Shown here: positions 1 through 58,705 of the stretch, piece after piece | Numbering within the stretch: the first letter of the stretch is position 1 | Layout of the letters: each line of letters opens with the position of its first letter | From: an uncultured Verrucomicrobiota bacterium | Lineage (GTDB): Bacteria; Verrucomicrobiota; Kiritimatiellia; CAIVKH01 | Assembly: GCA_964441655.1 (NCBI GenBank) | Contig: CAYTVN010000001.1 | Location: 1-58,705 of the forward strand | Direction of reading: 5' to 3' | Length of the DNA: 58,705 bases | Notes under the pieces: generated by a model | Databases searched by the model: none | What the model saw: the letters and a program-made list of their open reading frames with translations, nothing else | What the model was told of the DNA's origin: nothing | Position numbers and translations under genes: made by a program

Positions 1-1032
1 CCCCGCTCCCTTCAGAATGATGCCGCGCAGGGTGGCCACAAAATAGCGGGGGATGACCAGGAAGGTGAGCGCCTGGATGGGCAGCGGCATATTGTGAATG
101 GGGAATATAAGTCCGGACAGGATGACGGACGGTAACAGGGAAGACAGGATGGCGGCCTGAAACGCGACCTGCTGGGACCGGGTCACGGACGATATGAATA
201 CGCCTAATCCCAGGGCCGCAAACAGGAACAGCAGGGTGGCCCCGGCCAGCAGCACGAAGGAACCGCGCACCTGCACGCCGAACAGCACGTAGGCCAGGAC
301 CAGAATCAGGGTCATGCTGATGATGCCGATGGCGACATAGGGCAGGGTCTTGCCGAGGATCAACTCCTCGGGCCGGATGGGCGACACCTGTAGTTGCTCC
401 ATGGTCTCACGTTCCTTTTCGCGCACGATGGAAAGCGAAGTGGCGATGACCGCGGACAGCATCATGATCATGCCGATGAGGCCGGGCACCAGAAAGGTGG
501 CGCTTTTCAGTTCGGGATTGAACCACAGGCGCGGTTCGGGCGCCACGCGGGGCAGGGTGGCGTCGGGCCGCAGGCTGTGCTGGAGTTCTTCCCGCACCTG
601 CCGGGTGACCCGGTCGGCCACGGATTCCAGATAGCCGATGGCGGTGGAGGCCGTATTGGCGTTGGCCGCATCCACCAGCGCCTGCACCGCCACCTCGTCC
701 CCGCGGGCCAGCCCCGCTTCATAGCCGCGCGGGATGACCAGGGCTACCCGGGCGCGACCATGCTGCAACAGGGCGTCCGCCTCCCGCACCGAATCCATGC
801 GGGGACCGGGCGTGAAATACGGATTCCGGAACAGGCTGTCCAGCAACCGTCGACTGGCGGCGGTTTGATCAAGGTCTGCCACCGCGACCCGGATGTGTTT
901 GACGTCAAAGGACAGGGCGTAGCCGTAGAGCACGAGCAACATGACGGGCACGAAAATCAACAGGCCCAGCGAAAGCGGATCACGCCGGATTTGCCGGAAC
1001 TCCTTTTTGAAAATGGCCCAGAACCGCTTCAT
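1..1032 (-). CDS. ABC-2 type transporter permease (YbhS/YbhR-like), 3' end cut by window edge
   Basis: Own translation from ATG 1032-1030 gives MKRFWAIFKKEFRQIRRDPLSLGLLIFVPVMLLVLYGYALSFDV..., a typical ABC-2 permease N-terminus. ATGA start/stop overlap with the upstream ATPase gene. Absent from the ORF track because it runs off the window. Confidence 0.75.
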   Translation of the reverse strand, partial: MKRFWAIFKKEFRQIRRDPLSLGLLIFVPVMLLVLYGYALSFDVKHIRVAVADLDQTAASRRLLDSLFRNPYFTPGPRMDSVREADALLQHGRARVALVIPRGYEAGLARGDEVAVQALVDAANANTASTAIGYLESVADRVTRQVREELQHSLRPDATLPRVAPEPRLWFNPELKSATFLVPGLIGMIMMLSAVIATSLSIVREKERETMEQLQVSPIRPEELILGKTLPYVAIGIISMTLILVLAYVLFGVQVRGSFVLLAGATLLFLFAALGLGVFISSVTRSQQVAFQAAILSSLLPSVILSGLIFPIHNMPLPIQALTFLVIPRYFVATLRGIILKGAG

Positions 1033-1790
1033 ACCGGGGCGGGCTCCGACCGGGCCAGTTTAAGAAACACGTCCCACAGGGTGGCCGCGCCGGCCTTTTC
1101 TTTCAGCGCGGAGGGACGATCCAGCGCCACCAGTCGACCGTGGTTGATGAAGCCGATGCGCCCGCAGAACTCCGCCTCATCCATGAAGTGGGTGGTGACC
1201 AGGATGGTGACCCCGCGGGCCGACAGCCGGTGAATGAGATCCCAGAACATGCGGCGCGATAGCGGATCCACCCCGCTGGTCGGCTCATCCAGAAAAAGGA
1301 TCGGGGGCTCGTGCAGGATGGCGCAGCCCAGGGCCAGGCGTTGCTGATGGGCGCCGGAGAGGGTACCGGTCAGTCGGTCCTCCATCCCGTGCAAGCCTGC
1401 CATCTCCATGGCCGCGGCTTCCCGGCTGCGCAGCCGTTCACCCCGCAGACCGTATACGCCGCCGAAAAAGGAAATGTTCTCGCGCACGGTCAGGTCGCGG
1501 TACAGGCTGAATTTTTGCGACATGTAGCCGATGTTTTCCCGCACGCGCTCCGGCTCGCGGCCCACGTCGTAACCGCCGACCCGGGCCGTACCGCCGGTGG
1601 GAGTCAGCAGGCCGCACAGCATGCGAATGGTGGTGGATTTGCCCGCCCCGTTGGGGCCGAGGAACCCGAATATTTCGCCCCGCGGCACCGCGAAGGAAAG
1701 GTGATCCACCGCGGTAAAATCACCGAAGCGCTTGGACAAACTGTCCACTGCGATAACCGGTTCGCGGGCGCTGGATGTACCGGTATTCAT
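1029..1790 (-). CDS. ABC transporter ATP-binding protein (YbhF-like half)
   Basis: Walker A GPNGAGKST, signature-like LSGAHQQRL, Walker B ILFLDEPTSGVD. Start taken at MNTGTSS (ATG 1790), which forms an ATGA overlap with the stop of the upstream ATPase. The longer track ORF (to 1955) overlaps that gene. Confidence 0.9.
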   Translation of the reverse strand: MNTGTSSAREPVIAVDSLSKRFGDFTAVDHLSFAVPRGEIFGFLGPNGAGKSTTIRMLCGLLTPTGGTARVGGYDVGREPERVRENIGYMSQKFSLYRDLTVRENISFFGGVYGLRGERLRSREAAAMEMAGLHGMEDRLTGTLSGAHQQRLALGCAILHEPPILFLDEPTSGVDPLSRRMFWDLIHRLSARGVTILVTTHFMDEAEFCGRIGFINHGRLVALDRPSALKEKAGAATLWDVFLKLARSEPAPV

Positions 1791-2725
1791 GCGGGAGCCG
1801 GGGCCTCGTGAAGCAGGGCCACAAAAACATCTTCCAGCGTGGGCGCCGTGCGGGACGCGGTCCACACGCCCGCGCTCCGGCCCCGCACATGGTCGATCGC
1901 CGCCTGTAATTCGGGGGCGCCGGCCGGGGTCCAGAAGCGGAGCTGGTCTCCACACAACACCACCTGGGTGGCGGGCCAGCGTTCCCGCAACAGATGGTAT
2001 GCGCAGGCGGCGTCTCCGCCCTGAAGGACGTATACCTCGCCGGGGAGGAGGCGTTTGATTTCATCCGGGGTGCCTGCGGCCACGCTCCGCCCCCCGTGGA
2101 TGAGACTGATGCGATGGCAGCGCTCCGCCTCGTCGAGGTAGGGCGAGGTCATCACCACCGTGACGCCCCGCGCCAACACCTGATCGAGGATCATCCAGAA
2201 TTCGCCCCGTGATACGGGATCCACTCCGGTGGATGGCTCGTCGAGGAAGATCAGGTCCGGGGTGTGAATGAGGGTGCAGGCCAGCGCTAGTTTCTTCTTC
2301 ATGCCGCCGGACAGGGCCTGGGCCAGGCGGGTGCGGAACGGCTTCAGGCGGGTGAAGTCCAGCAACTCATCGCGGCGGACGTGATAGTGCCCCACGCCGT
2401 GTAGTTCGGCGAAGAACTCGATGTTTTCATCCACGCTCAGATCGCCGTAGAGGGTAAAATTCTGGGACAGGTATCCGATGCGGGCCTTCAACGCATCCGC
2501 TTCCGTGGCGAGATCACAACCCAGGACCCGGCCCTGGCCCCCGTGCGGCTTCAGCAAACCACACAACAGGCGGATGGTAGTGCTTTTGCCTGCGCCATCC
2601 GGGCCAACCAGGCCGTACAGCTCGCCGCGTCGCACGTCGAGATCCAGGGCCTGCACCGCGGCAAGGGTTCCGAATGAACGCGCCAGGCCGCGGGTGGAAA
2701 TTACGTTTTCCCCAGACGTGCTCAC
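1787..2725 (-). CDS. ABC transporter ATP-binding protein (YbhF-like half)
   Basis: GPDGAGKST Walker A, LSGGMKKKL signature, LIFLDEPSTGVD Walker B. GTG start at 2725, 4 nt after the HlyD-like stop. Confidence 0.9.
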   Translation of the reverse strand: MSTSGENVISTRGLARSFGTLAAVQALDLDVRRGELYGLVGPDGAGKSTTIRLLCGLLKPHGGQGRVLGCDLATEADALKARIGYLSQNFTLYGDLSVDENIEFFAELHGVGHYHVRRDELLDFTRLKPFRTRLAQALSGGMKKKLALACTLIHTPDLIFLDEPSTGVDPVSRGEFWMILDQVLARGVTVVMTSPYLDEAERCHRISLIHGGRSVAAGTPDEIKRLLPGEVYVLQGGDAACAYHLLRERWPATQVVLCGDQLRFWTPAGAPELQAAIDHVRGRSAGVWTASRTAPTLEDVFVALLHEAPAPA

Positions 2726-2728
2726 GCG

Positions 2729-3481
2729 CTACTCCAGATAGCCATCCGCCGGCAGGCCGGGTTTGAACACGCCATCCGGGTTGGGCAGGGTCACCTTGAC
2801 GCGATAGACGAGTTTGGCCCGCTCGTCCGGCGTCTGCGCATTGCGGGGGGTGAATTCGGCCTCCGGCGATACGAAGGTGATGGTGCCGCGGTAATCGGTG
2901 GGATCACCATCCAGCTTCACGCGCGCCGGCGCGCCCAGTTTGACGCGGGCCAGCCGGTCTTCCGGCAGGTAAAGCGAGAGCCATACTTCATCGAGGCGCG
3001 ACAGGGTGACCAGGGGCAATCCGGCATTCACAAACTCGCCCGCCTCCCGCACCTTCGTGGTGATGACCCCCGGGCAGGGTGCGACCACCGTGCCATCGGC
3101 CACCGCCTTCTCCAACTGGGCCAGCCGGGCCGTGGCCTGTAGCGCCGCCGCCTCCGCGTCATCGCGCTGCTGCACCGAGACGGTTTGGTTTTCATACAAG
3201 CGTTTAATACGATCGTATTCCAGCGTGGCACGCCGTGCGGCGGCGCGGGCTTCATCCCGGCGCAGGGCGTGGTCGGTGGTATCCAGCCGGGCCAGCACCT
3301 GGCCCTGGGTAACCGAGCCCCCCTCCTCCACCAGCAATTCGGTGATGCGACCTGCCACCAGCGGAGCCACCTCCACCTGCGTACACTCCACGGTTCCCGA
3401 TCCATCCGCCCGGGGTTTGCCCAGACGGCAACCGGAGCCCGCCAGGCAGAGGGCCAACGCGTACGGGGTAATCTTTTTCAT
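2729..3481 (-). CDS. HlyD-family periplasmic adaptor lipoprotein (YbhG-like)
   Basis: MKKITPYALALCLAGSGC lipobox. Coiled-coil segment (RRDEARAAARRATLEYDRIKRLYE) flanked by beta-barrel-type sequence. Sits upstream of the ABC ATPases and ABC-2 permease. Start chosen at the internal ATG 3481, downstream of the TetR stop. Confidence 0.8.
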   Translation of the reverse strand: MKKITPYALALCLAGSGCRLGKPRADGSGTVECTQVEVAPLVAGRITELLVEEGGSVTQGQVLARLDTTDHALRRDEARAAARRATLEYDRIKRLYENQTVSVQQRDDAEAAALQATARLAQLEKAVADGTVVAPCPGVITTKVREAGEFVNAGLPLVTLSRLDEVWLSLYLPEDRLARVKLGAPARVKLDGDPTDYRGTITFVSPEAEFTPRNAQTPDERAKLVYRVKVTLPNPDGVFKPGLPADGYLE

Positions 3482-3509
3482 GCTGTCATCTCCCATCAAC
3501 GCTTTACGT

Positions 3510-4274
3510 TTATCTCTTCCGTCCGCGGGCCAGAGATTCAAATCCGGCCACGCCGTATCCCACCAGGGCCTTCAATAGCGACTCGGCCTGCGCGCGCGTC
3601 CGCACCGGGGTCAGTTCGGGCAACGGCGGCTGGGTCAGCCAGCGCAGGATGTGAATCGTACACCCGGCATAAAACGCCATGCCCAGCGCCGCCTGCTCGC
3701 GGGACAGGTCGGGTCGGCTCTGCACAATGGCGGCCAGAAAACGCTGGGCGGTGGGCAGCAATTCCTCTTTGAAGCAGGTCTGGGCCACTTCATCCGCCTC
3801 CGCAAAAGCGCGACTCAACAGGCGATGCAGGCGTTGTCCCAAATCCGTATCGGCCAGCGCCTCCTCGACCATGGTGCGGGCAAACGCATCCAGCACCGCG
3901 GACAACGCCGGCTTGGGCGAGGCCGCCAGAACGGCATCCAAGGCGGCCAGCCTCTTCTTGTTCAGGGGGCGGATCTGTCGGGCCAGCGCTTCGACCAACA
4001 ACCGCTCCTTGGATCCGAAATGGTAGCAGACCGCGGCGAGATTCACCCCCGCCTTGGCGGACAAATCGCGCACCGAGGTGGCGTGGCAACCCTTCTCGGC
4101 AAACAGGGTTTCTGCGGCCGTCAGCAACCGTGCGCGCGTCGCTTCCGACCGGTGCGACAACACCTCCTTGGTCATCGTCGTCCGTCGCCCCTCCCCCCGC
4201 CGAAGCGCCCGCCCACGATTCCCCTTGTGATGATCCGTCGCCATTCCAACCGCCTCCCATGCCGCACGTCTCAT
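3510..4274 (-). CDS. TetR/AcrR-family transcriptional regulator
   Basis: HTH region RARLLTAAETLFAEKGCHATSVRDLSAKAGVNLAAVCYHFGSKERLL. The start is ambiguous (ATG at 4274, 4244 or 4175). Confidence 0.85.
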   Translation of the reverse strand: MRRAAWEAVGMATDHHKGNRGRALRRGEGRRTTMTKEVLSHRSEATRARLLTAAETLFAEKGCHATSVRDLSAKAGVNLAAVCYHFGSKERLLVEALARQIRPLNKKRLAALDAVLAASPKPALSAVLDAFARTMVEEALADTDLGQRLHRLLSRAFAEADEVAQTCFKEELLPTAQRFLAAIVQSRPDLSREQAALGMAFYAGCTIHILRWLTQPPLPELTPVRTRAQAESLLKALVGYGVAGFESLARGRKR

Positions 4275-4292
4275 ACATGCGTTTCATACGGT

Positions 4293-4304
4293 TGTATTAA
4301 TACA
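4293..4304. promoter_or_regulatory. Perfect 12-bp palindrome TGTATTAATACA upstream of the TetR gene (candidate operator)
   Basis: Seen directly in an AT-rich patch just upstream of all candidate TetR start codons. TetR regulators commonly autoregulate through palindromes. Confidence 0.35.
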
Positions 4305-4524
4305 CGAAAGGCAAGGCAAGTGTCTATTCGGTCGAATGACCCGGAGGGCGAACAGCCCCATGGGAGCGCACCGCCGCAGGAGGCCCACCGGGCCGGCCGG
4401 TTTTCTTCCCGCCTGCCGCGCCGATCCGCGCATGCGGCGCGACAACAGAGGTCAAGCATACCGAGGAGTCGCCGCGCCATGGCACGCAATCGGCCGGCCG
4501 GGCCGGGATCTCCGGCGGGACATG

Positions 4525-5523
4525 TTAAGGGCTACGAACCTCCTCCGATATTTTCAGGTCGGTAAACAAATTCTGTTCAGGGTCAAACTCCACATTGCGG
4601 TCGTTCGGGGTGGGATTGAGGTAGTAGGTGAAACGAATCTTGCCCCCCGAACCTGAGTCACTCTCCCCGTATTCTATCGGCCCATAGATTTTCCCGTAGC
4701 GAGCGCTGACGATGTTCCCCTCGTCGTCGAGGACCGTTCGGACGCGGAACATCAGATAGGATGCGTCATTCAGCCTATCGTCTGTCAGCAGTCGCTCCAT
4801 CGTTGACGCCAAGGAAAAGATGAATTGCGGGTGATATCCATCGGTATCGGCCTCATAGGCGGAGCGGAAGTCGCTCCACAGCTCTTTGTCAGCTCGATAC
4901 AACCCGTTCATCTCATTGCGGCAAGCAATGACCAACTGATTTGAGAAAGTCCACGCGTCTTGAACTATCGCAGAGAAAGTAATAAACAAATCGCCCACTT
5001 CTCCGCGCCCATATGGAGCCACCCAGTCGCCAGCTTCAACGTCGTAGCCAACAGGCCCACCCCGCAGCGGGATTATTGCGTCAACGCGCTTGGCGTACAT
5101 GGCGATGGGCCGGCGGCGCTCCTTAAGGACAACAGAAATCGTTGGGTTCCATGGCTGCCACCGGCCATCCTTGACGGGTGATTCTCTTTGGGATTGGTTA
5201 AAGACGTATGTGCCCTCGGTATTGTAGTATCCTTCCTTCTTTATTGAGTACCGCATGTCTTCCACGGGGATACCTGCGGCAATAAAACACCCATTTGAAT
5301 CGGTTTTACCCTCAGCCACTTGGCCGCGCTTGTGTGGATTGTAAAACCCGGCATTCACATCTGCCGTCCTCACCGGAAGCCCACTGCTGTCTAGTACGCG
5401 AAGCGTAATCTCGCCCTCTACGCCATACTGTCTCGCCCTTATAACCTCGGGTGACTCCGCCTTAATTATCTCGGCACCCACCGCATAAGATATAAGCACT
5501 GCGGCTAAAAGAGGTTTATTCAT
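4525..5523 (-). CDS. Secreted paralog A of unknown family (N-terminal carboxypeptidase-regulatory-like beta-sandwich + conserved C-terminal YYLNPTPNDRN motif)
   Basis: Signal peptide MNKPLLAAVLISYAVGA. Motifs ITLRVLDSSGLPV, WQPWNPT, YGKIYGPIEYG, RFTYYLNPTPNDRNVEFDPEQNLFTDL. Clear paralog of 5760-6839 and 6904-7926. Confidence 0.8.
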   Translation of the reverse strand: MNKPLLAAVLISYAVGAEIIKAESPEVIRARQYGVEGEITLRVLDSSGLPVRTADVNAGFYNPHKRGQVAEGKTDSNGCFIAAGIPVEDMRYSIKKEGYYNTEGTYVFNQSQRESPVKDGRWQPWNPTISVVLKERRRPIAMYAKRVDAIIPLRGGPVGYDVEAGDWVAPYGRGEVGDLFITFSAIVQDAWTFSNQLVIACRNEMNGLYRADKELWSDFRSAYEADTDGYHPQFIFSLASTMERLLTDDRLNDASYLMFRVRTVLDDEGNIVSARYGKIYGPIEYGESDSGSGGKIRFTYYLNPTPNDRNVEFDPEQNLFTDLKISEEVRSP

Positions 5524-5759
5524 CTGAGGTTTACTCGCAAAACGATTTGGCCGAACAGATCGTAGGTGTAGAAAAAGGCCATGTTTTTGATGTCACTGTG
5601 AAGCCAAGCCTCAAGCAGAGGGGCTGCCAGCGGCTCGGTCGGTCCAGATTTAAGCCCGCCATCCGTGCCCGGGGGTGACCGGGGATGCCTATGACGGACA
5701 TACCGCAGGGCCGAGTCAAATATCCTCGCCTCGGTCAGACGAGCAAAAAGGATGCCATC
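5520..5759 (-). pseudogene. Fossil 3' end of a hydrolase (lipase-like) gene between paralogs B and A
   Basis: Own translation gives 79 stop-free codons ending ...LKSGPTEPLAAPLLEAWLHSDIKNMAFFYTYDLFGQIVLRVNLR*. This aligns with the C-terminus of the 7926-10412 protein (LKTGWPRSNENWHHSDFKNVAFLYVHQFFGDMVAEGDL*). Its TGA overlaps the ATG of paralog A. There is no start codon or upstream body. Confidence 0.7.
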
Positions 5760-6839
5760 CTAAGGCATCCAGACCTCCTCCGAAGACTTCAAGTCGGTAA
5801 ACAAATTCCGCTCGGGATCAAACTCCACATTGCGGTCGTTAGGAGTGGGGTTGAGGTAGTAGGTGAAACGAACCCCTCCACGGCCTTCATCGAAATTTCC
5901 GATTCGTCCAAATTCAATTGGGCCGTAGATTTTTCCGTATCGGGCGCCGATAATCGTGCCCTGCTCGTCGAGCATCGTGCGCACACGCAAAACAAGATTC
6001 TCATCCGCACCAAACAGCTCCTTTTTTAGGAATGTATCCTTGGTCATTTCAAGAGCCAGATCCACGCGCGCTGTATAGCCTTCAGTCGGCGCTTCATATA
6101 CGGACCGGAAATCGCTCCACATGTCATTTTGCGCACGGATAAGCCCATCCATTCTGCCGACACACTCAATGCTAAGCTCGCAGGAACCCGTCCAGAAATC
6201 CCGGGCATTTGTTTTGTATGTGAAAGACAGGTCCGCCCGCTTCCCGGCACCATGCGGCTCCACCCAGTCTCCGACCTCCAGATCAAACCCGACGGGGGAC
6301 TCACTAACCGGTATAGCCTCATCAACACTCCGGGCGTACATCGGAATGGCTCGGCGTCGTTCCTTCAGCACAAGCGTTAACATTGGATTCCAAGGCTGCC
6401 AGCGGCCGCTCCTAACACTGTTTTCTTGCTGATGATACAACCAGTATTCTCCCGAGGATGGGTTTGCGATAGACCCCCTACTTGCATCTAGACCGCTCGG
6501 CCGATAAAACCAGTATTTGCCCGCCGTCGTGTAATAATCATCTTTGCTAACAGTGTAATTCATGCGGTCGATAGTCTTGCCCGCAGCCACAAACAAGCCG
6601 TTGCTGTCAGTCAATCCTTCCGAAACAACGGCATCCGCGGCCAAATCCGAACCCCAAAAAGCCACACTTATCAACGCCTTCTCAACCGGCTTGCCGACAG
6701 AATCAACAACGCGTAGCGTGACCTGTCCTTGAGCGCCTCGGTGTCGCGCCTTCTCGATCTCCAGAGGCCCCGACCACAGATTCACCGCACACAGCCAGCA
6801 CAAGAGAAACGCAAGAGCAAAGGGGGAAACCCGATTCAT
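5760..6839 (-). CDS. Secreted paralog B of unknown family
   Basis: Signal peptide MNRVSPFALAFLLCWLCAV. Motifs VTLRVVDSVGKPV, WQPWNPM, YGKIYGPIEFG, RFTYYLNPTPNDRNVEFDPERNLFTDL. ATG 6839 preferred over the TTG at 6854. Confidence 0.8.
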   Translation of the reverse strand: MNRVSPFALAFLLCWLCAVNLWSGPLEIEKARHRGAQGQVTLRVVDSVGKPVEKALISVAFWGSDLAADAVVSEGLTDSNGLFVAAGKTIDRMNYTVSKDDYYTTAGKYWFYRPSGLDASRGSIANPSSGEYWLYHQQENSVRSGRWQPWNPMLTLVLKERRRAIPMYARSVDEAIPVSESPVGFDLEVGDWVEPHGAGKRADLSFTYKTNARDFWTGSCELSIECVGRMDGLIRAQNDMWSDFRSVYEAPTEGYTARVDLALEMTKDTFLKKELFGADENLVLRVRTMLDEQGTIIGARYGKIYGPIEFGRIGNFDEGRGGVRFTYYLNPTPNDRNVEFDPERNLFTDLKSSEEVWMP

Positions 6840-6903
6840 TGCAAACCTCCCCAAGAAACGATTTGGCTGAACAGATCGTAAGTGTAGAAGCAGTCAGGCC
6901 AAG
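6836..6903 (-). pseudogene. Short fossil of the hydrolase gene 3' end between paralogs C and B
   Basis: Own translation gives AWPDCFYTYDLFSQIVSWGGLQ*, with the TGA overlapping the paralog B ATG. It is 31/33 nt identical to the 5520-5759 fossil over FYTYDLF(G/S)QIV. Confidence 0.6.
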
Positions 6904-7926
6904 CTATGGATCGCGGACTTCCTCCAGTGGGGGCAGATTCGTAAAAAGATTCCGGGACGGATCGAACTCCATGTTCCGATCATTCGGCGTCGGATTCAGG
7001 TAATATGCAAAACGAAGCACACCTTTGGAACTGTACGCAATGTCTCCATATATCTTTCCGTACAAGGCCGTGATGATATTGCCTGAGTTATCTTTCTTCG
7101 TTCGCACACGAAAGAAGTAGTTCTGATCTTCACGCCTTTCGTGATGACTCTCTGCTTCATGCTCATACGAGCTCTTGACTAGAGCATTGCTGTAGCCGCT
7201 TTCCGCCGCAAACCGCGGGGACCGGAACGCGCTACCTTCGCGTGGATGCGAGAAGAACTCTTGGATGCCGTCCCCATCGTTAGCAAACACCACCGAAAAT
7301 TTTGCGTCATACATTGGCCCTCGATCAATTTTTCTCTGCCCTAAATCAGTAGTGTTGAGCTTGAATAAGAGATCGACGATTTCACCCTTCCCGTAGGGTG
7401 AAACCCAGTCGCTTATCATGAGGTCGAATCCTACAGTCTTGCTGAATTCCGGGAGTTGAAGGCGTGGTCTACTGTTGACGAAACTATGGGCAAACATCGG
7501 AATGGGATTAACCACCTCTTTGAGCAGTATATCGACCGTCGGATTCCACGGTTGCCATTGGTCTGCAAGTTGATTGGTGAAGAGGAGTGACCCTCCTCTA
7601 TCCATGTAGTAGACGGTATCGCCGAGCTCCATCTTGTTCATCCTGTCGAATACTCCGCTGACTGAGTACCGCACGCTACCAGTTTTACTCGGCAACTTGA
7701 GAACCACTAGGCCGTTTGTGTCCGTGACGCCGGTTACCCGATCATACTCGTCGCGACCAAACTCGGCGCCGGGGACCCAGCGCAAAAATGTGGACACGGT
7801 GACCGGGGCTCCGGCCACAACATTTCCGAAGTCATCTATCACCCTAAACGTCACCTGGGCATCCGGATCGCCCGCATGCGTCGCAACCGCCAACATCAAC
7901 AGAAGCGTTGAAAACCTCTTCTTCAT
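6904..7926 (-). CDS. Secreted paralog C of unknown family
   Basis: Signal peptide MKKRFSTLLLMLAVATHA. Motifs VTFRVIDDFGNVV, WQPWNPT, YGKIYGDIAY, RFAYYLNPTPNDRNMEFDPSRNLFTNL. Its ATG overlaps by 1 nt the TAA of the upstream hydrolase gene (TAATG). Confidence 0.8.
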   Translation of the reverse strand: MKKRFSTLLLMLAVATHAGDPDAQVTFRVIDDFGNVVAGAPVTVSTFLRWVPGAEFGRDEYDRVTGVTDTNGLVVLKLPSKTGSVRYSVSGVFDRMNKMELGDTVYYMDRGGSLLFTNQLADQWQPWNPTVDILLKEVVNPIPMFAHSFVNSRPRLQLPEFSKTVGFDLMISDWVSPYGKGEIVDLLFKLNTTDLGQRKIDRGPMYDAKFSVVFANDGDGIQEFFSHPREGSAFRSPRFAAESGYSNALVKSSYEHEAESHHERREDQNYFFRVRTKKDNSGNIITALYGKIYGDIAYSSKGVLRFAYYLNPTPNDRNMEFDPSRNLFTNLPPLEEVRDP

Positions 7927-10412
7927 TACAAATCTCCTTCGGCAACCATGTCCCCGAAGAACTGATGAACATACAGGAACGCCACGTTCTTGAAATCACT
8001 GTGATGCCAGTTCTCGTTTGATCGAGGCCATCCCGTTTTCAGCGTCATCAAGTCAACGTTCGCAGCGAAGAAATCTTCCACCTCGTTTCTCCCTGTCGCT
8101 CTAGACGATGCGGGGATCGCTTCTGCCAGTATCTTGCCCCGGACATTGGGTTCAGCCGCCAGAGCACTACCACCCGGCCCATAGAGAGCCTTGTCATAGA
8201 ACCGCTTGAAGAACGATTGAGTACGAAGCAGGTAGTCGGGCAACAACGCGGCTTCGTCCGGCGTAGTAGCCTTCACGAAAACGCCGTTGCTTGGGTCGTA
8301 GACGCCTCTGCTGTACGCGCCGTTGAAGCCCCACCCGCCGTGTGAATCGACACCAACTAGAACAGTTGGCAGGATGCCGCCTTTTACTTTCTCCTGAAAA
8401 ATCCACGCCTTTTCGGTCGCGGGCAAGTGCATGTTGCGTGGCGGATCGTTATTGTTCAGAACATCCTCACCGGAAGAGTAGTAATTGATCGCTCGTGAGA
8501 TATTTCCGAAACGCGCGCGCCAAGTCAGGTAATAACGACCGTCGGGCTCATCGAAAAGCTTGTACCAGTCCGCAGCCCAGACACGATTCGTGTACGAGGG
8601 CCAAGGCGACTCCTCTATTTCTAGCGGATGCCGAGCGGTGGCTTTGTACGCCTCCATTGCCACGGCGGCATCGATCATGAAGTAGCGCGCGAGATTGAGC
8701 CTGTGATCGATTATGGCGCTGGATGCAACCATATTGCCCAAGCTGTGAGCCGCCAGATATTTCTGTCCCGGTAACGCCGCCATGGATGAAGCCAACGCCG
8801 GAGCCGCTTGGAATGCATTTATGACGTCGGCGTGATAATATGCCCCCGGAGTAAGAACGCCCGGCGTTTCATCACCTTCCCACGTCACCGCCGTAAACAT
8901 CGCGCAGGAACCCGATTGAAACAGCCGCTTGAAGACTTCCGCGTTCCACCCGCGTGCGCCAGCTTCGGTTGTGTTAAATCCATGCACAAAGACAAACTGC
9001 TTCCCATTACAAATACTGTCTGGATAATTTGATGGCACTCCATCCTCCGTATGACGCGCTTCGCGACCACCTGTAACATGCCGCAAATTAATCCACCGAT
9101 ACATCTCCTCCACCCCGTCCACACTCAACGCCAGTTCGCGGCGGCCCAGCAAAGTCCCGCCTTTCCAGACTTCCAGGCGGAGGGGGGACGTGGTTTTTTT
9201 GGTGCCTTCCACCAGCAGTACACCCTTCTCCCGTTCGAGTCGGATGCGTGACAGGAATGACTCCGCAAGGGCTGTACCGGAGGCGTAAACGGCGAAAACT
9301 TCCGCCTCAAAGGACTTCTGATCAAGTTGCGGACCACACGAGGCAACGTCCGCAATCTGGTAGCGACCGGCTTTATTCCGCATGAGATCTGTGTACACGG
9401 CTTTGACGGCAATATCGCCCTGGCTCAGCTTGATGATGACCCCGTCGCCTTCGTGGATTTCGTCCACGACTTGTTTCACGTCCAGCCAGAGCGGAAAGAA
9501 ATCCAGCAGATCACAGCGGCCCGACACCCAGCCCTGACGACAATTCGCTTTTTCTCCAGCCCCGGGGATGTCCTGCTCGCCCTCGGAAACATCCCCGAGA
9601 TCCTGGTCGTCGTTGATCCAGATCCGGTAGGGATTCTCTTCCGTGATCTTGTCGCGATCATCATCACCAATCGCGCGATCACGATTTACGTCCGGCACCA
9701 GAGCCATATCCAACACCTTGACCAGCACGTCCGCATAACAACCGTTCGCATCCCAGACCATGATGGTGGTCTTCCCGGTTTTCACGCCGGTGACCAAGCC
9801 CTCCTGATCCACGTCGGCAATCTCGGTATCCCGACTTTTCCAGTAGTACGGCGGAGCACCTTCCGCGTGCAGCTGCAGGTTGGTCCCCAAAAATACATTG
9901 GTCCAGACACCCCAGAGATCGAGCTTGGTTACAGTTCGGCTGACCCAGCTGGTGGTCGCCGGCGGGGCACACTTCCGGTCCAGCCGTGTTACAAAACGGC
10001 ATTTGTATTCCTTGTTCGTAACACCCTGGCAAGAGGCCGCGGGGCCGGAACCCTGCGCTACGATTTTCTTCTGGCACCAGATGGTCCACGTGTATTCGGG
10101 AACAACCGGCGCGATGTACTGGTCAATGTACAGGGGCGGGCACACCTCGGGATGGCGATAGACAATGACTTTCTGGTTGTGGGCGCCCTCGTCGGTGAGC
10201 TCGACCGGTACCAGGAAATTAACGGTTTCGTTCAGGCAGACCGGATCGCTGGAATTCTCGTTGAATTTCTCCGTTATGTCGTTGGAACAATCGGTTTCGT
10301 ATTGCCCGCGATAGCGGCACCCGTGCCGATCCATCCCGTCCATCGCCGTCGCCGTCAGCACGCCAAAGGCGCCCAGCGCAAGCAACGCCGCTAAACATCG
10401 GCTGGCTTTCAT
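7926..10412 (-). CDS. Secreted multidomain protein: Big_2-like Ig domain + acidic middle region + C-terminal alpha/beta-hydrolase (lipase/esterase-like)
   Basis: Signal peptide MKASRCLAALLALGAFGVLTATA. Big_2-like LQLHAEGAPPYYWKSRDTEIADVDQEGLVTGVKTGKTTIMVWD. Hydrolase motifs FVFVHGFN and AAHSLGNMV (A-H-S-x-G nucleophile elbow). Start at ATG 10412 forms an ATGA overlap with the upstream gene. The 98-aa Arg/Gly-rich extension in the track ORF was rejected. Confidence 0.8.
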   Translation of the reverse strand: MKASRCLAALLALGAFGVLTATAMDGMDRHGCRYRGQYETDCSNDITEKFNENSSDPVCLNETVNFLVPVELTDEGAHNQKVIVYRHPEVCPPLYIDQYIAPVVPEYTWTIWCQKKIVAQGSGPAASCQGVTNKEYKCRFVTRLDRKCAPPATTSWVSRTVTKLDLWGVWTNVFLGTNLQLHAEGAPPYYWKSRDTEIADVDQEGLVTGVKTGKTTIMVWDANGCYADVLVKVLDMALVPDVNRDRAIGDDDRDKITEENPYRIWINDDQDLGDVSEGEQDIPGAGEKANCRQGWVSGRCDLLDFFPLWLDVKQVVDEIHEGDGVIIKLSQGDIAVKAVYTDLMRNKAGRYQIADVASCGPQLDQKSFEAEVFAVYASGTALAESFLSRIRLEREKGVLLVEGTKKTTSPLRLEVWKGGTLLGRRELALSVDGVEEMYRWINLRHVTGGREARHTEDGVPSNYPDSICNGKQFVFVHGFNTTEAGARGWNAEVFKRLFQSGSCAMFTAVTWEGDETPGVLTPGAYYHADVINAFQAAPALASSMAALPGQKYLAAHSLGNMVASSAIIDHRLNLARYFMIDAAVAMEAYKATARHPLEIEESPWPSYTNRVWAADWYKLFDEPDGRYYLTWRARFGNISRAINYYSSGEDVLNNNDPPRNMHLPATEKAWIFQEKVKGGILPTVLVGVDSHGGWGFNGAYSRGVYDPSNGVFVKATTPDEAALLPDYLLRTQSFFKRFYDKALYGPGGSALAAEPNVRGKILAEAIPASSRATGRNEVEDFFAANVDLMTLKTGWPRSNENWHHSDFKNVAFLYVHQFFGDMVAEGDL

Positions 10413-12637
10413 ACCTCGCCATCCCAGCGCGCGATGTCCTCCAGCACTTCCTCTCGATATTCCACGAAGCGCTCCCGCTCCGCGCCGTTCAGCGGGAGTT
10501 GATCCAGCTGGAGGCCAACGGCCAGCAGCGCGGCTTTGCCAACGATGGCTTGATCCAAACGCAAGCCGGGATCGGACCCCAGAATGGCGCGAATCTGCTG
10601 CACCGCCACCGCCACGGCGGCCAGGTCGCCGCGCCGGTAATCCAGCATCGCGAGCCACAGGTGCGCGATGGCACAGCGGGCATGCCCGGGCAGCAGGGTT
10701 ACGCAATCCCGGAAACAGCGCGCCGCATCCCCCGCGCGACCCGGCTTACCCATCAGCCACTGGCCGTAGGAAATCCCCACCTGGACGCGGCCCACCGATG
10801 GCGTTCCAAGGTCCGTCAACAGACGGCGCGCCCACGCCTCGCCCTCCCCGTCCCGATCCAGAAACCAGCAGGCCTCCAGCAAGTAGGCTTGATATTCCCA
10901 GTATTGTTCCTTCTCGGACCAAAGCTGATCCCGGTCCGCAGGCGTGAGTCGTTCCCAGCGCCGCAGCGCCGCCTCGCAGCGACCAAAGTCGCCCACCTGC
11001 CGGCGCGTCAACAGGAACAGCAGGTTCAGACGAACCGATGGATGAAGGGCCGAACCCAGACGCTCCGTGATTTTGGCCTCGCCAAGGTCGAGCACCTGGT
11101 TGGCCAGCGCATCATCCACCAACCGCAGCTGCCGCGCCGTGTCGAGCACCAGCTCCACGTTGGTGCTGGCCGCCAAGGCTTCCATTAACTCACGCCGCCA
11201 GACGCCATCGCCCGGCAACGTGCCCGCTTTCACCAGACAGCGAATCCATTCCAGCTTCGCCTGGATCCGAAACCGCTCGGGACTTTGCGGCGATGCCGCG
11301 TAGCGCTGATACCACGCAGCCGCCGCACCCGGCCGACCCCGCTGGACCTCCAACCGCGCTCGCGCCCACACCGCGCGCCCCCAGCCGGTTGAACCAACGG
11401 GTTCGTTGGCAACCGCCCGTTGAAAAAGGTCTGCGGCACGATCCTGTTCCCCGGCCACAACCAGCACCCGGGCCAAGCCGTGGTATATCCGCGTGGCGAA
11501 GGCGGCTCCAAACCGACGCCGCCCGTCCGCCACCCAATCCTCCACGGGCGTCGCTCGCTTTTGCGCCAGCAACGCGCGCAGGCGTATTTTGGAAACGGCC
11601 AACCACTCCAATGCGCTCACCGTGGGATCGCGCAGAAACGCGTGGGCCAGCTCCAACTGCTCCCCGGGGGCGCGCACCTCACTCACCGCAGAGGCCAGGA
11701 GCATTTTATGCAGTTCCGCCGCCGCGACCGGAAAGACCGCAGCTTCCGCCGCGAGCCAGGTCCGGGCCACGCTCCGCCACTGGCGCATATCGCGCTTCCG
11801 CAACTCGCGCACGATCAACCCCACCGCGCGAGCCCGTACCGAGGGTTTGGCTTGCGACAAGCCCGCGAGCAAATTCTCGCTGATTTGCCAGCCCCCCTGC
11901 GCCCGGCGCGCCGCAATCAGCGTAGCCCAGCCCGCCAGCGTCTTGGCCCCGAACGCGCCATTGCGGATGGACTTCGCGGCCAGATCGTAGGCCCGCATGT
12001 ATTCTTTCTCGGCCAGTGCGATGCAGGCCATTCCCTGGTGGGCACGACACGCGCCCTGCGGATGAAGGGCCATGGCCTGGTGGTAGAATTCCGCGGCCGC
12101 CCCCAGCTCGCCCTCCTGCAAAAACAAAGTGCCCATGCGGGTGGCCACCACGCCAAAACGCGGAGGTCGCGGCCCGACCCGAAGCTGTCCCGCCGCGCTC
12201 AACGCGCGCTCGGCTGTCTGGATGGAGGCCTGAAATGCATCCTCCTTGTAGCGGGCCAACTGGCAGGCATGCCGGGCCATCACCAGCGCGTCGTCGAGCA
12301 GTCCGCTTTTGAGCAAAGCCCGAACCTGGCCCACCGCGGGTCGCAGCCAGAGAGTATGATGCGCCAGCGCGCGGGTTCCGGCTTGGGTGTAAATCTGCGC
12401 GGCCGCCCCGAAATCACCGCGCTTGAATTCGCTGTCCGCGACCTGACCGAGCAGCCGGGATTCCAGCGCGCGATCACCCCCCGCGGTCTCCAACTCCCGG
12501 TTCACCCGCGTCAGCGCATGCGCGTAGCGATGATGCTGCACGAGGCGCGCGATTTCGCGCAGGGTGACCGATAATTTCTTGCGATCGTTAGGTTCTTGTC
12601 CGGCTCGTTTTCGGTACTTGATTCTCTTGGTTTTCAT
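10409..12637 (-). CDS. Cytoplasmic all-alpha TPR-like repeat protein
   Basis: 742 aa, Ala/Leu/Arg-rich, with repeated helix-pair patterns (e.g. FKRGDFGAAAQIYTQA, YMRAYDLAAKSI, DRAADLFQRAVA, YRRGDLAAVAVAVQQI). No signal peptide and a basic N-terminus MKTKRIKYRKR. High GC, unlike the downstream genes. Confidence 0.6.
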   Translation of the reverse strand: MKTKRIKYRKRAGQEPNDRKKLSVTLREIARLVQHHRYAHALTRVNRELETAGGDRALESRLLGQVADSEFKRGDFGAAAQIYTQAGTRALAHHTLWLRPAVGQVRALLKSGLLDDALVMARHACQLARYKEDAFQASIQTAERALSAAGQLRVGPRPPRFGVVATRMGTLFLQEGELGAAAEFYHQAMALHPQGACRAHQGMACIALAEKEYMRAYDLAAKSIRNGAFGAKTLAGWATLIAARRAQGGWQISENLLAGLSQAKPSVRARAVGLIVRELRKRDMRQWRSVARTWLAAEAAVFPVAAAELHKMLLASAVSEVRAPGEQLELAHAFLRDPTVSALEWLAVSKIRLRALLAQKRATPVEDWVADGRRRFGAAFATRIYHGLARVLVVAGEQDRAADLFQRAVANEPVGSTGWGRAVWARARLEVQRGRPGAAAAWYQRYAASPQSPERFRIQAKLEWIRCLVKAGTLPGDGVWRRELMEALAASTNVELVLDTARQLRLVDDALANQVLDLGEAKITERLGSALHPSVRLNLLFLLTRRQVGDFGRCEAALRRWERLTPADRDQLWSEKEQYWEYQAYLLEACWFLDRDGEGEAWARRLLTDLGTPSVGRVQVGISYGQWLMGKPGRAGDAARCFRDCVTLLPGHARCAIAHLWLAMLDYRRGDLAAVAVAVQQIRAILGSDPGLRLDQAIVGKAALLAVGLQLDQLPLNGAERERFVEYREEVLEDIARWDGEV

Positions 12638-12792
12638 CGGCGTCAACCCGCCTCCTACGGGTTTCGCCCCCAACCGCACTCCCAAATTAAGGCCGTTGAC
12701 CCTGGCACCACGCAGGCATCCAAGGCTACCGGCCACGGTCGTCGGATTGCCGGACTAGAAGGGACTACCGCCCGTAATCTCCGACGACGACT

Positions 12793-13056
12793 TCAAATCG
12801 CTTCGCGATAAACCTCCACCGTCATGCCACGACTGGCACAAACCCGTATCGCATCCGCCACGGTGGAAAACCGGGCGCGCACACAAAATGACTGGTCCGC
12901 AAGCGACGCCTCGTTCGCGTCCACCGGTCGAACCCTCACTACCGTCCGTTCCAATCCAGCGCTAAATGAGCCCCCAAAATAGGCCGAAACCGTACAACCA
13001 GCCACCGCAACAAATCCTGCCGATTTAACGAAATCTCGTCTGGTAAAACGTTTCAC
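12793..13056 (-). CDS. Small protein with twin-arginine (Tat) signal, unknown function
   Basis: (V)KRFTRRDFVKSAGFVAVAG matches the Tat motif. GTG start. Same strand as the TPR/hydrolase operon and upstream of it. Confidence 0.4.
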   Translation of the reverse strand: MKRFTRRDFVKSAGFVAVAGCTVSAYFGGSFSAGLERTVVRVRPVDANEASLADQSFCVRARFSTVADAIRVCASRGMTVEVYREAI

Positions 13057-13109
13057 AATGCCTATATATTGAACGGTAGAACGCTTTACAAGAATTATTT
13101 TGGTTGTTT

Positions 13110-13874
13110 ATGAAAAAACTTATTTGTGTGCTTTTCATGCTCCTTGCGGGCCTTGGGGATGCGGTATACGCGGCGCAGTTGGCTTTTTTCTACGCACTTG
13201 AAGCTGACGCGAATGCGCTGTCCGCCAGGGGACAAATCGTCTCGCCGTCCATCAAGGTGGGCTCACGCAACATCCAACGACTTCGGCTGGGACCACACAC
13301 GATCTATCTCACGAAAATGGGATCGGGCTGTCTGGAAACAGCCCTGTCGGCCCAGGCGCTCTTGGTTCGCTTTCGCTGCGACGCGGCCTACTCGATCGGG
13401 CCGGCCGGGGCACTAAGGGATGGACTGGTCCCCGGCACCTGGCACGCGGTGGACCGCGTGCGCGCCTGGCAGAAAAATTCGGATGCCGGCCACACGCTGG
13501 CGCCCTGCACCAACCTTGCCGCCCGCGCGAATCTGCTCAACACCACGTCACACCTGTCCGTGGCCAGCGGGGAAAACTTTATCACCAGCACCGAAGAGCG
13601 GGCTCGCGTCCACGACATCTCCCAGGCAGACGCGGTGGATATGAATCTCTATGGACTCATCCTGGCCTGCGAAGATCACCGCGTGCCGCTGACGGCCTGG
13701 AAAATCATCAGTGACCTGGCCGACGAGAGCGCGTCCGATTCGTTTCAAGCTTTTCGCGACGCGTACGACGGGGCAGGCGGCGCGGCGCTCGCGGACCTGA
13801 TCCTGGCTCTCCCACCTGATCCCGCCGACCCCCTCAGCCACCCCGCGATCGAGCGAGCCCTGCGGGAACAGTAG
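13110..13874 (+). CDS. Nucleoside phosphorylase family-1 protein (MTA/SAH-nucleosidase-like) with signal peptide
   Basis: MKKLICVLFMLLAGLGDAVYA signal. GSGCLETALSAQAL, SGENFITS and AVDMNLYGLILAC resemble PNP_UDP_1/Pfs motifs. ATG 13110 preferred over TTG 13104. Confidence 0.55.
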   Translation: MKKLICVLFMLLAGLGDAVYAAQLAFFYALEADANALSARGQIVSPSIKVGSRNIQRLRLGPHTIYLTKMGSGCLETALSAQALLVRFRCDAAYSIGPAGALRDGLVPGTWHAVDRVRAWQKNSDAGHTLAPCTNLAARANLLNTTSHLSVASGENFITSTEERARVHDISQADAVDMNLYGLILACEDHRVPLTAWKIISDLADESASDSFQAFRDAYDGAGGAALADLILALPPDPADPLSHPAIERALREQ

Positions 13875-13996
13875 TGGTTCATGTTTCCCCAACCGCCGCG
13901 CAATCGGCGCGCTTGAATTTATTCTGATTATTTCCGCCCCGCGGGGTATGTTTTTCGACGTCATGTCCCATCGCCTGGGGTGACCGGAAATTCTGC

Positions 13997-16774
13997 GTGA
14001 GGAAAATAGCATTAACGCGCACCCCAAGGGCATCCATGGTTTGGATCGCCCTCTTGAGCGCCTCCTGCGCAGCGCTCGCGGGATCGCCCACCGGGTGGAC
14101 CACGGGCGGAAAATCTGTGCTGGTGCTACCCGTTGATTTCACCGACAGCCCGGCCCCGGCGCCACCCCCCGAAGGGTGGACAACTGTAATGGAGCGGGTC
14201 AACCAGTTCTATCTGCTTCAATCCTACGGCCAGGCGTGGTTCAGCACGTCGGTGGTTGCTCCGGTGATCCATATGGGCGTTTCGTGGACCAACTATGTCC
14301 CGTACTCCAACTGGAAAACCTCCGCCTTTCTGCCAGACATCCGGGCCAAGGCAAAGCTGGCCGGTTACGATACCGATGATTTCGATCTGGAAGTATTTCA
14401 CCTGCGGCTGACCAACGAAGCGCCCGTAGGCATCGCGCTGCACGGCGGCAAAGGCTGCTGGCTGAACTTCACCAATGGCTACCCGCGCTTCGCCCTGGCC
14501 ACGGCGCACGAACTGGGCCACAACTTCGGACTGTTTCATACCCGGGCCTTCTCCGCGGCCAACTACGCCGTCTTCCCGATCGCGAAATACGGATTCTTCT
14601 GGGATGAGTACGGCGGAATGTTCGACACGATGGGCTCCGGCACGACGAACCTGCAGGCGGACTTCTGTGTGTACAACAAGAACTTTCTGGGCTGGATTCC
14701 CGATTCGCAGATCGCACGCCCCACCACGTCCGGCGTCTATCGCATTCATGCCTTCGACCAAGGAACAATCACGCCCGCCCTGTTCTACGGCATGAAGATC
14801 GAGCGCGACCCGAACAACGATTACTGGTTCGAATTCCGCCAAGCCTTCACCAACAACCTCTGGAGCATGAACGGCCTGCTGATCTACTGGGGCGGCGATG
14901 CCGCGTCGGTGTCCATCGGTGGGCCGATGCTGTTGGACATGACGCCGGGAAGCCGCGGGCTGGATGATCCCGAGCCGAACCGCGCCCCGGGAGCCACCAT
15001 ACTCGATGCACCCCTCGTGCTTGGCCGAACCTATTCTGACCCCGCCGTAAACCTGCATGTCACACCGCTTCGCAAAGGAGGGACCGTTCCGGAATCGCTC
15101 GATCTCGCCGTCCGCTTCGGTCCGTTCCCAACCAATCATCCCCCGACCGTTTCGCTTACGGCGACCAATCTCGCGCCAGCCACGAGCCAGCTGGTGCACT
15201 TCGCCGTCGCGGCCAGTGATCCGGACGGCGACCCGCTGGCGTATTACTGGGAATTTGACGATCCGGGCGCGGCCCGCGGCGCGGGGTTGGTGCCGTTCGG
15301 CGCCGGGTCTCCGAATCCGGATGCCATGCTCGCCACCGAGGCTGGACAGGCCTGGGCCAGCAGCGGTGTGTATCAGGTGCGCTGCACCGTCACCGACCTG
15401 AAGGGCGGTCAGGCTACGGCCGCCGCGCTGGTAACGGTCGGAAGCGGGGACGGCATCACCATTACAGGCACCGTGAAAGACGAGCAGGACCAGCCGCTCG
15501 CGGGAGCGATCGTAAGCAACTGGAAAAACACCAATCCCAACGCGGTAACGTTCGGGAACTCCAACCTGTTCGTGTCTTCCGAAACCGCCTCCAATGGACA
15601 CTACATTCTCCGCGTAAAACCCAACTCCACCAACCTGCTCCGAGCCCACGCCAAAGGCCGCGCCTTCATCTGCAACACGCCCGGCGGATCAACCACGGGC
15701 ACGGTGGTCGTGGGCGGCTCCAGCATCACCAACGTGAACTTCGTACGCACCACGAACCTGTGGACCATCAGCGGCTCGACGTTGCTGGCCGGCAACAGCG
15801 GGATTTACCAGCCCTCCACCCAGGGTCCGATCACCATTCAGGAATCCTTTTCCGGGCAGGAAACAAATGTCACCACCAACGGCACCTGGCAGATGACCGT
15901 CCCGGACGGACCGGTCGCCCTCTCTTTTATCGCCCCCACAAATTACGTGATCCGCTACAACCTCCCGAATCCGTACGACGTGAACGACCACTTCAATCTG
16001 TTCACCTTTTTCGTGGACGTACCCGGCGCGGTTTCCTACGAGGGCTTCGGCTCTGCATCGGACAGCGGAGATGGCAGCGCCGGCCTGGTCAATATCCCCG
16101 TGGTTCTTACCTTGCCGACGGGCTACACCAACAGCACGTGGCCGCCCAACCTCTGGATCGGCGCCGTCGTAGACGCGCGCAGCACGGCCTCCTACGGCCT
16201 CGACTACCGGCTCAACGGCATGGAAATCACCTTCACGAACTACACCTCGATCTTCACCAACCAGATCGCCCTGCAGCTCCGGCCCAATTCCTCAACGAAC
16301 AGCCGGACCATCGTGCTGCACCTCGACGCCTTTAACGCCGGGGCCAACCTCGGCGGGATCCAAACGTATACCTACGCCATCATCCCGCCCGGCGCGGATG
16401 CCGACGGCGACAGCCTGCCCGACTGGTGGGAGTGGCAGTTTTCGCAGAGCTTCACCAATCTGGCTCCGGAGCTGGACGATGATGCCGATCAGGTCGTCAA
16501 CCGGGACGAGTTTGCCGCCGACACCGACCCCGAGAATGCCGCATCCAAACTCGACATCCACGCGCTGCACTATTTGCCGGGTGGCGTTCAGCTTCAGTGG
16601 ACGGGCGGAACGCAGGCTGTGCAATTTATCGAATGCCGGCTGAACCTTCTGGATCCGGCTGAAGCCTGGACCACGATCCATACCAATCTGCCACCCACCT
16701 CACCCACCCCGAGCTTCCTCGCGCCCGAAACCACAAATCCATCGGCCTACTTTCGAATCCGGGCCGTGCGTTAG
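13997..16774 (+). CDS. Large secreted zinc metalloprotease (metzincin HEXXHXXGXXH) with PKD-like, carboxypeptidase-regulatory-like and TSP3-like modules
   Basis: Active site ATAHELGHNFGLFH. DPDGDPLAYYWEFDD (PKD-like), ITITGTVKDEQDQPLAGAIVSN, DADGDSLPDWWEW. The start may be ATG 14036 (MVWIALLSASCAALAGS signal peptide). Confidence 0.8.
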   Translation: MRKIALTRTPRASMVWIALLSASCAALAGSPTGWTTGGKSVLVLPVDFTDSPAPAPPPEGWTTVMERVNQFYLLQSYGQAWFSTSVVAPVIHMGVSWTNYVPYSNWKTSAFLPDIRAKAKLAGYDTDDFDLEVFHLRLTNEAPVGIALHGGKGCWLNFTNGYPRFALATAHELGHNFGLFHTRAFSAANYAVFPIAKYGFFWDEYGGMFDTMGSGTTNLQADFCVYNKNFLGWIPDSQIARPTTSGVYRIHAFDQGTITPALFYGMKIERDPNNDYWFEFRQAFTNNLWSMNGLLIYWGGDAASVSIGGPMLLDMTPGSRGLDDPEPNRAPGATILDAPLVLGRTYSDPAVNLHVTPLRKGGTVPESLDLAVRFGPFPTNHPPTVSLTATNLAPATSQLVHFAVAASDPDGDPLAYYWEFDDPGAARGAGLVPFGAGSPNPDAMLATEAGQAWASSGVYQVRCTVTDLKGGQATAAALVTVGSGDGITITGTVKDEQDQPLAGAIVSNWKNTNPNAVTFGNSNLFVSSETASNGHYILRVKPNSTNLLRAHAKGRAFICNTPGGSTTGTVVVGGSSITNVNFVRTTNLWTISGSTLLAGNSGIYQPSTQGPITIQESFSGQETNVTTNGTWQMTVPDGPVALSFIAPTNYVIRYNLPNPYDVNDHFNLFTFFVDVPGAVSYEGFGSASDSGDGSAGLVNIPVVLTLPTGYTNSTWPPNLWIGAVVDARSTASYGLDYRLNGMEITFTNYTSIFTNQIALQLRPNSSTNSRTIVLHLDAFNAGANLGGIQTYTYAIIPPGADADGDSLPDWWEWQFSQSFTNLAPELDDDADQVVNRDEFAADTDPENAASKLDIHALHYLPGGVQLQWTGGTQAVQFIECRLNLLDPAEAWTTIHTNLPPTSPTPSFLAPETTNPSAYFRIRAVR

Positions 16775-16793
16775 CAGTGGGCCTCCTCGTTCG

Positions 16794-17387
16794 TCACGGT
16801 TTGGCCGAGTGGTCAAGCTGGCGGATGCCGTCGAGGACATATTGCACGCCGGCCAGCGCGGTGAAGAAGGCGGCCCCGCCCACCAGCCATAGAAAGTGTT
16901 GAGCGGGCGCCTGCATGAGGACCCAGATGATCAGCAGCATTTGCAGCACGGTGGCGATTTTTCCGGTGATGCGCGGCTGTACGACGACGGTGGTGGCGAA
17001 GTGGTGAACGATGCTGTAGCCCATGACCAGAATGACATCGCGACTGATGACCAGGGCCGTGAACCACACGGGAATATGCGGCTCCAACTGCGGCAGATTG
17101 GGCCGGGTCAGCAGAATGAGGGCGGACAACAACAAGGTCTTGTCGGCCAGCGGATCAAGAAAACGGCCCAGCCGGGTGATCTCGTTGCGCGAGCGCGCGA
17201 GGTAGCCATCCAGCGCATCCGTGGCCGCCACCGCGATGAAGAGCCCCAGGGCCAGGCGGCGGTACAGCTCGACCTGCGTGCCCGCGGCCAATCCCAGGGT
17301 GTAATACAGCAGCAACACAATAAACACCGGCACGCCCATCAGGCGGATGAGGGTGACCTTGGTCGCCAGTGTAAGTCCGGTGGTCAT
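16794..17387 (-). CDS. pgsA: CDP-diacylglycerol--glycerol-3-phosphate 3-phosphatidyltransferase
   Basis: CDP-alcohol phosphatidyltransferase motif DALDGYLARSRNEITRLGRFLDPLADK. Start at MTTGLTLATKVTLIRL. Confidence 0.85.
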   Translation of the reverse strand: MTTGLTLATKVTLIRLMGVPVFIVLLLYYTLGLAAGTQVELYRRLALGLFIAVAATDALDGYLARSRNEITRLGRFLDPLADKTLLLSALILLTRPNLPQLEPHIPVWFTALVISRDVILVMGYSIVHHFATTVVVQPRITGKIATVLQMLLIIWVLMQAPAQHFLWLVGGAAFFTALAGVQYVLDGIRQLDHSAKP

Positions 17388-17408
17388 GCTTATCAGCTTA
17401 CCCAAAAG

Positions 17409-17423
17409 TTCCAACGATTGGAA
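17409..17423. repeat. TTCCAACGATTGGAA inverted-repeat motif (copy 1), followed by GTGCGGGCCCGCC
   Basis: Seen directly, with the same 15-mer at 20888-20902 and a variant at 20941-20953. Located between the permease stop (17440) and the pgsA start (17387). Confidence 0.6.
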
Positions 17424-17439
17424 AAAGTGCGGGCCCGCC

Positions 17440-19521
17440 CTACCGGTGGTCGAAATACGAACCGTAGCGATCGGATTTGCGCAAGGCTTCAACCAGCGCG
17501 GGGTCAAGCTCGCCCATCCAACCCTTCTTCTGCACCACCCGCAGCAAGTCGGGGTGCCGCTTCACGTAGGACAAAACCAGCGCCTTGTTTTCATCGTTAG
17601 CCAGCTGGTCGATAGCCTGCACCAGGTAGAAGGACATTCGAGGATACTCGCGCAGCCCCTTGAGCAGCTCCTCGATATTTTCCGGGCCCACCCGGACCAG
17701 CACCGCCACCTGCGGGTCGTCGCCACGCCAATGACGCTGGCGCCGTGAAAGTTGGTAGACCTGTTTGACCAGCTCGTGCGCCTGCTCGCGGGAGGGCGAC
17801 GCGACGATGTCCAGCGCGGCCAGCGCATTGGTGTCCACGTGCCCCGTTTCGGTGGTTTCGTATTTCTCATCCAACTGGAACGGCTTCTCGCGCAGGTTGG
17901 CCCGGAAGGATCCGGCTTCGCGGACCCCAATCCACCACACCTCGGCATCGCTCAGCCAGTCCTCAATGGCTTCCTTGGATTTGAATACATCTGCATCGTT
18001 TTCCTTGAGCAGGAAGCTCAGGCGCGGCGTGCTGACGACCAGCCGCTGGCTGCCGCGGAATGGATTAAAATCAAAATCGAAATCGCGCTCGGGCAGGTAG
18101 GCCTCGCCCAGGCGCCGGTTGACCAACGCATAGACATCACGCGGATTAAACTGCGGCATCCTGATGTTCCCGCCGCCCTGACGCTTGAAGGTCAGGTTGA
18201 GGCTCCGCTGGCCCAGCACGACCGTGCAACCACCATCGTTTTTCAACACATCACTGATGGTCAGGGCGGTGGTCCCGGACTCGGCCTCCTCGCCGGCGCG
18301 CAAGGGCAGCCGGGCCAGCACGTCATAGCGCTGCAGGCGCATGACCAGCTCTGCGGTCAATTCCGCCTGGTCGTAGCGGCGCTGGTCGTAGAGGTCGGCA
18401 GGCAGGCGCAAAAGCGTTCCGCTGCGGGTGTACGTGGTTCGTCCCTCCGCCACCAGAACGGCCGGGTTCAGCACGTCGGCCAGGGCCGCCGAGTCGGCGC
18501 TTTGGTTAAAATCCATTTCGTCGTGCCGCGATATAAAATTCGTGGTCTGACCGTCGGAAAATACCAGCCGGGTATTTGTTTTTTTGAGTGAAACAAAATG
18601 GCCGGGCGGTACAGGGTCACAGGCGATTACGGCATTGATCTCTTTCTGGCGGGTCTGCCCGGGCCGGAGGGCAGAGGTGTCGGACGCATGCCGACTTTCG
18701 ATATGCGCCGTCGCGCCCTCCAGGGCGGCCGCTTCCGGCGTGGCTGCCGCGGGCACGTCCATGAAATCCCACTTCCACAGCTGGGAAACCGCCACGCTGG
18801 CCAGCCCGCACACCACCAGCAGCAACACCGTTCTCCGCGTACGGCGGGTCCGGTACTGGTGTACGATGGCGCCACCCGCCAGCAGCAGGGTCAACCCGCC
18901 CACCACCAGGCCGCGCGAAACCTGAAGACTGGGTTGCGACATGGCCGCCATCATGCCATCCATGTCGGTGAACATGCGCGCCATCTGCCACAGAAACGAC
19001 ACCACCATGAGGCCCACGTACAGGGAAACACCCGTCACCGCATAGCGCGCGAAGCTGGAGGTGACCACGGCCAGGGCCACCACCGGCACCAGGCCAACCA
19101 CGGCATCCCACACCAGTTCGGGCAGGGCGAGAGCCAGGTCGCCCGGGGCCACGCGGTAGTAGGCCAGGGTGGCAAACTCGGCCAGCACGGGCGGCAGGAT
19201 GATCAACAGGACCAGAAAGCGGGCTTTGCTGGCCAGCAGGTCCATGCGCCCGATGGGCCGGGTAAACCAGAATGCGGTATGGCCGGTCAGCGGTTCATCC
19301 TGGATCAGCAGGGGAACCAGCACGATGAGCAACACCCACTTCAGCAGGGGCACCAGCATGCCCAGGATGCTCATGGCCACCTGCAGCACGGCATCGTTGT
19401 GCCAGGCCGCCACCCCGGTGGCCAGCAGCGCGGTCTGCAGGAGAACCAGCACGAACCAGGCGCCCAGCAACCAGCGCAGGTGGCGCACGTCTTTGCGGAA
19501 AATATGGGATACGATGTTCAT
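17440..19521 (-). CDS. ABC-2-like membrane permease with ~430-aa C-terminal extracytoplasmic domain
   Basis: About six predicted TM helices in the first ~260 aa, followed by a long soluble domain. Directly downstream of the ABC ATPase. ATG 19521 has GGAG 7 nt upstream. Confidence 0.6.
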   Translation of the reverse strand: MNIVSHIFRKDVRHLRWLLGAWFVLVLLQTALLATGVAAWHNDAVLQVAMSILGMLVPLLKWVLLIVLVPLLIQDEPLTGHTAFWFTRPIGRMDLLASKARFLVLLIILPPVLAEFATLAYYRVAPGDLALALPELVWDAVVGLVPVVALAVVTSSFARYAVTGVSLYVGLMVVSFLWQMARMFTDMDGMMAAMSQPSLQVSRGLVVGGLTLLLAGGAIVHQYRTRRTRRTVLLLVVCGLASVAVSQLWKWDFMDVPAAATPEAAALEGATAHIESRHASDTSALRPGQTRQKEINAVIACDPVPPGHFVSLKKTNTRLVFSDGQTTNFISRHDEMDFNQSADSAALADVLNPAVLVAEGRTTYTRSGTLLRLPADLYDQRRYDQAELTAELVMRLQRYDVLARLPLRAGEEAESGTTALTISDVLKNDGGCTVVLGQRSLNLTFKRQGGGNIRMPQFNPRDVYALVNRRLGEAYLPERDFDFDFNPFRGSQRLVVSTPRLSFLLKENDADVFKSKEAIEDWLSDAEVWWIGVREAGSFRANLREKPFQLDEKYETTETGHVDTNALAALDIVASPSREQAHELVKQVYQLSRRQRHWRGDDPQVAVLVRVGPENIEELLKGLREYPRMSFYLVQAIDQLANDENKALVLSYVKRHPDLLRVVQKKGWMGELDPALVEALRKSDRYGSYFDHR

Positions 19522-19532
19522 GGTCGTCTCCT

Positions 19533-20438
19533 TCACCGCCCCAGCCGGTAGGTGCGGGCCAGGGCCAGGAAAATATCGCGCAGGGACAACGGGACCACCC
19601 GGTCCAACCGACCGCCCGGAAAGCAGCGCGCCACTTCCGCGGACAGGGTCGCCTCGTCATACCGGCTCTCCACCCAGCGCACCACCCGCCCGTTTTTCTC
19701 CGGCACCAGCCAACCCTCCGGCAGGCCACCCGGCAGCGGACCGTCCGCAGCGGCGGTCATCTCCACCTGACGAAAGCGCGTCTGCAGGGAGGCGGTGGAT
19801 TCCGACAGTTTCAGCTCGCCCTCGTTGATGATGCCCACCCAGTCGGCCAGCCGCTCTACCTCGTCAATGTCATGGGACGACACAAACACCGTCCAGTTGC
19901 TTTCGTCCGTCAGCTCCAGCACACCGCGAATGAATTCGTCGCGCACCAGGGGATCCAGCCCGCTGAACGGCTCATCCAGAACCAGCAACTCCGGCTTGTA
20001 GGCCAGCGACGTGAGCAGGGCGGCCTTGACCTTCATGCCGCGCGATAGCTGGCCCAGCTTGCGATCCAGAGGCAGGTCGAACTGCTGCAGCAGCCGCTGC
20101 GCGAACGCTTCGTCCCAGCCCGGATAGAGGGGCCGACAGTAATTGATGAACTGCTGTACCGTCATCCAGTCCGGCATCTTCTGGTTCTCGGACACGTAAC
20201 CGATGCGGGTGAATTCCGCGCGACTCAACGTCCGGCTGTCCTGGCCCAACACCTCGGCCTGACCGCCGCTGGGCTCCAGAATATTCATCAGCATCTTGAT
20301 GGTGGTGGTCTTGCCGGCGCCGTTGGGTCCCAGGAAGGCGTAGATGCTGCCCGCGGGCACCTCAATGGTCAGATTGCGCACCGCCTCCTTGCGGCCGAAG
20401 CGGCGGGAAAGCTGGCGGGTTTGGATCACAGCATTCAT
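19533..20438 (-). CDS. ABC transporter ATP-binding protein
   Basis: GPNGAGKTTT Walker A, LSRGMKVKAAL signature-like, LLVLDEPFSGLD Walker B. ATGA overlap with the upstream GntR gene. Confidence 0.9.
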   Translation of the reverse strand: MNAVIQTRQLSRRFGRKEAVRNLTIEVPAGSIYAFLGPNGAGKTTTIKMLMNILEPSGGQAEVLGQDSRTLSRAEFTRIGYVSENQKMPDWMTVQQFINYCRPLYPGWDEAFAQRLLQQFDLPLDRKLGQLSRGMKVKAALLTSLAYKPELLVLDEPFSGLDPLVRDEFIRGVLELTDESNWTVFVSSHDIDEVERLADWVGIINEGELKLSESTASLQTRFRQVEMTAAADGPLPGGLPEGWLVPEKNGRVVRWVESRYDEATLSAEVARCFPGGRLDRVVPLSLRDIFLALARTYRLGR

Positions 20439-20824
20439 CGCGTCTCCTTGCTCAGGCGCGCCCAGTGGTCACGCACCGCTTCCACCACTTCCTCGGGTTG
20501 CAGGCGCAGGCGCATGGCCTCCACCACCAACTGCTCAGCTTGCTCTTTCAGCAATTGCACGCGCTGGCGACGATCCAGCTCAGGCGCACGCGCCACCACC
20601 GTCCCCACCCCGGGCCGCACCTCCAGAAGATTTTTCTCCTTCAAGGCGCTGATCACTTTTTGGGCCGTGTTGGGATTGATGCGCAACTCCTGGCTCAAGG
20701 TCCGAACGGAGGGAAAGGGATCGCCCGGCTGCAACTGGCCGCTGACCAGGGCGCGCACCGCCGCATACACAACCTGCGCATAGGCGGGCTCACCGGCCTT
20801 GAAACTGACGCTGAAGGGCAGCAC
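20435..20824 (-). CDS. GntR-family (YtrA-subfamily) transcriptional regulator
   Basis: Winged-HTH sequence PGDPFPSVRTLSQELRINPNTAQKVISALKEKNLLEVRPGVGTVV with a short C-terminal helical tail. Classic YtrA + ABC context. Confidence 0.85.
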   Translation of the reverse strand: MLPFSVSFKAGEPAYAQVVYAAVRALVSGQLQPGDPFPSVRTLSQELRINPNTAQKVISALKEKNLLEVRPGVGTVVARAPELDRRQRVQLLKEQAEQLVVEAMRLRLQPEEVVEAVRDHWARLSKETR

Positions 20825-20887
20825 GGTGTACTATGTGACATAGTACGCGCGTTTCGTCAAGCGAACCGGTGGCCCGGCCGCAAAAAG

Positions 20888-20967
20888 TTCCAACGATTGG
20901 AAATTCGGCATTTCGGGATTTCCCTCCTTCGGCGGGCAAGCCAACGATTGGGAAAATGCGGCCCGCC
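20888..20967. repeat. Two further copies of the CCAACGATTGG motif in the divergent intergenic region
   Basis: TTCCAACGATTGGAA at 20888-20902. GCCAACGATTGGGAAAATGCGGCCCGCC at 20940-20967, which resembles copy 1 plus its GC-rich tail. Confidence 0.6.
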
Positions 20968-21021
20968 ATGAGCCTGGCATTGAACGTGGCGCGGGTTGTG
21001 GCAGTCTGATGGACGTACCGC

Positions 21022-22050
21022 ATGTCCCGCTCCCTATCCAAACACGGACTGACCGCAGCTCGCATCGCCCTGGGCGTGGGCCTGCTGGCTTATCTTTTCA
21101 TCCACATGCAGTCGGATATGCAGGGATTGCGCGGCGCCTGCCAGGAAAGCCTGCGACACTGGCCGCTCTGGCTGGTCAGCCTGCTCTTCACCTTCCTGGG
21201 CCTGCTGGTGGGCGCCCTGCGCTGGTACACCATCCTGCACGCAGCCCGGCTGCCCCTGCCCTGGCCCAAGGTGTTCAGCATCTTTTTTATCGGCCAGTTC
21301 TTCAATTCGTTCATGCTGGGCGCCTGTGGCGGCGACCTGGCCCGCGCCTACTACGTGGCCCGCGCCTGCCCCGGCAAACGGGCGGAGGCCGCCACCACCG
21401 CGCTGCTGGATCGCGCGGTCGGATTGCTGGTGCTGGTGGTGTTCAGCTCGGCCGTCATCGTCTACCGCTTCCATCTTTTTTTCGACACCATCGGCAACCG
21501 CTGGATGGGCTACGTGATGATTTCCTTCCTGGGCGGATCGGTGGCCCTGCTCACCCTGCTGCTGCGCAAAAACCTGTTTGAACACTGGCCGCTCTTCGCC
21601 CGCTGGGAACAGCAGACCCGCCTGGGCGCCACCTTCCGCCGCATCTACGATGCGCTCTTCCTGTTCCACCGCCAGCCACGCGTCCTCGCCGGTGCCGTAA
21701 TCCTGTCCTTCCTCAACATGGGCCTGCTCACCCTGGCCTGCATGTATATCGGGCTCAGCCTGGGCATCGAGTTGCGGGTGCGCGATTATTTCACCGTGTT
21801 CCCCGTCATCACCGTGCTGTCGTCCCTGCCCCTGACCCCCGGCGGACTGGGCGTGCGCGAGGGCCTGTTCGTGGAGCTACTGAATACCCTGGGCGTTGCC
21901 GCGAGCAAGGCGCTGCCGTTGTCCCTGATGACCTACCTGGGCGGCCTGATCTGGAGCCTGCTGGGTGGCCTGATCTTCCTGGGCTACTCGTCCTCCAACG
22001 GACAGTCCTTCAAGGACACGATCGATGCGATGAAGGACGACCCCGCGTAG
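21022..22050 (+). CDS. Lysylphosphatidylglycerol-synthase-TM-region / flippase-like membrane protein (UPF0104)
   Basis: Polytopic membrane protein with RWYTILHAARLPLPWPKVFSIFFIGQFFNSFMLGACGGDLARAYYVAR and LPLTPGGLGVREG motifs. Confidence 0.7.
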   Translation: MSRSLSKHGLTAARIALGVGLLAYLFIHMQSDMQGLRGACQESLRHWPLWLVSLLFTFLGLLVGALRWYTILHAARLPLPWPKVFSIFFIGQFFNSFMLGACGGDLARAYYVARACPGKRAEAATTALLDRAVGLLVLVVFSSAVIVYRFHLFFDTIGNRWMGYVMISFLGGSVALLTLLLRKNLFEHWPLFARWEQQTRLGATFRRIYDALFLFHRQPRVLAGAVILSFLNMGLLTLACMYIGLSLGIELRVRDYFTVFPVITVLSSLPLTPGGLGVREGLFVELLNTLGVAASKALPLSLMTYLGGLIWSLLGGLIFLGYSSSNGQSFKDTIDAMKDDPA

Positions 22051-22149
22051 CGAAGGTCGTCCGGCGACCACCCCGGGAGGGAACGCATCCGCTTCGGTGC
22101 GGTCCACGCGTGAACAGAACCGCGGACGGCACGTCGCGCAAGCGCGCCG

Positions 22150-23022
22150 ATGCCATCCCTCCCTCGCCTCCATCACGTCGGACTTGGGTTGACCTCGACA
22201 CGCGCGGCGAACCGATTATGCTCGCCGGCACTGCATATGAGCACCACCGCATCACCCGCCGATCTGACCCGCGCCCTGCGCGCGCTGCGCAAACACCTGG
22301 AATATCTGAAAGAGGAAGGCGTGACCGAAGTGGAGGTCAACCGCGCCACCCTGAACGCGCTGAAGCTGCGCGCCAAAACCATGGCCGCCCGCCCGCCCGC
22401 GGTGCGTACGCCACTGGTCGCCCCAAAAACAGGACCCGCCGACCCGGTGTCCGCGGGACTGGCCGCCATCGCGGATGAAGTGGCGGCCTGCCGGGCCTGC
22501 CGGCTGTGCGAGAAGCGCACCAACGTCGTGCCCGGCCAGGGGCACAAGCATCCGGAGATCATGTTCATCGGCGAAGGTCCGGGCGCAGACGAAGACGAGC
22601 AGGGCCTGGCTTTTGTGGGACGCGCCGGACAGTTGCTGACCCAGATCATTGAGGCCATGGGCTTCACGCGCGACCAGGTGTTCATCGGTAACGTGGTGAA
22701 ATGCCGCCCGCCCGACAACCGCAAACCGGAGCCTGACGAGATGGCGGCCTGCCTGCCTTTCCTGGAGCGCCAGATCGCTCTCCTCAAGCCAACCCTCATC
22801 GTGACCCTGGGGGCCACGGCCTACACCGGCCTGTTCAAGGTCGAGGAAGTCGCCATCACCCGCGAACGCGGAAAATGGATGAGCTTCAAGGGCATCCCCG
22901 TCATGCCCACCCTGCACCCCTCCTACCTGCTGCGCAATCCGGCCAACGCCAAACGCGACGTATGGAACGACATGAAAGCCGTGCTCGCGAAATTGGGCCG
23001 CCCCGTTCCCGCGCGCGGGTGA
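22150..23022 (+). CDS. Uracil-DNA glycosylase, family 4
   Basis: CRACRLCE, IMFIGEGPGADEDEQGLAFVGRAGQLL, NVVKCRPPDNRKP, PTLHPSYLLRNP. The start may be ATG 22237 (MSTTASP). Confidence 0.85.
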   Translation: MPSLPRLHHVGLGLTSTRAANRLCSPALHMSTTASPADLTRALRALRKHLEYLKEEGVTEVEVNRATLNALKLRAKTMAARPPAVRTPLVAPKTGPADPVSAGLAAIADEVAACRACRLCEKRTNVVPGQGHKHPEIMFIGEGPGADEDEQGLAFVGRAGQLLTQIIEAMGFTRDQVFIGNVVKCRPPDNRKPEPDEMAACLPFLERQIALLKPTLIVTLGATAYTGLFKVEEVAITRERGKWMSFKGIPVMPTLHPSYLLRNPANAKRDVWNDMKAVLAKLGRPVPARG

Positions 23023-23079
23023 GGTTCCGGTCGGTTCGGGGTCGAGGTCGGTAAGCGCCTAGCTAACTTTTCTTGTTAT

Positions 23080-23150
23080 TCTCGCCAAGTCGCCAAGAAC
23101 GCCAAGTGTTTTGGTGGGGGTTGGCACCCAAACTCTGCGACTTTGCGAGA
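23080..23150. repeat. TCTCGCCAAG-type inverted repeat
   Basis: Left arm TCTCGCCAAGTCGCCAAGAACGCCAAG (23080-23106), right arm CTGCGACTTTGCGAGA (23135-23150). Same family as 48324-48401. Lies between convergent genes. Confidence 0.6.
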
Positions 23151-23217
23151 TGAAAAATACCGGCTGCAGATCAATTTAATCTGCTCTAAACGTTTCCGCT
23201 ATCTAGCTGGAACTTGA

Positions 23218-23862
23218 TCAACCCCGCTTGGACGCGGCCTTCACCTTGCTGGTCAGGTCGCGGCCCAGGATGTGCTGGAGTTTGACCAGCAGGGCGGGAT
23301 TCAACTGTTGCAGGGCGCGCACCTTGTCCTGGGGCCAGGCCATGTATTCCACGCGACCCGCGGCCACCACGTCAGCGGAAGCGGGCTCGCCGGAAATGAA
23401 ACTCATCTCGCCGACAAACTGGCCGCGTTGCAGCCGGGCCAGTTCCTGTCCATCCTTGCGCACCACCACCTCGCCGCTGAGCACCAGGACCAGGTCGCGC
23501 TGCGCCTCACCCGCACGCACCAGCTGGGTGCCATCGCTCACGGAGGGATTCCCCATTTCCCACAGGAACAGAAATTCGCGGCGGCTCATGGAGAGAAAGA
23601 GCTGCTTGTAGATCTGTTCCTGGTCGCGGGCCAGATGGATGGGACGGCGCTCCGACAGCAGGCGCACGGTGCGGGCCATATTAATACCCACAAAAATGAA
23701 GTTCCAGGCGGCGATAAAATGATCGTTCTGAAAAAGACCGTAAGCGCCGAGCGCGCTCTGGGAAATGATCAGGATCAGCCGCAACCACAGAATGTCGCGC
23801 ATCAGCAGCGCGCACAGCATCAGGAGGTAGCCGACGTTGACGAGAATCAGGTTGAGGGTCAT
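23218..23862 (-). CDS. Membrane protein with C-terminal cyclic-nucleotide-binding domain
   Basis: Start at MTLNLILVNVGYLLML (ATG 23862, 1 nt after the pdxB stop). Two or three TM helices followed by a cNMP-binding-like region (LVLVLSGEVVVRKDG...FVGEMSFISGEPASADVVA). Confidence 0.7.
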   Translation of the reverse strand: MTLNLILVNVGYLLMLCALLMRDILWLRLILIISQSALGAYGLFQNDHFIAAWNFIFVGINMARTVRLLSERRPIHLARDQEQIYKQLFLSMSRREFLFLWEMGNPSVSDGTQLVRAGEAQRDLVLVLSGEVVVRKDGQELARLQRGQFVGEMSFISGEPASADVVAAGRVEYMAWPQDKVRALQQLNPALLVKLQHILGRDLTSKVKAASKRG

Positions 23863-23863
23863 A

Positions 23864-25018
23864 TCAGGTGTATCCCGCAGTTTGGAAGCCCAGGGCGCGC
23901 ACGCGTTCGCGCAGGGCATCATCCGCTCCCCGTAGCGCCACCGGCCAGGCGCCGAATTCATAGCGGTTGGGATACTGCCCGCGCAACTTCTGGAAATGGC
24001 GGCCGCGCTCGACGTCATCCTCCACCAGGCCGGACCGCAGGGCGGCATCATCGGCCTCGATGTCGTAGGCCACCCGCACCACGGCGTCCAGCACCTCCTC
24101 GGCGCGCCGTCCACGGGCATCCACCTGGATGGCGGGGCAGGACGGACAATCCGCCGGCGCGGGACGCCAGCTGGCCTCGCGCTCAAAGAAGCGGCAGGCC
24201 GCCTCGTAGCACAGGTGGGTGCCGTTGACCCGGCCCTCGTAGGAGTACCCGGCGATGTGCGGCGAAATCAGATCGGCCTGCACCGCCACCTCGCACCGCA
24301 GGCGCGGCTCGCGCTCAAACACGTCCAGCACGGACCGCGACACCCAGCCCTGGCGCAGGGCCAGCAGCAGGGAATCCTCGTCCACCACCTCGCCACGCGA
24401 GGCATTCACAAACAGGCACCCGGGCTTGAGGGCGGACAGGAAACGGCAATCCACCAGATGCCGGGTGGCGTACGGCCCCTCCAGAGTCAACGGAACATGC
24501 AGGGACACGATGTCGGCCTGGGGCAGAATATCTTCCAGGGGCCGCAGCGGCTGGTCCGGTTCCAGCGCGGCCCGCGGCGGATCGTTGAGCAGGACCTGCA
24601 AACCCAGCGCGGGGGCCAGATCGGCCAGGCGCCGCCCCACATTGCCCACCCCGACCACGGCCAGCCGCTTGCCCTCCAGGCTGAAGTGATGCCGGACCGC
24701 CAGCCGCAGCAGGGCCGCCACCACATACTCCGCCACGCTGCGCGCGTTGGAACCGGGCGCCGCCGTCCAGGCCAGGCCTTGCTCCTCCAGCCAGGGAATA
24801 TCGAAGTGATCGGTGCCCGCGGTGGCCGTGCCCACGAAGCTGACCCGGCTGCCTTCCAGCAGTTCGCGGTTCACCCGCACCTTGGAGCGCACGATGAGGG
24901 CATCCGCGTCGCGCACCACATCGGCGGTGATGTCGCGTTCCGGGACCACGGTCACGTCCCCCAGCGTGGAAAATATTTCGCGTCCCAAGGCCAAACTGCT
25001 GGCGCAAATAATCTTCAT
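23864..25018 (-). CDS. pdxB: 4-phosphoerythronate dehydrogenase
   Basis: Collinear with my recollection of E. coli PdxB: MKIICA..., FVGTATAGTDHFD, VVGVGNVGRRL, HIAGYSYEG. Confidence 0.9.
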   Translation of the reverse strand: MKIICASSLALGREIFSTLGDVTVVPERDITADVVRDADALIVRSKVRVNRELLEGSRVSFVGTATAGTDHFDIPWLEEQGLAWTAAPGSNARSVAEYVVAALLRLAVRHHFSLEGKRLAVVGVGNVGRRLADLAPALGLQVLLNDPPRAALEPDQPLRPLEDILPQADIVSLHVPLTLEGPYATRHLVDCRFLSALKPGCLFVNASRGEVVDEDSLLLALRQGWVSRSVLDVFEREPRLRCEVAVQADLISPHIAGYSYEGRVNGTHLCYEAACRFFEREASWRPAPADCPSCPAIQVDARGRRAEEVLDAVVRVAYDIEADDAALRSGLVEDDVERGRHFQKLRGQYPNRYEFGAWPVALRGADDALRERVRALGFQTAGYT

Positions 25019-25032
25019 GAACAAAAAAAGGA

Positions 25033-25329
25033 TCAGTGCTCGCCGCGCTTGATGATGATTTTCCGCTGCGGGGTCGGCGGCAGTTTGAATTCCGTGGGGA
25101 CTTCAATGCGCATGGTGGCCCCCTTTTCCTCCGGGGGCTTGGGCGGGGCCGGGCGTAATTCGTTGCGCCGCGCCGCCGCCGCCGCCGCCTCGGGCGAGAC
25201 GGAACCGGGGGAGGCCGGCACCTTGATGATGGCATTGCAGGATGGACACTCGATGAACAACCCGGCCAGGTCGGGCGGGGCGTCGAGGTTCTGTCCACAC
25301 TTGGGGCAATCGAAGTTGATGTCGCTCAT
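25033..25329 (-). CDS. Small zinc-ribbon protein
   Basis: MSDINFDCPKCGQNL...IECPSCNAIIKVP (CxxC...CxxC) followed by a Pro/Ala-rich tail. Confidence 0.6.
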   Translation of the reverse strand: MSDINFDCPKCGQNLDAPPDLAGLFIECPSCNAIIKVPASPGSVSPEAAAAAARRNELRPAPPKPPEEKGATMRIEVPTEFKLPPTPQRKIIIKRGEH

Positions 25330-25492
25330 GGCTGGTTATGCTACACGCGTCTGGACGCGATCCTAGCGCAAGCTGGCCCGTCTGTGAACTGCGGATGCAC
25401 GCATTTGATGCATGGATTTTTTATGGCATAGCGCCCGCGGCTTGCCCATAATGGCTCCCTGTTTGGGCTCGAACCCGGCCCGCAGACCGAAT

Positions 25493-26746
25493 ATGAGCGA
25501 TATCAACTGGCACAAAATCATGCGCCGCACCAACATTCTGGTGCATGTCCTCGGTTATCTGGCCCTGGGCCTGGGCGCCATCATCGCCCTGGGTGCGCTG
25601 CTTCAGGACGATCTGTCCCCCACGCGCCCCCGCCTGCTGAGCCTGGCCATCAAGTACGGGATCGGCGGCAGCGCCTTGCTGCTCCTCCGCTTCTTGGTCT
25701 ACACGCTGCCCCATCTGCTCACCACCCGCCGCTCACCCACCCATCAGCGACGCCGCGCCCTGTCGCGAAATCAAATTCCCGGCCCGGCCCGGGATCCGCG
25801 CGGCGGCGGCGTGCTCGTGCTGGTCCTGGTCCTGCTGGCCCTGTTGTCCGTGCTGCTGGTCCAGTCCCACGCCCTGGCCCGCCACCGTCTGCGCGCCGAG
25901 GAGTCGGCCCGCGCCACCGCCGACCTTCGCCGCACCGCCACCGCCGCTGTGTTTGCCGCCCTGCAACGACTGGCCGACGATCCGGACCTGGCCGTGGATA
26001 CCACCAACGAAAGCTGGGCCGTGCGGGAGGAAATCACCACCCCGCAAGGCATCAGCACGCTCACCCGGGTGTGGGACGAAAACCGGCGCTTTGATCTGAA
26101 CAACCTCGCCCTGGCCGATCAGGGCGAAGCGCGCGCGACGGACGAAATCCTCATGGACATGCTGACCCTGTGCGGCGATTTCACCCCGGTGGCCAAGGTG
26201 GGCGCGGTGCGCGATTTCCTGGATCCGAATGCGACCGGCCTGCACGAGGCGGATCTATACAGCAAGCGCACCCCGCCCGAAGTCTGCGCCAACCGCACCC
26301 TGCACGCCTGGGGTGAACTGCTCGCCGTGCCCGGCTGGACGCGCGAACAGTTCGAACGCAAAGCCCGCTTTGGCGCCGACCGCACCTTTGACGGTGACCT
26401 GATCGATTGCCTCACCCTGATCCCGACCCCGCGCGAAAAACCGCTGCCCATCAACATCAACACCGCCTCCCGCGAAACCCTTACCGGCGTGCTGGGACTG
26501 GGGCAGGACGCCCTGGTGGCCACCATCCTGACCCTGCGATCCTTGAAGCCCATCCGCGACCTGGAGTCCATCGCCCTCATGGCCGAGCCGGGGGTCTTCG
26601 AATCCGTCCGGCCCTATCTTGCGGTGCAAAGCCAGTGGTTCGGCATCGAAACGCTGGCCTTCGCCGATGGACACACGGAGCGGGTACGCGCCCTGGCCTC
26701 ACGCACACGGGAAGGGCGGGTGGACGTGGTGCAATGGCTGCTCTAA
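25493..26746 (+). CDS. GspK-like type II secretion minor pseudopilin with ~100-aa two-TM N-terminal extension
   Basis: Pseudopilin-like hydrophobic segment GGGVLVLVLVLLALLSVLL. T2SSK-type C-terminal HhH sequence PININTASRETLTGVLGLGQDALVATILTLRSLKPIRDLESI. The frame is open from 25412. The core might start internally. Confidence 0.65.
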   Translation: MSDINWHKIMRRTNILVHVLGYLALGLGAIIALGALLQDDLSPTRPRLLSLAIKYGIGGSALLLLRFLVYTLPHLLTTRRSPTHQRRRALSRNQIPGPARDPRGGGVLVLVLVLLALLSVLLVQSHALARHRLRAEESARATADLRRTATAAVFAALQRLADDPDLAVDTTNESWAVREEITTPQGISTLTRVWDENRRFDLNNLALADQGEARATDEILMDMLTLCGDFTPVAKVGAVRDFLDPNATGLHEADLYSKRTPPEVCANRTLHAWGELLAVPGWTREQFERKARFGADRTFDGDLIDCLTLIPTPREKPLPININTASRETLTGVLGLGQDALVATILTLRSLKPIRDLESIALMAEPGVFESVRPYLAVQSQWFGIETLAFADGHTERVRALASRTREGRVDVVQWLL

Positions 26747-28119
26747 GCCCCACCCCCCAGCCGGCTCTCCTCGGCGGACGCTCCTGGGTGGGAGTGGATC
26801 TGGCCGACGACCAGCTCATCGCATGCCGGGCCACCCGTCAGCGCGGAGGCGCCTCCTTCGCTCCCGTCGCCCAGCCGCCGGATGCGCAGCGCCCGGTCAT
26901 CGCCGCGCTTCCCGCCCATACCGCCTTCCTCCGCCGCCTGCGGGCCCCGTTCGCATCCGTGGCGAAAGCGGAAAAAGTATGGCCCTCGCTGCTGGATATT
27001 GAGCTGCCCTTCCCGCTGGACGCCGCCGTCTTTACTTTTTTGAAACCGGTTCGCACGCCCGACGGCCAGGTCGAGATCATCGCCGTGGCCGCGCGACGGG
27101 AGGATGTGGAAGCCTGGCAGGAGCGCCTGAAGCGCGCCGGTTGTACGCCGTGGCGCCTGGACCACGAGGGCCTGGCCCTGTGGTCGCTCAGCCTAACCGA
27201 TCCGCCCCTGCCCCACACCACTGGCCGCCTGGTGTGCTATGTCGGGCCCGACCGCACCGCCCTGGCGTGGGGCCGCGGACCCGATCTGCTGGCCGCCAGC
27301 GGACTGCGGGTGGGCGCGCGCGAGTTGTTCGATCCCGAGCGCGGTGAGGCCGCGCGGCGAAGCTGGGCCCAGCGAGCCGGCCAGTTTCTGCGCGCGCAAA
27401 ATGTGCCAGCCGACACGCCGGTGCAATGGGCGTGGTGCGGGCCGGGGCTGAAGCGACGCGATCAGGTGACCCTGCTGGCGGACGGTCTGGACCTGCCGGC
27501 GGGGACCACGGTATTCACCCACCGGGAGCCCGAGAATTTTCTGGCCCGCGCCCTGGGCGCCCGCGCCGTGCGCGCCGACGTCACCGCCTGCACCCTGCTG
27601 CCCGCAGACCGGACCCCGCCCGCGCTGCAACGCATCGAGCGCCGCCAGGCCCTGCGCGGTCCCCTGGCCCTGGCCGCCGCCGCACTTTTGCTGATCGGCG
27701 TTAATGCAGGCTGGCTCTGGTGGCTGGACGCGCAGCGGGCCCGCGTGCAAACCGCGATCCAGCGCCTGGCCACCGAACTCAGCGAAAACGCCAGTGTGCC
27801 GCGCGGCCAGGAAGTCCTGGTCACCGAACGCGCCCTGAACGAACAGGCCCCGGGCCTGCTGCCCTTCCGAAACGCCTTTGCCTCGTCGCTGCAAAGTACC
27901 CTGGACCTGGTGCTCCATGAAGCCGCCAAACGCAACATGACCCTGACCACCCTGAGCCTGTCCGGTCAGAATCTGGTATGCAGTGGTCACGCCGCGGACT
28001 GGAACCAGGGCGAGGCGCTGGCCGGCGAACTCAACCGGGCGGGCTGGCTGACCGAAGTGGAAAAACGCGACGCCGCGGCAGATGAACGCGTGGCCTTCAC
28101 CCTGAAGGCGTCCCGATGA
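26734..28119 (+). CDS. GspL / PilM-PilN-fusion-like assembly protein
   Basis: N-terminal actin-like region (WVGVDLADDQLIA...), one TM helix (LALAAAALLLIGVNAGWLWWL), a coiled coil, then an alpha/beta C-terminal domain. ATG 26734 overlaps the GspK-like 3' end. Confidence 0.5.
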   Translation: MAALSPTPQPALLGGRSWVGVDLADDQLIACRATRQRGGASFAPVAQPPDAQRPVIAALPAHTAFLRRLRAPFASVAKAEKVWPSLLDIELPFPLDAAVFTFLKPVRTPDGQVEIIAVAARREDVEAWQERLKRAGCTPWRLDHEGLALWSLSLTDPPLPHTTGRLVCYVGPDRTALAWGRGPDLLAASGLRVGARELFDPERGEAARRSWAQRAGQFLRAQNVPADTPVQWAWCGPGLKRRDQVTLLADGLDLPAGTTVFTHREPENFLARALGARAVRADVTACTLLPADRTPPALQRIERRQALRGPLALAAAALLLIGVNAGWLWWLDAQRARVQTAIQRLATELSENASVPRGQEVLVTERALNEQAPGLLPFRNAFASSLQSTLDLVLHEAAKRNMTLTTLSLSGQNLVCSGHAADWNQGEALAGELNRAGWLTEVEKRDAAADERVAFTLKASR

Positions 28120-28613
28120 AAGCACCACGCCCCCTCCTGCTCAGCGCCATCCTGCTCGCCGTGGTCGCCCTCGGCCTGACCGTCCACACAGTGATCGGCA
28201 CGCCTCGCGCACTCGCCCAGCTGGCCCGACGACACGGCGACCTGCTACAGTTGCACGGCCTGTCCGAACACAACGCCGACAACCGCAAAGCACTCACCAC
28301 CTACGAGGCCACCGCCGACGGGGCGCCCGACCTGGCCGCCTGGAGCCGGGAACACCTGCCCGACCTGGCGGTGGAAATCACCGACCGCGAAACCCTCCCC
28401 CTGCGAACCGGTTGGGCGGTGCGCCGGGTTGACGTACGCCTGGCAGACGTTACGCTGGACGGGGTTGGTCAACTGCTGGCCGGGGCCGAAGCCCTGCGCC
28501 CGCCGTGGCGCGCCGTCGAGCTTCAGATGAACGCGACCGGCGAGGCGGGACGCGGGCAGGCCAGCCTGGTCATGGAAACCGTCATCCGGCAAAACAGCGG
28601 AACAACGCCTTGA
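28116..28613 (+). CDS. GspM/PilO-like small bitopic membrane protein
   Basis: MKAPRPLLLSAILLAVVALGLTV TM helix plus ~130-aa periplasmic domain. ATGA overlap with the upstream gene. The assignment rests on size, topology and context only. Confidence 0.4.
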   Translation: MKAPRPLLLSAILLAVVALGLTVHTVIGTPRALAQLARRHGDLLQLHGLSEHNADNRKALTTYEATADGAPDLAAWSREHLPDLAVEITDRETLPLRTGWAVRRVDVRLADVTLDGVGQLLAGAEALRPPWRAVELQMNATGEAGRGQASLVMETVIRQNSGTTP

Positions 28614-29413
28614 AAAATGCCTTCCAGGAAATCTTCGCCCGCCGGGAGTTGCTGTGGAACCTCACCCAGCGCGAGCTCAAGCTGCGCTACCGCGGCTCCG
28701 TGCTGGGCTTCCTGTGGAGCATCCTGATTCCTCTTTTTATGGCCGTCATCTATGTGATCTTCCTGCGCCTGCTGGGCGGACGGGGCGTCCCCCTGACCGA
28801 CATCATCATCGGCGTATTCGCCTGGCAGTTCACCGTGCAGTGCGTGAACGGCGGCCTGTTCTGCATTTCCGGCAATTCAAACCTGGTCAAGAAAGTCTAT
28901 TTCCCGCGCCTGATCCTGCCCCTGTCCTCCACCCTGGCCAATCTCGTCACCTACCTGCTAAGCCTGCTGGTTCAGTTCCCCTTCCTGGCCGCGCTTTACC
29001 ACTTCATGGGGGGCAGCTTCAGCCCGTGGATGGTCCTGCTGCCCGCGGTGATCCTGTTGCACTTTCTGTTTAATCTCGCCCTGACCTTGTTCCTGGCCGC
29101 CATCAACGTCTACGTACGCGACGCCCAGCACCTGGTCGGCATCCTGCTCAGCGCCTGGTTTTTTGTGAGCCCGGTCATGTACAACCTGAGCTTCGTAAAC
29201 CGGGTGGCGGAACAACATCCGTGGGTGCCCCACCTGTTCCTGCTCAACCCGCTCACCGTGATCCTCACCGCGTATCGCGCGGTCATCTCCACCGGAGTCA
29301 CCTTCCCCTGGGAAACGGCCAGCATGATCGCCATCGCCATCATTCTTGGTCTGACGGTGGCTTCGTGGATCCTGTTCCAGAAATTGCAGAAGGATTTTGC
29401 GGACAAGCTGTAG
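28610..29413 (+). CDS. ABC-2 polysaccharide/O-antigen export permease (Wzm/TagG-like)
   Basis: RELLWNLTQRELKLRYRGSVLGFLWSILIPLFM with six TM helices. No in-frame ATG is suitably placed. TTG 28610 overlaps the upstream TGA, and GTG 28505 is the alternative. Confidence 0.8.
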   Translation: MKNAFQEIFARRELLWNLTQRELKLRYRGSVLGFLWSILIPLFMAVIYVIFLRLLGGRGVPLTDIIIGVFAWQFTVQCVNGGLFCISGNSNLVKKVYFPRLILPLSSTLANLVTYLLSLLVQFPFLAALYHFMGGSFSPWMVLLPAVILLHFLFNLALTLFLAAINVYVRDAQHLVGILLSAWFFVSPVMYNLSFVNRVAEQHPWVPHLFLLNPLTVILTAYRAVISTGVTFPWETASMIAIAIILGLTVASWILFQKLQKDFADKL

Positions 29414-29427
29414 GACTCACTGGAAAA

Positions 29428-30612
29428 ATGACCTCCCCCGCCATACGCGTAGAAAATCTCGGCAAGTGCTACCCCATGCGCGGGGTGGCCGGTCGTTCGC
29501 TGCGCGACCTGCTCGTTCACGGGTTCCGCCGTACGAACACGCCCACGTTCTGGGCCCTGCGCAACGTCTCCTTCGCGGTGCCCCGGGGTAGCACGGTCGG
29601 GGTGGTCGGCCCCAACGGATCGGGCAAGAGTTCCATGCTCGGTCTGCTGGCCGGTACCATCACCCCCACCGAAGGCACCGTTCACACCGAAGGGCGCATG
29701 TCCTCCCTGCTGGAGCTGGGCGCGGGGTTTCATCCCGACATGTCGGGGCGGGAAAACGTGTTTCTTAACGGCGCCCTGCTGGGCATCCCGCGCGAGGACA
29801 TCAGCCGCCGCATGGATCACATCATTGACTTCGCCGGCCTGCGCGACTTCATCGACATGCCGGTGCGTAACTATTCCAGCGGCATGTACGTGCGCCTGGG
29901 CTTCGCGGTGGCGGTGGAGATGGACCCCGAAATCCTGCTTATCGACGAAGTGCTGGCCGTGGGCGACATGGCCTTCCAGATGAAGTGCTTCGATCGCCTG
30001 CGCGAATTCAAGCAGCGCGGGAAAACCATTCTGCTCGTGTCCCACGACCTGGTGGCCGTGGAATCCTTCTGCGACGAGGTGAAGCTCATCCACCAGAGCA
30101 AGCTGGTGGCCCAGGGTGAACCATCCGAGGTCATCCTGACTTACATGAAGACGTACATGGCCCGCATCGGCCAGCTCAACGTGGAGGAACACGGCACCCG
30201 CGATATTGAGTTCGGCCAGGTGCGCCTGCTGAACGCGAGCGGCCAGGAAACGGGCACCCTGGTCACCGGCGAAAAGCTGGTGGTGGAAATTCCTTATTTC
30301 GCGCGCACACGGATCGAGCATCCGGTGTTCGGCTACTCTATCAAAACCGGCAACGGCTTTTTTATCTACGGCACCAACACCCAGATCATGAAGGTCCCCA
30401 TGGGTCCCGCGGAAGGGCACGGCGTGGTGCGCCTGAACTTCGAGCCGCTGACCTTGATGGAGGGCAAATACTTCCTGTCCCTGGCCATCCACTCCGAGGA
30501 TCACGCCACCCAGTACCACCGCCGCGAGGATTGGTACCCGTTTGCCGTGAAAAACGCGTCCTCCGCCCACGGCGTCTTCCAGCTCAACAGCCGCTGGGAA
30601 CAAGGCGTATAA
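29428..30612 (+). CDS. Polysaccharide ABC exporter ATP-binding protein with C-terminal Wzt_C-like domain (Wzt/TagH-like)
   Basis: FWALRNVSFAVPRGSTVGVVGPNGSGKSSML, YSSGMYVRLGFAVA, ILLIDEVLAVGD, plus a ~150-aa beta-rich C-terminal extension. Confidence 0.88.
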   Translation: MTSPAIRVENLGKCYPMRGVAGRSLRDLLVHGFRRTNTPTFWALRNVSFAVPRGSTVGVVGPNGSGKSSMLGLLAGTITPTEGTVHTEGRMSSLLELGAGFHPDMSGRENVFLNGALLGIPREDISRRMDHIIDFAGLRDFIDMPVRNYSSGMYVRLGFAVAVEMDPEILLIDEVLAVGDMAFQMKCFDRLREFKQRGKTILLVSHDLVAVESFCDEVKLIHQSKLVAQGEPSEVILTYMKTYMARIGQLNVEEHGTRDIEFGQVRLLNASGQETGTLVTGEKLVVEIPYFARTRIEHPVFGYSIKTGNGFFIYGTNTQIMKVPMGPAEGHGVVRLNFEPLTLMEGKYFLSLAIHSEDHATQYHRREDWYPFAVKNASSAHGVFQLNSRWEQGV

Positions 30613-30733
30613 GCTTTTTCGTGTAAGTTAAAGCTTTGCGGGTTTTTTCCCGATTTTTCCTTCTCATTCGTATCCATTCCTGATACTCAATCTGCCGAGG
30701 TCAAGCTGGCATCGTGATGCCGGTTTATAGGAA

Positions 30734-31774
30734 ATGAGCGGGGAAGCAGAAATGAGGTCAGCTTCTAACCCGGAGAAACGGCGCGGTTCCAAGCGTCGTC
30801 GCTCCGCGCGTTCGTCTGCCGTCAACATCTACCAGGTGGCCCGGCAGGCCAAGGTTTCCATCGTCACGGTTTCCCGCGTATTCAACGACTATCCCCACGT
30901 CAGCCGCGCCATGCGCGAGCACGTCCTGGAAGCAGCCCGGCAGGTGGGCTATCAACCGCGCCTGGTCACCAAGCGAAACCTGATCGGGGTGCTGGTGGGC
31001 AGGCTGGAGGATCTGGCCGCGGGCGAACAAACCTCCCGCCTGGTGCTGGCCCTCATGCGCGCCGCCGCCAGCCGGGGCTACCTGTTGGAATTTATTCCCG
31101 CCCCGTCCGCCGAGCGGGCCACCCAGCACCTGGCCGATGGACTGATCGCACTCGGCCTCTCCAACCTCGAGCTGGCCGGCCTGCGCAACCTGCCCTCGGT
31201 TCCCCGCGTGGCCCTGAACAACCAGAGCGTGGACGACAGCTGGAACGTGGTGTCCGTGGATCCGGCGGATGAGGTCCTGATGGCGGTCCGACACCTGGCC
31301 GAACAAGGCCACACGAAAATCACCCTCGTTCACAGCAATAGCAAGACCTGGCAGGAACAACAGCGCGAAGAGGGATTCCACGCCGCGCTGAATCAATTCG
31401 GTCTGGACGGCCACCACATCGTGCAATGCCCCTACCGGCTGCCCACCTCCGAACTGGCCCACAAGATCATGGCCACGCGCTGTACCGGCTGCATCTGCCT
31501 GTGCCACCATGGCGGACTGCCGGTGCTGGATGGCATGCAAAACGAACTGGGCATGAAGGTGCCGGACGATCTCTCCCTGATCACCCTGGAAAACAACCGG
31601 GTCAGCGCCTACCTGAAGCCCCGACTCACCACCATCGAGCAACCGCTGGATCTGCTGGCCGAGACCACCCTGTCCGCCTTGATGCAGTCGGGGCCGAAAC
31701 TGCAGGAACGGTTGGTCACCGTGCTCAAGAGCCAGCTCATTGAGCGGGATTCGGTGCGTCCCCCGAAGTCGTAA
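30734..31774 (+). CDS. LacI-family transcriptional regulator
   Basis: HTH sequence NIYQVARQAKVSIVTVSRVFNDYPHVSRAMREHVLEAARQVGYQP plus a periplasmic-binding-fold C-terminal domain. The 3' end overlaps the convergent tcdA by 38 nt. Confidence 0.85.
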   Translation: MSGEAEMRSASNPEKRRGSKRRRSARSSAVNIYQVARQAKVSIVTVSRVFNDYPHVSRAMREHVLEAARQVGYQPRLVTKRNLIGVLVGRLEDLAAGEQTSRLVLALMRAAASRGYLLEFIPAPSAERATQHLADGLIALGLSNLELAGLRNLPSVPRVALNNQSVDDSWNVVSVDPADEVLMAVRHLAEQGHTKITLVHSNSKTWQEQQREEGFHAALNQFGLDGHHIVQCPYRLPTSELAHKIMATRCTGCICLCHHGGLPVLDGMQNELGMKVPDDLSLITLENNRVSAYLKPRLTTIEQPLDLLAETTLSALMQSGPKLQERLVTVLKSQLIERDSVRPPKS

Positions 31775-32534
31775 GATCGTTCACCACGCGCGCCGCGACC
31801 AGGAACCCGAACACCCCGGTCACAAAAGTGGCCGCCCCCAGACGTCCGTCACAGGCCAGGCGGGCCCCTTCATCGCCAAACAGCTCCGGATCGGCGCCGT
31901 TCTCCGGCGCAGGACAGACGTCACCCATACGCACCGGCTCAGGCGAAAACACGGCCGGGACACCAAACTTTTTACGGCCGCGCGGGGTAAAGCCGTGATA
32001 CTTGCGCAGCAGCTTGCGGGTGAACATCAGTAGTCGATCGTGATGCACCTCCGACAGATCCGCCACCCGCACCTGGGCCGGGTCCATCTTGCCGCCGGCG
32101 GCTCCGCAAGTGATGACCGGGATGCCCCGCCGGTGGGCATGGCCAATCAGGGTGGCCTTCGCAGTCACCCCGTCCGCGGCGTCCACCACGTAATCATACG
32201 GTTCCGGAAAAAAATCATCCGCCTGCTGGCGCACGAAGAAGGCCGCCCGCTCGGTGACCCGGCAAGCCGCATGAATGGACCGGACCCGCTCCGCCATCAC
32301 TTCGGCCTTGGGCCGGCCCACCGTGCCCTCCACGGCATGCAGCTGCCGGTTGATGTTGGACACGCACACATCGTCGCCATCCACCAGGGTCAGCGCCCCC
32401 ACCCCGGAACGGGCCAGCGCCTCCACCACCCACGAGCCCACCCCGCCCAGCCCCACCACCATCACATGGGCGCGCGCCAACCGCGCCAAGCCCACGGACC
32501 CGTACAGTTTCTGGATGCCATCAAAACGTTTCAT
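31737..32534 (-). CDS. tcdA: tRNA threonylcarbamoyladenosine dehydratase (ThiF-family)
   Basis: RFDGIQKLYGSVGLARLARAHVMVVGLGGVGSWVVEALARSGVGALTLVDGDDVCVSNINRQ. Confidence 0.85.
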   Translation of the reverse strand: MKRFDGIQKLYGSVGLARLARAHVMVVGLGGVGSWVVEALARSGVGALTLVDGDDVCVSNINRQLHAVEGTVGRPKAEVMAERVRSIHAACRVTERAAFFVRQQADDFFPEPYDYVVDAADGVTAKATLIGHAHRRGIPVITCGAAGGKMDPAQVRVADLSEVHHDRLLMFTRKLLRKYHGFTPRGRKKFGVPAVFSPEPVRMGDVCPAPENGADPELFGDEGARLACDGRLGAATFVTGVFGFLVAARVVNDLTTSGDAPNPAQ

Positions 32535-32617
32535 ACCGGCTATGAATCAGATTTACCAAACCCCGTGTAATCGCCTATGGTCAGTCATCATAATCACGTG
32601 ATGGGAGACGCGCGAAG

Positions 32618-34669
32618 ATGAAATACTGCTTCAGTCCTGCCGGCTTGCTGCTGTTTTCGCTATCCTCGGTGAGCGTGCTGGCTCAGGGCACCCTCGCGCC
32701 TCCGGGAGCACCCGCCCCCTCCATGCGCACGCTTCAGCAGATCGAGCCGCGCACCCCCATCACCAGCCTGCCCTATAGCATCACCCAACCCGGATCCTAC
32801 TACGTGGAGTCCGATCTCACCGCGGCCGTGGGCAGTTCCGGCATCCTCATCGTTACCAACGACGTATCCCTGGATCTCCAGGGCTTCACCCTGCGGGGGG
32901 CCACCAATTCTGCCTACGGTGTGAGAATGATCGGCATTCGCCGCAACATCCTCATCCGCCACGGCATTATCCGGGGCTTTACGGTCGGGGTGGACACGCC
33001 CGGGGCCGACAACAGCCGCTACGAAGACCTGCGCGTCGGGTCCAACCGGGGGGACGGCCTGCGCATCGGGCAATACGGAGTAGTGGAAAACTGTTCGGTC
33101 ATGGAAAACGGCGGGGATGGCATCGACGGCTATCAGGGCTGCGTCATGCGCGGATGCGTGGTCTCCAGCAATACCCTCAACGGAATTCTGGTGGGCGCCG
33201 ACAGCACGGTGGTGGACTGCCTGGCCCAGGACAACACCCTGGCCGGCCTCCGGGTCGGGGACGGCAGCACGGTGGAGCGATGCCAGGTCCTGCGCAGCGG
33301 GACCAGCGGCATCATCCTGTACCGGAACAGCGTGGTGCGGGAATGCACGGTGTTGAACGCCCTCCAGGCCGGCATCCTGGTCACCAACCAGAGCAACCTC
33401 ATCGAAATCAACCGGGTGGCCCGCAACGGCACCGGCCTTCAGGTAACCGGCCATAACAATGTGATCCGGGAAAACCAGGTCGGGCAGAACGGAGTAAACT
33501 ATGATTTCGCCGCGAACAATCAGCTCAACCTGCTGTTGAGTGAAATCCCCGAAACCCTGGCGTGGCCCTGCGCAGTATCGCTGGTCGGCACCCTGGTCTG
33601 TTCCTCCAATACGGTTAATGGCATCACGGTGAATGCCAACGATGTGACCATCGATCTGGCGGGCCACGCCCTGGTGGGGCCCGGAGCCAGCTCCGGCCAC
33701 GGCATTTATCAGCCGACCTCCAACCGCAACCTGCGGGTCTACCATGGCTCGGTCATCAACTGGCTGGGCGCCAATAAAGCCGGCCTCAACGCGGGACGCG
33801 CCGCGCTCGTGAACGATCTCCTCGCGACCACCAACTACCTGGGTTTCTATGCCAATGAAAACGGCGTATTCACCCGCTGTGTGGCCTCGGGCAACCAGTC
33901 CCATGGCTTCCGACTCTTTCTCGGTTGTGAAGCCCAGCAGTGCATCGCGCAAAACAATGCCGGATCAGGATTCTCCGGTTCCGATGGTGGGGCCTTCCGG
34001 GATTGCCTGGCCATCGCGAATACCAACAACGGGTACAACGCCGGAAACAGCACCACCTTTTCGGGTTGTGTGGCTGATTCGAATGAAGGACCTGGGTTCT
34101 GGCTCGGATATGGCTGTGCCTTGGCCGAGTGCAGCGCGAACTTCAATCACTCTTATGGCTTTCGAAGCTCGGATGCGGCTTTCGCCAACTGCATTGCCGT
34201 GTACAATCTGGATCATGGATTCTACTCGGACGGGGGCACCCTGCATCATTGCACCTCCGAACTGAACCAAGGCACGGGCATTTATCTTGGTAGCATCGGA
34301 GTCATTCAGGACTGTGATGTATCCGGCAATAATTTGGACGGCATCTACGTAAGCACTGGAGCCCGAGTCAGCGGCTGCTCGCTTAATGTCAACGGCCTGA
34401 ACAGCAACGGATCCGGCATTCACGTGGTGGGTCACGACAACGTCATAGAAGATAATCTTTCCTATGGCAGTGATCGCGGCTTTGAGGTGGCATCTTCAGG
34501 AAACTTCCTGTCCCGCAACAAGGCCAGCGGCAACAGTACCAACTGGGTGGTGGCCGCGGGCAATGTCTGCCTGGTGGTTCAAGCCAGCACCAACGCGGTG
34601 GCCATCAACGGTAATACCGGCGGGGTCGCCCCGGGGAACACGGATCCCAATGCAAACTTCACTTTCTAG
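32618..34669 (+). CDS. Secreted right-handed parallel beta-helix repeat protein
   Basis: Signal peptide MKYCFSPAGLLLFSLSSVSVLAQG. Many ~22-aa repeats of N-x-G-x-G-(I/F) type (NGGDGIDG, NTLNGILVG, NTLAGLRVG, NAGSGFSG, NEGPGFWL, NLDGIYVS). Confidence 0.75.
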   Translation: MKYCFSPAGLLLFSLSSVSVLAQGTLAPPGAPAPSMRTLQQIEPRTPITSLPYSITQPGSYYVESDLTAAVGSSGILIVTNDVSLDLQGFTLRGATNSAYGVRMIGIRRNILIRHGIIRGFTVGVDTPGADNSRYEDLRVGSNRGDGLRIGQYGVVENCSVMENGGDGIDGYQGCVMRGCVVSSNTLNGILVGADSTVVDCLAQDNTLAGLRVGDGSTVERCQVLRSGTSGIILYRNSVVRECTVLNALQAGILVTNQSNLIEINRVARNGTGLQVTGHNNVIRENQVGQNGVNYDFAANNQLNLLLSEIPETLAWPCAVSLVGTLVCSSNTVNGITVNANDVTIDLAGHALVGPGASSGHGIYQPTSNRNLRVYHGSVINWLGANKAGLNAGRAALVNDLLATTNYLGFYANENGVFTRCVASGNQSHGFRLFLGCEAQQCIAQNNAGSGFSGSDGGAFRDCLAIANTNNGYNAGNSTTFSGCVADSNEGPGFWLGYGCALAECSANFNHSYGFRSSDAAFANCIAVYNLDHGFYSDGGTLHHCTSELNQGTGIYLGSIGVIQDCDVSGNNLDGIYVSTGARVSGCSLNVNGLNSNGSGIHVVGHDNVIEDNLSYGSDRGFEVASSGNFLSRNKASGNSTNWVVAAGNVCLVVQASTNAVAINGNTGGVAPGNTDPNANFTF

Positions 34670-35546
34670 ACCAACCGGGTTGCCGCCTTCGCTGTGCATC
34701 CTGGCCGTCTGGTTCGTGACCCTCTGTAGCGCGGCGGCCGTTACGTCGATCCATGCCACTAACCGGTATGGCTATGGCGCGAATGTGGGTTGGATCAACG
34801 CGCGCGGCGATATAACCAACGGCGCGGTGCTCGGCTATTCCTACTGCACCGGCTACCTGTGGAGCGCCAATGCCGGATGGATCTCACTCGGCCACGGGCC
34901 GACCAACGGCTGGCACTACTCGAACTCCAGCTCGAATGACTGGGGCGTAAACCACGATGGCAACGGGCAACTCGCGGGCTACGCCTACGGGGCCAACATC
35001 GGCTGGATCACCTTCGAACAAACCCAGGGCCAGCCCCGCATCGACCTGCGCACCGGGAACCTGTCCGGCTACGCCTGGGGCGCCAACGTGGGCTGGATCA
35101 GCCTCTCCAACGCCCAGGCCTTTGTGCAGTCCACCCTGGCGCCCGGGCCGGATACCGATGGCGATGGCATACCGGATGCCTGGGAGCAGTGGCGGGTGGG
35201 CAACCTGACCACCCTGAGCAATGGCGTGGCCGACGCCGAGGCCGATGGCGTCACCGACCTGAGCGAGTACCTAGCCGACACCGATCCCCTGACCGGTGAG
35301 CAGCTTGAAGTTCAGTCGATCAGCGGCGCCAATGGCACCAACACCATCACCTGGAGCAGCCGCCCCACCCGGCTCTATTACGTGGAGGCCAGCAACCTCA
35401 TGTCCGAGGCGGCCGGCGCCTGGAACGATGTAGGCGGTGGCCTGCTCGGCCCGCCCGCAGGCTCCCTCTCCACTTCCTCGGTGGCCAACGCAGGTGCGAC
35501 CTCGTATTTCCTGCGTGTCCGCGCCGTGGTGCCGCTGGCTCCCTGA
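34650..35546 (+). CDS. Secreted protein with four (Y/W)GAN(V/I)GWI repeats and a TSP3-like + beta C-terminal module
   Basis: Start at MQTSLSRPTGLPPSLCILAVWFVTLCSAAA. Repeats YGANVGWINARGD, SANAGWISLGHG, YGANIGWITFEQ, WGANVGWISLSN. C-terminus DTDGDGIPDAWEQW...YFLRVRAV. Overlaps the upstream gene by 20 nt. Confidence 0.65.
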   Translation: MQTSLSRPTGLPPSLCILAVWFVTLCSAAAVTSIHATNRYGYGANVGWINARGDITNGAVLGYSYCTGYLWSANAGWISLGHGPTNGWHYSNSSSNDWGVNHDGNGQLAGYAYGANIGWITFEQTQGQPRIDLRTGNLSGYAWGANVGWISLSNAQAFVQSTLAPGPDTDGDGIPDAWEQWRVGNLTTLSNGVADAEADGVTDLSEYLADTDPLTGEQLEVQSISGANGTNTITWSSRPTRLYYVEASNLMSEAAGAWNDVGGGLLGPPAGSLSTSSVANAGATSYFLRVRAVVPLAP

Positions 35547-35555
35547 ACCGCAGGC

Positions 35556-36224
35556 CTAGGCGGTCGGCATCAACCGCCGGATGGGCTTGAGGTAAATCGG
35601 ACGGGGTTGCCCCTGCAACGCGGGCGGAAGGGCGGGCACGCCGAACACCTCGTTCCAGGTGCGCTCGAAGCCGTGTGCGGCATCCGGGAAATCCGCGGCC
35701 ACGGCGCGGGCCTGTTCATAAAACGTCCGCGACCGCTTTCGCACCTGTTCCCGCGTCACGGCAAAATTCGCTCCGCCGAAAAATACGAAGAGGTCCGGAC
35801 AAGGCGCGGGGGCAAACACCCGGGACCAGAAGCCCGCCATGTCCAGCGGGCGCCGCTCCGTGTTCTTGCTCCAGCGCTGGAACAACCGCGAGCCGGTGGC
35901 ATCGTCCTCATCGACCAGAAAGCCCAACCAGCAGAAGGCCTCCACGGACGCGGTCCCCTCCGCCCATGCACGCAGGCGGCGATGCAAATCCGGCACATGG
36001 TCAAACGGCTTGCCCTGCACACACACGGTGAGGTCGGCCAGCTCGTCGTAGCGGGTGACGAAATGATGCAGGTAGGTGTGCGCCTCGCGCCCCACGTTGG
36101 CGAGTGGCTCGGCCGAATCCACGCCGCCGCCCTTGTCATACACACGGCGGCGAATGGAGCGTGGCACCCGGCGCAGCCAGGCCAGGTCTTCCTGATAACG
36201 CGCCACCACCAGATCCACCGTCAT
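35556..36224 (-). CDS. DUF3431-like protein (uncertain)
   Basis: VDLVVARYQEDLAWL and NVGREAHTYLHHFVTRYDELAD resemble my recollection of the DUF3431 signature. ATGA overlap with the upstream alkA-like gene. Confidence 0.4.
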   Translation of the reverse strand: MTVDLVVARYQEDLAWLRRVPRSIRRRVYDKGGGVDSAEPLANVGREAHTYLHHFVTRYDELADLTVCVQGKPFDHVPDLHRRLRAWAEGTASVEAFCWLGFLVDEDDATGSRLFQRWSKNTERRPLDMAGFWSRVFAPAPCPDLFVFFGGANFAVTREQVRKRSRTFYEQARAVAADFPDAAHGFERTWNEVFGVPALPPALQGQPRPIYLKPIRRLMPTA

Positions 36225-36829
36225 GTGTCCCGCCACTGCCACAGAAAATGACACGCGGCGGTGCGATGGGGACGCCACACTGCGGCAATGTTTTCCATCC
36301 GCACCCGCAAGGCACGCCCGCGCACGCGCAGGCGGTACAGCCGGATCATGGCCGCTTGAATACCCACATCATCCACCGGAAAAACATCCGGCCGCCCCAG
36401 AGTAAACATCAACAGCATTTCCACCGTCCACCGCCCCACGCCCTTGATGGCGGTCAGGTGCGCGATCACCTCGTCATCCGTCATGGCGCGCAGACGGGCC
36501 AGCCGCAGTCCGCCGCCCCGGGCAAAGACGGCCACGTTTCGCAGGTAGCCGGCTTTCTGGCGGGACACGCCGGCCGCGCGCAGCGCATCGTCACTCATCG
36601 CCGCCAGGCGGGCGGCCGACGGATAACCGCGCGGAAACAAATCCAGCAACCGCTTGAATATCGTGTCCGCCGCCTTGACCGAAAGTTGCTGGGAAACGAT
36701 GGATTGCAGCAAATCCATGTATGGGTCCGGGCGCGCGCGCGGCGCGAAGGGCGTGCGGCCTTTCATGATTCCCGCCAGCGCGGGATCGCGTCGGGCCAGG
36801 GTACGCCAGTTGCTGGAGGTCGTCGCCAC
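36221..36829 (-). CDS. DNA-3-methyladenine glycosylase II-like HhH-GPD protein
   Basis: LLQSIVSQQLSVKAADTIFKRL, LRAAGVSRQKAGYLRNVA, IKGVGRWTVEMLLMFTLGRPDVFPVDDVG. GTG start. Confidence 0.8.
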   Translation of the reverse strand: MATTSSNWRTLARRDPALAGIMKGRTPFAPRARPDPYMDLLQSIVSQQLSVKAADTIFKRLLDLFPRGYPSAARLAAMSDDALRAAGVSRQKAGYLRNVAVFARGGGLRLARLRAMTDDEVIAHLTAIKGVGRWTVEMLLMFTLGRPDVFPVDDVGIQAAMIRLYRLRVRGRALRVRMENIAAVWRPHRTAACHFLWQWRDT

Positions 36830-36835
36830 GCGAAT

Positions 36836-37741
36836 TTACTCCACCGGATCGTGCCCCGGCTTGGTATTCCAAAGCCGGATGCAGTCGTCCACGCTCAGCA
36901 CGTAACGCTGGCCGCAGAAGCGACAGTTGACGGCCACATCTTCCTTCTTCTTCACCATGTCCATGCGATCCGGGATGGGCAGGGCGCGCAGCACCGCCCC
37001 CATTTTCTGCCGGCTGCAGGTGCAGCGAAAATGCGGGCGGGCGGCCTCTTCGTATTCCAGTTGATACGCCCCCGCCTCACCCTCGATCACCGCGTGCAGC
37101 ACATTCTCCAGCAGGCTGTCGGACTCGGCTTCGCGGCTCATCCACGCACGCGCCGCCCCGCCTTCCAGCCGGCCGCGCACCCGCTCAAATCGCTGCAGAT
37201 CGGAACCCGGCAGGGCGTGCAACAACAGGCCGCGGCACAGCCGTACCGGGCGCTCGGGGTCGGGCTGCAGGCTGATCATGACCAGGGCCGCCGTCTCGAC
37301 CTGGTCGCTGATGCACTGGAAATACACGACATCCTGCACCACGTCGCGCAGGTCGGCCCGCACCGTGCCGGAGGCCAGGATTTTCCCGTCCTGGCTGCGA
37401 ATCACTTTCACCTCGCCGCCCGGCCCGTATAGCTGCTCCGCGTCCTCGGTTTCCGCCAGCTGGGCGGGCACGATGAAGCCCCGGGTCGCCCCGTCTGGCC
37501 CCGTATCCACCACCAGGGTGCGCAACCGGCCTTCGTAGGCCCAGCGCACATTCAATCGCTCGCCAGCGCCCAGCGTAAACGCCGTTAACACCGCGCCGGT
37601 AAGAGCGCGGCCCAGCACGTGGGCGGCCACCGGATCACAATCGTGGCGGCGCACCGCCTCGCCCACGGTATCTGTGGTCACCGTGTAGGCGAAGGCAATG
37701 TCGAGCCCGGTCAGTCGTCCTTTATAGAGCAGGTCAGGCAT
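36836..37741 (-). CDS. hslO: Hsp33-family redox-regulated chaperone
   Basis: C-terminal zinc centre FRCTCSRQKM ... CRFCGQRY with an Hsp33-like N-terminal domain. Start at MPDLLYKG. Confidence 0.85.
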   Translation of the reverse strand: MPDLLYKGRLTGLDIAFAYTVTTDTVGEAVRRHDCDPVAAHVLGRALTGAVLTAFTLGAGERLNVRWAYEGRLRTLVVDTGPDGATRGFIVPAQLAETEDAEQLYGPGGEVKVIRSQDGKILASGTVRADLRDVVQDVVYFQCISDQVETAALVMISLQPDPERPVRLCRGLLLHALPGSDLQRFERVRGRLEGGAARAWMSREAESDSLLENVLHAVIEGEAGAYQLEYEEAARPHFRCTCSRQKMGAVLRALPIPDRMDMVKKKEDVAVNCRFCGQRYVLSVDDCIRLWNTKPGHDPVE

Positions 37742-37830
37742 GGAACCCGTTCGATACCACAGGTTGCCGGACCACACAAGAGGAGGCCCGGGATGGACGA
37801 TCCCGCGGCGCGTGGTGTAGGGTCCCGGCC

Positions 37831-38301
37831 ATGCCACCGCGATTCAAGCCCCGCCCTTCCTTCGGTCCCCGCAAACGCCGGACCCCGGCCCAGATGCTGA
37901 TCATCGGCCTGCTGGTCCTGGCCTGGCAGGGTTGGGAGGCGTGGGACCGGGCCCGGACCCCGCGCTCCGAAGGACTGGCCGCGCTGCAGGCCGCCTACGA
38001 GGCCGAGCAATCGGGCGTGATGGTGGAGGCCACGGGTCGCATCCAGAAAGTACTACCGGATGATCGAGAGGGGGACCGTCACCAGAAATTCATCCTCGAT
38101 ATTGACCGCCGCCACACCGTGCTGGTGTCACACAACATCGACCTGGCCCCGCGCGCGCCCGTGCAGGAAGGCGACACGGTAACGGTCTTCGGGCAGTACG
38201 AATGGAGCGAGCCCGGCGGTGTGCTGCACTGGACCCATCGCGATCCGCAGGGGCGGCGCGCAGGCGGCTGGATACGGCTCAAGGGAATAACCTACGAGTA
38301 G
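37831..38301 (+). CDS. DUF3465-like membrane-anchored protein
   Basis: N-terminal TM helix MLIIGLLVLAW. HQKFILDI...TVLVSHNIDLAPRAP...GQYEWSEPGGVLHWTHRDP matches my recollection of DUF3465. Confidence 0.5.
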   Translation: MPPRFKPRPSFGPRKRRTPAQMLIIGLLVLAWQGWEAWDRARTPRSEGLAALQAAYEAEQSGVMVEATGRIQKVLPDDREGDRHQKFILDIDRRHTVLVSHNIDLAPRAPVQEGDTVTVFGQYEWSEPGGVLHWTHRDPQGRRAGGWIRLKGITYE

Positions 38302-38322
38302 TGGTCGGGGCAGCGCGCAACC

Positions 38323-39330
38323 CTACACACGACGGGCGCGCGGACGTTCGCTCAGGATGCGTTCGGCCAGCTGGAGGCCGCTGAGAAATGCCCCTTCGGC
38401 ACGCGGGCTATGGCACCAGTCGCCACAGGCAGCCAGGTTTTGCTCGGCATCCCACTGGCAGGGGCTGGCCAGCGGATTTTCAGGAGCGGCGTAGCGCCAG
38501 CGATGGGCCCGCACAAAGGCGGGGACCACGCGCTTGCAACCGGCCGCCTTGAAGAAAGCGTCCACCAATTCCGCCGCCACCTGGTCCGGCGTATCTTCCA
38601 GATGCGCGCGCGACCAGGCCGGAGACGCATGCAACACCCAGCTTTCCGGGCCCGGGCGACCCGGCTTGCTTCCGTTGTTGCACACCCAGACCAGCGGCGA
38701 AGCGCGCACGAACGCGGCGTCAAAGGGCAGTTCCAGGTCGTACTCGAAGGCTAGCATCACCGCCCAGCAGGGCTGCATGCGTACACTGGCCGCGGAAGCT
38801 TGCAGCGTGGGCGATTGAGCCAGCAGGGGCACCGCCTGGTCCGGCGGAGTGGCCACCACCACGATCTCATACCTTTCGTCGGGCAGCGGTTGCTCCGAAA
38901 CCAGGGACCAGCCCGCCTCGTCGGAGATCAAGGCATTCACCCGCACGCCCTGCTCCACCTCCAGCCCGTCGGCCAGCCGCTTGGCAATCGCATTCATGCC
39001 GGGCACCCCCACCCAGCGCCGCGTCTCGTCCAACAACGGGGTGAGAACGCCCTCCTGAACATTGGCCAGCCGCATCTTCCACGCGCTGACCACACCCTGC
39101 TCCGCCCACACGTCCAGGTAACGCTGGAACCGTTCGTCGTGTACGGTCAGGTATTGGCAACCATGATCGAAAAAATATTCCCCCTCGCGCCGCGTGGTGG
39201 TACGCCCGCCCGGGCCGCGTCCTTTGTCGAAGACGGTGACCGGATACCCGCGCTCCGTCAGCACGTGGGCCAGGGTCAAACCGGCCAGACCGGCCCCGAT
39301 GACGGCCACCGTGGGCCGGATTTCAATCAT
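38323..39330 (-). CDS. NAD(P)/FAD-dependent oxidoreductase (renalase/amine-oxidase-like)
   Basis: Rossmann motif VAVIGAGLAGLTLAHVLTERGYPVTVFDKGRGPGGR at the chosen N-terminus (MIEIRPT). The upstream 146-aa track extension was rejected. Confidence 0.75.
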   Translation of the reverse strand: MIEIRPTVAVIGAGLAGLTLAHVLTERGYPVTVFDKGRGPGGRTTTRREGEYFFDHGCQYLTVHDERFQRYLDVWAEQGVVSAWKMRLANVQEGVLTPLLDETRRWVGVPGMNAIAKRLADGLEVEQGVRVNALISDEAGWSLVSEQPLPDERYEIVVVATPPDQAVPLLAQSPTLQASAASVRMQPCWAVMLAFEYDLELPFDAAFVRASPLVWVCNNGSKPGRPGPESWVLHASPAWSRAHLEDTPDQVAAELVDAFFKAAGCKRVVPAFVRAHRWRYAAPENPLASPCQWDAEQNLAACGDWCHSPRAEGAFLSGLQLAERILSERPRARRV

Positions 39331-39499
39331 CGTGGTTTCGCCAAAGCGCGCCTGATTCAGGTTGAAGTTAAGGGCCATAGGGTTGTTGCCGTTCTCCACA
39401 CACTTCGCGGCCATAGTAAGGAAATTACGCCTGATTTCCAAGCGCGACCTTGTCTTTGCGCTTTTCACGGAGCCCGGCCCGGCGCATCTTGACCGGCTT

Positions 39500-40330
39500 A
39501 TGCAAACACCTTCCATCGCCGTGCTCGGGCTCGGCATCATCGGCTCCACCTGGGCCCGCCACCTCGAACACGACGGCGTACTGGCCGCCGCCTGGAACCG
39601 CACCCCGCAACCGGATTTTCCCCGCTGGACGAACCGCCCGGCCGAGGCCGCGGACCGCGCCGAAGCCCTGATCATCGTGGTCGCAGATCCACCCGCCGTA
39701 GCATCGGTCCTGCACGAACTGGCCCCCCGGCTGACCTCCCGCCACCTAGTCATCCAAAGCAGCACCATCGATCCCGAAAGCAGCCGGGCCTTCGCCGCCC
39801 TGGTCGAGGAGCGGGGCGCGACCTATGTGGAAGCCCCCTTCACCGGCAGCAAGCCGGCCGCGGAGCAGCGGCAAACCATCTTCTATCTGGGTGGCGAACC
39901 CGGCGCCGTGGAGCGGGCCCGGACCGTGCTGGCCCGCCTCTCGAAGCAGCAATTCGTAATCGGCACCGGCGCCCAGGCCGCCACCCTGAAGCTGGCCTGC
40001 AACCTGCAGATCGTGACCCAGCTGGAGGCCCTGTGCGAGGCCCTGGCCTGGAGCCGGCAGGCCGGCATTACGGACGACATTTTTTTCAGCGCCTTGCGCA
40101 CCAACGCGGCGTGGTCCGGCGTGGCCCAGCTGAAGGAGCCCAAGCTGCGCACCCGCGATTACGCGCCCCAGTTCTCCGTAAAACACATGCTCAAAGATCT
40201 CCGCCTCGCCCTGGCCACCGTGCCCGGCCAGCTGCCCGTGGTGGAAACGGTGGCGGAACGGCTGCAGGCCGTGCAGGATCGGGGCGGCGGCGACGACGAC
40301 ATGAGCGCGCTCTATCGCCAGCTGGACTAG
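39500..40330 (+). CDS. NAD(P)-dependent beta-hydroxyacid dehydrogenase (3-hydroxyisobutyrate/6-phosphogluconate dehydrogenase family)
   Basis: IAVLGLGIIGSTWARHL, YVEAPFTGSKPAAEQRQTIFYLGG, GAQAATLKLACNLQI. Confidence 0.8.
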   Translation: MQTPSIAVLGLGIIGSTWARHLEHDGVLAAAWNRTPQPDFPRWTNRPAEAADRAEALIIVVADPPAVASVLHELAPRLTSRHLVIQSSTIDPESSRAFAALVEERGATYVEAPFTGSKPAAEQRQTIFYLGGEPGAVERARTVLARLSKQQFVIGTGAQAATLKLACNLQIVTQLEALCEALAWSRQAGITDDIFFSALRTNAAWSGVAQLKEPKLRTRDYAPQFSVKHMLKDLRLALATVPGQLPVVETVAERLQAVQDRGGGDDDMSALYRQLD

Positions 40331-40399
40331 CCCGCGCCGACCGGCACAATTCCCGCACTTGCCGCGTAAGGTTCATTCACGCATGCTGAATCCTTAGTC

Positions 40400-42220
40400 A
40401 TGGCCGCCCCCCGCACCAGCCTGCTCCGCTACCTGCGCCCCTACCGATGGCAAGCCGCCCTCGGCTTTGTCTGCGTGTCCGGCTACATCGGGACCAGCCT
40501 CTGGACCCCCAGCCTGGTGGGCCGCGCCATCGACGTGCTCCAGGATAAATCCGGCACCGCCCACACCTTCCTCGCGCTCATGGGCCTCTACCTGGCCGCC
40601 GCCGCCGCCGCCTTCCTCGTCTCCATCGGCATGCGCCGGCTCATGCTCGGACTGGCCAACCGGGTGGAACACGACATCCGCCGCGACATCTTCTCCCACC
40701 TGACCGGCATGGACCTCGCCTTCTTCCAGCGCGAGCGCACGGGCGACCTCATGACCAAGATGACGTCCGACCTGAGCGCGGTACGGGAAATGATCGGCCA
40801 GGGCCTGCTGCAGGGCGCGCGCATGACCATCGGCTTCCCCCTCGCCTTTGCCATCATGTTCGCCACCAACGTGCAGCTCGCGCTCGTGGTGACCGCCCTG
40901 CTGCCCCTGGTCAGCCTGCTGTTCTTTTTTCTGATCCGCTGGATCCACAAGTATTACGACGCCTGCCAGGATCAGTTCTCCGCCATCTCCAACTTCGCCC
41001 AGGAAACCTTTTCGGGCATCCGCACCATCAAGGGCTTCGCTCTGGAGCCGCGCCAGCGCGACGAATTCCGCCAGCACAACGAGGAATACATCCGGCGCAA
41101 CATGACCCTGACCCGCATCGAGGAGCCGGTGTGGCCGTTTATGATGTTCCTCTATTGGTTCGCCGCCATGCTGCTGCTGCTGGTCGCCGGGCACCAGATC
41201 ATCGAAGGCACCCTGAAACTCAGCGTGTTTGTGAAGTTTCAGTTCTACCTGCTCTTCCTCCAGTGGCCCATGCTGGCCCTGGGCTGGACCGCCAACCTGT
41301 TCCAGCGCGGACGCACCAGTTGGGCGCGTATCAAAACGATTTTGGAGGCGGAGCCGGCAATTAAAGCGGGGGATGTTAGTTCCACGTTCCAGGTCCAAAG
41401 TTCCAGGTCGGATTTAGCGAGCACTTCGACTTGGAACCTGGGACCTGGGACCCGGGACTTCTCCATCGCGTTTCGCGATGTCAGCCTCCGCCTGAACGAC
41501 CGCACGCTGCTCGATCACATCAACCTCGAAATTCCGCCCGGGCAGTGCCTCGCCATCACCGGCCCCACGGGCAGCGGAAAGACCCTGCTCATTTCTCTGC
41601 TGGTGCGCCTGCTGGATCCCACCGACGGCCAGGTCTGCCTCGGCGGACGCGATCTGCGCACCCTGCCCCTGGCGGACTTGCGCCGCGCCGTCGGATTAGC
41701 CCCCCAGGAACCCTTTCTTTTTTCCGACACCCTGGCCAACAATCTCGCCCTCGGGCTGGATCCGGTGGACGACGCCCTGACCACACACGAGGAGCGCATC
41801 GTACGCGCCGCCGGCATCGCCCGCCTGAGTGACGAGGTGGCCCGCTTCCCCGACCACTACCGCACCATGCTGGGCGAACGCGGGGTCACCCTGTCCGGCG
41901 GACAACGCCAGCGCACCGCCATCGGGCGCGCCCTGGCCCGCGAGCCCGCGCTGCTGATTCTGGACGATGTATTCTCCGCCGTGGACACGCAAACCGAGGC
42001 GAAAATCCTGGAACAACTGCTGCCCGCCCTGCGCGGCCGGACTTCCATCCTGATCAGCCACCGGGTTTCCACCCTGCGCCACGCCGATCGCATCCTGGTG
42101 CTGGACCACGGCCGTATCGTGCAGGACGGCACCCACGCGGAACTGATCGGCCAGCCGGGCTATTACCACGAACTGGACGAAGTGCAGCGGCTGGAAAGCA
42201 AACTTGAAGAGGTCGGATGA
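40400..42220 (+). CDS. ABC exporter, fused permease/ATPase (MdlA/MsbA-type half-transporter)
   Basis: Six-TM domain plus NBD (GPTGSGKTLL, LSGGQRQRTAIGRAL, LLILDDVFSAVD). The TMD-NBD linker is ~20 aa longer than in the partner gene, and the extra length coincides with an ~80-nt hairpin repeat. Confidence 0.9.
   Translation: MAAPRTSLLRYLRPYRWQAALGFVCVSGYIGTSLWTPSLVGRAIDVLQDKSGTAHTFLALMGLYLAAAAAAFLVSIGMRRLMLGLANRVEHDIRRDIFSHLTGMDLAFFQRERTGDLMTKMTSDLSAVREMIGQGLLQGARMTIGFPLAFAIMFATNVQLALVVTALLPLVSLLFFFLIRWIHKYYDACQDQFSAISNFAQETFSGIRTIKGFALEPRQRDEFRQHNEEYIRRNMTLTRIEEPVWPFMMFLYWFAAMLLLLVAGHQIIEGTLKLSVFVKFQFYLLFLQWPMLALGWTANLFQRGRTSWARIKTILEAEPAIKAGDVSSTFQVQSSRSDLASTSTWNLGPGTRDFSIAFRDVSLRLNDRTLLDHINLEIPPGQCLAITGPTGSGKTLLISLLVRLLDPTDGQVCLGGRDLRTLPLADLRRAVGLAPQEPFLFSDTLANNLALGLDPVDDALTTHEERIVRAAGIARLSDEVARFPDHYRTMLGERGVTLSGGQRQRTAIGRALAREPALLILDDVFSAVDTQTEAKILEQLLPALRGRTSILISHRVSTLRHADRILVLDHGRIVQDGTHAELIGQPGYYHELDEVQRLESKLEEVG
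41379..41458. repeat. Heptamer-phased inverted repeat inside the ABC exporter CDS
   Basis: GTTCCAC GTTCCAG GTCCAAA GTTCCAG GTCG, 16-nt loop, CGAC TTGGAAC CTGGGAC CTGGGAC CCGGGAC. Same unit type as 51139-51208. Confidence 0.7.
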
Positions 42221-42286
42221 ACATCGAACGTCGAACGAGTGGTCCACTTCCTTCATCCTTCAATGTTCGATGTTCGATGTTCGAAG
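42219..42286. repeat. Heptamer-phased inverted repeat between the two ABC exporter genes
   Basis: GAACATC GAACGTC GAACG, 27-nt loop, GTTCGAT GTTCGAT GTTCGAA G. Confidence 0.7.
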
Positions 42287-42295
42287 TTTCCTAAC

Positions 42296-44092
42296 ATGGA
42301 TACCGAATCAGATATCCCCGCGCGCCTGTTCGATGGCCGCCTGCTGCGCCGGATGATCAGCTACATCCGACCGTATGCCGGACTCATGCTGGCCGCCACC
42401 GCGGTGGTGGTGCCGCTCTCCCTGCTCGGCAATGCCCTGCCCCTCCTGGTGCGCGACGCCACCGACAAATTTCTCGTGCCCACCGGTCTCGACGCCGGAG
42501 CACGCTGGCAGGGCCTGCTGCACATCGGCCGACTCTACCTACTCTTCGGATTCGGTGCGTTCGTGATGCGGTTCGCCCAGGGCTACCTGCTTTCCTGGCT
42601 CGGCCAGAAAATCCTGTTCGACATGCGGGCCGACATCTTCAGTAAAATCCTGCGCCTGCCCTTCCGCTACTTTGACCGCCATCCCGTGGGCCGCCTCATG
42701 ACCCGGGTCAGCTCGGACGTGGATGCCATGCAGCGGTTGCTGACCGACGGCCTGATCGGCCTTACCACCGACCTGCTCATGCTGTTCGGCACCCTGGCCT
42801 TCATGTTCTGGGTCAATCCGCGGCTGGCCTTCATCATGCTCGCGCTGTTCCCGCCCCTGCTGGCCATCCTGTTCTTCCTCAACACCCGGGTGCGCAGCGC
42901 CCACCGCGCCGTGCGCAAACAGCAGTCGGCCCTCAACAGCTACCTGCAGGAAGCCATCACCGGCATGACCACGGTGCAGCTGTTCAACCGCGAGGCGGAC
43001 ACCCGCGCCCGTTTCGGCGGGCGCAACGGACCCCTGCGCGACGCCTTCCTTCATTCCGTGAAATGGTTCAGTCTCGCCTTCCCCGCCACCGAAATAATGG
43101 GCGCGCTTTCCACCGCCCTGGTCCTTGGCTACGGCGGCTACCTGATTCTGCGGGGAAGCCCCGACCTGACCATCGGCGAGTTGCTGGCCTTCCTGGCCTA
43201 CATCCGCGACTTTTTCCGGCCGCTGGATGACCTGTCCGAAAAATCCAACGTGTTGCAGGCGGCCATGGCCTCCGGCGAGCGTGTGTTCGGCCTCATGGAC
43301 ACCGAGGAGGAAATCCACGACCCCGCGCAACCCGTCACCCTGCCGCGCTTCCGGGGCGACATCACCTTCGAGAACGTGTGGTTCGCCTACCAGGGCGAGG
43401 ACTGGGTGTTGCGCAATCTTTCGTTCCACATCACCGCCGGCACGTCGCTGGCCATCGTGGGCGCCACCGGCGCGGGCAAGTCATCCCTCATCAGCCTGAT
43501 CGCCCGCTTCTACGATATACAAAAAGGCGCGGTGAAGGTGGATGGTGTGGACGTCCGGCACTACCGGCAGGCGGATCTGCGCCATCGCATCGGCATCGTG
43601 CTGCAGGATCCGTTCATTTTTTCCGGCAGCATCGCGGACAACATCAGCCTGCGCACCCCCGGCATCACGCGCGAGCAGGTGGAGGCGGCGGCCCGCCACG
43701 TCAATGCCCACACCTTCATCACTCAGCGAGCGGGCGGCTACGACGCCGTGTTGCAGGAGCGCGGGGCCGGCCTGTCCACCGGACAAAAGCAGCTGCTGGC
43801 CCTGGCCCGCGAGATCGCGCAGAACCCGGATATCCTGCTCATCCTCGACGAGGCCACGGCCAGCGTGGACACCGAAACCGAACTGCTCATCCAGGACGCG
43901 CTGCAAAAGCTGATGAAGGAACGGACCAGCATCATCATCGCCCACCGCCTCTCCACCATCCGCCACGCCGACCACATCCTGGTCATGCGCCTCGGCCAGG
44001 TGGTGGAACAGGGCTCCCACCGGGAATTACTGGATCAGGATGGTTATTATAAGCGCCTCTACGAATTGTTGAGCCACGCCCCCGTGAAATAG
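42296..44092 (+). CDS. ABC exporter, fused permease/ATPase (MdlB-type partner)
   Basis: TMD plus NBD (GATGAGKSSL, LSTGQKQLLALAREI, ILILDEATASVD). Start at MDTESDIP. The track extension to 42239 is translation of the hairpin repeat. Confidence 0.9.
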   Translation: MDTESDIPARLFDGRLLRRMISYIRPYAGLMLAATAVVVPLSLLGNALPLLVRDATDKFLVPTGLDAGARWQGLLHIGRLYLLFGFGAFVMRFAQGYLLSWLGQKILFDMRADIFSKILRLPFRYFDRHPVGRLMTRVSSDVDAMQRLLTDGLIGLTTDLLMLFGTLAFMFWVNPRLAFIMLALFPPLLAILFFLNTRVRSAHRAVRKQQSALNSYLQEAITGMTTVQLFNREADTRARFGGRNGPLRDAFLHSVKWFSLAFPATEIMGALSTALVLGYGGYLILRGSPDLTIGELLAFLAYIRDFFRPLDDLSEKSNVLQAAMASGERVFGLMDTEEEIHDPAQPVTLPRFRGDITFENVWFAYQGEDWVLRNLSFHITAGTSLAIVGATGAGKSSLISLIARFYDIQKGAVKVDGVDVRHYRQADLRHRIGIVLQDPFIFSGSIADNISLRTPGITREQVEAAARHVNAHTFITQRAGGYDAVLQERGAGLSTGQKQLLALAREIAQNPDILLILDEATASVDTETELLIQDALQKLMKERTSIIIAHRLSTIRHADHILVMRLGQVVEQGSHRELLDQDGYYKRLYELLSHAPVK

Positions 44093-44101
44093 GGGTGAAT
44101 A

Positions 44102-44755
44102 ATGAACGCCGACGCCTTGATCAACGTCCTGCGTGGTAACGCCAACCCGGACAACGTGGCGGGTATGGCGCGCTACGGCATCAACACGCGGAACACGTTC
44201 GGGGTCTCCATTCCCTTCCTGCGCCAACTAGCCCGGGGTTATCGCCGCCAACACGAACTGGCACTCGCCCTATGGGCCAGCGATGTACACGAGGCCCGCC
44301 TCCTGGCTACCCTGGTGGATGACCCGAAGCAGGTGACCCCGGCCCAGATGGAGTCGTGGGTGAAGGACCTTGACTCGTGGGACATCTGCGACCAGCTGTG
44401 CAACAATCTCTTTCGCAAAACACCGCATGCGCGCGCCAAGGCGCTGCGCTGGGCGAAGCGTAAGCCGGAGTTCATCCGCCGGGCGGGCTTCGTCCTGATG
44501 GCGACACTGGCCGTGCACGACAAGGCCGCCACCGATGCCGATTTCGATCCCTTCTTCGCGGCCATCCAGTCCGCCGCCACCGACGAGCGCAACTTCGTAC
44601 GCAAGGCCGTGAACTGGGCCCTGCGCCAGATCGGCAAAAGGAACGCGACGCTGCGGCAACGCGCCCTCGCGGTGGCCCGGCACCTCACCACACTGGACAG
44701 CAAAGCCGCGCGCTGGATCGCCGCGGATGCCATCCGCGAATTGCGGGCGCGCTAG
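44102..44755 (+). CDS. DNA alkylation repair protein (AlkC/AlkD-like HEAT repeat)
   Basis: ALALWASDVHEARLLATLVDDP, WDICDQLCNNLF, ERNFVRKAVNWALRQIGKRN. Confidence 0.75.
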   Translation: MNADALINVLRGNANPDNVAGMARYGINTRNTFGVSIPFLRQLARGYRRQHELALALWASDVHEARLLATLVDDPKQVTPAQMESWVKDLDSWDICDQLCNNLFRKTPHARAKALRWAKRKPEFIRRAGFVLMATLAVHDKAATDADFDPFFAAIQSAATDERNFVRKAVNWALRQIGKRNATLRQRALAVARHLTTLDSKAARWIAADAIRELRAR

Positions 44756-45333
44756 CGGGCGGCATCCTTCAACAGCCGCGCCACCGTCTCCAGCGGAAGG
44801 CCCACCACGTTGGAATAGGATCCGTCGTAGCCATCCACGAAAGCCGCCGCTCCACCCTGGATGGCGTAGGCGCCCGCTTTGTCCATGGGTTCACCGGTGG
44901 CCACATAGGCGGCAATTTCGTCTTCGCGCAGGGTGCGGAAATGAACAGTGGTGCGGATGGCTTCCCCCCGCTCCCGCCACACGCCCCCGCTCGCCTGCAG
45001 CAGACAGACGCCGGTGATGACCTCGTGCGAACAGCCGGACAACAGGCGCAACATGGCGCAGGCATGTTCGGCATCCGTGGGTTTTTCGAGGATGTGATCC
45101 TCTTTCACCACAATGGTGTCCGCCGCCAGCACCAGGGCATCCCCGCCGCCACGAAGCCAGACTTCGCGGGCCTTCTCGGACGCATTGCGCAAAGCGTAGG
45201 AGGCCGGCATCTCCTGAGGCCAGGGTTTTTCATCGATCCCCGCCACCACCACCTCGAACGACACACCCAGCGAACCCAATAGTTCGCGGCGGCGGGGTGA
45301 GGCGCTGGCCAGGATGATCGGAGTTGGTTTCAT
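44752..45333 (-). CDS. maf: Maf-family nucleoside triphosphate pyrophosphatase
   Basis: IILASASPRRRELLGSLGVSFEVV, DTIVV, KAGAYAIQG. Confidence 0.9.
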   Translation of the reverse strand: MKPTPIILASASPRRRELLGSLGVSFEVVVAGIDEKPWPQEMPASYALRNASEKAREVWLRGGGDALVLAADTIVVKEDHILEKPTDAEHACAMLRLLSGCSHEVITGVCLLQASGGVWRERGEAIRTTVHFRTLREDEIAAYVATGEPMDKAGAYAIQGGAAAFVDGYDGSYSNVVGLPLETVARLLKDAAR

Positions 45334-45363
45334 GGCGGCGAAGCATGAGGTATACTTCAGCGC

Positions 45364-45951
45364 ATGTCATCCACTTCCGCCACCTCCGCCGGGCTGGTGC
45401 TGGCTGCCGGCGCCTCCTCGCGCATGGGCTATCCCAAGGCCTTATTGCCCCTGGCCAGCGGAACCCTGCTCGCGCTCCATCAAATGCAACTGCTGCGCGC
45501 CGCGGGGTGCCTGCGCGTAGCGGTGGTACTGGGTTCCCACGCCGATGCCATCGCAAAGAAAATCACCGATGGTGAAGTGATCCGGAATCCCGACTGGGCC
45601 CAGGGCCGCCTCACCTCCATCCAGGCCGGCCTGCGGGCCATGCCCGGCCATGCGGGCTATCTGTTGTTGCCCGTGGACACGGTGGGCGTTCACGTCCAAA
45701 CCCTGGCCGCCGTGCTGCAGGCCGCCCGCGCACAGCACGCCGCCGTGCGACCTCATTACGCCGGGCAACCCGGCCGCGTGGTTTGGATCAACATCAACAC
45801 GGCGCAGGAACTGATCGCCCTGCCCGCCGCCGATACGCGCCTCGATGAGTGGCTGGCCCCGCGGGTCACCGCACTACAGGTGGACGATCCCGCGGTCCTG
45901 AATAATGTGAATACTCCCGATGAATGGGCGGCAGTTCGCGAACGGTTGTGA
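45364..45951 (+). CDS. MobA/MocA-like nucleotidyltransferase (candidate molybdenum cofactor cytidylyltransferase)
   Basis: GLVLAAGASSRMGYPKALLPL, an NTP_transf_3-type N-terminus. Adjacent to a xanthine-dehydrogenase-family operon. Confidence 0.6.
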   Translation: MSSTSATSAGLVLAAGASSRMGYPKALLPLASGTLLALHQMQLLRAAGCLRVAVVLGSHADAIAKKITDGEVIRNPDWAQGRLTSIQAGLRAMPGHAGYLLLPVDTVGVHVQTLAAVLQAARAQHAAVRPHYAGQPGRVVWININTAQELIALPAADTRLDEWLAPRVTALQVDDPAVLNNVNTPDEWAAVRERL

Positions 45952-46077
45952 CCCACCCCTAAATCCCCTCCAAGGAGGGGACTTTCAAGAGAGACAATCC
46001 CCTCCACTGGAGGGGTCCGCGCAGCGGGGGGTGGGTCTCCCCTCCATCGGAGGGGTGGCCGCAGGCCGGGGTGGGTT
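45951..46077. repeat. Cluster of three CCCCTCC-N2/3-GGAGGGG hairpins flanked by ACCCACCCC / GGGGTGGGT
   Basis: Hairpins at 45965-45980, 45999-46015 and 46039-46055. Outer ACCCACCCC at 45951-45959 is complementary to GGGGTGGGT at 46028-46036 and 46069-46077. The cluster fills the gap between convergent genes. Confidence 0.75.
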
Positions 46078-46081
46078 CCTC

Positions 46082-47326
46082 CTACACCAACTGGTCCACC
46101 GCCCGCTGGGCCGCATCCAAATGGGCATCAATCACCACCGGGTTCCCCACGCTGCGACGGGCCGAGGCCACGTCCTTGAGCCCATTTCCGCTGACCAGGC
46201 AAACCGCCGTTTCCCCCGGCTTGATCTTGCCTGCAATGGCGAGGGCACGCAGGCAGGCCCACGACGCGGACGCGGCCGGTTCGGCAAAGACACCGACCCC
46301 GCGCGCCAACTCCGGAATGGCTTCGAGAATGGCTTCGTCCGGAACGGTCACTGCTTCACCGCCGGATTCGATCACCGCCCGCACCGCGGCCAACCCGTCA
46401 CGCGGGATGTCCACGGAAATGGAATCGGCCAGCGTGGTGGCCTGAACGGAATCAATGCCCACGTCGGACCACTTCGGTAGGCCGCCCTTTTTCTGTAGCT
46501 TCCACACGGCATGACTGATGGCTGCGCTCAACTCCGATTGCGCGCAAACCAGCCTGGGCACCGTCGTGGTCAGGCCCATTTCCTTCAATTCACGCCAGCC
46601 CTTCCAGATGCCGCTGATGATGTTGCCGTCACCCGTGCACACCACCATCCAGTCCGGCACCTTGCGGCCCAGCTGTTCCCAGACTTCAAAGCTGCACGTT
46701 TTCTTTCCCTCGCGGGTAAACGGATTGGAACCCGTGTTGCGGTTGAACCAGCCGCGCGCCCGGCATACCTCGGCGCACAGGTCAAACGCCTGGTCATAGT
46801 TTCCGCGCACCGCAATCACCTTGGCCCCGAACACCAGCAGTTGCGCCACCTTGGCTGGCGGCGCGGACTCAGGCAGGAAAATGACGCACGTCATGCCAAC
46901 GCTCGCAGCCAGACAGGCCATGGAGCTGCCCGCATTGCCGGTGGTGGCGCCTGCGATGACCGACGCCCCGCGCTCGCGGGCCACGGCCAGCGCCACCGCC
47001 CCGGCACGATCCTTGAACGATGCGCTGGGATTCTGCCCATCGTCTTTGACCCACACCTGGGCTTCCCCGGCCCGGGCGTCCAGGCGATCGGCCCGGTACA
47101 GCGGGGTCTGCCCGACCCGCACGCGCGGGATCAGGTCCAGTGAACGCAGCGGAAGCAGCGGGGCGTAGCGAAAAATATCGCGGCGATCCAGCCACGGCGT
47201 CTTCGCGGCGGCGGCATAGTCATACACGAGCTCCAGATTCTGCCCGCAGGCCGGGCAGCCGAAGCCGGTAAACGAGGCGGGCTGCGTCGTTTCGCAAGCA
47301 AGACAGCGATACCCTGTTATATGCAT
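46082..47326 (-). CDS. PLP-dependent fold-type-II enzyme of the threonine-synthase family with N-terminal zinc ribbon
   Basis: MHITGYRCLACE...CPACGQ zinc ribbon. PLP lysine context NPSASFKDRAG. TTGNAGSSMA. Confidence 0.75.
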   Translation of the reverse strand: MHITGYRCLACETTQPASFTGFGCPACGQNLELVYDYAAAAKTPWLDRRDIFRYAPLLPLRSLDLIPRVRVGQTPLYRADRLDARAGEAQVWVKDDGQNPSASFKDRAGAVALAVARERGASVIAGATTGNAGSSMACLAASVGMTCVIFLPESAPPAKVAQLLVFGAKVIAVRGNYDQAFDLCAEVCRARGWFNRNTGSNPFTREGKKTCSFEVWEQLGRKVPDWMVVCTGDGNIISGIWKGWRELKEMGLTTTVPRLVCAQSELSAAISHAVWKLQKKGGLPKWSDVGIDSVQATTLADSISVDIPRDGLAAVRAVIESGGEAVTVPDEAILEAIPELARGVGVFAEPAASASWACLRALAIAGKIKPGETAVCLVSGNGLKDVASARRSVGNPVVIDAHLDAAQRAVDQLV

Positions 47327-47333
47327 AGTTTCC

Positions 47334-47364
47334 TCTCGCGGCGATCGCAGCGCTCGCTGCGAGA
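47334..47364. repeat. Short TCTCGC-type hairpin in the arcC/ThrC-like spacer
   Basis: TCTCGCGGCGA (47334-47344) pairs with TCGCTGCGAGA (47354-47364) at 10 of 11 positions. Confidence 0.55.
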
Positions 47365-47372
47365 TGCCTGCT

Positions 47373-48314
47373 TCATCGCAAGATATGTGTACCGTCTTTC
47401 CCCGCGACCGCTTCCTCCAGCAGGTGGGGCTGGGTGATGATGACATGCCGCCCACCGTGTTGCAAAAAGTGAAGGGCGGCTTCGATCTTCGGCTTCATGC
47501 TGCCGACGGCAAAGTGGCCCTGCTTCATGTAACGCCTGGCCTCGGCCGCCGTAATGCGATCCAGGTTGCGCTGGTCCGGCTTGCCAAAATTCACCGCCAC
47601 CTTGTCCACCCCGGTGGAGATGACCAGCAACTCGGCCTCCAGGTGCGCGGCCAGCAGAGCGGATGCCGCATCCTTGTCGATCACCGCCGCGCAACCCTGC
47701 AGCAGGCCACCCTTTTTCTTCACCACCGGTATCCCACCGCCGCCCACCGCAATAACCACGATCTTGCGCTTCAGCAACTCGCGAATGACCGGCTCTTCCA
47801 CGATGGCCAGCGGCTTGGGAGATGGCACCACCCGACGCCAGCCCCGGCCGGCATCCTCCTTCAACGTCCAACCGTCATTTTCGGTATGCAGCCGGGCGTC
47901 GGCTTCGGAATAGAACGGCCCGATGGGTTTGCTGGGATCCCGGAAGGCACGGTCCCTGGCGTTCACCAGCACCTGGGTTACCACGGTGGCTACCGGCTGA
48001 TGCATGCGACGGCGACGCAGCTCGTTTTCCAGCGTCTGCTGTATCTGGTAGCCGATGGCCCCCTGCGTGTCGGCCACGCAGCTCTCCAGAGGAACCTGAT
48101 GCAATACATCCTTGGCCAGCTCCGAGCGCAGCAGGATGAACCCCACCTGCGGCCCGTTGCCGTGGGTGATGACCACCCGCCATCCGTCGGCGATGAGCCC
48201 GGCTATGTGATGCGCGGTCTCGCCCGCCGCCCGGTACTGATCCAGCACCGACATATGCCGGCTGTCCTTGATCAGCGAATTTCCACCGATGGCAATGACG
48301 GCAAGCTTCTTCAT
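47373..48314 (-). CDS. arcC: Carbamate kinase
   Basis: MKKLAVIAIGGNSL...VVITHGNGPQVG...GGGGIPVV. Start at ATG 48314. Confidence 0.9.
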   Translation of the reverse strand: MKKLAVIAIGGNSLIKDSRHMSVLDQYRAAGETAHHIAGLIADGWRVVITHGNGPQVGFILLRSELAKDVLHQVPLESCVADTQGAIGYQIQQTLENELRRRRMHQPVATVVTQVLVNARDRAFRDPSKPIGPFYSEADARLHTENDGWTLKEDAGRGWRRVVPSPKPLAIVEEPVIRELLKRKIVVIAVGGGGIPVVKKKGGLLQGCAAVIDKDAASALLAAHLEAELLVISTGVDKVAVNFGKPDQRNLDRITAAEARRYMKQGHFAVGSMKPKIEAALHFLQHGGRHVIITQPHLLEEAVAGKDGTHILR

Positions 48315-48323
48315 GGCATTTTT

Positions 48324-48401
48324 TCTCGCCAAGCCGCAAAGACCGCAAAGCTCGGGAATACCCAGCCGAACCCTCTTTGCGACCTTGGCGTCTTGGCGAG
48401 A
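48324..48401. repeat. TCTCGCCAAG-type inverted repeat in the ygeW/arcC spacer
   Basis: TCTCGCCAAGCCGCAAAGACCGCAAAG, 24-nt loop, CTTTGCGACCTTGGCGTCTTGGCGAGA (27-nt arms). Confidence 0.75.
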
Positions 48402-48407
48402 TACTCC

Positions 48408-49601
48408 TCAGCGCACCCGCGCCCGATCCTTGCGCGCCAGCCCGGACAACACCGCGGCCGGATCCTTGAACCGGCTGGTCAGCATCATGGCGGCGATGAT
48501 AAAGGGCTTGCAGCTGGCTTCCTTGTATGTCGGGATGCGGTAGCGCTCGAACACGCTGGCCGCCACCTCACCCTGCTTGCAGGAAACGCCGGAGATGTCT
48601 GCGGGAAGGCAGTGCATGTAGAGGGCCTTGCCGCCCTTGGTCAGCTTCATTTTCTCCTCGGTGCACTCCCAATCCGTATGGGTCGCGTTTTCGGCCAGGC
48701 ACTGTTTCTCCAGCGCCTTGAGCCCGTCCCGATCGTCCGCCTTCAGCAGGCCGGTGCGTTTCTGCATCACGCTGTAGGACGCCCACGACTTGGGGTATAC
48801 GATGTCCGCGCCCGCGAAGGCCTCGTCCATCGAGTTCGTTTTCACAAAGCTGCCGCCGTTGGCCTTGGCCTGCTGACCGGCCAGCGTCACCACGTCGGGA
48901 ATCAGGTCATAGCCTTCGGGATGGGCCAGCGCGACTTTCATGCCGAAGCGGGTCATCAGACCGATGATGCCCTGGGGCACGGACAGCGGCTTGCCGTAGC
49001 TGGGTGAATAGGCCCAGGTCATGGCAATCTTCTTGCCGCGCAATTTTTCCAGCGAACCAAAATGCTCGCGCAGCCACATCAGGTCAGCCATGGCCTGGGT
49101 GGGGTGATCGATGTCGCACTGCAAATTCACGATGGCCGGCCGCTGCGGCAGCACGCCCTGGGCAAATCCATCATCCAGCGCCTCCGCCACCTCCAGCATG
49201 TAGGTGTGACCGGCGCCCAGGAACATGTCGTCGCGGATGCCGATGACCTCGGTCAGGAAGGAAATCATGTTGGCGGTCTCGCGCACCGTCTCGCCGTGGG
49301 CAATCTGCGATTTGCCCTCGTCCAGATCCTGTACGGCCAGCCCGAGCAGATTGGAGGCGGAGGCAAACGAAAAGCGGGTCCGGGTGGAATTGTCGCGGAA
49401 GTTCGACACGGCCAGCCCGCTCTGGAACAGCCGACAGGATACGTTGTTGCGGTACAGGTGGCGCAGGCCCTCGGCCACGTTCAGCACCACCTGAAGCTCG
49501 CTCACCGTCTTGTCCCAGGTGAGCAGGAAATCCTTGCCGTGCAGTCCGGATTTGAGTTTGCGCGTTTGGGCCAGCAGCCGAGTGAATTCCGTCTTCTTCA
49601 T
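48408..49601 (-). CDS. ygeW: Knotted carbamoyltransferase, YgeW family
   Basis: Long collinear matches to my recollection of E. coli YgeW: FRDNSTRTRFSFASA, DLDEGKSQIAHGETVRETANMISF, VNLQCDIDHPTQAMADL, MTWAYSPSYGKPLSVPQGIIGLMTRFGM, ALYMHCLPADISGVSC. Confidence 0.9.
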   Translation of the reverse strand: MKKTEFTRLLAQTRKLKSGLHGKDFLLTWDKTVSELQVVLNVAEGLRHLYRNNVSCRLFQSGLAVSNFRDNSTRTRFSFASASNLLGLAVQDLDEGKSQIAHGETVRETANMISFLTEVIGIRDDMFLGAGHTYMLEVAEALDDGFAQGVLPQRPAIVNLQCDIDHPTQAMADLMWLREHFGSLEKLRGKKIAMTWAYSPSYGKPLSVPQGIIGLMTRFGMKVALAHPEGYDLIPDVVTLAGQQAKANGGSFVKTNSMDEAFAGADIVYPKSWASYSVMQKRTGLLKADDRDGLKALEKQCLAENATHTDWECTEEKMKLTKGGKALYMHCLPADISGVSCKQGEVAASVFERYRIPTYKEASCKPFIIAAMMLTSRFKDPAAVLSGLARKDRARVR

Positions 49602-49652
49602 AAACATACCTTTCCAGGGCGGCTGCACATGCAGCGCAATTCCCTGCACGGT

Positions 49653-49708
49653 GTAACGTTACGCAACGGACAACAGTCCGCAATCGGGGTTTCCCTGATA
49701 ACGTTATC
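49653..49708. promoter_or_regulatory. Two perfect palindromes centred on TAACGTTA (GTAACGTTAC and GATAACGTTATC), LacI/PurR-type operator-like
   Basis: GTAACGTTAC at 49653-49662 and GATAACGTTATC at 49697-49708, centres 45 nt apart. Located in the spacer upstream of ygeW. Confidence 0.4.
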
Positions 49709-49725
49709 GGGGCAAACGGCAGGCC

Positions 49726-50592
49726 TCAACCGGCGCCCAACTGCTCCAGAAAGCCCCGGATCAGCCGACCCGTCACCCACTTGCGGTATTCCGCGGTGGA
49801 ACGAATATCGGCGATGGGTTTCACCTCGTCCGCCGCACGCTGCTCCGCTTCCGCCAGGGTGGTCGCATCCAGGGCACGACCGGTCACCCACTGCTCCAGC
49901 GCGGTCAGGCGAATGGCGGTGGGCGCCACGCTGCCCAAGGCCACGGAAAATGCGGCCACGCGGCCCGCCTCCATCCGACCACGATAACTGGCCATCACCT
50001 TGGAGATGGCCTGGGCCGCCCGCGGGCCCAGCTTGCGCCAGCCTTCGCGAGCCCCTGCGGGCATGCGGGTGAGCCGGAACTGCACGATCAGTTCATCCGG
50101 GGCGAGATCGAGTTTGCGATAGCCCACCAGAAACGTACGCAACGGAATCACGCGTTCGCCGCGCACGCTCCGCACCACGACCTCGGCCTCCGCCACCAAC
50201 AGGGACGGCGCCAGATCACCGGCCGGGCTCGCATTGCCGATGCTGCCCCCGATGGTGCCCAACGCTTGAATCTGCGCCCCGCCCACGGTGGCGGCGGCTT
50301 CCGCCAGAGCGGGGGCAAACTGCTGAACCAGGCAGGACCGTCGCAGCGCGGCGTGTGTTTCGCCCGCGCCGATCAACAGGACGCCATCCGCCTCGGTGAT
50401 GCCACGCAACTCGCGCAGGCCCTTGATATTCAACACGCGCCCGGGCACCGGCCGTACCCCGGCCTCCCACTGCACCATGAGATCAGACCCGCCGGCCAGC
50501 GGCAGACCGCGCGTCTTTTCGTCCGCCTGCCAGCGCAGCGCTTCCTCAAGCGTTTGCGGTTGCAGCATGTCCGTTTGTTCCAGGGTGCTCAT
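49726..50592 (-). CDS. Xanthine-dehydrogenase-family FAD-binding subunit
   Basis: FAD_binding_5/CO_deh_flav_C pattern: PLAGGSDLMVQW, GAGETHAAL, LGTIGGSIGNASPAGD, DIRSTAEYR. Confidence 0.85.
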   Translation of the reverse strand: MSTLEQTDMLQPQTLEEALRWQADEKTRGLPLAGGSDLMVQWEAGVRPVPGRVLNIKGLRELRGITEADGVLLIGAGETHAALRRSCLVQQFAPALAEAAATVGGAQIQALGTIGGSIGNASPAGDLAPSLLVAEAEVVVRSVRGERVIPLRTFLVGYRKLDLAPDELIVQFRLTRMPAGAREGWRKLGPRAAQAISKVMASYRGRMEAGRVAAFSVALGSVAPTAIRLTALEQWVTGRALDATTLAEAEQRAADEVKPIADIRSTAEYRKWVTGRLIRGFLEQLGAG

Positions 50593-50595
50593 GGG

Positions 50596-50660
50596 CGTGA
50601 ACCGTGAACCGTTATCCGTAATCCGACAGACGGATCACGGGTTACTGATCACGGATTACC
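50596..50660. repeat. Heptamer-phased inverted repeat in the FeS/FAD subunit spacer
   Basis: CGTGAAC CGTGAAC CGTTATC CGTAATC CG, loop ACAGA, CGGATCA CGGGTTA CTGATCA CGGATTA CC. The last 4 codons and stop of the FeS subunit gene lie in the right arm. Confidence 0.7.
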
Positions 50661-51137
50661 TCCCCCCTTCGGCCAGCGCTCCGCGGCGGCGGCCACCGCC
50701 TCCATGATCTTCACGTAGCCGGTGCAGCGGCAAATGTTGCCCGCATGGGCATCGCGCAGGGCCTGGTCGCTCAAGCTGGACTGCTTGGAAAGAAATGCGT
50801 AGGAGGAAACCAGCATGCCCGGAATGCAGAAGCCGCACTGGGCCGCGCCTTTTTCCCGGTAGGCCTGCTGCAGGATGCGGCCACCCTCGGTTTTCTCCAA
50901 TCCCTCCACGGTCAGGATCACCGCCCCGTCCTCCACCTGGCCGGCGGACACCAGACACGACGTCACCACTTCGCCATTCAAAATCACCGTGCAGGCGCCG
51001 CACTCGCCTTCGCCGCAGCCCTCCTTGGTGCCTTTGAGCCCGAGGTCCTCGCGCAACACGTCCAGCAACCGTCGCAGCGGCGGAAATTCCACCGTGTGCG
51101 TTTCACCGTTAATGGTCCAGGTACGAGTTACGTTCAT
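50649..51137 (-). CDS. Xanthine-dehydrogenase-family [2Fe-2S] subunit
   Basis: GCGEGECGACTV and CGFCIPGM...CRCTGY cysteine clusters. Start at MNVTRTWTINGE (ATG 51137). Confidence 0.9.
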   Translation of the reverse strand: MNVTRTWTINGETHTVEFPPLRRLLDVLREDLGLKGTKEGCGEGECGACTVILNGEVVTSCLVSAGQVEDGAVILTVEGLEKTEGGRILQQAYREKGAAQCGFCIPGMLVSSYAFLSKQSSLSDQALRDAHAGNICRCTGYVKIMEAVAAAAERWPKGGGNP

Positions 51138-51138
51138 A

Positions 51139-51208
51139 GTCCCACGTTTCATGTCCCAAGTTCCAAGTCTATGCCCCGACGTGGGACGTGGGACCTGGGG
51201 CCTTGGAC
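51139..51208. repeat. Heptamer-phased inverted repeat in the Mo/FeS subunit spacer
   Basis: GTCCCAC GTTTCAT GTCCCAA GTTCCAA GTC, loop TATGCCCC, GAC GTGGGAC GTGGGAC CTGGGGC CTTGGAC. The last ~13 codons and the TAG of the Mo subunit ORF lie inside it. Confidence 0.7.

Positions 51209-58705: not shown

Follow-up and report, generated by a model that had tools for sequence, protein, structure and literature searches.

A likely polymorphic toxin-immunity system of an undescribed family in an uncultured Verrucomicrobiota bacterium

Knowledge of interbacterial toxins comes chiefly from Proteobacteria, Bacteroidota and Firmicutes and mostly concerns toxins with dedicated injection systems. Lif, one of the partners of secreted lipases, is a single-copy steric chaperone, alpha-helical and anchored in the membrane, and the lipase effectors (Tle) of type VI secretion systems (T6SS) include the family DUF2235 (Tox-ABhydrolase-1). 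Orphan CT/immunity cassettes are a feature of polymorphic toxin systems such as CdiA-CT/CdiI and Rhs-CT/RhsI (Zhang et al. 2012, PMC3482391), and the same authors list a Sec/T2SS class that the Sec signal of the hydrolase described below would fit. Cinquedea is a secreted archaeal alpha/beta-hydrolase and bactericidal phospholipase, and most of its archaeal homologues carry a DUF900 domain (bioRxiv 10.64898/2026.06.10.730825). Here, we analyzed five genes in the window, i.e., the whole stretch of 58,705 nucleotides from an uncultured Verrucomicrobiota bacterium, and sequence comparisons suggest that this locus is probably a polymorphic toxin-immunity system of an undescribed family.

Genes, junctions and the upstream TPR gene

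The genes are the following:

10409-12637, minus strand: TPR gene, 742 aa, without signal peptide
7926-10412, minus strand: HYD, 828 aa, with Sec signal
6904-7926, minus strand: parA, 340 aa, with signal peptide
5760-6839, minus strand: parB, 359 aa from ATG, with signal peptide
4525-5523, minus strand: parC, 332 aa, with signal peptide

An earlier note had described five translationally coupled genes packed with start/stop overlaps. All five genes and the motifs that it quoted are present, as are two of the overlaps, a 4-nt ATGA overlap between the TPR gene and HYD (gtATGAaa) and a 1-nt overlap between HYD and parA (ttgTAATGaag). However, 64 nt separate parA from parB and 236 nt separate parB from parC, both gaps hold remnants of a HYD 3' end instead of plain spacer, and a terminator-like hairpin spans the parB stop codon; with only two of four junctions overlapping, coupling of all five genes was thus overstated. 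The locus has a GC3 of ~0.60 vs ~0.80 in the flanking genes.

The 742-aa protein gives TPR_14 (E 2.4e-9) and other Pfam matches, and its gene always adjoins a divergent gene of the nucleoside phosphorylase family (PNP_UDP_1). We found 74 homologues of ~742 aa, of which the named ones come from Kiritimatiellae/Kiritimatiellia and Verrucomicrobia MAGs. Linkage with HYD is confined to one Kiritimatiellia clade, in which the slot downstream of the TPR gene is occupied by HYD-par in most genomes and by other secreted pairs in two, and the TPR gene is absent from all 61 genome loci compared (L001-L061). It is therefore a lineage-specific upstream neighbor and no universal part of the HYD-par module, of which it had been proposed to be the chaperone or regulator.

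The hydrolase HYD and the par family

HYD leads from its Sec signal through a Cys-rich, low-confidence N-terminus (residues 1-173), a Big_2 domain (191-221, E 4.9e-7 in Pfam) and a beta-sandwich (~237-435) resembling the N-terminal part of PAD4 to an alpha/beta-hydrolase domain (445-828), for which Abhydrolase_6 (473-646, E 1.6e-5) is the sole Pfam match at E <= 1. Foldseek searches with the AF2 model of HYD (pLDDT 82) returned PAD4 (E 3e-8), whose non-catalytic part the beta-sandwich region resembles, and generic alpha/beta-hydrolases, among them BioH3, LipS and CesB. The earlier reading of HYD as a secreted protein with a Big_2 domain and a lipase-like hydrolase is borne out by the signal, both Pfam matches and the modeled fold. 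The features of the hydrolase part are as follows:

7929-9080, minus strand: alpha/beta-hydrolase (putative toxin) domain, allele "type A", with Ser557-Glu649-His804 and H477-G478
8742-8744, minus strand: codon of Ser557, in AAHSLGN, 79 of 79 homologues
8466-8468, minus strand: codon of Glu649, after beta7, E in 63 and D in 16 of 79 homologues
8001-8003, minus strand: codon of His804, in WHHSD, 79 of 79 homologues

In the model, the oxyanion motif H477-G478 (H477 is kept in 78 of 79 homologues) follows strand 471-476, AAHS557LG follows 550-556, E649 follows 641-645 and H804 follows 784-787. By its sequence and predicted structure, HYD thus has the nucleophile elbow, acid, His and oxyanion HG motif that define the alpha/beta-hydrolase superfamily. 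Of the Asp and His that the earlier note had expected, the His was located as His804, but the acid is Glu649; the triad is complete, with Ser, an acid and His conserved in all 79 homologues. At the position of D581, 44 of these have Asp and 33 have Asn. The comparison of the A-H-S-x-G elbow to Bacillus LipA-type lipases did not hold, and we rejected this assignment: the likeness is the AHSLG pentapeptide alone, Lipase_2 does not match HYD at E <= 1 (Pfam), and the only PDB sequence matches are pancreatic-lipase-related proteins at a nonsignificant E of 0.09-0.15.

Homologues of HYD reach up to 2,877 aa and have variable N-termini with TSP3, RCC1 or Ig repeats, and some match PF12697 and DUF900/PF05990. 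Outside the hydrolase, Big_2, TSP3_bac, RCC1 and Glucodextran_B are the only Pfam domains of HYD and its large homologues, in which Pfam detects none of the trafficking modules (T5SS/FHA, T6SS/PAAR-VgrG, T7SS/LXG, RHS, TcdB/TcaC and similar). No known type of delivery apparatus is linked to the HYD-par module.

Pairwise identity among the three par proteins is 35-50%, and all of them have the motifs WQPWNP and YGKIYG and a YYLNPTPNDRN tail. The carboxypeptidase-regulatory-like N-terminus ascribed to each of them is seen as a weak Pfam match to CarboxypepD_reg in parB and parC. As had been suspected, the core cannot be assigned: it matches no Pfam or NCBIfam family, and the all-beta AF2 model of parC (pLDDT 94; the sequence P0002 is 69% identical to this protein) has no matching Pfam family or PDB fold. 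At ~330 aa, par is large for an immunity protein, and its many invariant polar residues (D161, D178, R262, Y276, K278 and N303) might mean that it has an enzymatic or ligand-binding function itself. The par family comprises ~1,900 clusters at 50% identity without annotation; both it and the HYD family are undescribed, yet common in Kiritimatiellia, Verrucomicrobia and phyla related to them.

Across the 61 genome loci other than the window, par genes stand after a full HYD gene (36), after a C-terminal HYD fragment (15) or after another par gene (17), while ten are solo in housekeeping contexts and ten more lie at contig ends. Leaving out the latter, 68 of 78 informative par genes belong to HYD-linked arrays. 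HYD and par overlap by ATGA at 29 and by 1 nt at 5 of 52 junctions. These comparisons support HYD-par as a genuine module of two genes that is conserved and whose families are undescribed.

Conserved adjacency and coupling, together with the strongly conserved par motifs, might also be expected if par were an obligate helper of HYD, matched to its C-terminus for folding, activation, secretion or surface anchoring (Lif-like or two-partner), and the swapped cassette described below contains the catalytic His, so that a matched partner could be required for activity. Yet par is all-beta and matches no Lif/Lipase_chap or other chaperone family, orphan and solo par genes would have no client, and up to four par genes are arrayed without HYD at one locus (L034), so that we regard a helper role as very improbable. 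The narrower candidate of a Lif foldase was rejected, given that the parC model is all-beta, in contrast to the alpha-helical Lipase_chap fold with its N-terminal membrane anchor, and has no Pfam or NCBIfam match to it.

Allele swaps and displaced cassettes

The following features mark where HYD alleles were exchanged or displaced:

9081-9104, minus strand: breakpoint 1, demarcation motif MYRWINLR (HYD 437-444); blastn alignments with loci L068 and L071 end at 9081
8322-8339, minus strand: breakpoint 2, GGWGFN motif (HYD 692-697), from the comparison of L068 with L071
6839-6889, minus strand: remnant 1, CFYTYDLFSQIVSWGGLQ and stop, the terminal 17 codons left from a displaced HYD allele
5523-5660, minus strand: remnant 2, a displaced HYD 3' end of ~45 codons, ending in GLKSGPTEPLAAPLLEAWLHSDIKNMAFFYTYDLFGQIVLRVNLR and stop

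L068 and L071 are syntenic with the window and 84-86% identical to it in nucleotides from the PKD/PNP/TPR genes to base 9081, and the TetR flank of L071 aligns with the window at 87%. Beyond breakpoint 1, the hydrolase allele of both differs from that of the window and is followed by a parB-like gene in L068 and a parC-like gene in L071; sliding protein identity of HYD to these two is 75-100% at residues 1-440 vs 15-50% at residues 445-828, and the alleles are all homologous versions of the same fold. Between themselves, L068 and L071 are 98.3% identical in nucleotides over 5.9 kb, to about HYD residue 692, and differ solely past GGWGF, where their HYD proteins are 47-65% identical and their par types are different. 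On this comparison, the minimal swapped cassette is HYD ~693-828 plus par. When distant loci are compared, the correlation of par identity is much the same for every HYD region (r 0.76-0.81), so the argument for C-terminal specificity is drawn from the close strains.

New in this analysis is a decayed HYD 3' end before each of parB and parC. Remnant 1, which corresponds to hyd.hmm positions 682-698 (weak alone, E 0.75), overlaps the parB ATG with its stop codon (ATGA) and is 94% identical to remnant 2 over 34 nt. The intact HYD tail FYTHELYNQIISQGDLQ of L068 precedes its parB-like gene, and nt 6218-6364 of L068 align with window positions 6889-6743 (remnant 1 into parB; the par N-termini are similar). 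Remnant 2 (hyd.hmm 669-697, E 3.4e-8) overlaps the parC ATG with its TGA, is 81% identical in nucleotides to the intact HYD 3' end at 7978-8009 and is collinear with the end of the intact HYD in L071, where 8918-9986 align with 5606-4538 of the window (remnant 2 and parC) at 77%. We therefore no longer see parB and parC as mere diverged partners of the resident HYD, but as orphan genes of putative immunity type, left from earlier alleles, with parB matching the par behind the L068-type allele and parC being the orthologue of the single par behind the L071-type allele. At another locus (L062), the resident HYD-par pair is a different one, and behind it lie a remnant and a par with 78% identity to parA.

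C-terminal HYD orphans without signal that are followed by par are common in other loci: they start at YRWINLR or GGWGFN and lack Ser557, many of them beginning at GGWGFN and the hydrolase-only ones at MYRWINLR. Y1 transposases lie within HYD-par arrays, and in L063 a mobile island contains a HYD'-par pair preceded by two tyrosine integrases; together with the lower GC3, this speaks for mobility. The conserved neighbor clusters of related loci are HYD/par antisense shadows, Y1 transposases and ORFs without identity, with no recognizable T6SS gene in these clusters, of which a minority of neighbors was scanned with Pfam.

Close relatives of the window thus have HYD proteins with a conserved N-terminus, a sharp junction and a variable C-terminus, the gene directly downstream follows HYD in 36 loci and changes with its tail in L068/L071, and displaced C-terminal cassettes with par genes lie further downstream (the window remnants, the 15 fragment-par pairs and L062), as is characteristic of polymorphic toxins. 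Because of the displaced cassettes, the joint exchange of HYD allele and par and the retention of orphan par genes, the evidence supports an effector/immunity over a lipase/foldase reading.

HYD might instead be a secreted digestive or nutritional esterase/lipase without antibacterial role, and par its inhibitor in the periplasm, sparing the envelope of the producer during the transit of HYD, much like the AprI/Inh inhibitors of secreted proteases. The Sec signals of both proteins, their tight translational coupling, the variable, adhesin-like or glycan-binding-looking N-termini of HYD homologues and the lack of linked delivery machinery would all agree with this idea, but it leaves unexplained why intact par genes lie beside HYD decayed to 17-45 codons, why HYD C-termini and par are swapped jointly between near-identical strains and why strains keep the par type of a relative's allele, making it unlikely in our view. 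Less probable still than either this or a helper role is that phage or predator pressure diversifies an exposed HYD-par complex as surface antigen or phage receptor, with the downstream copies as silent cassettes. The large, repeat-rich N-termini are typical of surface proteins and the signal-less fragments have such a layout, but pure antigenic variation does not require a triad strictly conserved in all alleles, the "silent" HYD parts of the window are degraded beside intact par genes, and these retain their own signal peptides and start codons.

As a toxin-immunity system, the locus might work as follows. HYD would be exported via Sec, possibly cross the outer membrane toward its targets by type II secretion, and act through its C-terminal hydrolase (Ser557-Glu649-His804) as a toxic, probably lipid- or ester-cleaving domain. 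ParA, made in step with HYD through the 1-nt overlap, would be the cognate immunity protein of the resident allele, reaching the periplasm, binding the C-terminal subdomain of HYD and protecting the producer and its kin. New alleles would arrive with their own par by recombination at YRWINLR (the start of the hydrolase) or GGWGFN (~135 residues from the end) and push the old HYD 3' end and par downstream, where the toxin fragment decays and par may survive because it still protects against neighbors with that allele. ParB and parC would be such survivors. This reading is weakened by the size and invariant polar residues of par, the homology of all alleles, the even correlation of par with every HYD region in distant loci, the lack of a linked delivery apparatus and of trafficking domains, and the ten solo par genes.

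If this is true, it would add a toxin family that is large and still unannotated, together with an immunity family of ~1,900 clusters at 50% identity. Both are found in Kiritimatiellia, Verrucomicrobiota and Lentisphaerota, groups that abound in gut, marine and sediment communities and are difficult to cultivate, and thousands of "hypothetical proteins" could receive a working annotation. Types A, B and C are candidate allele-immunity pairs, natural chimeras place the putative specificity in the final ~135 enzyme residues, par offers a new fold for inhibitor studies, and the question arises how a Sec-exported hydrolase reaches competitors. We see roughly even chances that these are T6SS-independent, Sec-exported polymorphic lipase-like toxins across PVC with a novel immunity fold, sub-domain cassette swaps (the final ~135 residues, which include the catalytic His, plus par) and a Kiritimatiellia TPR "toxin slot" for different secreted pairs.

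Comparison with known systems

The earlier note had recognized an effector-partner module in the layout of Tle/Tli or, alternatively, LipA/Lif. The HYD-par adjacency and the effector/immunity layout stand, but the membership of the TPR gene does not. Like LipA/Lif, the locus is an operon in which the gene of a partner comes after that of a secreted lipase-like enzyme; unlike Lif, par is all-beta, has a signal that looks cleavable and no Lipase_chap match, and is found as orphans and in arrays. Like Tle1-5/Tli, the locus combines a serine hydrolase presumed to act on the envelope with an adjoining signal-peptide gene of putative immunity function and arrays of its diverged paralogs, whereas HYD has its own Sec signal, as noted before, the nucleophile motif A-H-S-L-G and no Pfam match to DUF2235 or other Tle1-5 families, and par matches no known Tli family. 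A T6SS Tle/Tli system was rejected on these grounds and because none of ~35 window ORFs scanned is a T6SS component (VgrG, Hcp, PAAR or adaptor).

Compared by description, HYD resembles cinquedea as a secreted alpha/beta-hydrolase and putative antibacterial toxin without contact-dependent apparatus, with DUF900 in some homologues, while cinquedea is a single-gene unit without reported immunity partner and has neither the PAD-like pre-domain nor the cassette arrays. HYD differs from the CdiA and Rhs systems in several respects. It lacks RHS, FHA, VENN, LXG and PAAR and is apparently exported via Sec, and where their toxin domains are unrelated, its alleles have diverged within a single alpha/beta-hydrolase fold. 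Through a second breakpoint inside the catalytic domain, the C-terminal ~135 residues that contain the catalytic His can be swapped alone, and its partner par is secreted, all-beta, 330 aa in length and from a family without annotation. Like CdiA-CT/CdiI and Rhs-CT/RhsI, however, the system combines a large secreted protein, whose N-terminal part is conserved and in which a motif marks the start of the putative toxin allele, with a putative immunity gene immediately 3' and with signal-less displaced CT fragments and their putative immunity genes further downstream, and strains hold such genes for the alleles of their relatives.

The HYD-par locus and its proteins

ORF calling in the window returned five minus-strand genes at the coordinates that the earlier note had assigned to them:

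10409-12637, minus strand: TPR, 742 aa
7926-10412, minus strand: HYD, an 828-aa Sec-signal protein with a C-terminal alpha/beta-hydrolase
6904-7926, minus strand: parA, 340 aa, first of three secreted paralogs (par family, candidate immunity proteins)
5760-6839, minus strand: parB, 359 aa
4525-5523, minus strand: parC, 332 aa

The two start-stop overlaps specified for these genes are likewise present: HYD starts within the TPR stop, as an ATGA, and a single base is common to the HYD TAA and the parA ATG. On one side the locus borders a TetR-HlyD-ABC efflux operon, on the other a nucleoside-phosphorylase-family gene (PNP; Pfam PNP_UDP_1) and a PKD-domain protein, and GC3 is ca. 0.60 in HYD and the par genes versus ca. 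0.80 in the genes around them. This drop occurs at the HYD start and not at base 9081 and was therefore discarded as a marker of breakpoint 1, the YRWINLR motif of HYD (residue 444). The 925-aa PKD-domain protein (13997-16774, plus strand), which also carries a CarboxypepD_reg-like domain and keeps its synteny in the close relative L071, is unrelated to the HYD-par module and has an N-terminal domain type in common with par. A promoter and terminator scan of the window gave counts not above those of shuffled sequence, and its one noteworthy element is a hairpin resembling a terminator, GGATGCCTTAGGATGGCATCC with TTTTT after it (5750-5770, minus strand), which spans the parB stop codon, so that parC may have a transcript of its own or depend on read-through.

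Pfam agrees with the earlier domain assignments in finding TPR repeats in the 742-aa protein and, in HYD, Big_2 at residues 191-221 and Abhydrolase_6 at residues 473-646. Across an alignment of 79 HYD homologues, the conserved positions of the hydrolase are H477-G478 of FVFVHG (H in 78/79, G in 79/79), S557 of AAHSLGN (79/79), position 649, which is acidic in all (E in 63, D in 16), and H804 of W-x-HSD (79/79). They come after strands 471-476, 550-556, 641-645 and 784-787 of an AlphaFold model of HYD (pLDDT 82, and >90 over most of residues 240-828), a predicted order that is canonical for alpha/beta-hydrolases. The Asp and His with which the earlier note would have completed the triad are thus accounted for only in part: His804 fits, but the acid at 649 is mostly Glu, and D581, a candidate with pancreatic-lipase-like spacing, was rejected because it is Asn in 33/79 homologues. 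Foldseek matched the C-terminal domain to generic esterases and lipases and the acidic middle region, as its top match, to the beta-sandwich domains in the non-catalytic N-terminal part of human PAD4 (E 3e-8); PDB sequence searches with HYD gave no significant match. The homologues span ca. 400 to 2,877 aa and have only the C-terminal ca. 600 residues (PAD-like region and hydrolase) in common, with N-termini that bear TSP3, RCC1 or other repeats. In HYD itself, residues 1-173 (10412-9894) are Cys-rich after the signal peptide and predicted with pLDDT <50. The N-terminal 170 residues match no family and are 72-90% identical to those of the close relatives L068 and L071, and we therefore regard them as a real, conserved and lineage-specific part of the protein.

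The motifs quoted for the paralogs in the earlier note are common to parA, parB and parC, whose pairwise identity is 35-50%, and the core that it could not assign to a family has no match here either: Pfam detects a weak CarboxypepD_reg-like domain at the N-terminus, neither Pfam nor NCBIfam holds a family covering the core, and a par profile search of PDB sequences came back empty. parC is modelled with confidence (pLDDT 94) as an all-beta protein, and a Foldseek comparison with the PDB and BFVD viral models matched only the first ca. 80-residue transthyretin/CarboxypepD_reg-like sandwich (TM ca. 0.2-0.25). Since Foldseek reached no further than this sandwich and the PDB profile search was empty, we leave the par core unplaced. 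An exhaustive profile search (E<=1e-30) places 1,889 clusters at 50% identity in the family, nearly all of them stand-alone proteins of 310-400 aa, with members named only "hypothetical" in their sources. At L064, another locus with a TPR gene, HYD-par is followed by two more genes (14331-16688) that encode a weak CarboxypepD_reg N-terminus and the tail ...TNPYGDRNLEQATDLPYEV, which resembles the par motif YYLNPTPNDRNxEFDP; both proteins fall under the par profile threshold and probably form a distant par subfamily.

Linkage of HYD and par across genomes

Scanning one genome per species gave 61 loci, the majority in MAGs of Kiritimatiellia, Verrucomicrobiota and Lentisphaerota; searched with HYD and par profiles, the ORFs called in these loci included 88 par ORFs. 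Directly upstream of par lies a HYD homologue including the Ser region in 36 cases, an ORF matching the HYD C-terminus only in 15, another par in 17, no HYD in 10 (solo) and a contig edge in 10. Thus, 68 of the 78 informative par genes stand in HYD-linked arrays, which bears out the proposed co-occurrence of the paralog family with this hydrolase, and the HYD-par module is conserved and autonomous. HYD-par junctions (n = 52) show a 4-nt ATGA overlap in 29 cases and a 1-nt overlap in 5, and solo par genes are surrounded by housekeeping genes. A mirror-tree comparison over 52 pairs, meant to show whether par identity follows the HYD C-terminus more closely than the rest of HYD, gave r of 0.76-0.81 for every region and did not set the C-terminus apart at that depth.

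Recurrent neighbour clusters at the 61 loci comprise antisense shadows of HYD or par, Y1 (IS200-like) transposases and a few small ORF clusters; among identified genes, the Y1 transposase is the sole recurrent neighbour, and no other widely conserved one was found. These transposases, which carry a C-terminal HTH-like extension, are repeatedly inserted in or beside HYD-par arrays (L009, L018, L019, L030, L031, L062 13652-14599 and L065 12081-12473) and in some cases truncate HYD. Locus L063 (7927-12273) has a 413-aa signal-less HYD that starts at the YRWINLR motif and is 73% identical to that of the window, together with a par gene, directly behind two tandem tyrosine integrases; a second pair of HYD fragment and par lies at 1646-3276, and with its primase, resolvase and DruA genes the island looks like a mobile element with cassettes.

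The TPR protein was found at none of the 61 loci, and its 74 homologues are all ca. 742 aa, the named ones coming from Kiritimatiellae/Kiritimatiellia and Verrucomicrobia MAGs. Each homologue examined adjoins a divergently transcribed PNP gene and is followed downstream by one of these arrangements:

Window, L062, L064, L067, L068, L069 and L071: HYD, its start overlapping the TPR stop
L065, 10226-11705: a 168-aa and 320-aa pair, both with signal-like N-termini
L066, 10460-11954: a 176-aa and 304-aa pair

The earlier inclusion of TPR in the module therefore does not stand: given its lineage-restricted distribution and variable downstream genes, we rejected it as a universal component and regard it as a lineage-specific upstream neighbour that does not define the module. 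It may serve as a landing site or expression driver for such cassettes, and the position directly downstream of it may be a general "toxin slot"; the suggested role as chaperone or regulator is neither supported nor excluded. L065 and L066 belong to Kiritimatiellia relatives, and their 320-aa and 304-aa proteins are HEAT-like and weakly Ank-like, respectively, while the C-terminus of the 168-aa protein, ...FNCQNWAAKQLE, is reminiscent of papain-like/PPPDE motifs.

Displaced cassettes and allele swapping

Two decayed HYD 3' ends that escaped the earlier note lie directly upstream of parB and parC. Between parB and parC, a 236-nt gap encodes ...GLKSGPTEPLAAPLLEAWLHSDIKNMAFFYTYDLFGQIVLRVNLR and a stop, in a frame whose TGA overlaps the parC ATG; this remnant 2 matches the HYD profile over its final 29 positions (E 3.4e-8), and the DNA of the remnant is 81% identical to the intact HYD 3' end (5575-5606 versus 7978-8009). 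In the 64 nt that separate parA from parB, CFYTYDLFSQIVSWGGLQ and a stop are encoded, with an ATGA onto the parB ATG, and this remnant 1 is 94% identical to remnant 2 over 34 nt. Therefore, a HYD 3' end formerly stood in front of parB and another in front of parC; the putative toxin part has decayed, and both par genes are still intact.

Close relatives of the window genome came from the TPR search, and their contigs were fetched. L071, on a 2.7-Mb contig, has the simplest layout (PKD, PNP, TPR, an 821-aa HYD, one par, TetR, HlyD, ABC), and its single par is 69% identical to parC. Its alignment to the window falls into three blocks:

Window 16639 down to 9081: 83.6% nucleotide identity
Window 5606 to 4538 (remnant 2 and parC): 77% nucleotide identity
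Window 4320 to 1: 87% nucleotide identity

Compared to an L071-like ancestor, the window therefore has extra material, which spans from the YRWINLR junction to the last ca. 84 nt of the old HYD and consists of a new hydrolase allele (type A), parA and the leftover of a type-B cassette. L068 is 85.8% identical to the window down to the same base 9081, the final base of the Y-R-W-I-N-L-R codons, and then does not align again until remnant 1 and the beginning of parB. At the protein level, the HYDs of L068 and L071 are 75-100% identical to that of the window over residues 1-440 and 15-50% over residues 445-828. L068 and L071 are 98.3% identical to each other over 5.9 kb and diverge only from GGWGF (ca. 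HYD residue 692) on, past which their HYDs have 47-65% amino acid identity and are followed by a parB-like and a parC-like par, respectively. In the more distant syntenic relative L062, a HYD-par pair of its own precedes a Y1 transposase, after which come a HYD remnant and a par gene with 78% identity to parA. Signal-less orphan ORFs in other phyla start at the same two motifs, YRWINLR or GGWGFN.

A putative toxin-immunity system and its relation to known systems

Polymorphic toxin-immunity loci are defined by four traits taken together: the N-terminus is conserved, it gives way abruptly at a conserved motif, the C-terminal enzymatic domain is divergent and travels with the downstream gene, and displaced C-terminal fragments have intact partner genes (Zhang et al. 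2012, PMC3482391). We consider it likely that the HYD-par locus is such a system. The par proteins might instead help HYD, but a helper is useless once its enzyme is gone, and the retention of orphan par genes is our main argument for protection. An orphan immunity protein would still protect against neighbours bearing that allele; the window has the par types that accompany the HYD alleles of L068 and L071, and the type of the window occurs in L062. Specificity would map to the C-terminal subdomain of HYD, as the differences between L068 and L071 are confined to par and to the last ca. 135 residues of HYD, which include His804.

We infer toxicity, HYD-par binding, substrate and delivery from sequence. 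HYD and all three par proteins bear signal peptides, which suggests that they act in the envelope, and an alpha/beta-hydrolase with lipase-like traits suggests a lipid or ester substrate; a recent preprint describes a secreted alpha/beta-hydrolase with DUF900-type relatives as a bactericidal phospholipase (bioRxiv 10.64898/2026.06.10.730825). No T6SS genes were found among the window ORFs scanned. A partial type II secretion cluster (25412-28613, plus strand) lies ca. 13 kb from the locus and is a candidate export route for HYD. It begins at 25.4 kb with a gene for a GspK-like minor pseudopilin (PF21687 T2SSK_1st, E 4e-7), and two possible GspL/M-like ORFs come next (ca. 26.7-28.1 kb and 28116-28613).

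Our literature search found nothing specific on a PVC lipase toxin or a T2SS lipase-immunity system. Judged by its sequence, the HYD-par locus would work in a similar way to CDI/Rhs-type polymorphic toxins and to Tle/Tli lipase-immunity pairs. Yet it is a member of neither group of families: RHS, FHA, LXG and PAAR modules are absent, and HYD has no DUF2235 or other Tle family match. Lif-like features are likewise absent from par. What is new is a putative toxin family with a PAD-like pre-domain and a YRWINLR junction, a putative immunity family with an unplaced fold, an apparent reliance on Sec export, with type II secretion as a possible next step, and a second breakpoint, inside the hydrolase domain, at which only the third of the enzyme with the catalytic His is exchanged.

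What the first reader, a model, noticed from the sequence alone, without database searches (positions are those of the whole stretch)
5520..6903. Each downstream paralog is preceded by a fossil of the hydrolase gene's 3' end, including the stop/start overlap
The spacer upstream of paralog A (5520-5759) is a 79-codon stop-free frame with no start codon. It ends LKSGPTEPLAAPLLEAWLHSDIKNMAFFYTYDLFGQIVLRVNLR*. This aligns with the C-terminus of the intact hydrolase, LKTGWPRSNENWHHSDFKNVAFLYVHQFFGDMVAEGDL*. By hand count, about 37/60 nt are identical over HSD...V, with the same HSDxKNxAFxY...FGxxV pattern. The spacer upstream of paralog B (6836-6903) retains AWPDCFYTYDLFSQIVSWGGLQ* and is 31/33 nt identical to the first fossil. 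In both fossils the TGA overlaps the ATG of the following paralog (ATGA), mirroring the TAATG junction of the intact pair. The ancestral repeated unit was therefore [hydrolase + partner], and the hydrolase body was later deleted from two units, leaving orphan partner genes. This is the signature of orphan modules in polymorphic toxin/immunity loci, and it argues that the hydrolase and paralog function as a pair. The 5520-5759 fossil is also in the same frame as paralog B, directly after its TAG.
Basis: seen in the sequence. Interest (0 to 1): 0.75.

Follow-up and report, generated by a model that had tools for sequence, protein, structure and literature searches.

The report
Orphan partner genes with hydrolase-tail fossils
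Two of three tandem secreted-protein genes are each preceded by the leftover last codons of a lost hydrolase gene, which exposes an undescribed swap-and-discard hydrolase/partner cassette system, most likely toxin and immunity, that is widespread in Verrucomicrobia-like bacteria.

Summary
Both spacers end in hydrolase C-terminal codons, and the stop overlaps the next gene's ATG. Fossil 1 vs the resident hydrolase tail gives z=13 (38/60 nt). Fossil 1 vs fossil 2 gives 31/33 nt.

Four refinements:
- Only the last ~30 codons of the 79-codon frame are demonstrably hydrolase-derived. The first 62 nt are the partner gene's 3' flank, with a terminator-like hairpin over paralog B's TAG.
- The fossils come from a different hydrolase clade ("clade II") than the resident gene. 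Paralogs A and B are the partner type that accompanies clade II.
- In a sister contig, identity to the window is 86.5% up to the motif MYRWINLR and falls to about 40% (protein) after it. That contig carries a clade II domain and a B-like partner.
- Of 105 partner genes surveyed in PVC bacteria, 47 follow a full hydrolase. Another 21 follow 5'-truncated remnants that all keep the 3' end, some starting exactly at the junction motif.

This is C-terminal cassette displacement with orphan modules, as in CDI and Rhs loci, in a protein family I found undescribed. Toxin/immunity function is inferred, not shown. TAG readthrough is unsupported.

The parts
10409..12736 (-). TPR-repeat protein gene. Its 5' end is uncertain. 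Its TGA overlaps the hydrolase ATG (ATGA). It is a lineage-specific upstream accessory gene.
   Evidence: Pfam TPR_14 and TPR_16 hits. ATGA overlap. Directly upstream of only 4 of 43 intact pairs.
7926..10412 (-). Hydrolase gene, 828 aa. Order of parts: Sec-type signal peptide (judged by eye from MKASRCLAALLALGAFGVLTATA), Ig-like Big_2 region, conserved pre-toxin region, junction motif, alpha/beta-hydrolase C-terminal domain.
   Evidence: Pfam Big_2 and Abhydrolase_6. 85 homologues share the C-terminal ~600 aa behind variable N-termini. AF2 model pLDDT 93.5. Foldseek finds only weak esterase/lipase matches.
9081..9104 (-). Junction motif MYRWINLR (residues 437-444). It marks the boundary between the constant N-terminal part and the exchangeable CT cassette.
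   Evidence: Identity to sister contig L002 is 86.5% (DNA) up to 9081. Protein identity drops from about 85% to about 40% exactly here. The orphan CT in L009 begins at ..VYRWINLRH.
7929..9080 (-). Clade I alpha/beta-hydrolase CT domain. Ser557 lies in AHSLGN (8744-8742). His804 lies in WHHSD (8003-8001). Both columns are invariant in the family alignment.
   Evidence: Invariant columns S324 and H571 of alignment A2, mapped to window coordinates.
6904..7926 (-). Paralog C, the cognate partner of the resident hydrolase. 340 aa, signal peptide, all-beta. TAATG stop/start overlap with the hydrolase.
   Evidence: AF2 pLDDT 91.9; no PDB fold match (TMq<=0.23). 77% identical to the orphan partner p2 of L001, with dN/dS 0.12.
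6836..6889 (-). Fossil 2: the last 17 codons plus stop of a clade II hydrolase (FYTYDLFSQIVSWGGLQ*). It carries a GGAGG Shine-Dalgarno, and its TGA overlaps the ATG of paralog B.
   Evidence: 14/17 residues match P0041. The same DNA aligns with the L002 and L003 hydrolase-tail/partner-start junctions.
5760..6839 (-). Paralog B, an orphan partner of type II (359 aa).
   Evidence: 51% identical to the partner of clade II hydrolase P0047 (L003). 54% identical to the 37 visible residues of the L002 partner. Only 41% identical to paralog C.
5698..5770 (-). 3' flank of the partner cassette, with a terminator-like hairpin (GGAUGCC-UUAGGAU-GGCAUCC followed by U5) that spans paralog B's TAG. It is not hydrolase-derived.
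   Evidence: dG -19.1 kcal/mol, z=-2.4. The flank is repeated at 96% identity after paralog A in strain L013.
5613..5697 (-). Spacer of unknown origin. It may be fully decayed hydrolase sequence, but it has no significant similarity to anything tested.
5520..5612 (-). Fossil 1: the last 30 codons plus stop of a clade II hydrolase (EAWLHSDIKNMAFFYTYDLFGQIVLRVNLR*), including the catalytic-His motif. Its TGA overlaps the ATG of paralog A. The Shine-Dalgarno is degraded.
   Evidence: Best matches are P0050 (score 115) and P0047 and P0036 (106 each), against 78 for the resident hydrolase.
4525..5523 (-). Paralog A, an orphan partner of type II (332 aa).
   Evidence: 46% identical to the L003 partner and 51% to paralog B. 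It keeps all invariant family residues. 8 synonymous against 15 non-synonymous base differences (11 codons) vs strain L013.

Best explanation
The locus encodes a secreted modular hydrolase. The parts run in this order: signal peptide, variable N-terminal region, conserved pre-toxin region, motif MYRWINLR, then a roughly 385-aa Ser/His alpha/beta-hydrolase C-terminal (CT) domain. The CT domain and the translationally coupled downstream partner gene form one exchangeable cassette.

Shown: new CT+partner cassettes enter by recombination at the junction motif. The previous cassette ends up downstream without its N-terminal part. The orphaned CT is then whittled away from its 5' side, while the partner gene survives together with the last hydrolase codons, which carry the partner's ribosome-binding site and the overlapping stop/start. 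In this window a clade I CT plus paralog C is the active pair. Paralogs B and A are orphans of two older clade II cassettes, whose hydrolases are reduced to 17 and 30 codons.

Inferred: the hydrolase is an esterase/lipase-type toxin that acts outside the cytoplasm. The partners are exported cognate immunity or inhibitor proteins. Orphans are retained because they protect against clade II hydrolases made by neighbouring cells.
For: Fossils are real hydrolase tails:
- Statistical support.
- They match clade II tails better than the resident tail.

Fossil type and partner type agree:
- Paralogs A and B are closest to partners of clade II hydrolases.
- Among 42 intact pairs from other loci, the two whose partner is most similar to A and B (L003, L015) are the same two whose hydrolase tail is most similar to fossil 1.

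Cassette boundary:
- Sister contig L002 is 86.5% identical in DNA to the window through the TPR gene and hydrolase residues 1-444. Protein identity then falls to about 40% exactly after MYRWINLR. L002 ends in a clade II tail and a B-like partner start, which aligns with window 6889-6743.

Decay series in other genomes:
- L009 has an orphan CT that starts at ..YRWINLRH, followed by a partner.
- L011 has a 720-aa truncated hydrolase plus partner, then a roughly 50-codon fossil ending ...LYTYELFNQIVSQGGLQ* that overlaps the ATG of a B-like orphan.
- L001 is syntenic with the window. It carries a fossil ...NENWRHSDLKKVAFQYVHHFFEDMVFGGDLQ* followed by a paralog C-like orphan.

Survey of 105 partner genes:
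- 47 follow a full hydrolase.
- 21 follow 5'-truncated remnants, all of which keep the 3' end.
- 24 have no remnant detectable by HMM, but at least 7 of these show short tail remnants by eye.

Co-inheritance and selection:
- Partner vs CT Mantel r=0.75, partial r=0.66. Partner vs pre-toxin region partial r=0.07.
- dN/dS between paired paralog C and the orphan p2 of L001 is 0.12.
- Arrays hold divergent partners, mostly 33-58% identical (two arrays reach 66% and 81%).

Context:
- Low-GC island at 4500-10500.
- Mobile-element genes lie nearby in related loci.
- The known parallel is orphan cdiA-CT modules that start at the VENN motif and are thought to be displaced by incoming pairs (PMC9086364).
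Against: - No toxicity, enzymatic or binding data exist. The substrate is unknown, and Foldseek gives only generic esterase/lipase matches with TMq ~0.15.
- All exchangeable CT domains belong to one homologous fold, unlike classical polymorphic toxins.
- The partner is large (330-360 aa) and carries a family-wide invariant polar motif, YYLNPTPNDRNxEFDP. That is unusual for immunity proteins.
- No dedicated secretion apparatus lies in any inspected neighbourhood.
- Between near-identical strains the orphans show relaxed-looking change: paralog B 2 synonymous vs 5 non-synonymous differences, paralog A 8 synonymous vs 15 non-synonymous base differences (11 codons).
- Paralog A has lost its Shine-Dalgarno, so it may be decaying.
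- No intact source gene close to the A or B cassettes was found.
Confidence: 0.72

Rival explanations
1. The pair is a nutritional or surface-remodelling exo-hydrolase with a dedicated exported helper (a chaperone, activator or anchor). It is not a toxin-immunity pair. Orphan partners are non-functional relics on their way to loss.
For: - N-terminal Ig-like, TSP3 and LTD domains are typical of surface enzymes.
- The partner has an invariant polar motif that suggests a conserved biochemical role.
- Orphans A and B show a high share of non-synonymous differences between strains.
- Paralog A has lost its Shine-Dalgarno.
Against: - Orphan partners are intact ORFs that keep all invariant residues.
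- They are common: at least 45 of 105 surveyed partner genes.
- They sit in arrays of divergent types.
- dN/dS is 0.12 on the C/p2 lineage.
- Remnants always keep the partner's translation-initiation region.
- The all-beta partner fold is unlike the helical lipase foldases, as I recall them.
Confidence: 0.18
2. Only one hydrolase body was ever lost here. The second orphan arose later, by duplication of an already orphaned unit (tail fossil + partner + 3' flank). So the two fossils are copies of each other and do not record two separate displacements.
For: - Fossils 1 and 2 share a sharply bounded 34-nt patch at 32/34 identity. Each is only 23-26/34 identical to other clade II tails.
- The 62-nt 3' flank is repeated after both B and A in strain L013.
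- The last 30 codons of A and B have 63-70% third-position identity.
Against: - Across most of A vs B the third positions are saturated (20-47% identity) and protein identity is 51%.
- A duplication old enough for that divergence cannot leave a neutral 34-nt patch at 94% identity without later gene conversion.
- The flanks of the patch are unrelated.
Confidence: 0.15
3. The conserved pre-ATG sequence is a regulatory or translation-initiation element of the partner genes, and it resembles hydrolase tails only by convergence.
For: The hydrolase C-terminal codons (GGLQ, EGDL) encode the partner's Shine-Dalgarno (GGAGG, AAGGAG), and the stop overlaps the start.
Against: - Similarity extends 30 codons upstream through the WLHSD catalytic-His motif, in the hydrolase reading frame.
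- Related loci show a continuous series from full CT domains down to short tails.
- Fossil 1 has lost the Shine-Dalgarno yet keeps the coding similarity.
Confidence: 0.03

Closest known systems
Orphan cdiA-CT/cdiI modules of contact-dependent inhibition loci
   Same: - A constant N-terminal part and an exchangeable CT domain, demarcated by a short conserved motif (VENN there, MYRWINLR here).
- A cognate gene immediately downstream.
- Displaced modules downstream that lack a start codon and begin at the motif (PMC9086364; compare L009).
- Orphan partner genes retained.
   Different: - No CdiB/two-partner secretion gene and no FHA repeats.
- All CT domains share one fold.
- Both proteins carry Sec signal peptides.
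- The partner is a 330-360 aa all-beta protein.
- Found in the PVC superphylum.
Rhs/YD-repeat toxins with orphan rhs-CT/rhsI cassettes
   Same: Displacement of CT+immunity cassettes, 5'-truncated orphan fragments and mobile elements interleaved with them (own knowledge of the Rhs literature).
   Different: No YD repeats, no Rhs core and no PxxxxDPxGL motif. No T6SS linkage was seen.
T6SS lipase effectors Tle1-4 with periplasmic Tli immunity proteins, and orphan-immunity arrays
   Same: A serine alpha/beta-hydrolase effector (AHSLG here, a variant of GxSxG), an exported partner encoded next to it, and arrays of orphan partner genes.
   Different: - No DUF2235-type domain hit.
- No VgrG, PAAR or Hcp genes in the inspected neighbourhoods.
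- A Sec signal peptide on the hydrolase itself.
Tox-ABhydrolase-1/2/3 polymorphic toxin domains (Zhang et al. 2012, PMC3482391)
   Same: Alpha/beta-hydrolase domains at the C-termini of polymorphic toxins, predicted to be lipases, with adjacent immunity genes.
   Different: - Those pair with the SUKH, Imm66 and Imm69 immunity families and with T6SS or other trafficking domains.
- The partner family here has no Pfam or NCBIfam model for its C-terminal domain.
- I could not test sequence membership in those three toxin families.

Membership tests
Polymorphic toxin system (architecture class) | Secreted multidomain protein with a constant N-terminal part and a strain-variable C-terminal domain, separated by a sharp recombination boundary | tested here: met
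   Window vs L002: 86.5% DNA identity up to MYRWINLR, then about 40% protein identity. A signal peptide is visible in the sequence. Homologues have variable N-termini.
Polymorphic toxin system (architecture class) | Cognate partner gene immediately downstream that co-varies with the CT domain | tested here: met
   47 of 105 partner genes follow a full hydrolase directly, and the inspected junctions overlap stop and start. Mantel r=0.75, partial r=0.66.
Polymorphic toxin system (architecture class) | Downstream orphan CT/partner cassettes lacking the N-terminal part | tested here: met
   L009, L008, L011, L024 and others; 21 truncated remnants. The window holds two such orphans, reduced to short tails.
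Polymorphic toxin system (architecture class) | The CT domain is toxic and the partner neutralises it specifically | not testable with these tools
   Needs expression and competition experiments.
Polymorphic toxin system (architecture class) | CT domains of diverse, unrelated folds at the same position | tested here: not met
   Every CT domain recovered is the same alpha/beta-hydrolase family with invariant Ser and His.
T6SS Tle/Tli lipase effector-immunity | Tle family domain (DUF2235 or another Tle family) and genetic linkage to vgrG/PAAR/T6SS genes | tested here: not met
   Pfam gives only Abhydrolase_6, with DUF900 in some homologues. No T6SS family appears among the called neighbours. The rest of the genome was not examined.
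Lipase / lipase-specific foldase (Lif) pair | The partner is a membrane-anchored, largely alpha-helical foldase (recalled from memory, not checked here) | tested here: not met
   The AF2 model of paralog C is all-beta behind a signal peptide (pLDDT 91.9). No foldase match in the PDB search.
CDI (CdiA/CdiB/CdiI) | CdiB transporter, FHA/TPS domain and VENN pre-toxin motif | tested here: not met
   No such Pfam hits in the hydrolase or its neighbours. The junction motif here is MYRWINLR.

The most novel reading that the evidence does not exclude
The cassette ends are actively kept alike while the cores diverge. A 34-nt patch of the hydrolase tail is 94% identical between the two fossils. The partner 3' end plus a 62-nt hairpin flank is 88-96% identical between units. 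Meanwhile the A and B cores are saturated at synonymous sites. This would mean the tail fossils are not just debris. They would serve as homology arms for gene conversion or cassette shuffling, building and reshuffling an immunity repertoire in a homologous-recombination analogue of an integron array. Separately, the partner's invariant NPTPNDRNxEFD motif could mean it has a biochemical activity of its own and is not a passive inhibitor.
Probability: 0.15. Interest if true: 0.7.

Novelty: new member of a known kind. Interest (0 to 1): 0.55.

Why it matters
**A new effector/partner family.**
- The fossils point to a large hydrolase/partner family that I could not find described.
- The partner has more than 1100 relatives at 90% clustering. 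It matches 291 places among GTDB species genomes; the best 80 are mostly Kiritimatiellota, Verrucomicrobiota and Lentisphaerota.
- These phyla have almost no characterised interbacterial effectors.

**What it offers for experiments.**
- A defined recombination boundary (MYRWINLR).
- A partner fold with no solved relative.
- A natural decay series from full cassette to 17-codon fossil.
- Cognate and non-cognate pairs for testing specificity.

**Use in annotation.** Short hydrolase-tail remnants upstream of these partner genes mark orphan immunity-like genes in metagenome-assembled genomes.

**Limit.** The principle itself, orphan modules from cassette displacement, is already known from CDI and Rhs systems.

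Tried and rejected
- **Whole 79-codon frame as hydrolase fossil: rejected.** The upstream 51 codons score no better than shuffles against any tail. The first 62 nt are the partner cassette's 3' flank.
- **TAG readthrough of paralog B: rejected as unsupported.** A hairpin plus U-tract spans the stop. The frame match has a one-in-three chance.
- **Fossils as copies of the resident hydrolase tail: rejected**.
- **Global rank correlation between partner similarity and fossil similarity over 42 pairs: not significant**. Only the closest pairs are informative.
- **Sequence search of the PDB for hydrolase and partner:** nothing below E=0.25.
- **Foldseek of the partner model:** only the N-terminal beta-sandwich matches, TMq<=0.23.
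- **Search for the source of the A and B cassettes:** the exact 34-nt patch has 0 hits in metagenome contigs. The best relative of paralog A there is 46% identical.
- **Source record look-up for the window's hydrolase:** not on record. The organism is therefore inferred only from relatives, as Kiritimatiellota-like.
- **Literature searches:** none found a description of this family.
- **TPR gene as a universal component: rejected.** It sits directly upstream of only 4 of 43 intact pairs.
Full report
**Anatomy.** All relevant genes lie on the minus strand, in this order:
- a TPR-repeat gene (10409-12736);
- the hydrolase (7926-10412, 828 aa);
- paralog C (6904-7926);
- a 64-nt spacer;
- paralog B (5760-6839);
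- a 236-nt spacer;
- paralog A (4525-5523);
- then TetR, a membrane-fusion protein and ABC transporter genes.

The TPR stop overlaps the hydrolase ATG (ATGA). The hydrolase stop overlaps paralog C's ATG (TAATG). The block 4500-10500 has GC of 0.48-0.59, against about 0.65 on both sides.

**Checking the observation.**
- Fossil 1 vs the resident hydrolase tail: protein Smith-Waterman score 78 against shuffles of 23 +/- 4 (z=13), DNA z=7.6, and 38/60 nt over HSD...V.
- Fossil 1 vs fossil 2: 31/33 nt, or 32/34, with z=20.
- Both fossils end in a TGA that overlaps the next ATG.
- On its own, fossil 2 is not significantly similar to the resident hydrolase (protein z=2.7).
- Only the last ~30 codons of the 79-codon frame (5520-5612) are significantly hydrolase-like. 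The upstream 51 codons are not (z<=1.7).

**What the proteins are.**
- The hydrolase has a Sec-type signal peptide, a Big_2 Ig-like domain and an Abhydrolase_6 match.
- It has 85 homologues. They share the C-terminal ~600 residues behind very different N-termini (Big_2, TSP3, LTD and others).
- In the family alignment, Ser in AHSLGN and His in WxHSD are invariant. In this gene they are Ser557 and His804. The His motif lies inside the region that fossil 1 preserves.
- The AF2 model is confident (pLDDT 93.5). Its only PDB matches are generic esterases and lipases at low TM-score.
- The partners are signal-peptide-bearing all-beta proteins. They have a weak CarboxypepD_reg-like N-terminal domain and a C-terminal domain with no Pfam or NCBIfam model.
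- The partner AF2 model has pLDDT 91.9 and no fold match.
- The partner family has 1167 relatives at E<=1e-3 and an invariant motif, YYLNPTPNDRNxEFDP.

**The fossils come from another hydrolase clade.**
- I ranked all 85 homologue tails against fossil 1. The top matches are P0050 (115), P0036 and P0047 (106 each), P0041 (102) and P0003 (101). The resident hydrolase scores 78 and ranks 15th.
- These top-ranked "clade II" proteins end ...RWLHSDLK(D/N)MAYFYT(Y/H)(D/E)LF(D/N)QIVSQGGLQ*.
- Fossil 2 matches P0041 at 14 of 17 residues.
- The clade II junction DNA is ...CTGCAATGA, the same type as in both fossils.
- Partner types agree with this. Paralog B is 51% and paralog A 46% identical to the partner of clade II hydrolase P0047. 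Paralog C is only 38% identical to it.
- Among 42 intact pairs from other loci, the two with the partner most similar to A and B (L003, L015) are the same two with the tail most similar to fossil 1.

**The same locus in relatives.**

| Contig | Source | Relation to the window |
|---|---|---|
| L002 | ENA, 5 kb | 86.5% DNA identity from the TPR gene to window position 9081, the end of motif MYRWINLR. Protein identity falls from about 85% to about 40% there. Continues with a clade II CT domain and a partner start resembling paralog B. This stretch aligns with window 6889-6743. |
| L001 | Logan, 20 kb | Fully syntenic. Holds a hydrolase plus partner, then a Y1 transposase, then a fossil PRTPNENWRHSDLKKVAFQYVHHFFEDMVFGGDLQ* overlapping the ATG of an orphan 77% identical to paralog C. 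This block matches window 8020-6903 at 78% identity. |
| L013 | Logan | 98.7% identical to the window. Same C / fossil 2 / B / fossil 1 / A order. |

**A decay series elsewhere.**
- In L009 (a Kiritimatiellae MAG), the main gene carries a clade II CT domain and its partner. An orphan clade I CT follows, whose reading frame begins ..VYRWINLRH just 37 nt after the partner's stop, and then its own partner.
- L007/L008 hold hydrolase fragments of 239, 310 and 413 aa. The 239- and 413-aa fragments are each followed directly by a partner. The fragments are interleaved with integrase/primase repeats.
- L011 holds three units in a row: a full pair, a 720-aa truncated hydrolase with partner, and a roughly 50-codon clade II fossil overlapping the ATG of a B-like orphan.

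**Survey.** I built HMMs of the hydrolase and the partner and searched all fetched loci. These included 80 loci, mostly from Kiritimatiellota, Verrucomicrobiota and Lentisphaerota genomes. For 105 non-redundant, near-complete partner genes:

| What lies directly upstream | Count |
|---|---|
| Full conserved hydrolase region | 47 |
| 5'-truncated remnant, always keeping the 3' end | 21 |
| No remnant detected by HMM | 24 |
| Undecidable because of contig ends | 13 |

- The 21 truncated remnants break down as 4 starting at or near the junction motif, 8 starting inside the CT domain, 8 that are tails only, and 1 starting inside the pre-toxin region.
- At least 7 of the 24 "none" cases show short tail remnants by eye. 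Window fossil 2 falls in this class.
- Arrays of up to five divergent partners occur, mostly 33-58% identical (two arrays reach 66% and 81%).

**Co-inheritance.** Over 43 intact pairs:
- Partner distance correlates with CT distance (Mantel r=0.75, 0 of 2000 permutations as high).
- The partial correlation is 0.66 after removing the pre-toxin region.
- Partner vs pre-toxin region is 0.07 after removing CT.

So the unit of inheritance is CT+partner, and the break lies at the junction motif.

**Selection.**
- dN/dS between paired paralog C and the orphan p2 of L001 is 0.12, similar to neighbouring genes.
- Between the window and the 98.7%-identical strain L013, paralog B differs at 2 synonymous and 5 non-synonymous sites. 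Paralog A differs at 8 synonymous and 15 non-synonymous bases (11 codons).
- These counts are small. They fit relaxed or diversifying selection.
- Paralog A has also lost the Shine-Dalgarno. In intact pairs this is encoded by the hydrolase's last codons.

**The rest of spacer 1.**
- The 62 nt after paralog B's stop (5759-5698) recur at 96% identity after paralog A's stop in L013, but not in the window.
- They contain a 7-bp GC-rich hairpin plus U5 that spans B's TAG (dG -19.1 kcal/mol, z=-2.4).
- This argues against readthrough. It also shows that the start of the "79-codon frame" is the cassette's 3' flank.
- The stretch 5613-5697 matches nothing tested.

**Interpretation.**
- The evolutionary part is well supported: cassette displacement at a junction motif, followed by 5'-to-3' erosion of the orphaned hydrolase and retention of the partner.
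- It parallels orphan cdiA-CT/cdiI modules, which start at the VENN motif and are thought to be displaced by incoming pairs (PMC9086364).
- It also fits the alpha/beta-hydrolase polymorphic toxins predicted by Zhang et al. (PMC3482391).
- The functional part, an exported esterase/lipase toxin with exported immunity proteins, is inference.
- The family departs from the classical pattern in four ways. All CT domains share one fold. The partner is large and carries an invariant polar motif. No dedicated secretion system was seen nearby. No Tle, CDI or Rhs hallmark is present.
- Literature searches found no description of this family.

**Unexplained.**
- The two fossils share a sharply bounded 34-nt patch at 94% identity. 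Each is only 23-26/34 identical to other clade II tails.
- Paralogs A and B are saturated at third positions except in their last 30 codons.
- Gene conversion or recombination at the cassette boundaries is the simplest reading, but I did not test it.

Noticed in passing
window 4500-10500: The hydrolase/partner block is a low-GC island (0.48-0.59) set in sequence of about 0.65 GC. This suggests horizontal acquisition.
   Followed up: partly
window 5750-5770 (minus strand): A terminator-like hairpin (7-bp GC-rich stem followed by U5) has its loop on paralog B's TAG stop codon.
   Followed up: yes
window 5540-5573 vs 6856-6889: The two fossils share a sharply bounded 34-nt patch at 32/34 identity, while the adjoining partner genes are saturated at synonymous sites. 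This may be a gene-conversion tract or a recombination arm.
   Followed up: partly
window 4359-4553 vs L013 2538-2629: The two strains are 98.7% identical overall but differ by a replacement right after paralog A. L013 carries the same 62-nt hairpin flank found after paralog B, and the window does not. The last codons of paralog A also differ.
   Followed up: partly
window 7929-7945, 6840-6856, 5524-5540: The last hydrolase codons (EGDL, GGLQ) double as the partner's Shine-Dalgarno (AAGGAG, GGAGG). Fossil 1 has lost it (CGAGTAAACCTCAG).
   Followed up: partly
window 10409-10412: The upstream TPR-protein gene is translationally coupled to the hydrolase (ATGA). This TPR gene lies directly upstream of only 4 of 43 intact pairs.
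   Followed up: yes
window 4525-5523 vs L013: Paralog A carries 23 base differences in 971 nt between near-identical strains (8 synonymous, 15 non-synonymous), with 12 of them in codons 21-121. Paralog B carries 7 differences in 1080 nt.
   Followed up: partly
window 13997-16774 (+): A 925-aa secreted protein with a reprolysin-like zinc-metallopeptidase motif, a PKD domain and a CarboxypepD_reg-like domain lies just outside the island.
   Followed up: no
L003 7826-11920 (also L004-L006): A clade II hydrolase is split into 723-aa and 639-aa ORFs by a single stop. The same arrangement recurs on the four contigs shown, out of 13 read that carry the 639-aa ORF (two are labelled anaerobic digester). 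IS110 and a serine recombinase lie nearby.
   Followed up: no
L001 13652-14599: A Y1 (IS200/IS605-type) transposase gene sits between the active pair and the orphan module in the syntenic locus.
   Followed up: no
L007/L008 (one 222-kb contig): A resolvase-fragment / HTH / primase / two-integrase block occurs at least twice (partner copies about 11.6 kb apart), interleaved with hydrolase fragments and partners.
   Followed up: no
partner family (alignment A1): The family has an invariant polar motif YYLNPTPNDRNxEFDPxxNLF plus invariant D168, D173 and W174. This is unusual for an immunity family and hints at a conserved binding or catalytic site.
   Followed up: no

Follow-up and report, generated by a model that had tools for sequence, protein, structure and literature searches.

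How does an ABC exporter gene come to carry, in frame and within the linker between its TMD and NBD, a hairpin built from tandem heptamers, and does this hairpin serve the gene? The question is raised by a locus of an uncultured Verrucomicrobiota bacterium of the Kiritimatiellia, located on a 58,705-nt stretch of DNA that was analyzed as a whole (hereafter, the window) and belonging to a 3.4-Mb draft genome (443 contigs, 85% complete). We consider the element to be, with a probability of about 0.7, a gene-less copy of a lineage-specific foldback family, i.e., a selfish repeat that is tolerated in a permissive linker.

The hairpin element and its host gene

The relevant features of the window are the following:

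40400..42220, + strand: host ABC half-transporter gene, 606 aa, with TMD (PF00664) and NBD (PF00005)
41378..41459, + strand: complete heptamer-armed hairpin element, 82 nt, codons 327-354 of the ABC gene
41379..41410, + strand: left arm, GTTCCAC GTTCCAG GTCCAAA GTTCCAG plus GTCG clamp
41411..41426, + strand: loop GATTTAGCGAGCACTT, 16 nt
41427..41458, + strand: right arm, CGAC clamp plus TTGGAAC CTGGGAC CTGGGAC CCGGGAC
42219..42288, + strand: second heptamer hairpin with GAACNTC / TGTTCGA units, in the spacer between both ABC genes
42296..44092, + strand: partner ABC half-transporter gene with canonical Walker B motif (ILDEA) and a 15-aa linker
51139..51208, + strand: GTYCCAN sister copy with the same unit type as the ABC-linker element

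The element follows the architecture (GTYCCAN)x4-GTCG, 16-nt loop, CGAC-(NTGGRAC)x4. The original prediction had placed a heptamer-phased hairpin at 41379-41458, and both arms and the loop were recovered letter for letter; the stem extends beyond these arms by one base pair per side, which results in the span 41378-41459. The strong mRNA hairpin that had been suspected was also found: the + strand of 41370-41470 reached an RNA MFE of −54.3 kcal/mol, a stability far beyond shuffled controls (z −6.5, equalled by 0 of 200 shuffles). The − strand reached −45.4 kcal/mol (z −4.4), and the better fold of the + strand comes through G-U pairs. Across the window, the two-unit pattern occurs 11 times vs 1.2 expected. 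A search of the whole window against Rfam revealed no family at gathering score and no rRNA, and the matches at the element itself were chance miRNA-like hairpins alone (E ≥ 0.03).

Domain matches to PF00664 (2.2e-45) and PF00005 (3.8e-26) identify the host gene as an ABCB / MsbA-like half-transporter. Its NBD contains the motifs GPTGSGKT (Walker A), LSGGQ, and SHR, and a Walker B motif (ILDDV) that is without the catalytic Glu and degenerate lineage-wide. Alignment of 66 ABC homologs contained 130 invariant columns, and the partner gene is syntenic across all relatives examined. In the frame of the gene, the element has the conceptual translation, without a stop codon, SSTFQVQSSRSDLASTSTWNLGPGTRD (residues 327-354), a putative S/T/Q/G/P-rich spacer of ~28 residues, for which the covering tryptic peptides are predicted to be AGDVSSTFQVQSSR and SDLASTSTWNLGPGTR. 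The only stop codons of the element sit in the loop, in one other frame per strand with one stop each, and none of the six frames can contain a stop codon in arrays of GTYCCAN, GTCCAAN, or GTTGCAN. The stop-free nature of GTYCCAN arrays in any frame helps to explain why the element is tolerated.

From the EPAI motif to IAF, the linker spans 34 aa vs 15 aa in the partner gene, exactly as counted before. In an AlphaFold2 model of the host protein (mean pLDDT 81.9; six long helices and the NBD), helix TM6 ends at residue 316 and NBD strand 1 starts at residue 356, with coil predicted for residues 317-355 between them and pLDDT values <50 confined to the linker (325-351) and two short loops. The inserted residues are thereby placed in a predicted low-confidence coil, which agrees with the flexible linker of the original prediction. 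About 18 of the insert residues are missing from each of the 19 family-level orthologs, and the site is empty in some genus-level relatives. The net excess over orthologs amounts to ~18 aa, less than the ~27 additional codons originally given, so that the insert took the place of some of the ancestral linker. No homologous linker is present in distant orthologs, and in this genome the gene is unsplit, being neither a pseudogene nor two separate cistrons. It is stop-free through the element with conserved motifs, and the reading frame is preserved as proposed. At the sequence level, these observations support the view that the in-frame element is tolerated as a coding insertion in a flexible linker.

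A dispersed family of heptamer hairpins

Three-unit matches to GTYCCAN numbered 127 in this genome and formed 49 loci. Among 40 relatives, one had 11 such matches and each of the other 39 had at most three, and a reversed-word control yielded 0 matches in the own genome. Period 7 was dominant among phased inverted repeats, with 120 raw matches vs 20 at the next period (10), in a ranking that sets aside the period-3 class as presumed GC-rich triplet or coding periodicity. Members of the family have three to five tandem GTYCCAN units per arm, with the second arm as the inverted complement; the ABC-linker element has four plus four, and it is a copy of this lineage-specific dispersed family.

The family was expected to sit normally between genes, and 61 of 64 period-7 hairpins in the genome indeed lie outside CDS calls, although 89% of the genome is coding. 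A called gene end is touched by 36 of these 61, and related hairpins occupy operon spacers from the stop codon through the start codon. Two of the 64 hairpins were confirmed to be in frame, which applies to the ABC-linker element and to a copy in QueA that is located in a variable loop and missing from six orthologs. A third apparent case within a CDS (C78:3591-3677) was rejected, as the 5′ extension of the secreted-protein gene into which it falls is spurious.

Within the window, the hairpin at 42219-42288 fills the spacer between both ABC genes and overlaps the stop codon with its first unit. It has two left units here vs five in relatives, with the same loop and right arm. The sister copy at 51139-51208 had been described as an intergenic element of the same unit type. 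The unit type proved to be the same, but the copy is not purely intergenic: it overlaps the 3′ end of the − strand gene 51169-53517, whose last 13 codons derive from the right arm and whose stop codon derives from the loop. Like the ABC-linker copy, it folds better on the + strand. A family-wide bias toward sense-strand folding was rejected, because 32 operon-internal copies comprised 19 sense-favoured and 13 antisense-favoured ones.

The arms of one copy appear to be complementary beyond the family consensus, with some selection bias in this comparison. Among the genome copies, arm co-variation gave odds ratios of 7.2 (p = 2e-6) at unit position 3, 24 (p = 4e-7) at unit position 4, and 4.7 as the third value among variable unit positions, and true arm partners matched more closely than did controls with a shift of 7 or 14 nt; these statistics are inflated to some degree, since copies were picked by arm complementarity and the best register was chosen.

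Arms of this kind also flank genes of the PF05635 (S23p) family, which also includes DGR Avd. One of these genes, in the same genome, is enclosed by GTYCCAN arms:

G000:C201:2822-3325: gene-bearing counterpart with GTYCCAN arms
G000:C201:2940-3254: PF05635 gene (125.9 bits), bracketed by (GTYCCAN)x5 and (NTGGRAC)x4

Inverted period-7 arms were identified on five of the seven PF05635 genes of the genome, with period-7 scores of 0.71-0.95 on both sides vs a genome 99th percentile of 0.71. The arm words GTYCCAN, ATCCGTN, and TNGGAGN of PF05635 genes recur among the 64 hairpins. Counted by array loci, the commonest words are GTYCCAN (49) and ATCCGTN (35); TTTCGAN was also counted (8). In relatives, eight PF05635 homologs were inspected, and seven of them lie between tandem arrays of 7-8-nt units in inverted orientation; the closest of the homologs (55% identity) has GTCCAAN arms. 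With a loop of only 16 nt and no ORF between its arms, the ABC-linker element is a gene-less relative and not a PF05635 cassette. The link of heptamer hairpins to S23p genes is an association. More tentatively, and with the odds rather against it, hairpins and PF05635 (S23p/Avd-like) genes might form one two-part system, in which each paralog would be specific to a 7-nt word and would create, maintain, or move its arrays, with gene-less hairpins as non-autonomous copies. If so, the ABC-linker cassette would be a rare natural record of how such a system behaves under frame constraint, dated by the host-gene phylogeny and comprising unit gain and loss, compensated word switching, and patch replacement.

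Alleles of the linker site in relatives

Genus-level relatives display an allelic series at the site, ranging from 0 to 8 left-arm units and from 0 to 5 right-arm units, and related in-frame cassettes occupy the same codon position in eight other assemblies. The unit words differ among alleles (GTTCCA, GTTGCA, and GTCCCA) and the arms remain complementary; the EPAI-to-IAF linkers measure 16, 20, 20, 29, 30, 34, 34, 45, and 48 aa. Six of eight full-size alleles have hairpin z-scores of −5.1 to −6.5, the other two have −3.3 and −2.2, and the hairpin was counted as persisting in seven of the eight. The z-scores were +1.0 and −0.4 for two decayed alleles (L026 and L027), compared with +1.2 and +0.5 for two empty ones. 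The insert peptide is not conserved between alleles (SSTFQVQSS..., STLQVTRCK..., ELQVPSPKS...), while the nucleotide palindrome is. One whole sub-clade of close relatives lacks the element, and its ABC genes are intact. Judged from these alignments, the site is an old, hypervariable cassette common to the genus-level clade, whose arms, as read from the alleles, gain or lose units, switch their word, swap patches, and at times degenerate into remnants.

Among species with only 73-88% protein identity, the cassette has kept its hairpin intact, a persistence that is also expected of a selected RNA or DNA structure.

The reading frame is kept in every allele except that of L021, the closest sequenced species (92% aa identity), where a single extra base in the right arm, giving the 8-nt unit TTTGGAAC, shifts the frame and splits the gene into ORFs of 419 aa and 205 aa. 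The near-identical strain L022 (ENA ERZ28614954) agrees with the window in left arm, loop, and length and is in frame. Window and L022 differ at 8 of 35 nt across the right arm plus its 6-nt flank vs ~4 changes in ~1300 nt of the surrounding gene. The best match to this patch elsewhere in the 85%-complete assembly has 5-7 mismatches, and with no donor match in the assembly, gene conversion from a resident copy is unsupported.

Comparison of filled (window and L030) with empty alleles (L028 and L065) revealed replaced linker sequence and no visible target-site duplication or clean filled-empty junction of the kind expected for a MITE, which makes insertion as such a presumed event; the compared species are 74-88% identical in protein, so the junctions may be eroded. 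Element-bearing alleles were not cleanly monophyletic in a linker-masked phylogeny (support 0.85-0.94), and one gain followed by losses is therefore inseparable from two or three gains.

Explanations for the insertion and related repeats

As a selfish repeat tolerated in the linker, the element would be selfish or neutral and do nothing useful for the transporter, and purifying selection would filter for frame and permissive position. Its 7-nt units could be gained and lost by slipped-strand mispairing, and either correction within the palindrome or selection for the hairpin might keep the arms complementary. The family itself may owe its origin or its spread to a factor linked with PF05635 genes, which encode S23p-type four-helix-bundle proteins.

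It is unlikely that the hairpin is instead under selection as a cis-regulatory structure of the ABC mRNA, acting as a pause between domains, in processing by RNase III or others, or in stability, with the peptide as a by-product. Such a role would fit the folds kept in six of eight full-size alleles despite differing words (z −5 to −6.5), the co-varying arms, the better fold of the sense strand at this locus, and the related hairpins that fill operon spacers from stop to start like REP elements. However, the element is missing in the 19 family-level orthologs and in the sub-clade of close relatives with intact genes, L026 and L027 retain the gene with non-folding remnants, and the same family occurs at ~49 unrelated loci without a family-wide sense-fold bias (19 vs 13). 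DNA-level processes, moreover, also keep palindrome arms complementary. We judge it quite improbable that the site is a contingency (phase-variation) locus, at which small indels or changes in the number of 7-nt units would frameshift the exporter off and on. The unit length is not divisible by 3, relatives differ in unit number here as well as at the neighbouring spacer hairpin, and the L021 gene is split within the right arm, but the units are imperfect (variable 7th base and core variants), which disfavours slippage. The L021 frameshift, furthermore, consists of one extra base with no unit change, which could be a long-contig assembly error, and every other allele is in frame. Whole-unit length polymorphism that switches the frame was not seen between the close strains compared, as window and L022 are equal in length.

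An adaptive peptide, i.e., a longer or specific linker that tunes the coupling of a degenerate NBD to the membrane domain, would account for the retention of 29-48-aa linkers in several species and for their occurrence in a chain with a degenerate ATP site (Walker B ILDDV vs ILDEA in the partner). This appears very improbable, given that the nucleotide palindrome and not the peptide is conserved between alleles, that pLDDT is predicted to be <50 across the insert, and that close relatives apparently function with linkers of 16-20 aa. Finally, mis-assembly is possible at palindromes, and the draft is fragmented and incomplete; an artefactual in-frame insertion, or a dead gene, is nevertheless hardly credible. 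The independent metagenome assembly of L022 has the same left arm, loop, and length in frame, eight other assemblies contain related in-frame cassettes at the same codon position, and the ABC motifs are intact apart from the lineage-wide ILDDV, with 130 invariant columns over 66 homologs.

In-frame palindromic repeats are already known from Rickettsia, where Rickettsia palindromic elements (RPEs), reportedly described by Ogata et al. in 2000, are said to be dispersed palindromes lying in frame inside protein-coding genes. Compared by behaviour only, both cases share an in-frame palindromic repeat, a peptide in surface or loop regions, and an intact host protein. RPEs, however, are 100-150 bp long, have no tandem heptamers, and occur in an unrelated lineage, whereas in-frame copies are rare here (2/64), the arms consist of three to five units of a 6+1-nt word, and a PF05635 gene has the same arms. 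RPEs are also mentioned elsewhere (PMC1779305, PMC10969869). The ABC-linker element adds a mechanistic reason for tolerance, i.e., a stop-free GTYCCAN word within a disordered inter-domain linker, a multi-species allelic series at one codon position under measurable frame constraint, and a candidate partner protein, given that a PF05635 gene of this genome lies between arms of the same kind.

REP, BIME, and REPIN elements with their RAYT (Y1) transposases are abundant short hairpin repeats (PMC3333891, PMC3733652). Like REP/REPIN elements, the heptamer hairpins are fast evolving, are mostly found in same-operon or convergent spacers, and are depleted in divergent (promoter) spacers; they differ in their tandem-array arms and in the use of several unrelated words with one architecture. 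Identity with REP/REPIN was rejected. None of the five PF01797 (Y1_Tnp) matches in the genome adjoins heptamer arrays, one of them being flanked by GC-rich palindromes, and the GTAG/CGTC 5′ tag is not conserved: among 185 arm matches from a permissive search (≤1 mismatch per unit), GTAG was present at 10, and only the A at position −1 was conserved.

In Coxiella burnetii, the 23S rRNA intervening sequence (IVS) carries an S23p ORF, and excision of the IVS stem by RNase III is known (PMC4990558). Both the IVS and the cassettes described here have a PF05635 four-helix-bundle gene inside long-stem inverted repeats, which applies to five of seven such genes with heptamer arms in this genome, one of them with exactly GTYCCAN. 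The ABC-linker element differs by its 16-nt loop without an ORF and its location in a protein-coding gene instead of 23S rRNA. Direct heptanucleotide repeats include TAACTGA in Beggiatoaceae, with one inverted case among 170 sets (PMC4679880), and GGGAATC / GGGGAYT in Xanthomonas and Nostoc (PMC4692102). Together with the cyanobacterial STRR, they resemble the present family in having two to six 7-nt units, mostly in intergenic positions near start or stop codons and occasionally in ORFs; however, they are described as direct arrays of other words, whereas arrays are paired with their inverted complement here. MIRUs, mycobacterial interspersed repeats, are 40-100-bp direct repeats carrying small ORFs. 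They likewise fill intercistronic spacers, overlap flanking stop and start codons with their ends, and vary in unit number between strains, but form no heptamer hairpins. The open-access full-text literature yielded direct heptamer arrays, REP, RPE, and the Coxiella IVS, and no account of heptamer-array-armed hairpins or of their PF05635 link. Through this link, bacterial heptamer repeats, long unexplained, become experimentally approachable. Regarding annotation, heptamer inserts lengthen linkers, extend proteins by C-terminal tails, and can leave genes of close relatives split.

The heptamer hairpin and its host gene

The ORF at 40400-42220 encodes a 606-aa half-transporter (ABC_membrane, 2.2e-45; ABC_tran, 3.8e-26), and a second ABC half-transporter gene (42296-44092) begins 76 nt downstream. 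This two-gene order is syntenic in all relatives examined. In all orthologs the first chain has the Walker B motif ILDDV, which lacks the catalytic glutamate; the partner chain has ILDEA. These motifs suggest a heterodimeric exporter in which one ATP site is degenerate. The arm and loop layout of the original prediction for a repeat element in the first gene matches the sequence exactly:

41379-41410, + strand: left arm, GTTCCAC GTTCCAG GTCCAAA GTTCCAG GTCG
41411-41426, + strand: loop, 16 nt
41427-41458, + strand: right arm, CGAC TTGGAAC CTGGGAC CTGGGAC CCGGGAC

The predicted stem gains 1 bp on either side, giving a hairpin at 41378-41459. A strong hairpin had been proposed, and RNA folding of 41370-41470 agreed: the + strand reached -54.3 kcal/mol (z -6.5; shuffle mean -31.9; 0 of 200 shuffles as good) and the - strand -45.4 kcal/mol (z -4.4). 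As also proposed, the element lies inside the ORF, whose frame reads SSTFQVQSSRSDLASTSTWNLGPGTRD across it. The two-unit pattern GTYCCANGTYCCA (at most one mismatch) has 11 matches in the window versus 1.2 expected, every one of which falls in this element or in a sister copy at 51139-51208. No Rfam family matched the element. An AlphaFold2 model of the insert-bearing chain, built with 66 homologs as input, had a mean pLDDT of 81.9. It places the end of the TM6 helix at residue 316 and the start of NBD strand 1 at residue 356; its sole long low-confidence stretch, residues 325-351, is the insert. The element is thus a genuine in-frame copy of the repeat that folds strongly and lies in a disordered linker.

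A hypervariable, frame-preserving cassette

Whether orthologs lack the extra residues had been suggested as a check, and the linker is approximately 18 residues shorter in all 19 same-family orthologs (57-70% identity in the alignment), so the insert is lineage-specific. One of these orthologs, L011, has four extra linker residues. The measured excess of 18 aa falls short of the roughly 27 codons originally predicted; the ancestral linker was therefore partly replaced. A large protein search yielded relatives with identities of 73-88%, labelled Kiritimatiellia at source, and the linker DNA was read in each. The linkers differ widely among these relatives.

Linker alleles of the ABC gene in relatives (L numbers)
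L022: near-identical strain, assembled independently (ENA); matches the window in left arm, loop and length but not in right arm
L025: complete hairpin preceded by an extra half-array (GTTYCAN)x4-GTCA-GAGAAAGATA; 619 aa, in frame
L021: 92% aa, 2.7-Mb contig; layout as L025, last right unit 8 nt (TTTGGAAC)
L023: (GTTGCAN)x4 / (NTGCAAC)x4
L024: GTTGCA and GTTCCA units mixed
L029: GTTGCAC units, degenerate
L030: (GTCCCAN)x4 / (NTGGGAC)x5, upstream of the retained ancestral IRGD motif
L026: two left units and one right unit remain
L027: a single right unit remains
L066: decayed remnants
L028, L065: no cassette

Linker lengths between the bounding EPAI and IAF/IEF motifs were 16, 20, 20, 29, 30, 34, 34, 45, and 48 aa across alleles. 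Six full-size alleles fold with z-scores of -5.1 to -6.5 despite differing unit words, two others more weakly (L029, -3.3; L025, -2.2), and the scores are +1.0 and -0.4 for decayed alleles and +1.2 and +0.5 for empty ones. Where GTTCCA/TGGAAC has given way to GTTGCA/TGCAAC, the change is compensatory and recurs in each unit. The reading frame is preserved in all alleles except that of the closest sequenced species (L021:3001-4864), in which one extra base (277 nt between anchors, mod 3 = 1) splits the gene into ORFs of 419 and 205 aa, the second without Walker A; the split reflects a pseudogene or else an error of assembly. In a tree with the linker masked, element-bearing alleles were not cleanly monophyletic (support 0.85-0.94), which fits one old gain followed by losses as well as two or three gains. 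The site is a hypervariable yet frame-preserving cassette.

Turnover is also evident at the strain level. Across the right arm and its 6-nt flank, 8 of 35 nt differ between the window and L022, versus only about four differences in roughly 1300 nt of surrounding gene on both sides; L022 additionally lacks 78 nt internally, contains a short gap masked with Ns, and diverges more at its 5' end. No donor for the strain-specific patch was found elsewhere in the organism's own 85%-complete assembly. A further hairpin with the word GAACNTC (42219-42288) fills the 76-nt spacer between the ABC genes, its first unit overlapping the TGA stop codon. It has two left units in the window and five in L026, L021, L023, and L027, which indicates that whole units are gained and lost; loop and right arm in L026 are identical to the window. 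The spacer between the two genes is missing altogether in three relatives.

Heptamer hairpins across the genome

The organism's own draft genome (G000; 3.44 Mb, 443 contigs, 62% G+C) was analyzed with two purpose-written tools: a simple gene caller, which predicted 2814 genes (89% coding), and a scanner for inverted repeats. Arms had a period of 7 in 120 of 807 inverted repeats, compared to 20, 9, 7, and 5 with periods of 10, 9, 8, and 6, respectively; 484 period-3 repeats, presumed to reflect GC-rich triplet or coding periodicity, were left aside. The merged period-7 set comprises 64 hairpins with the words GTYCCAN, ATCCGTN, AACATCN, GTTGCAN, TNGGAGN, and others. Pattern searches located arrays of GTYCCAN (49 loci), ATCCGTN (35), GTTGCAN (10), TTTCGAN (8), TNGGAGN (7), AACATCN (3), and GGTCNGA (1), and reversed-word controls gave none in the same genome. 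With 127 GTYCCAN matches in this genome against 11 in one relative and no more than three in each of 39 others, the ABC-linker element belongs to a lineage-specific GTYCCAN family.

Nearly all hairpins (61 of 64) lie outside gene calls, 36 of them touching a called gene end by 1-44 nt, and spacers are often filled to within 0-13 nt of stop and start codons. Co-directional and convergent spacers are favored and divergent spacers, the longest, avoided (++ 20, -- 17, +- 16, -+ 5; background 840, 762, 391, and 379). A general sense-strand folding bias was not found among the copies (19 vs. 13). The arms of each copy match beyond the family consensus, with odds ratios at three variable core positions of 7.2 (p = 2e-6), 24 (p = 4e-7), and 4.7 (p = 0.02), and arm identity at the free seventh base is 0.57 versus 0.30-0.36 when the partners are offset by one or two units; both measures are partly inflated by copy selection.

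All six frames of GTTCCAN, GTCCCAN, GTCCAAN, and GTTGCAN arrays are free of stop codons irrespective of the seventh base, and four of six frames are open over the full 82 nt of the ABC-linker element. That these words are stop-free helps explain how a coding copy can survive. A second genuine in-frame copy is a 63-nt ATCCGTN hairpin in QueA (L034:735-797, contig C343). It immediately follows the PLPPYIKR motif, and six orthologs have 9-13 fewer residues in this loop. A third call within a CDS was rejected as a spurious ORF extension. In the sister copy at 51139-51208, right arm and loop encode the final 13 residues (RSKAPGPTSHVGA) and provide the stop codon for a molybdopterin-enzyme-like gene (51169-53517, - strand). 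The window also holds hairpins with tandem-unit arms at 48324-48401 (TCTCGCC/AAGCCGC...) and 50596-50660 (CGTGAAC/ACGGATC, ATCCGTN family), as well as a G+C-rich 40-nt tandem unit at 45998-46088 (2.3 copies, TRF score 103) unrelated to the heptamer class.

PF05635 cassettes and possible origins

Seven genes of the own genome match PF05635, an S23p-type four-helix-bundle family. The best match (C201:2940-3254, 125.9 bits, 138 aa) lies in a cassette (C201:2822-3325; L042/L049) where it is bracketed by (GTYCCAN)x5-GTC and GAC-(NTGGRAC)x4, identical in word and clamp to the ABC-linker element, whose arms are common to an S23p cassette. Inverted period-7 arrays occur on both sides of five of the seven genes (scores 0.71-0.95 vs. 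a genome 99th percentile of 0.71; arm complementarity 0.68-0.88), and the two armless genes are the weakest or atypical matches. The other armed genes, on contigs C254, C75, C2, and C392, carry other words, and two of these ORFs take their C-terminal tail from the right arm. Among the arm words (GTYCCAN, ATCCGTN, TNGGAGN, TTTCGAN, and GGTCNGA), the first three, which include the two commonest, recur among the 64 hairpins; TTTCGAN arrays occur at eight loci, and the GGTCNGA array only at its own PF05635 cassette. Of eight homologs of the C201 protein inspected in relatives, seven have inverted tandem arrays of 7-8-nt units on their flanks, with still other words; the closest homolog, at 55% identity, carries arms of GTCCAAN, which is also a common variant within own-genome GTYCCAN copies.

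PF05635 proteins may be partners of the arrays. The insert would be neutral or slightly costly to the exporter, its arm units probably changing by slippage and their pairing kept by palindrome-internal correction or selection on structure. The main rival, a selected mRNA structure, fits the persistence of the hairpin but is weakened by intact genes whose allele is empty or decayed and by the family's 49 unrelated loci; a phase-variation switch would be a less likely alternative. RAYT-like Y1 genes (Y1_Tnp transposases linked to REP repeats) exist in the own genome, but none is associated with heptamer arrays, and the GTAG tag is absent from the heptamer repeat ends. One RAYT-like Y1_Tnp fragment (C93:5474-6093) lies between two copies of a GC-rich palindrome (CGGACGGCGACGGAGCGCCGTCCCTACC...), a classical REP-RAYT arrangement from which the heptamer hairpins are distinct.
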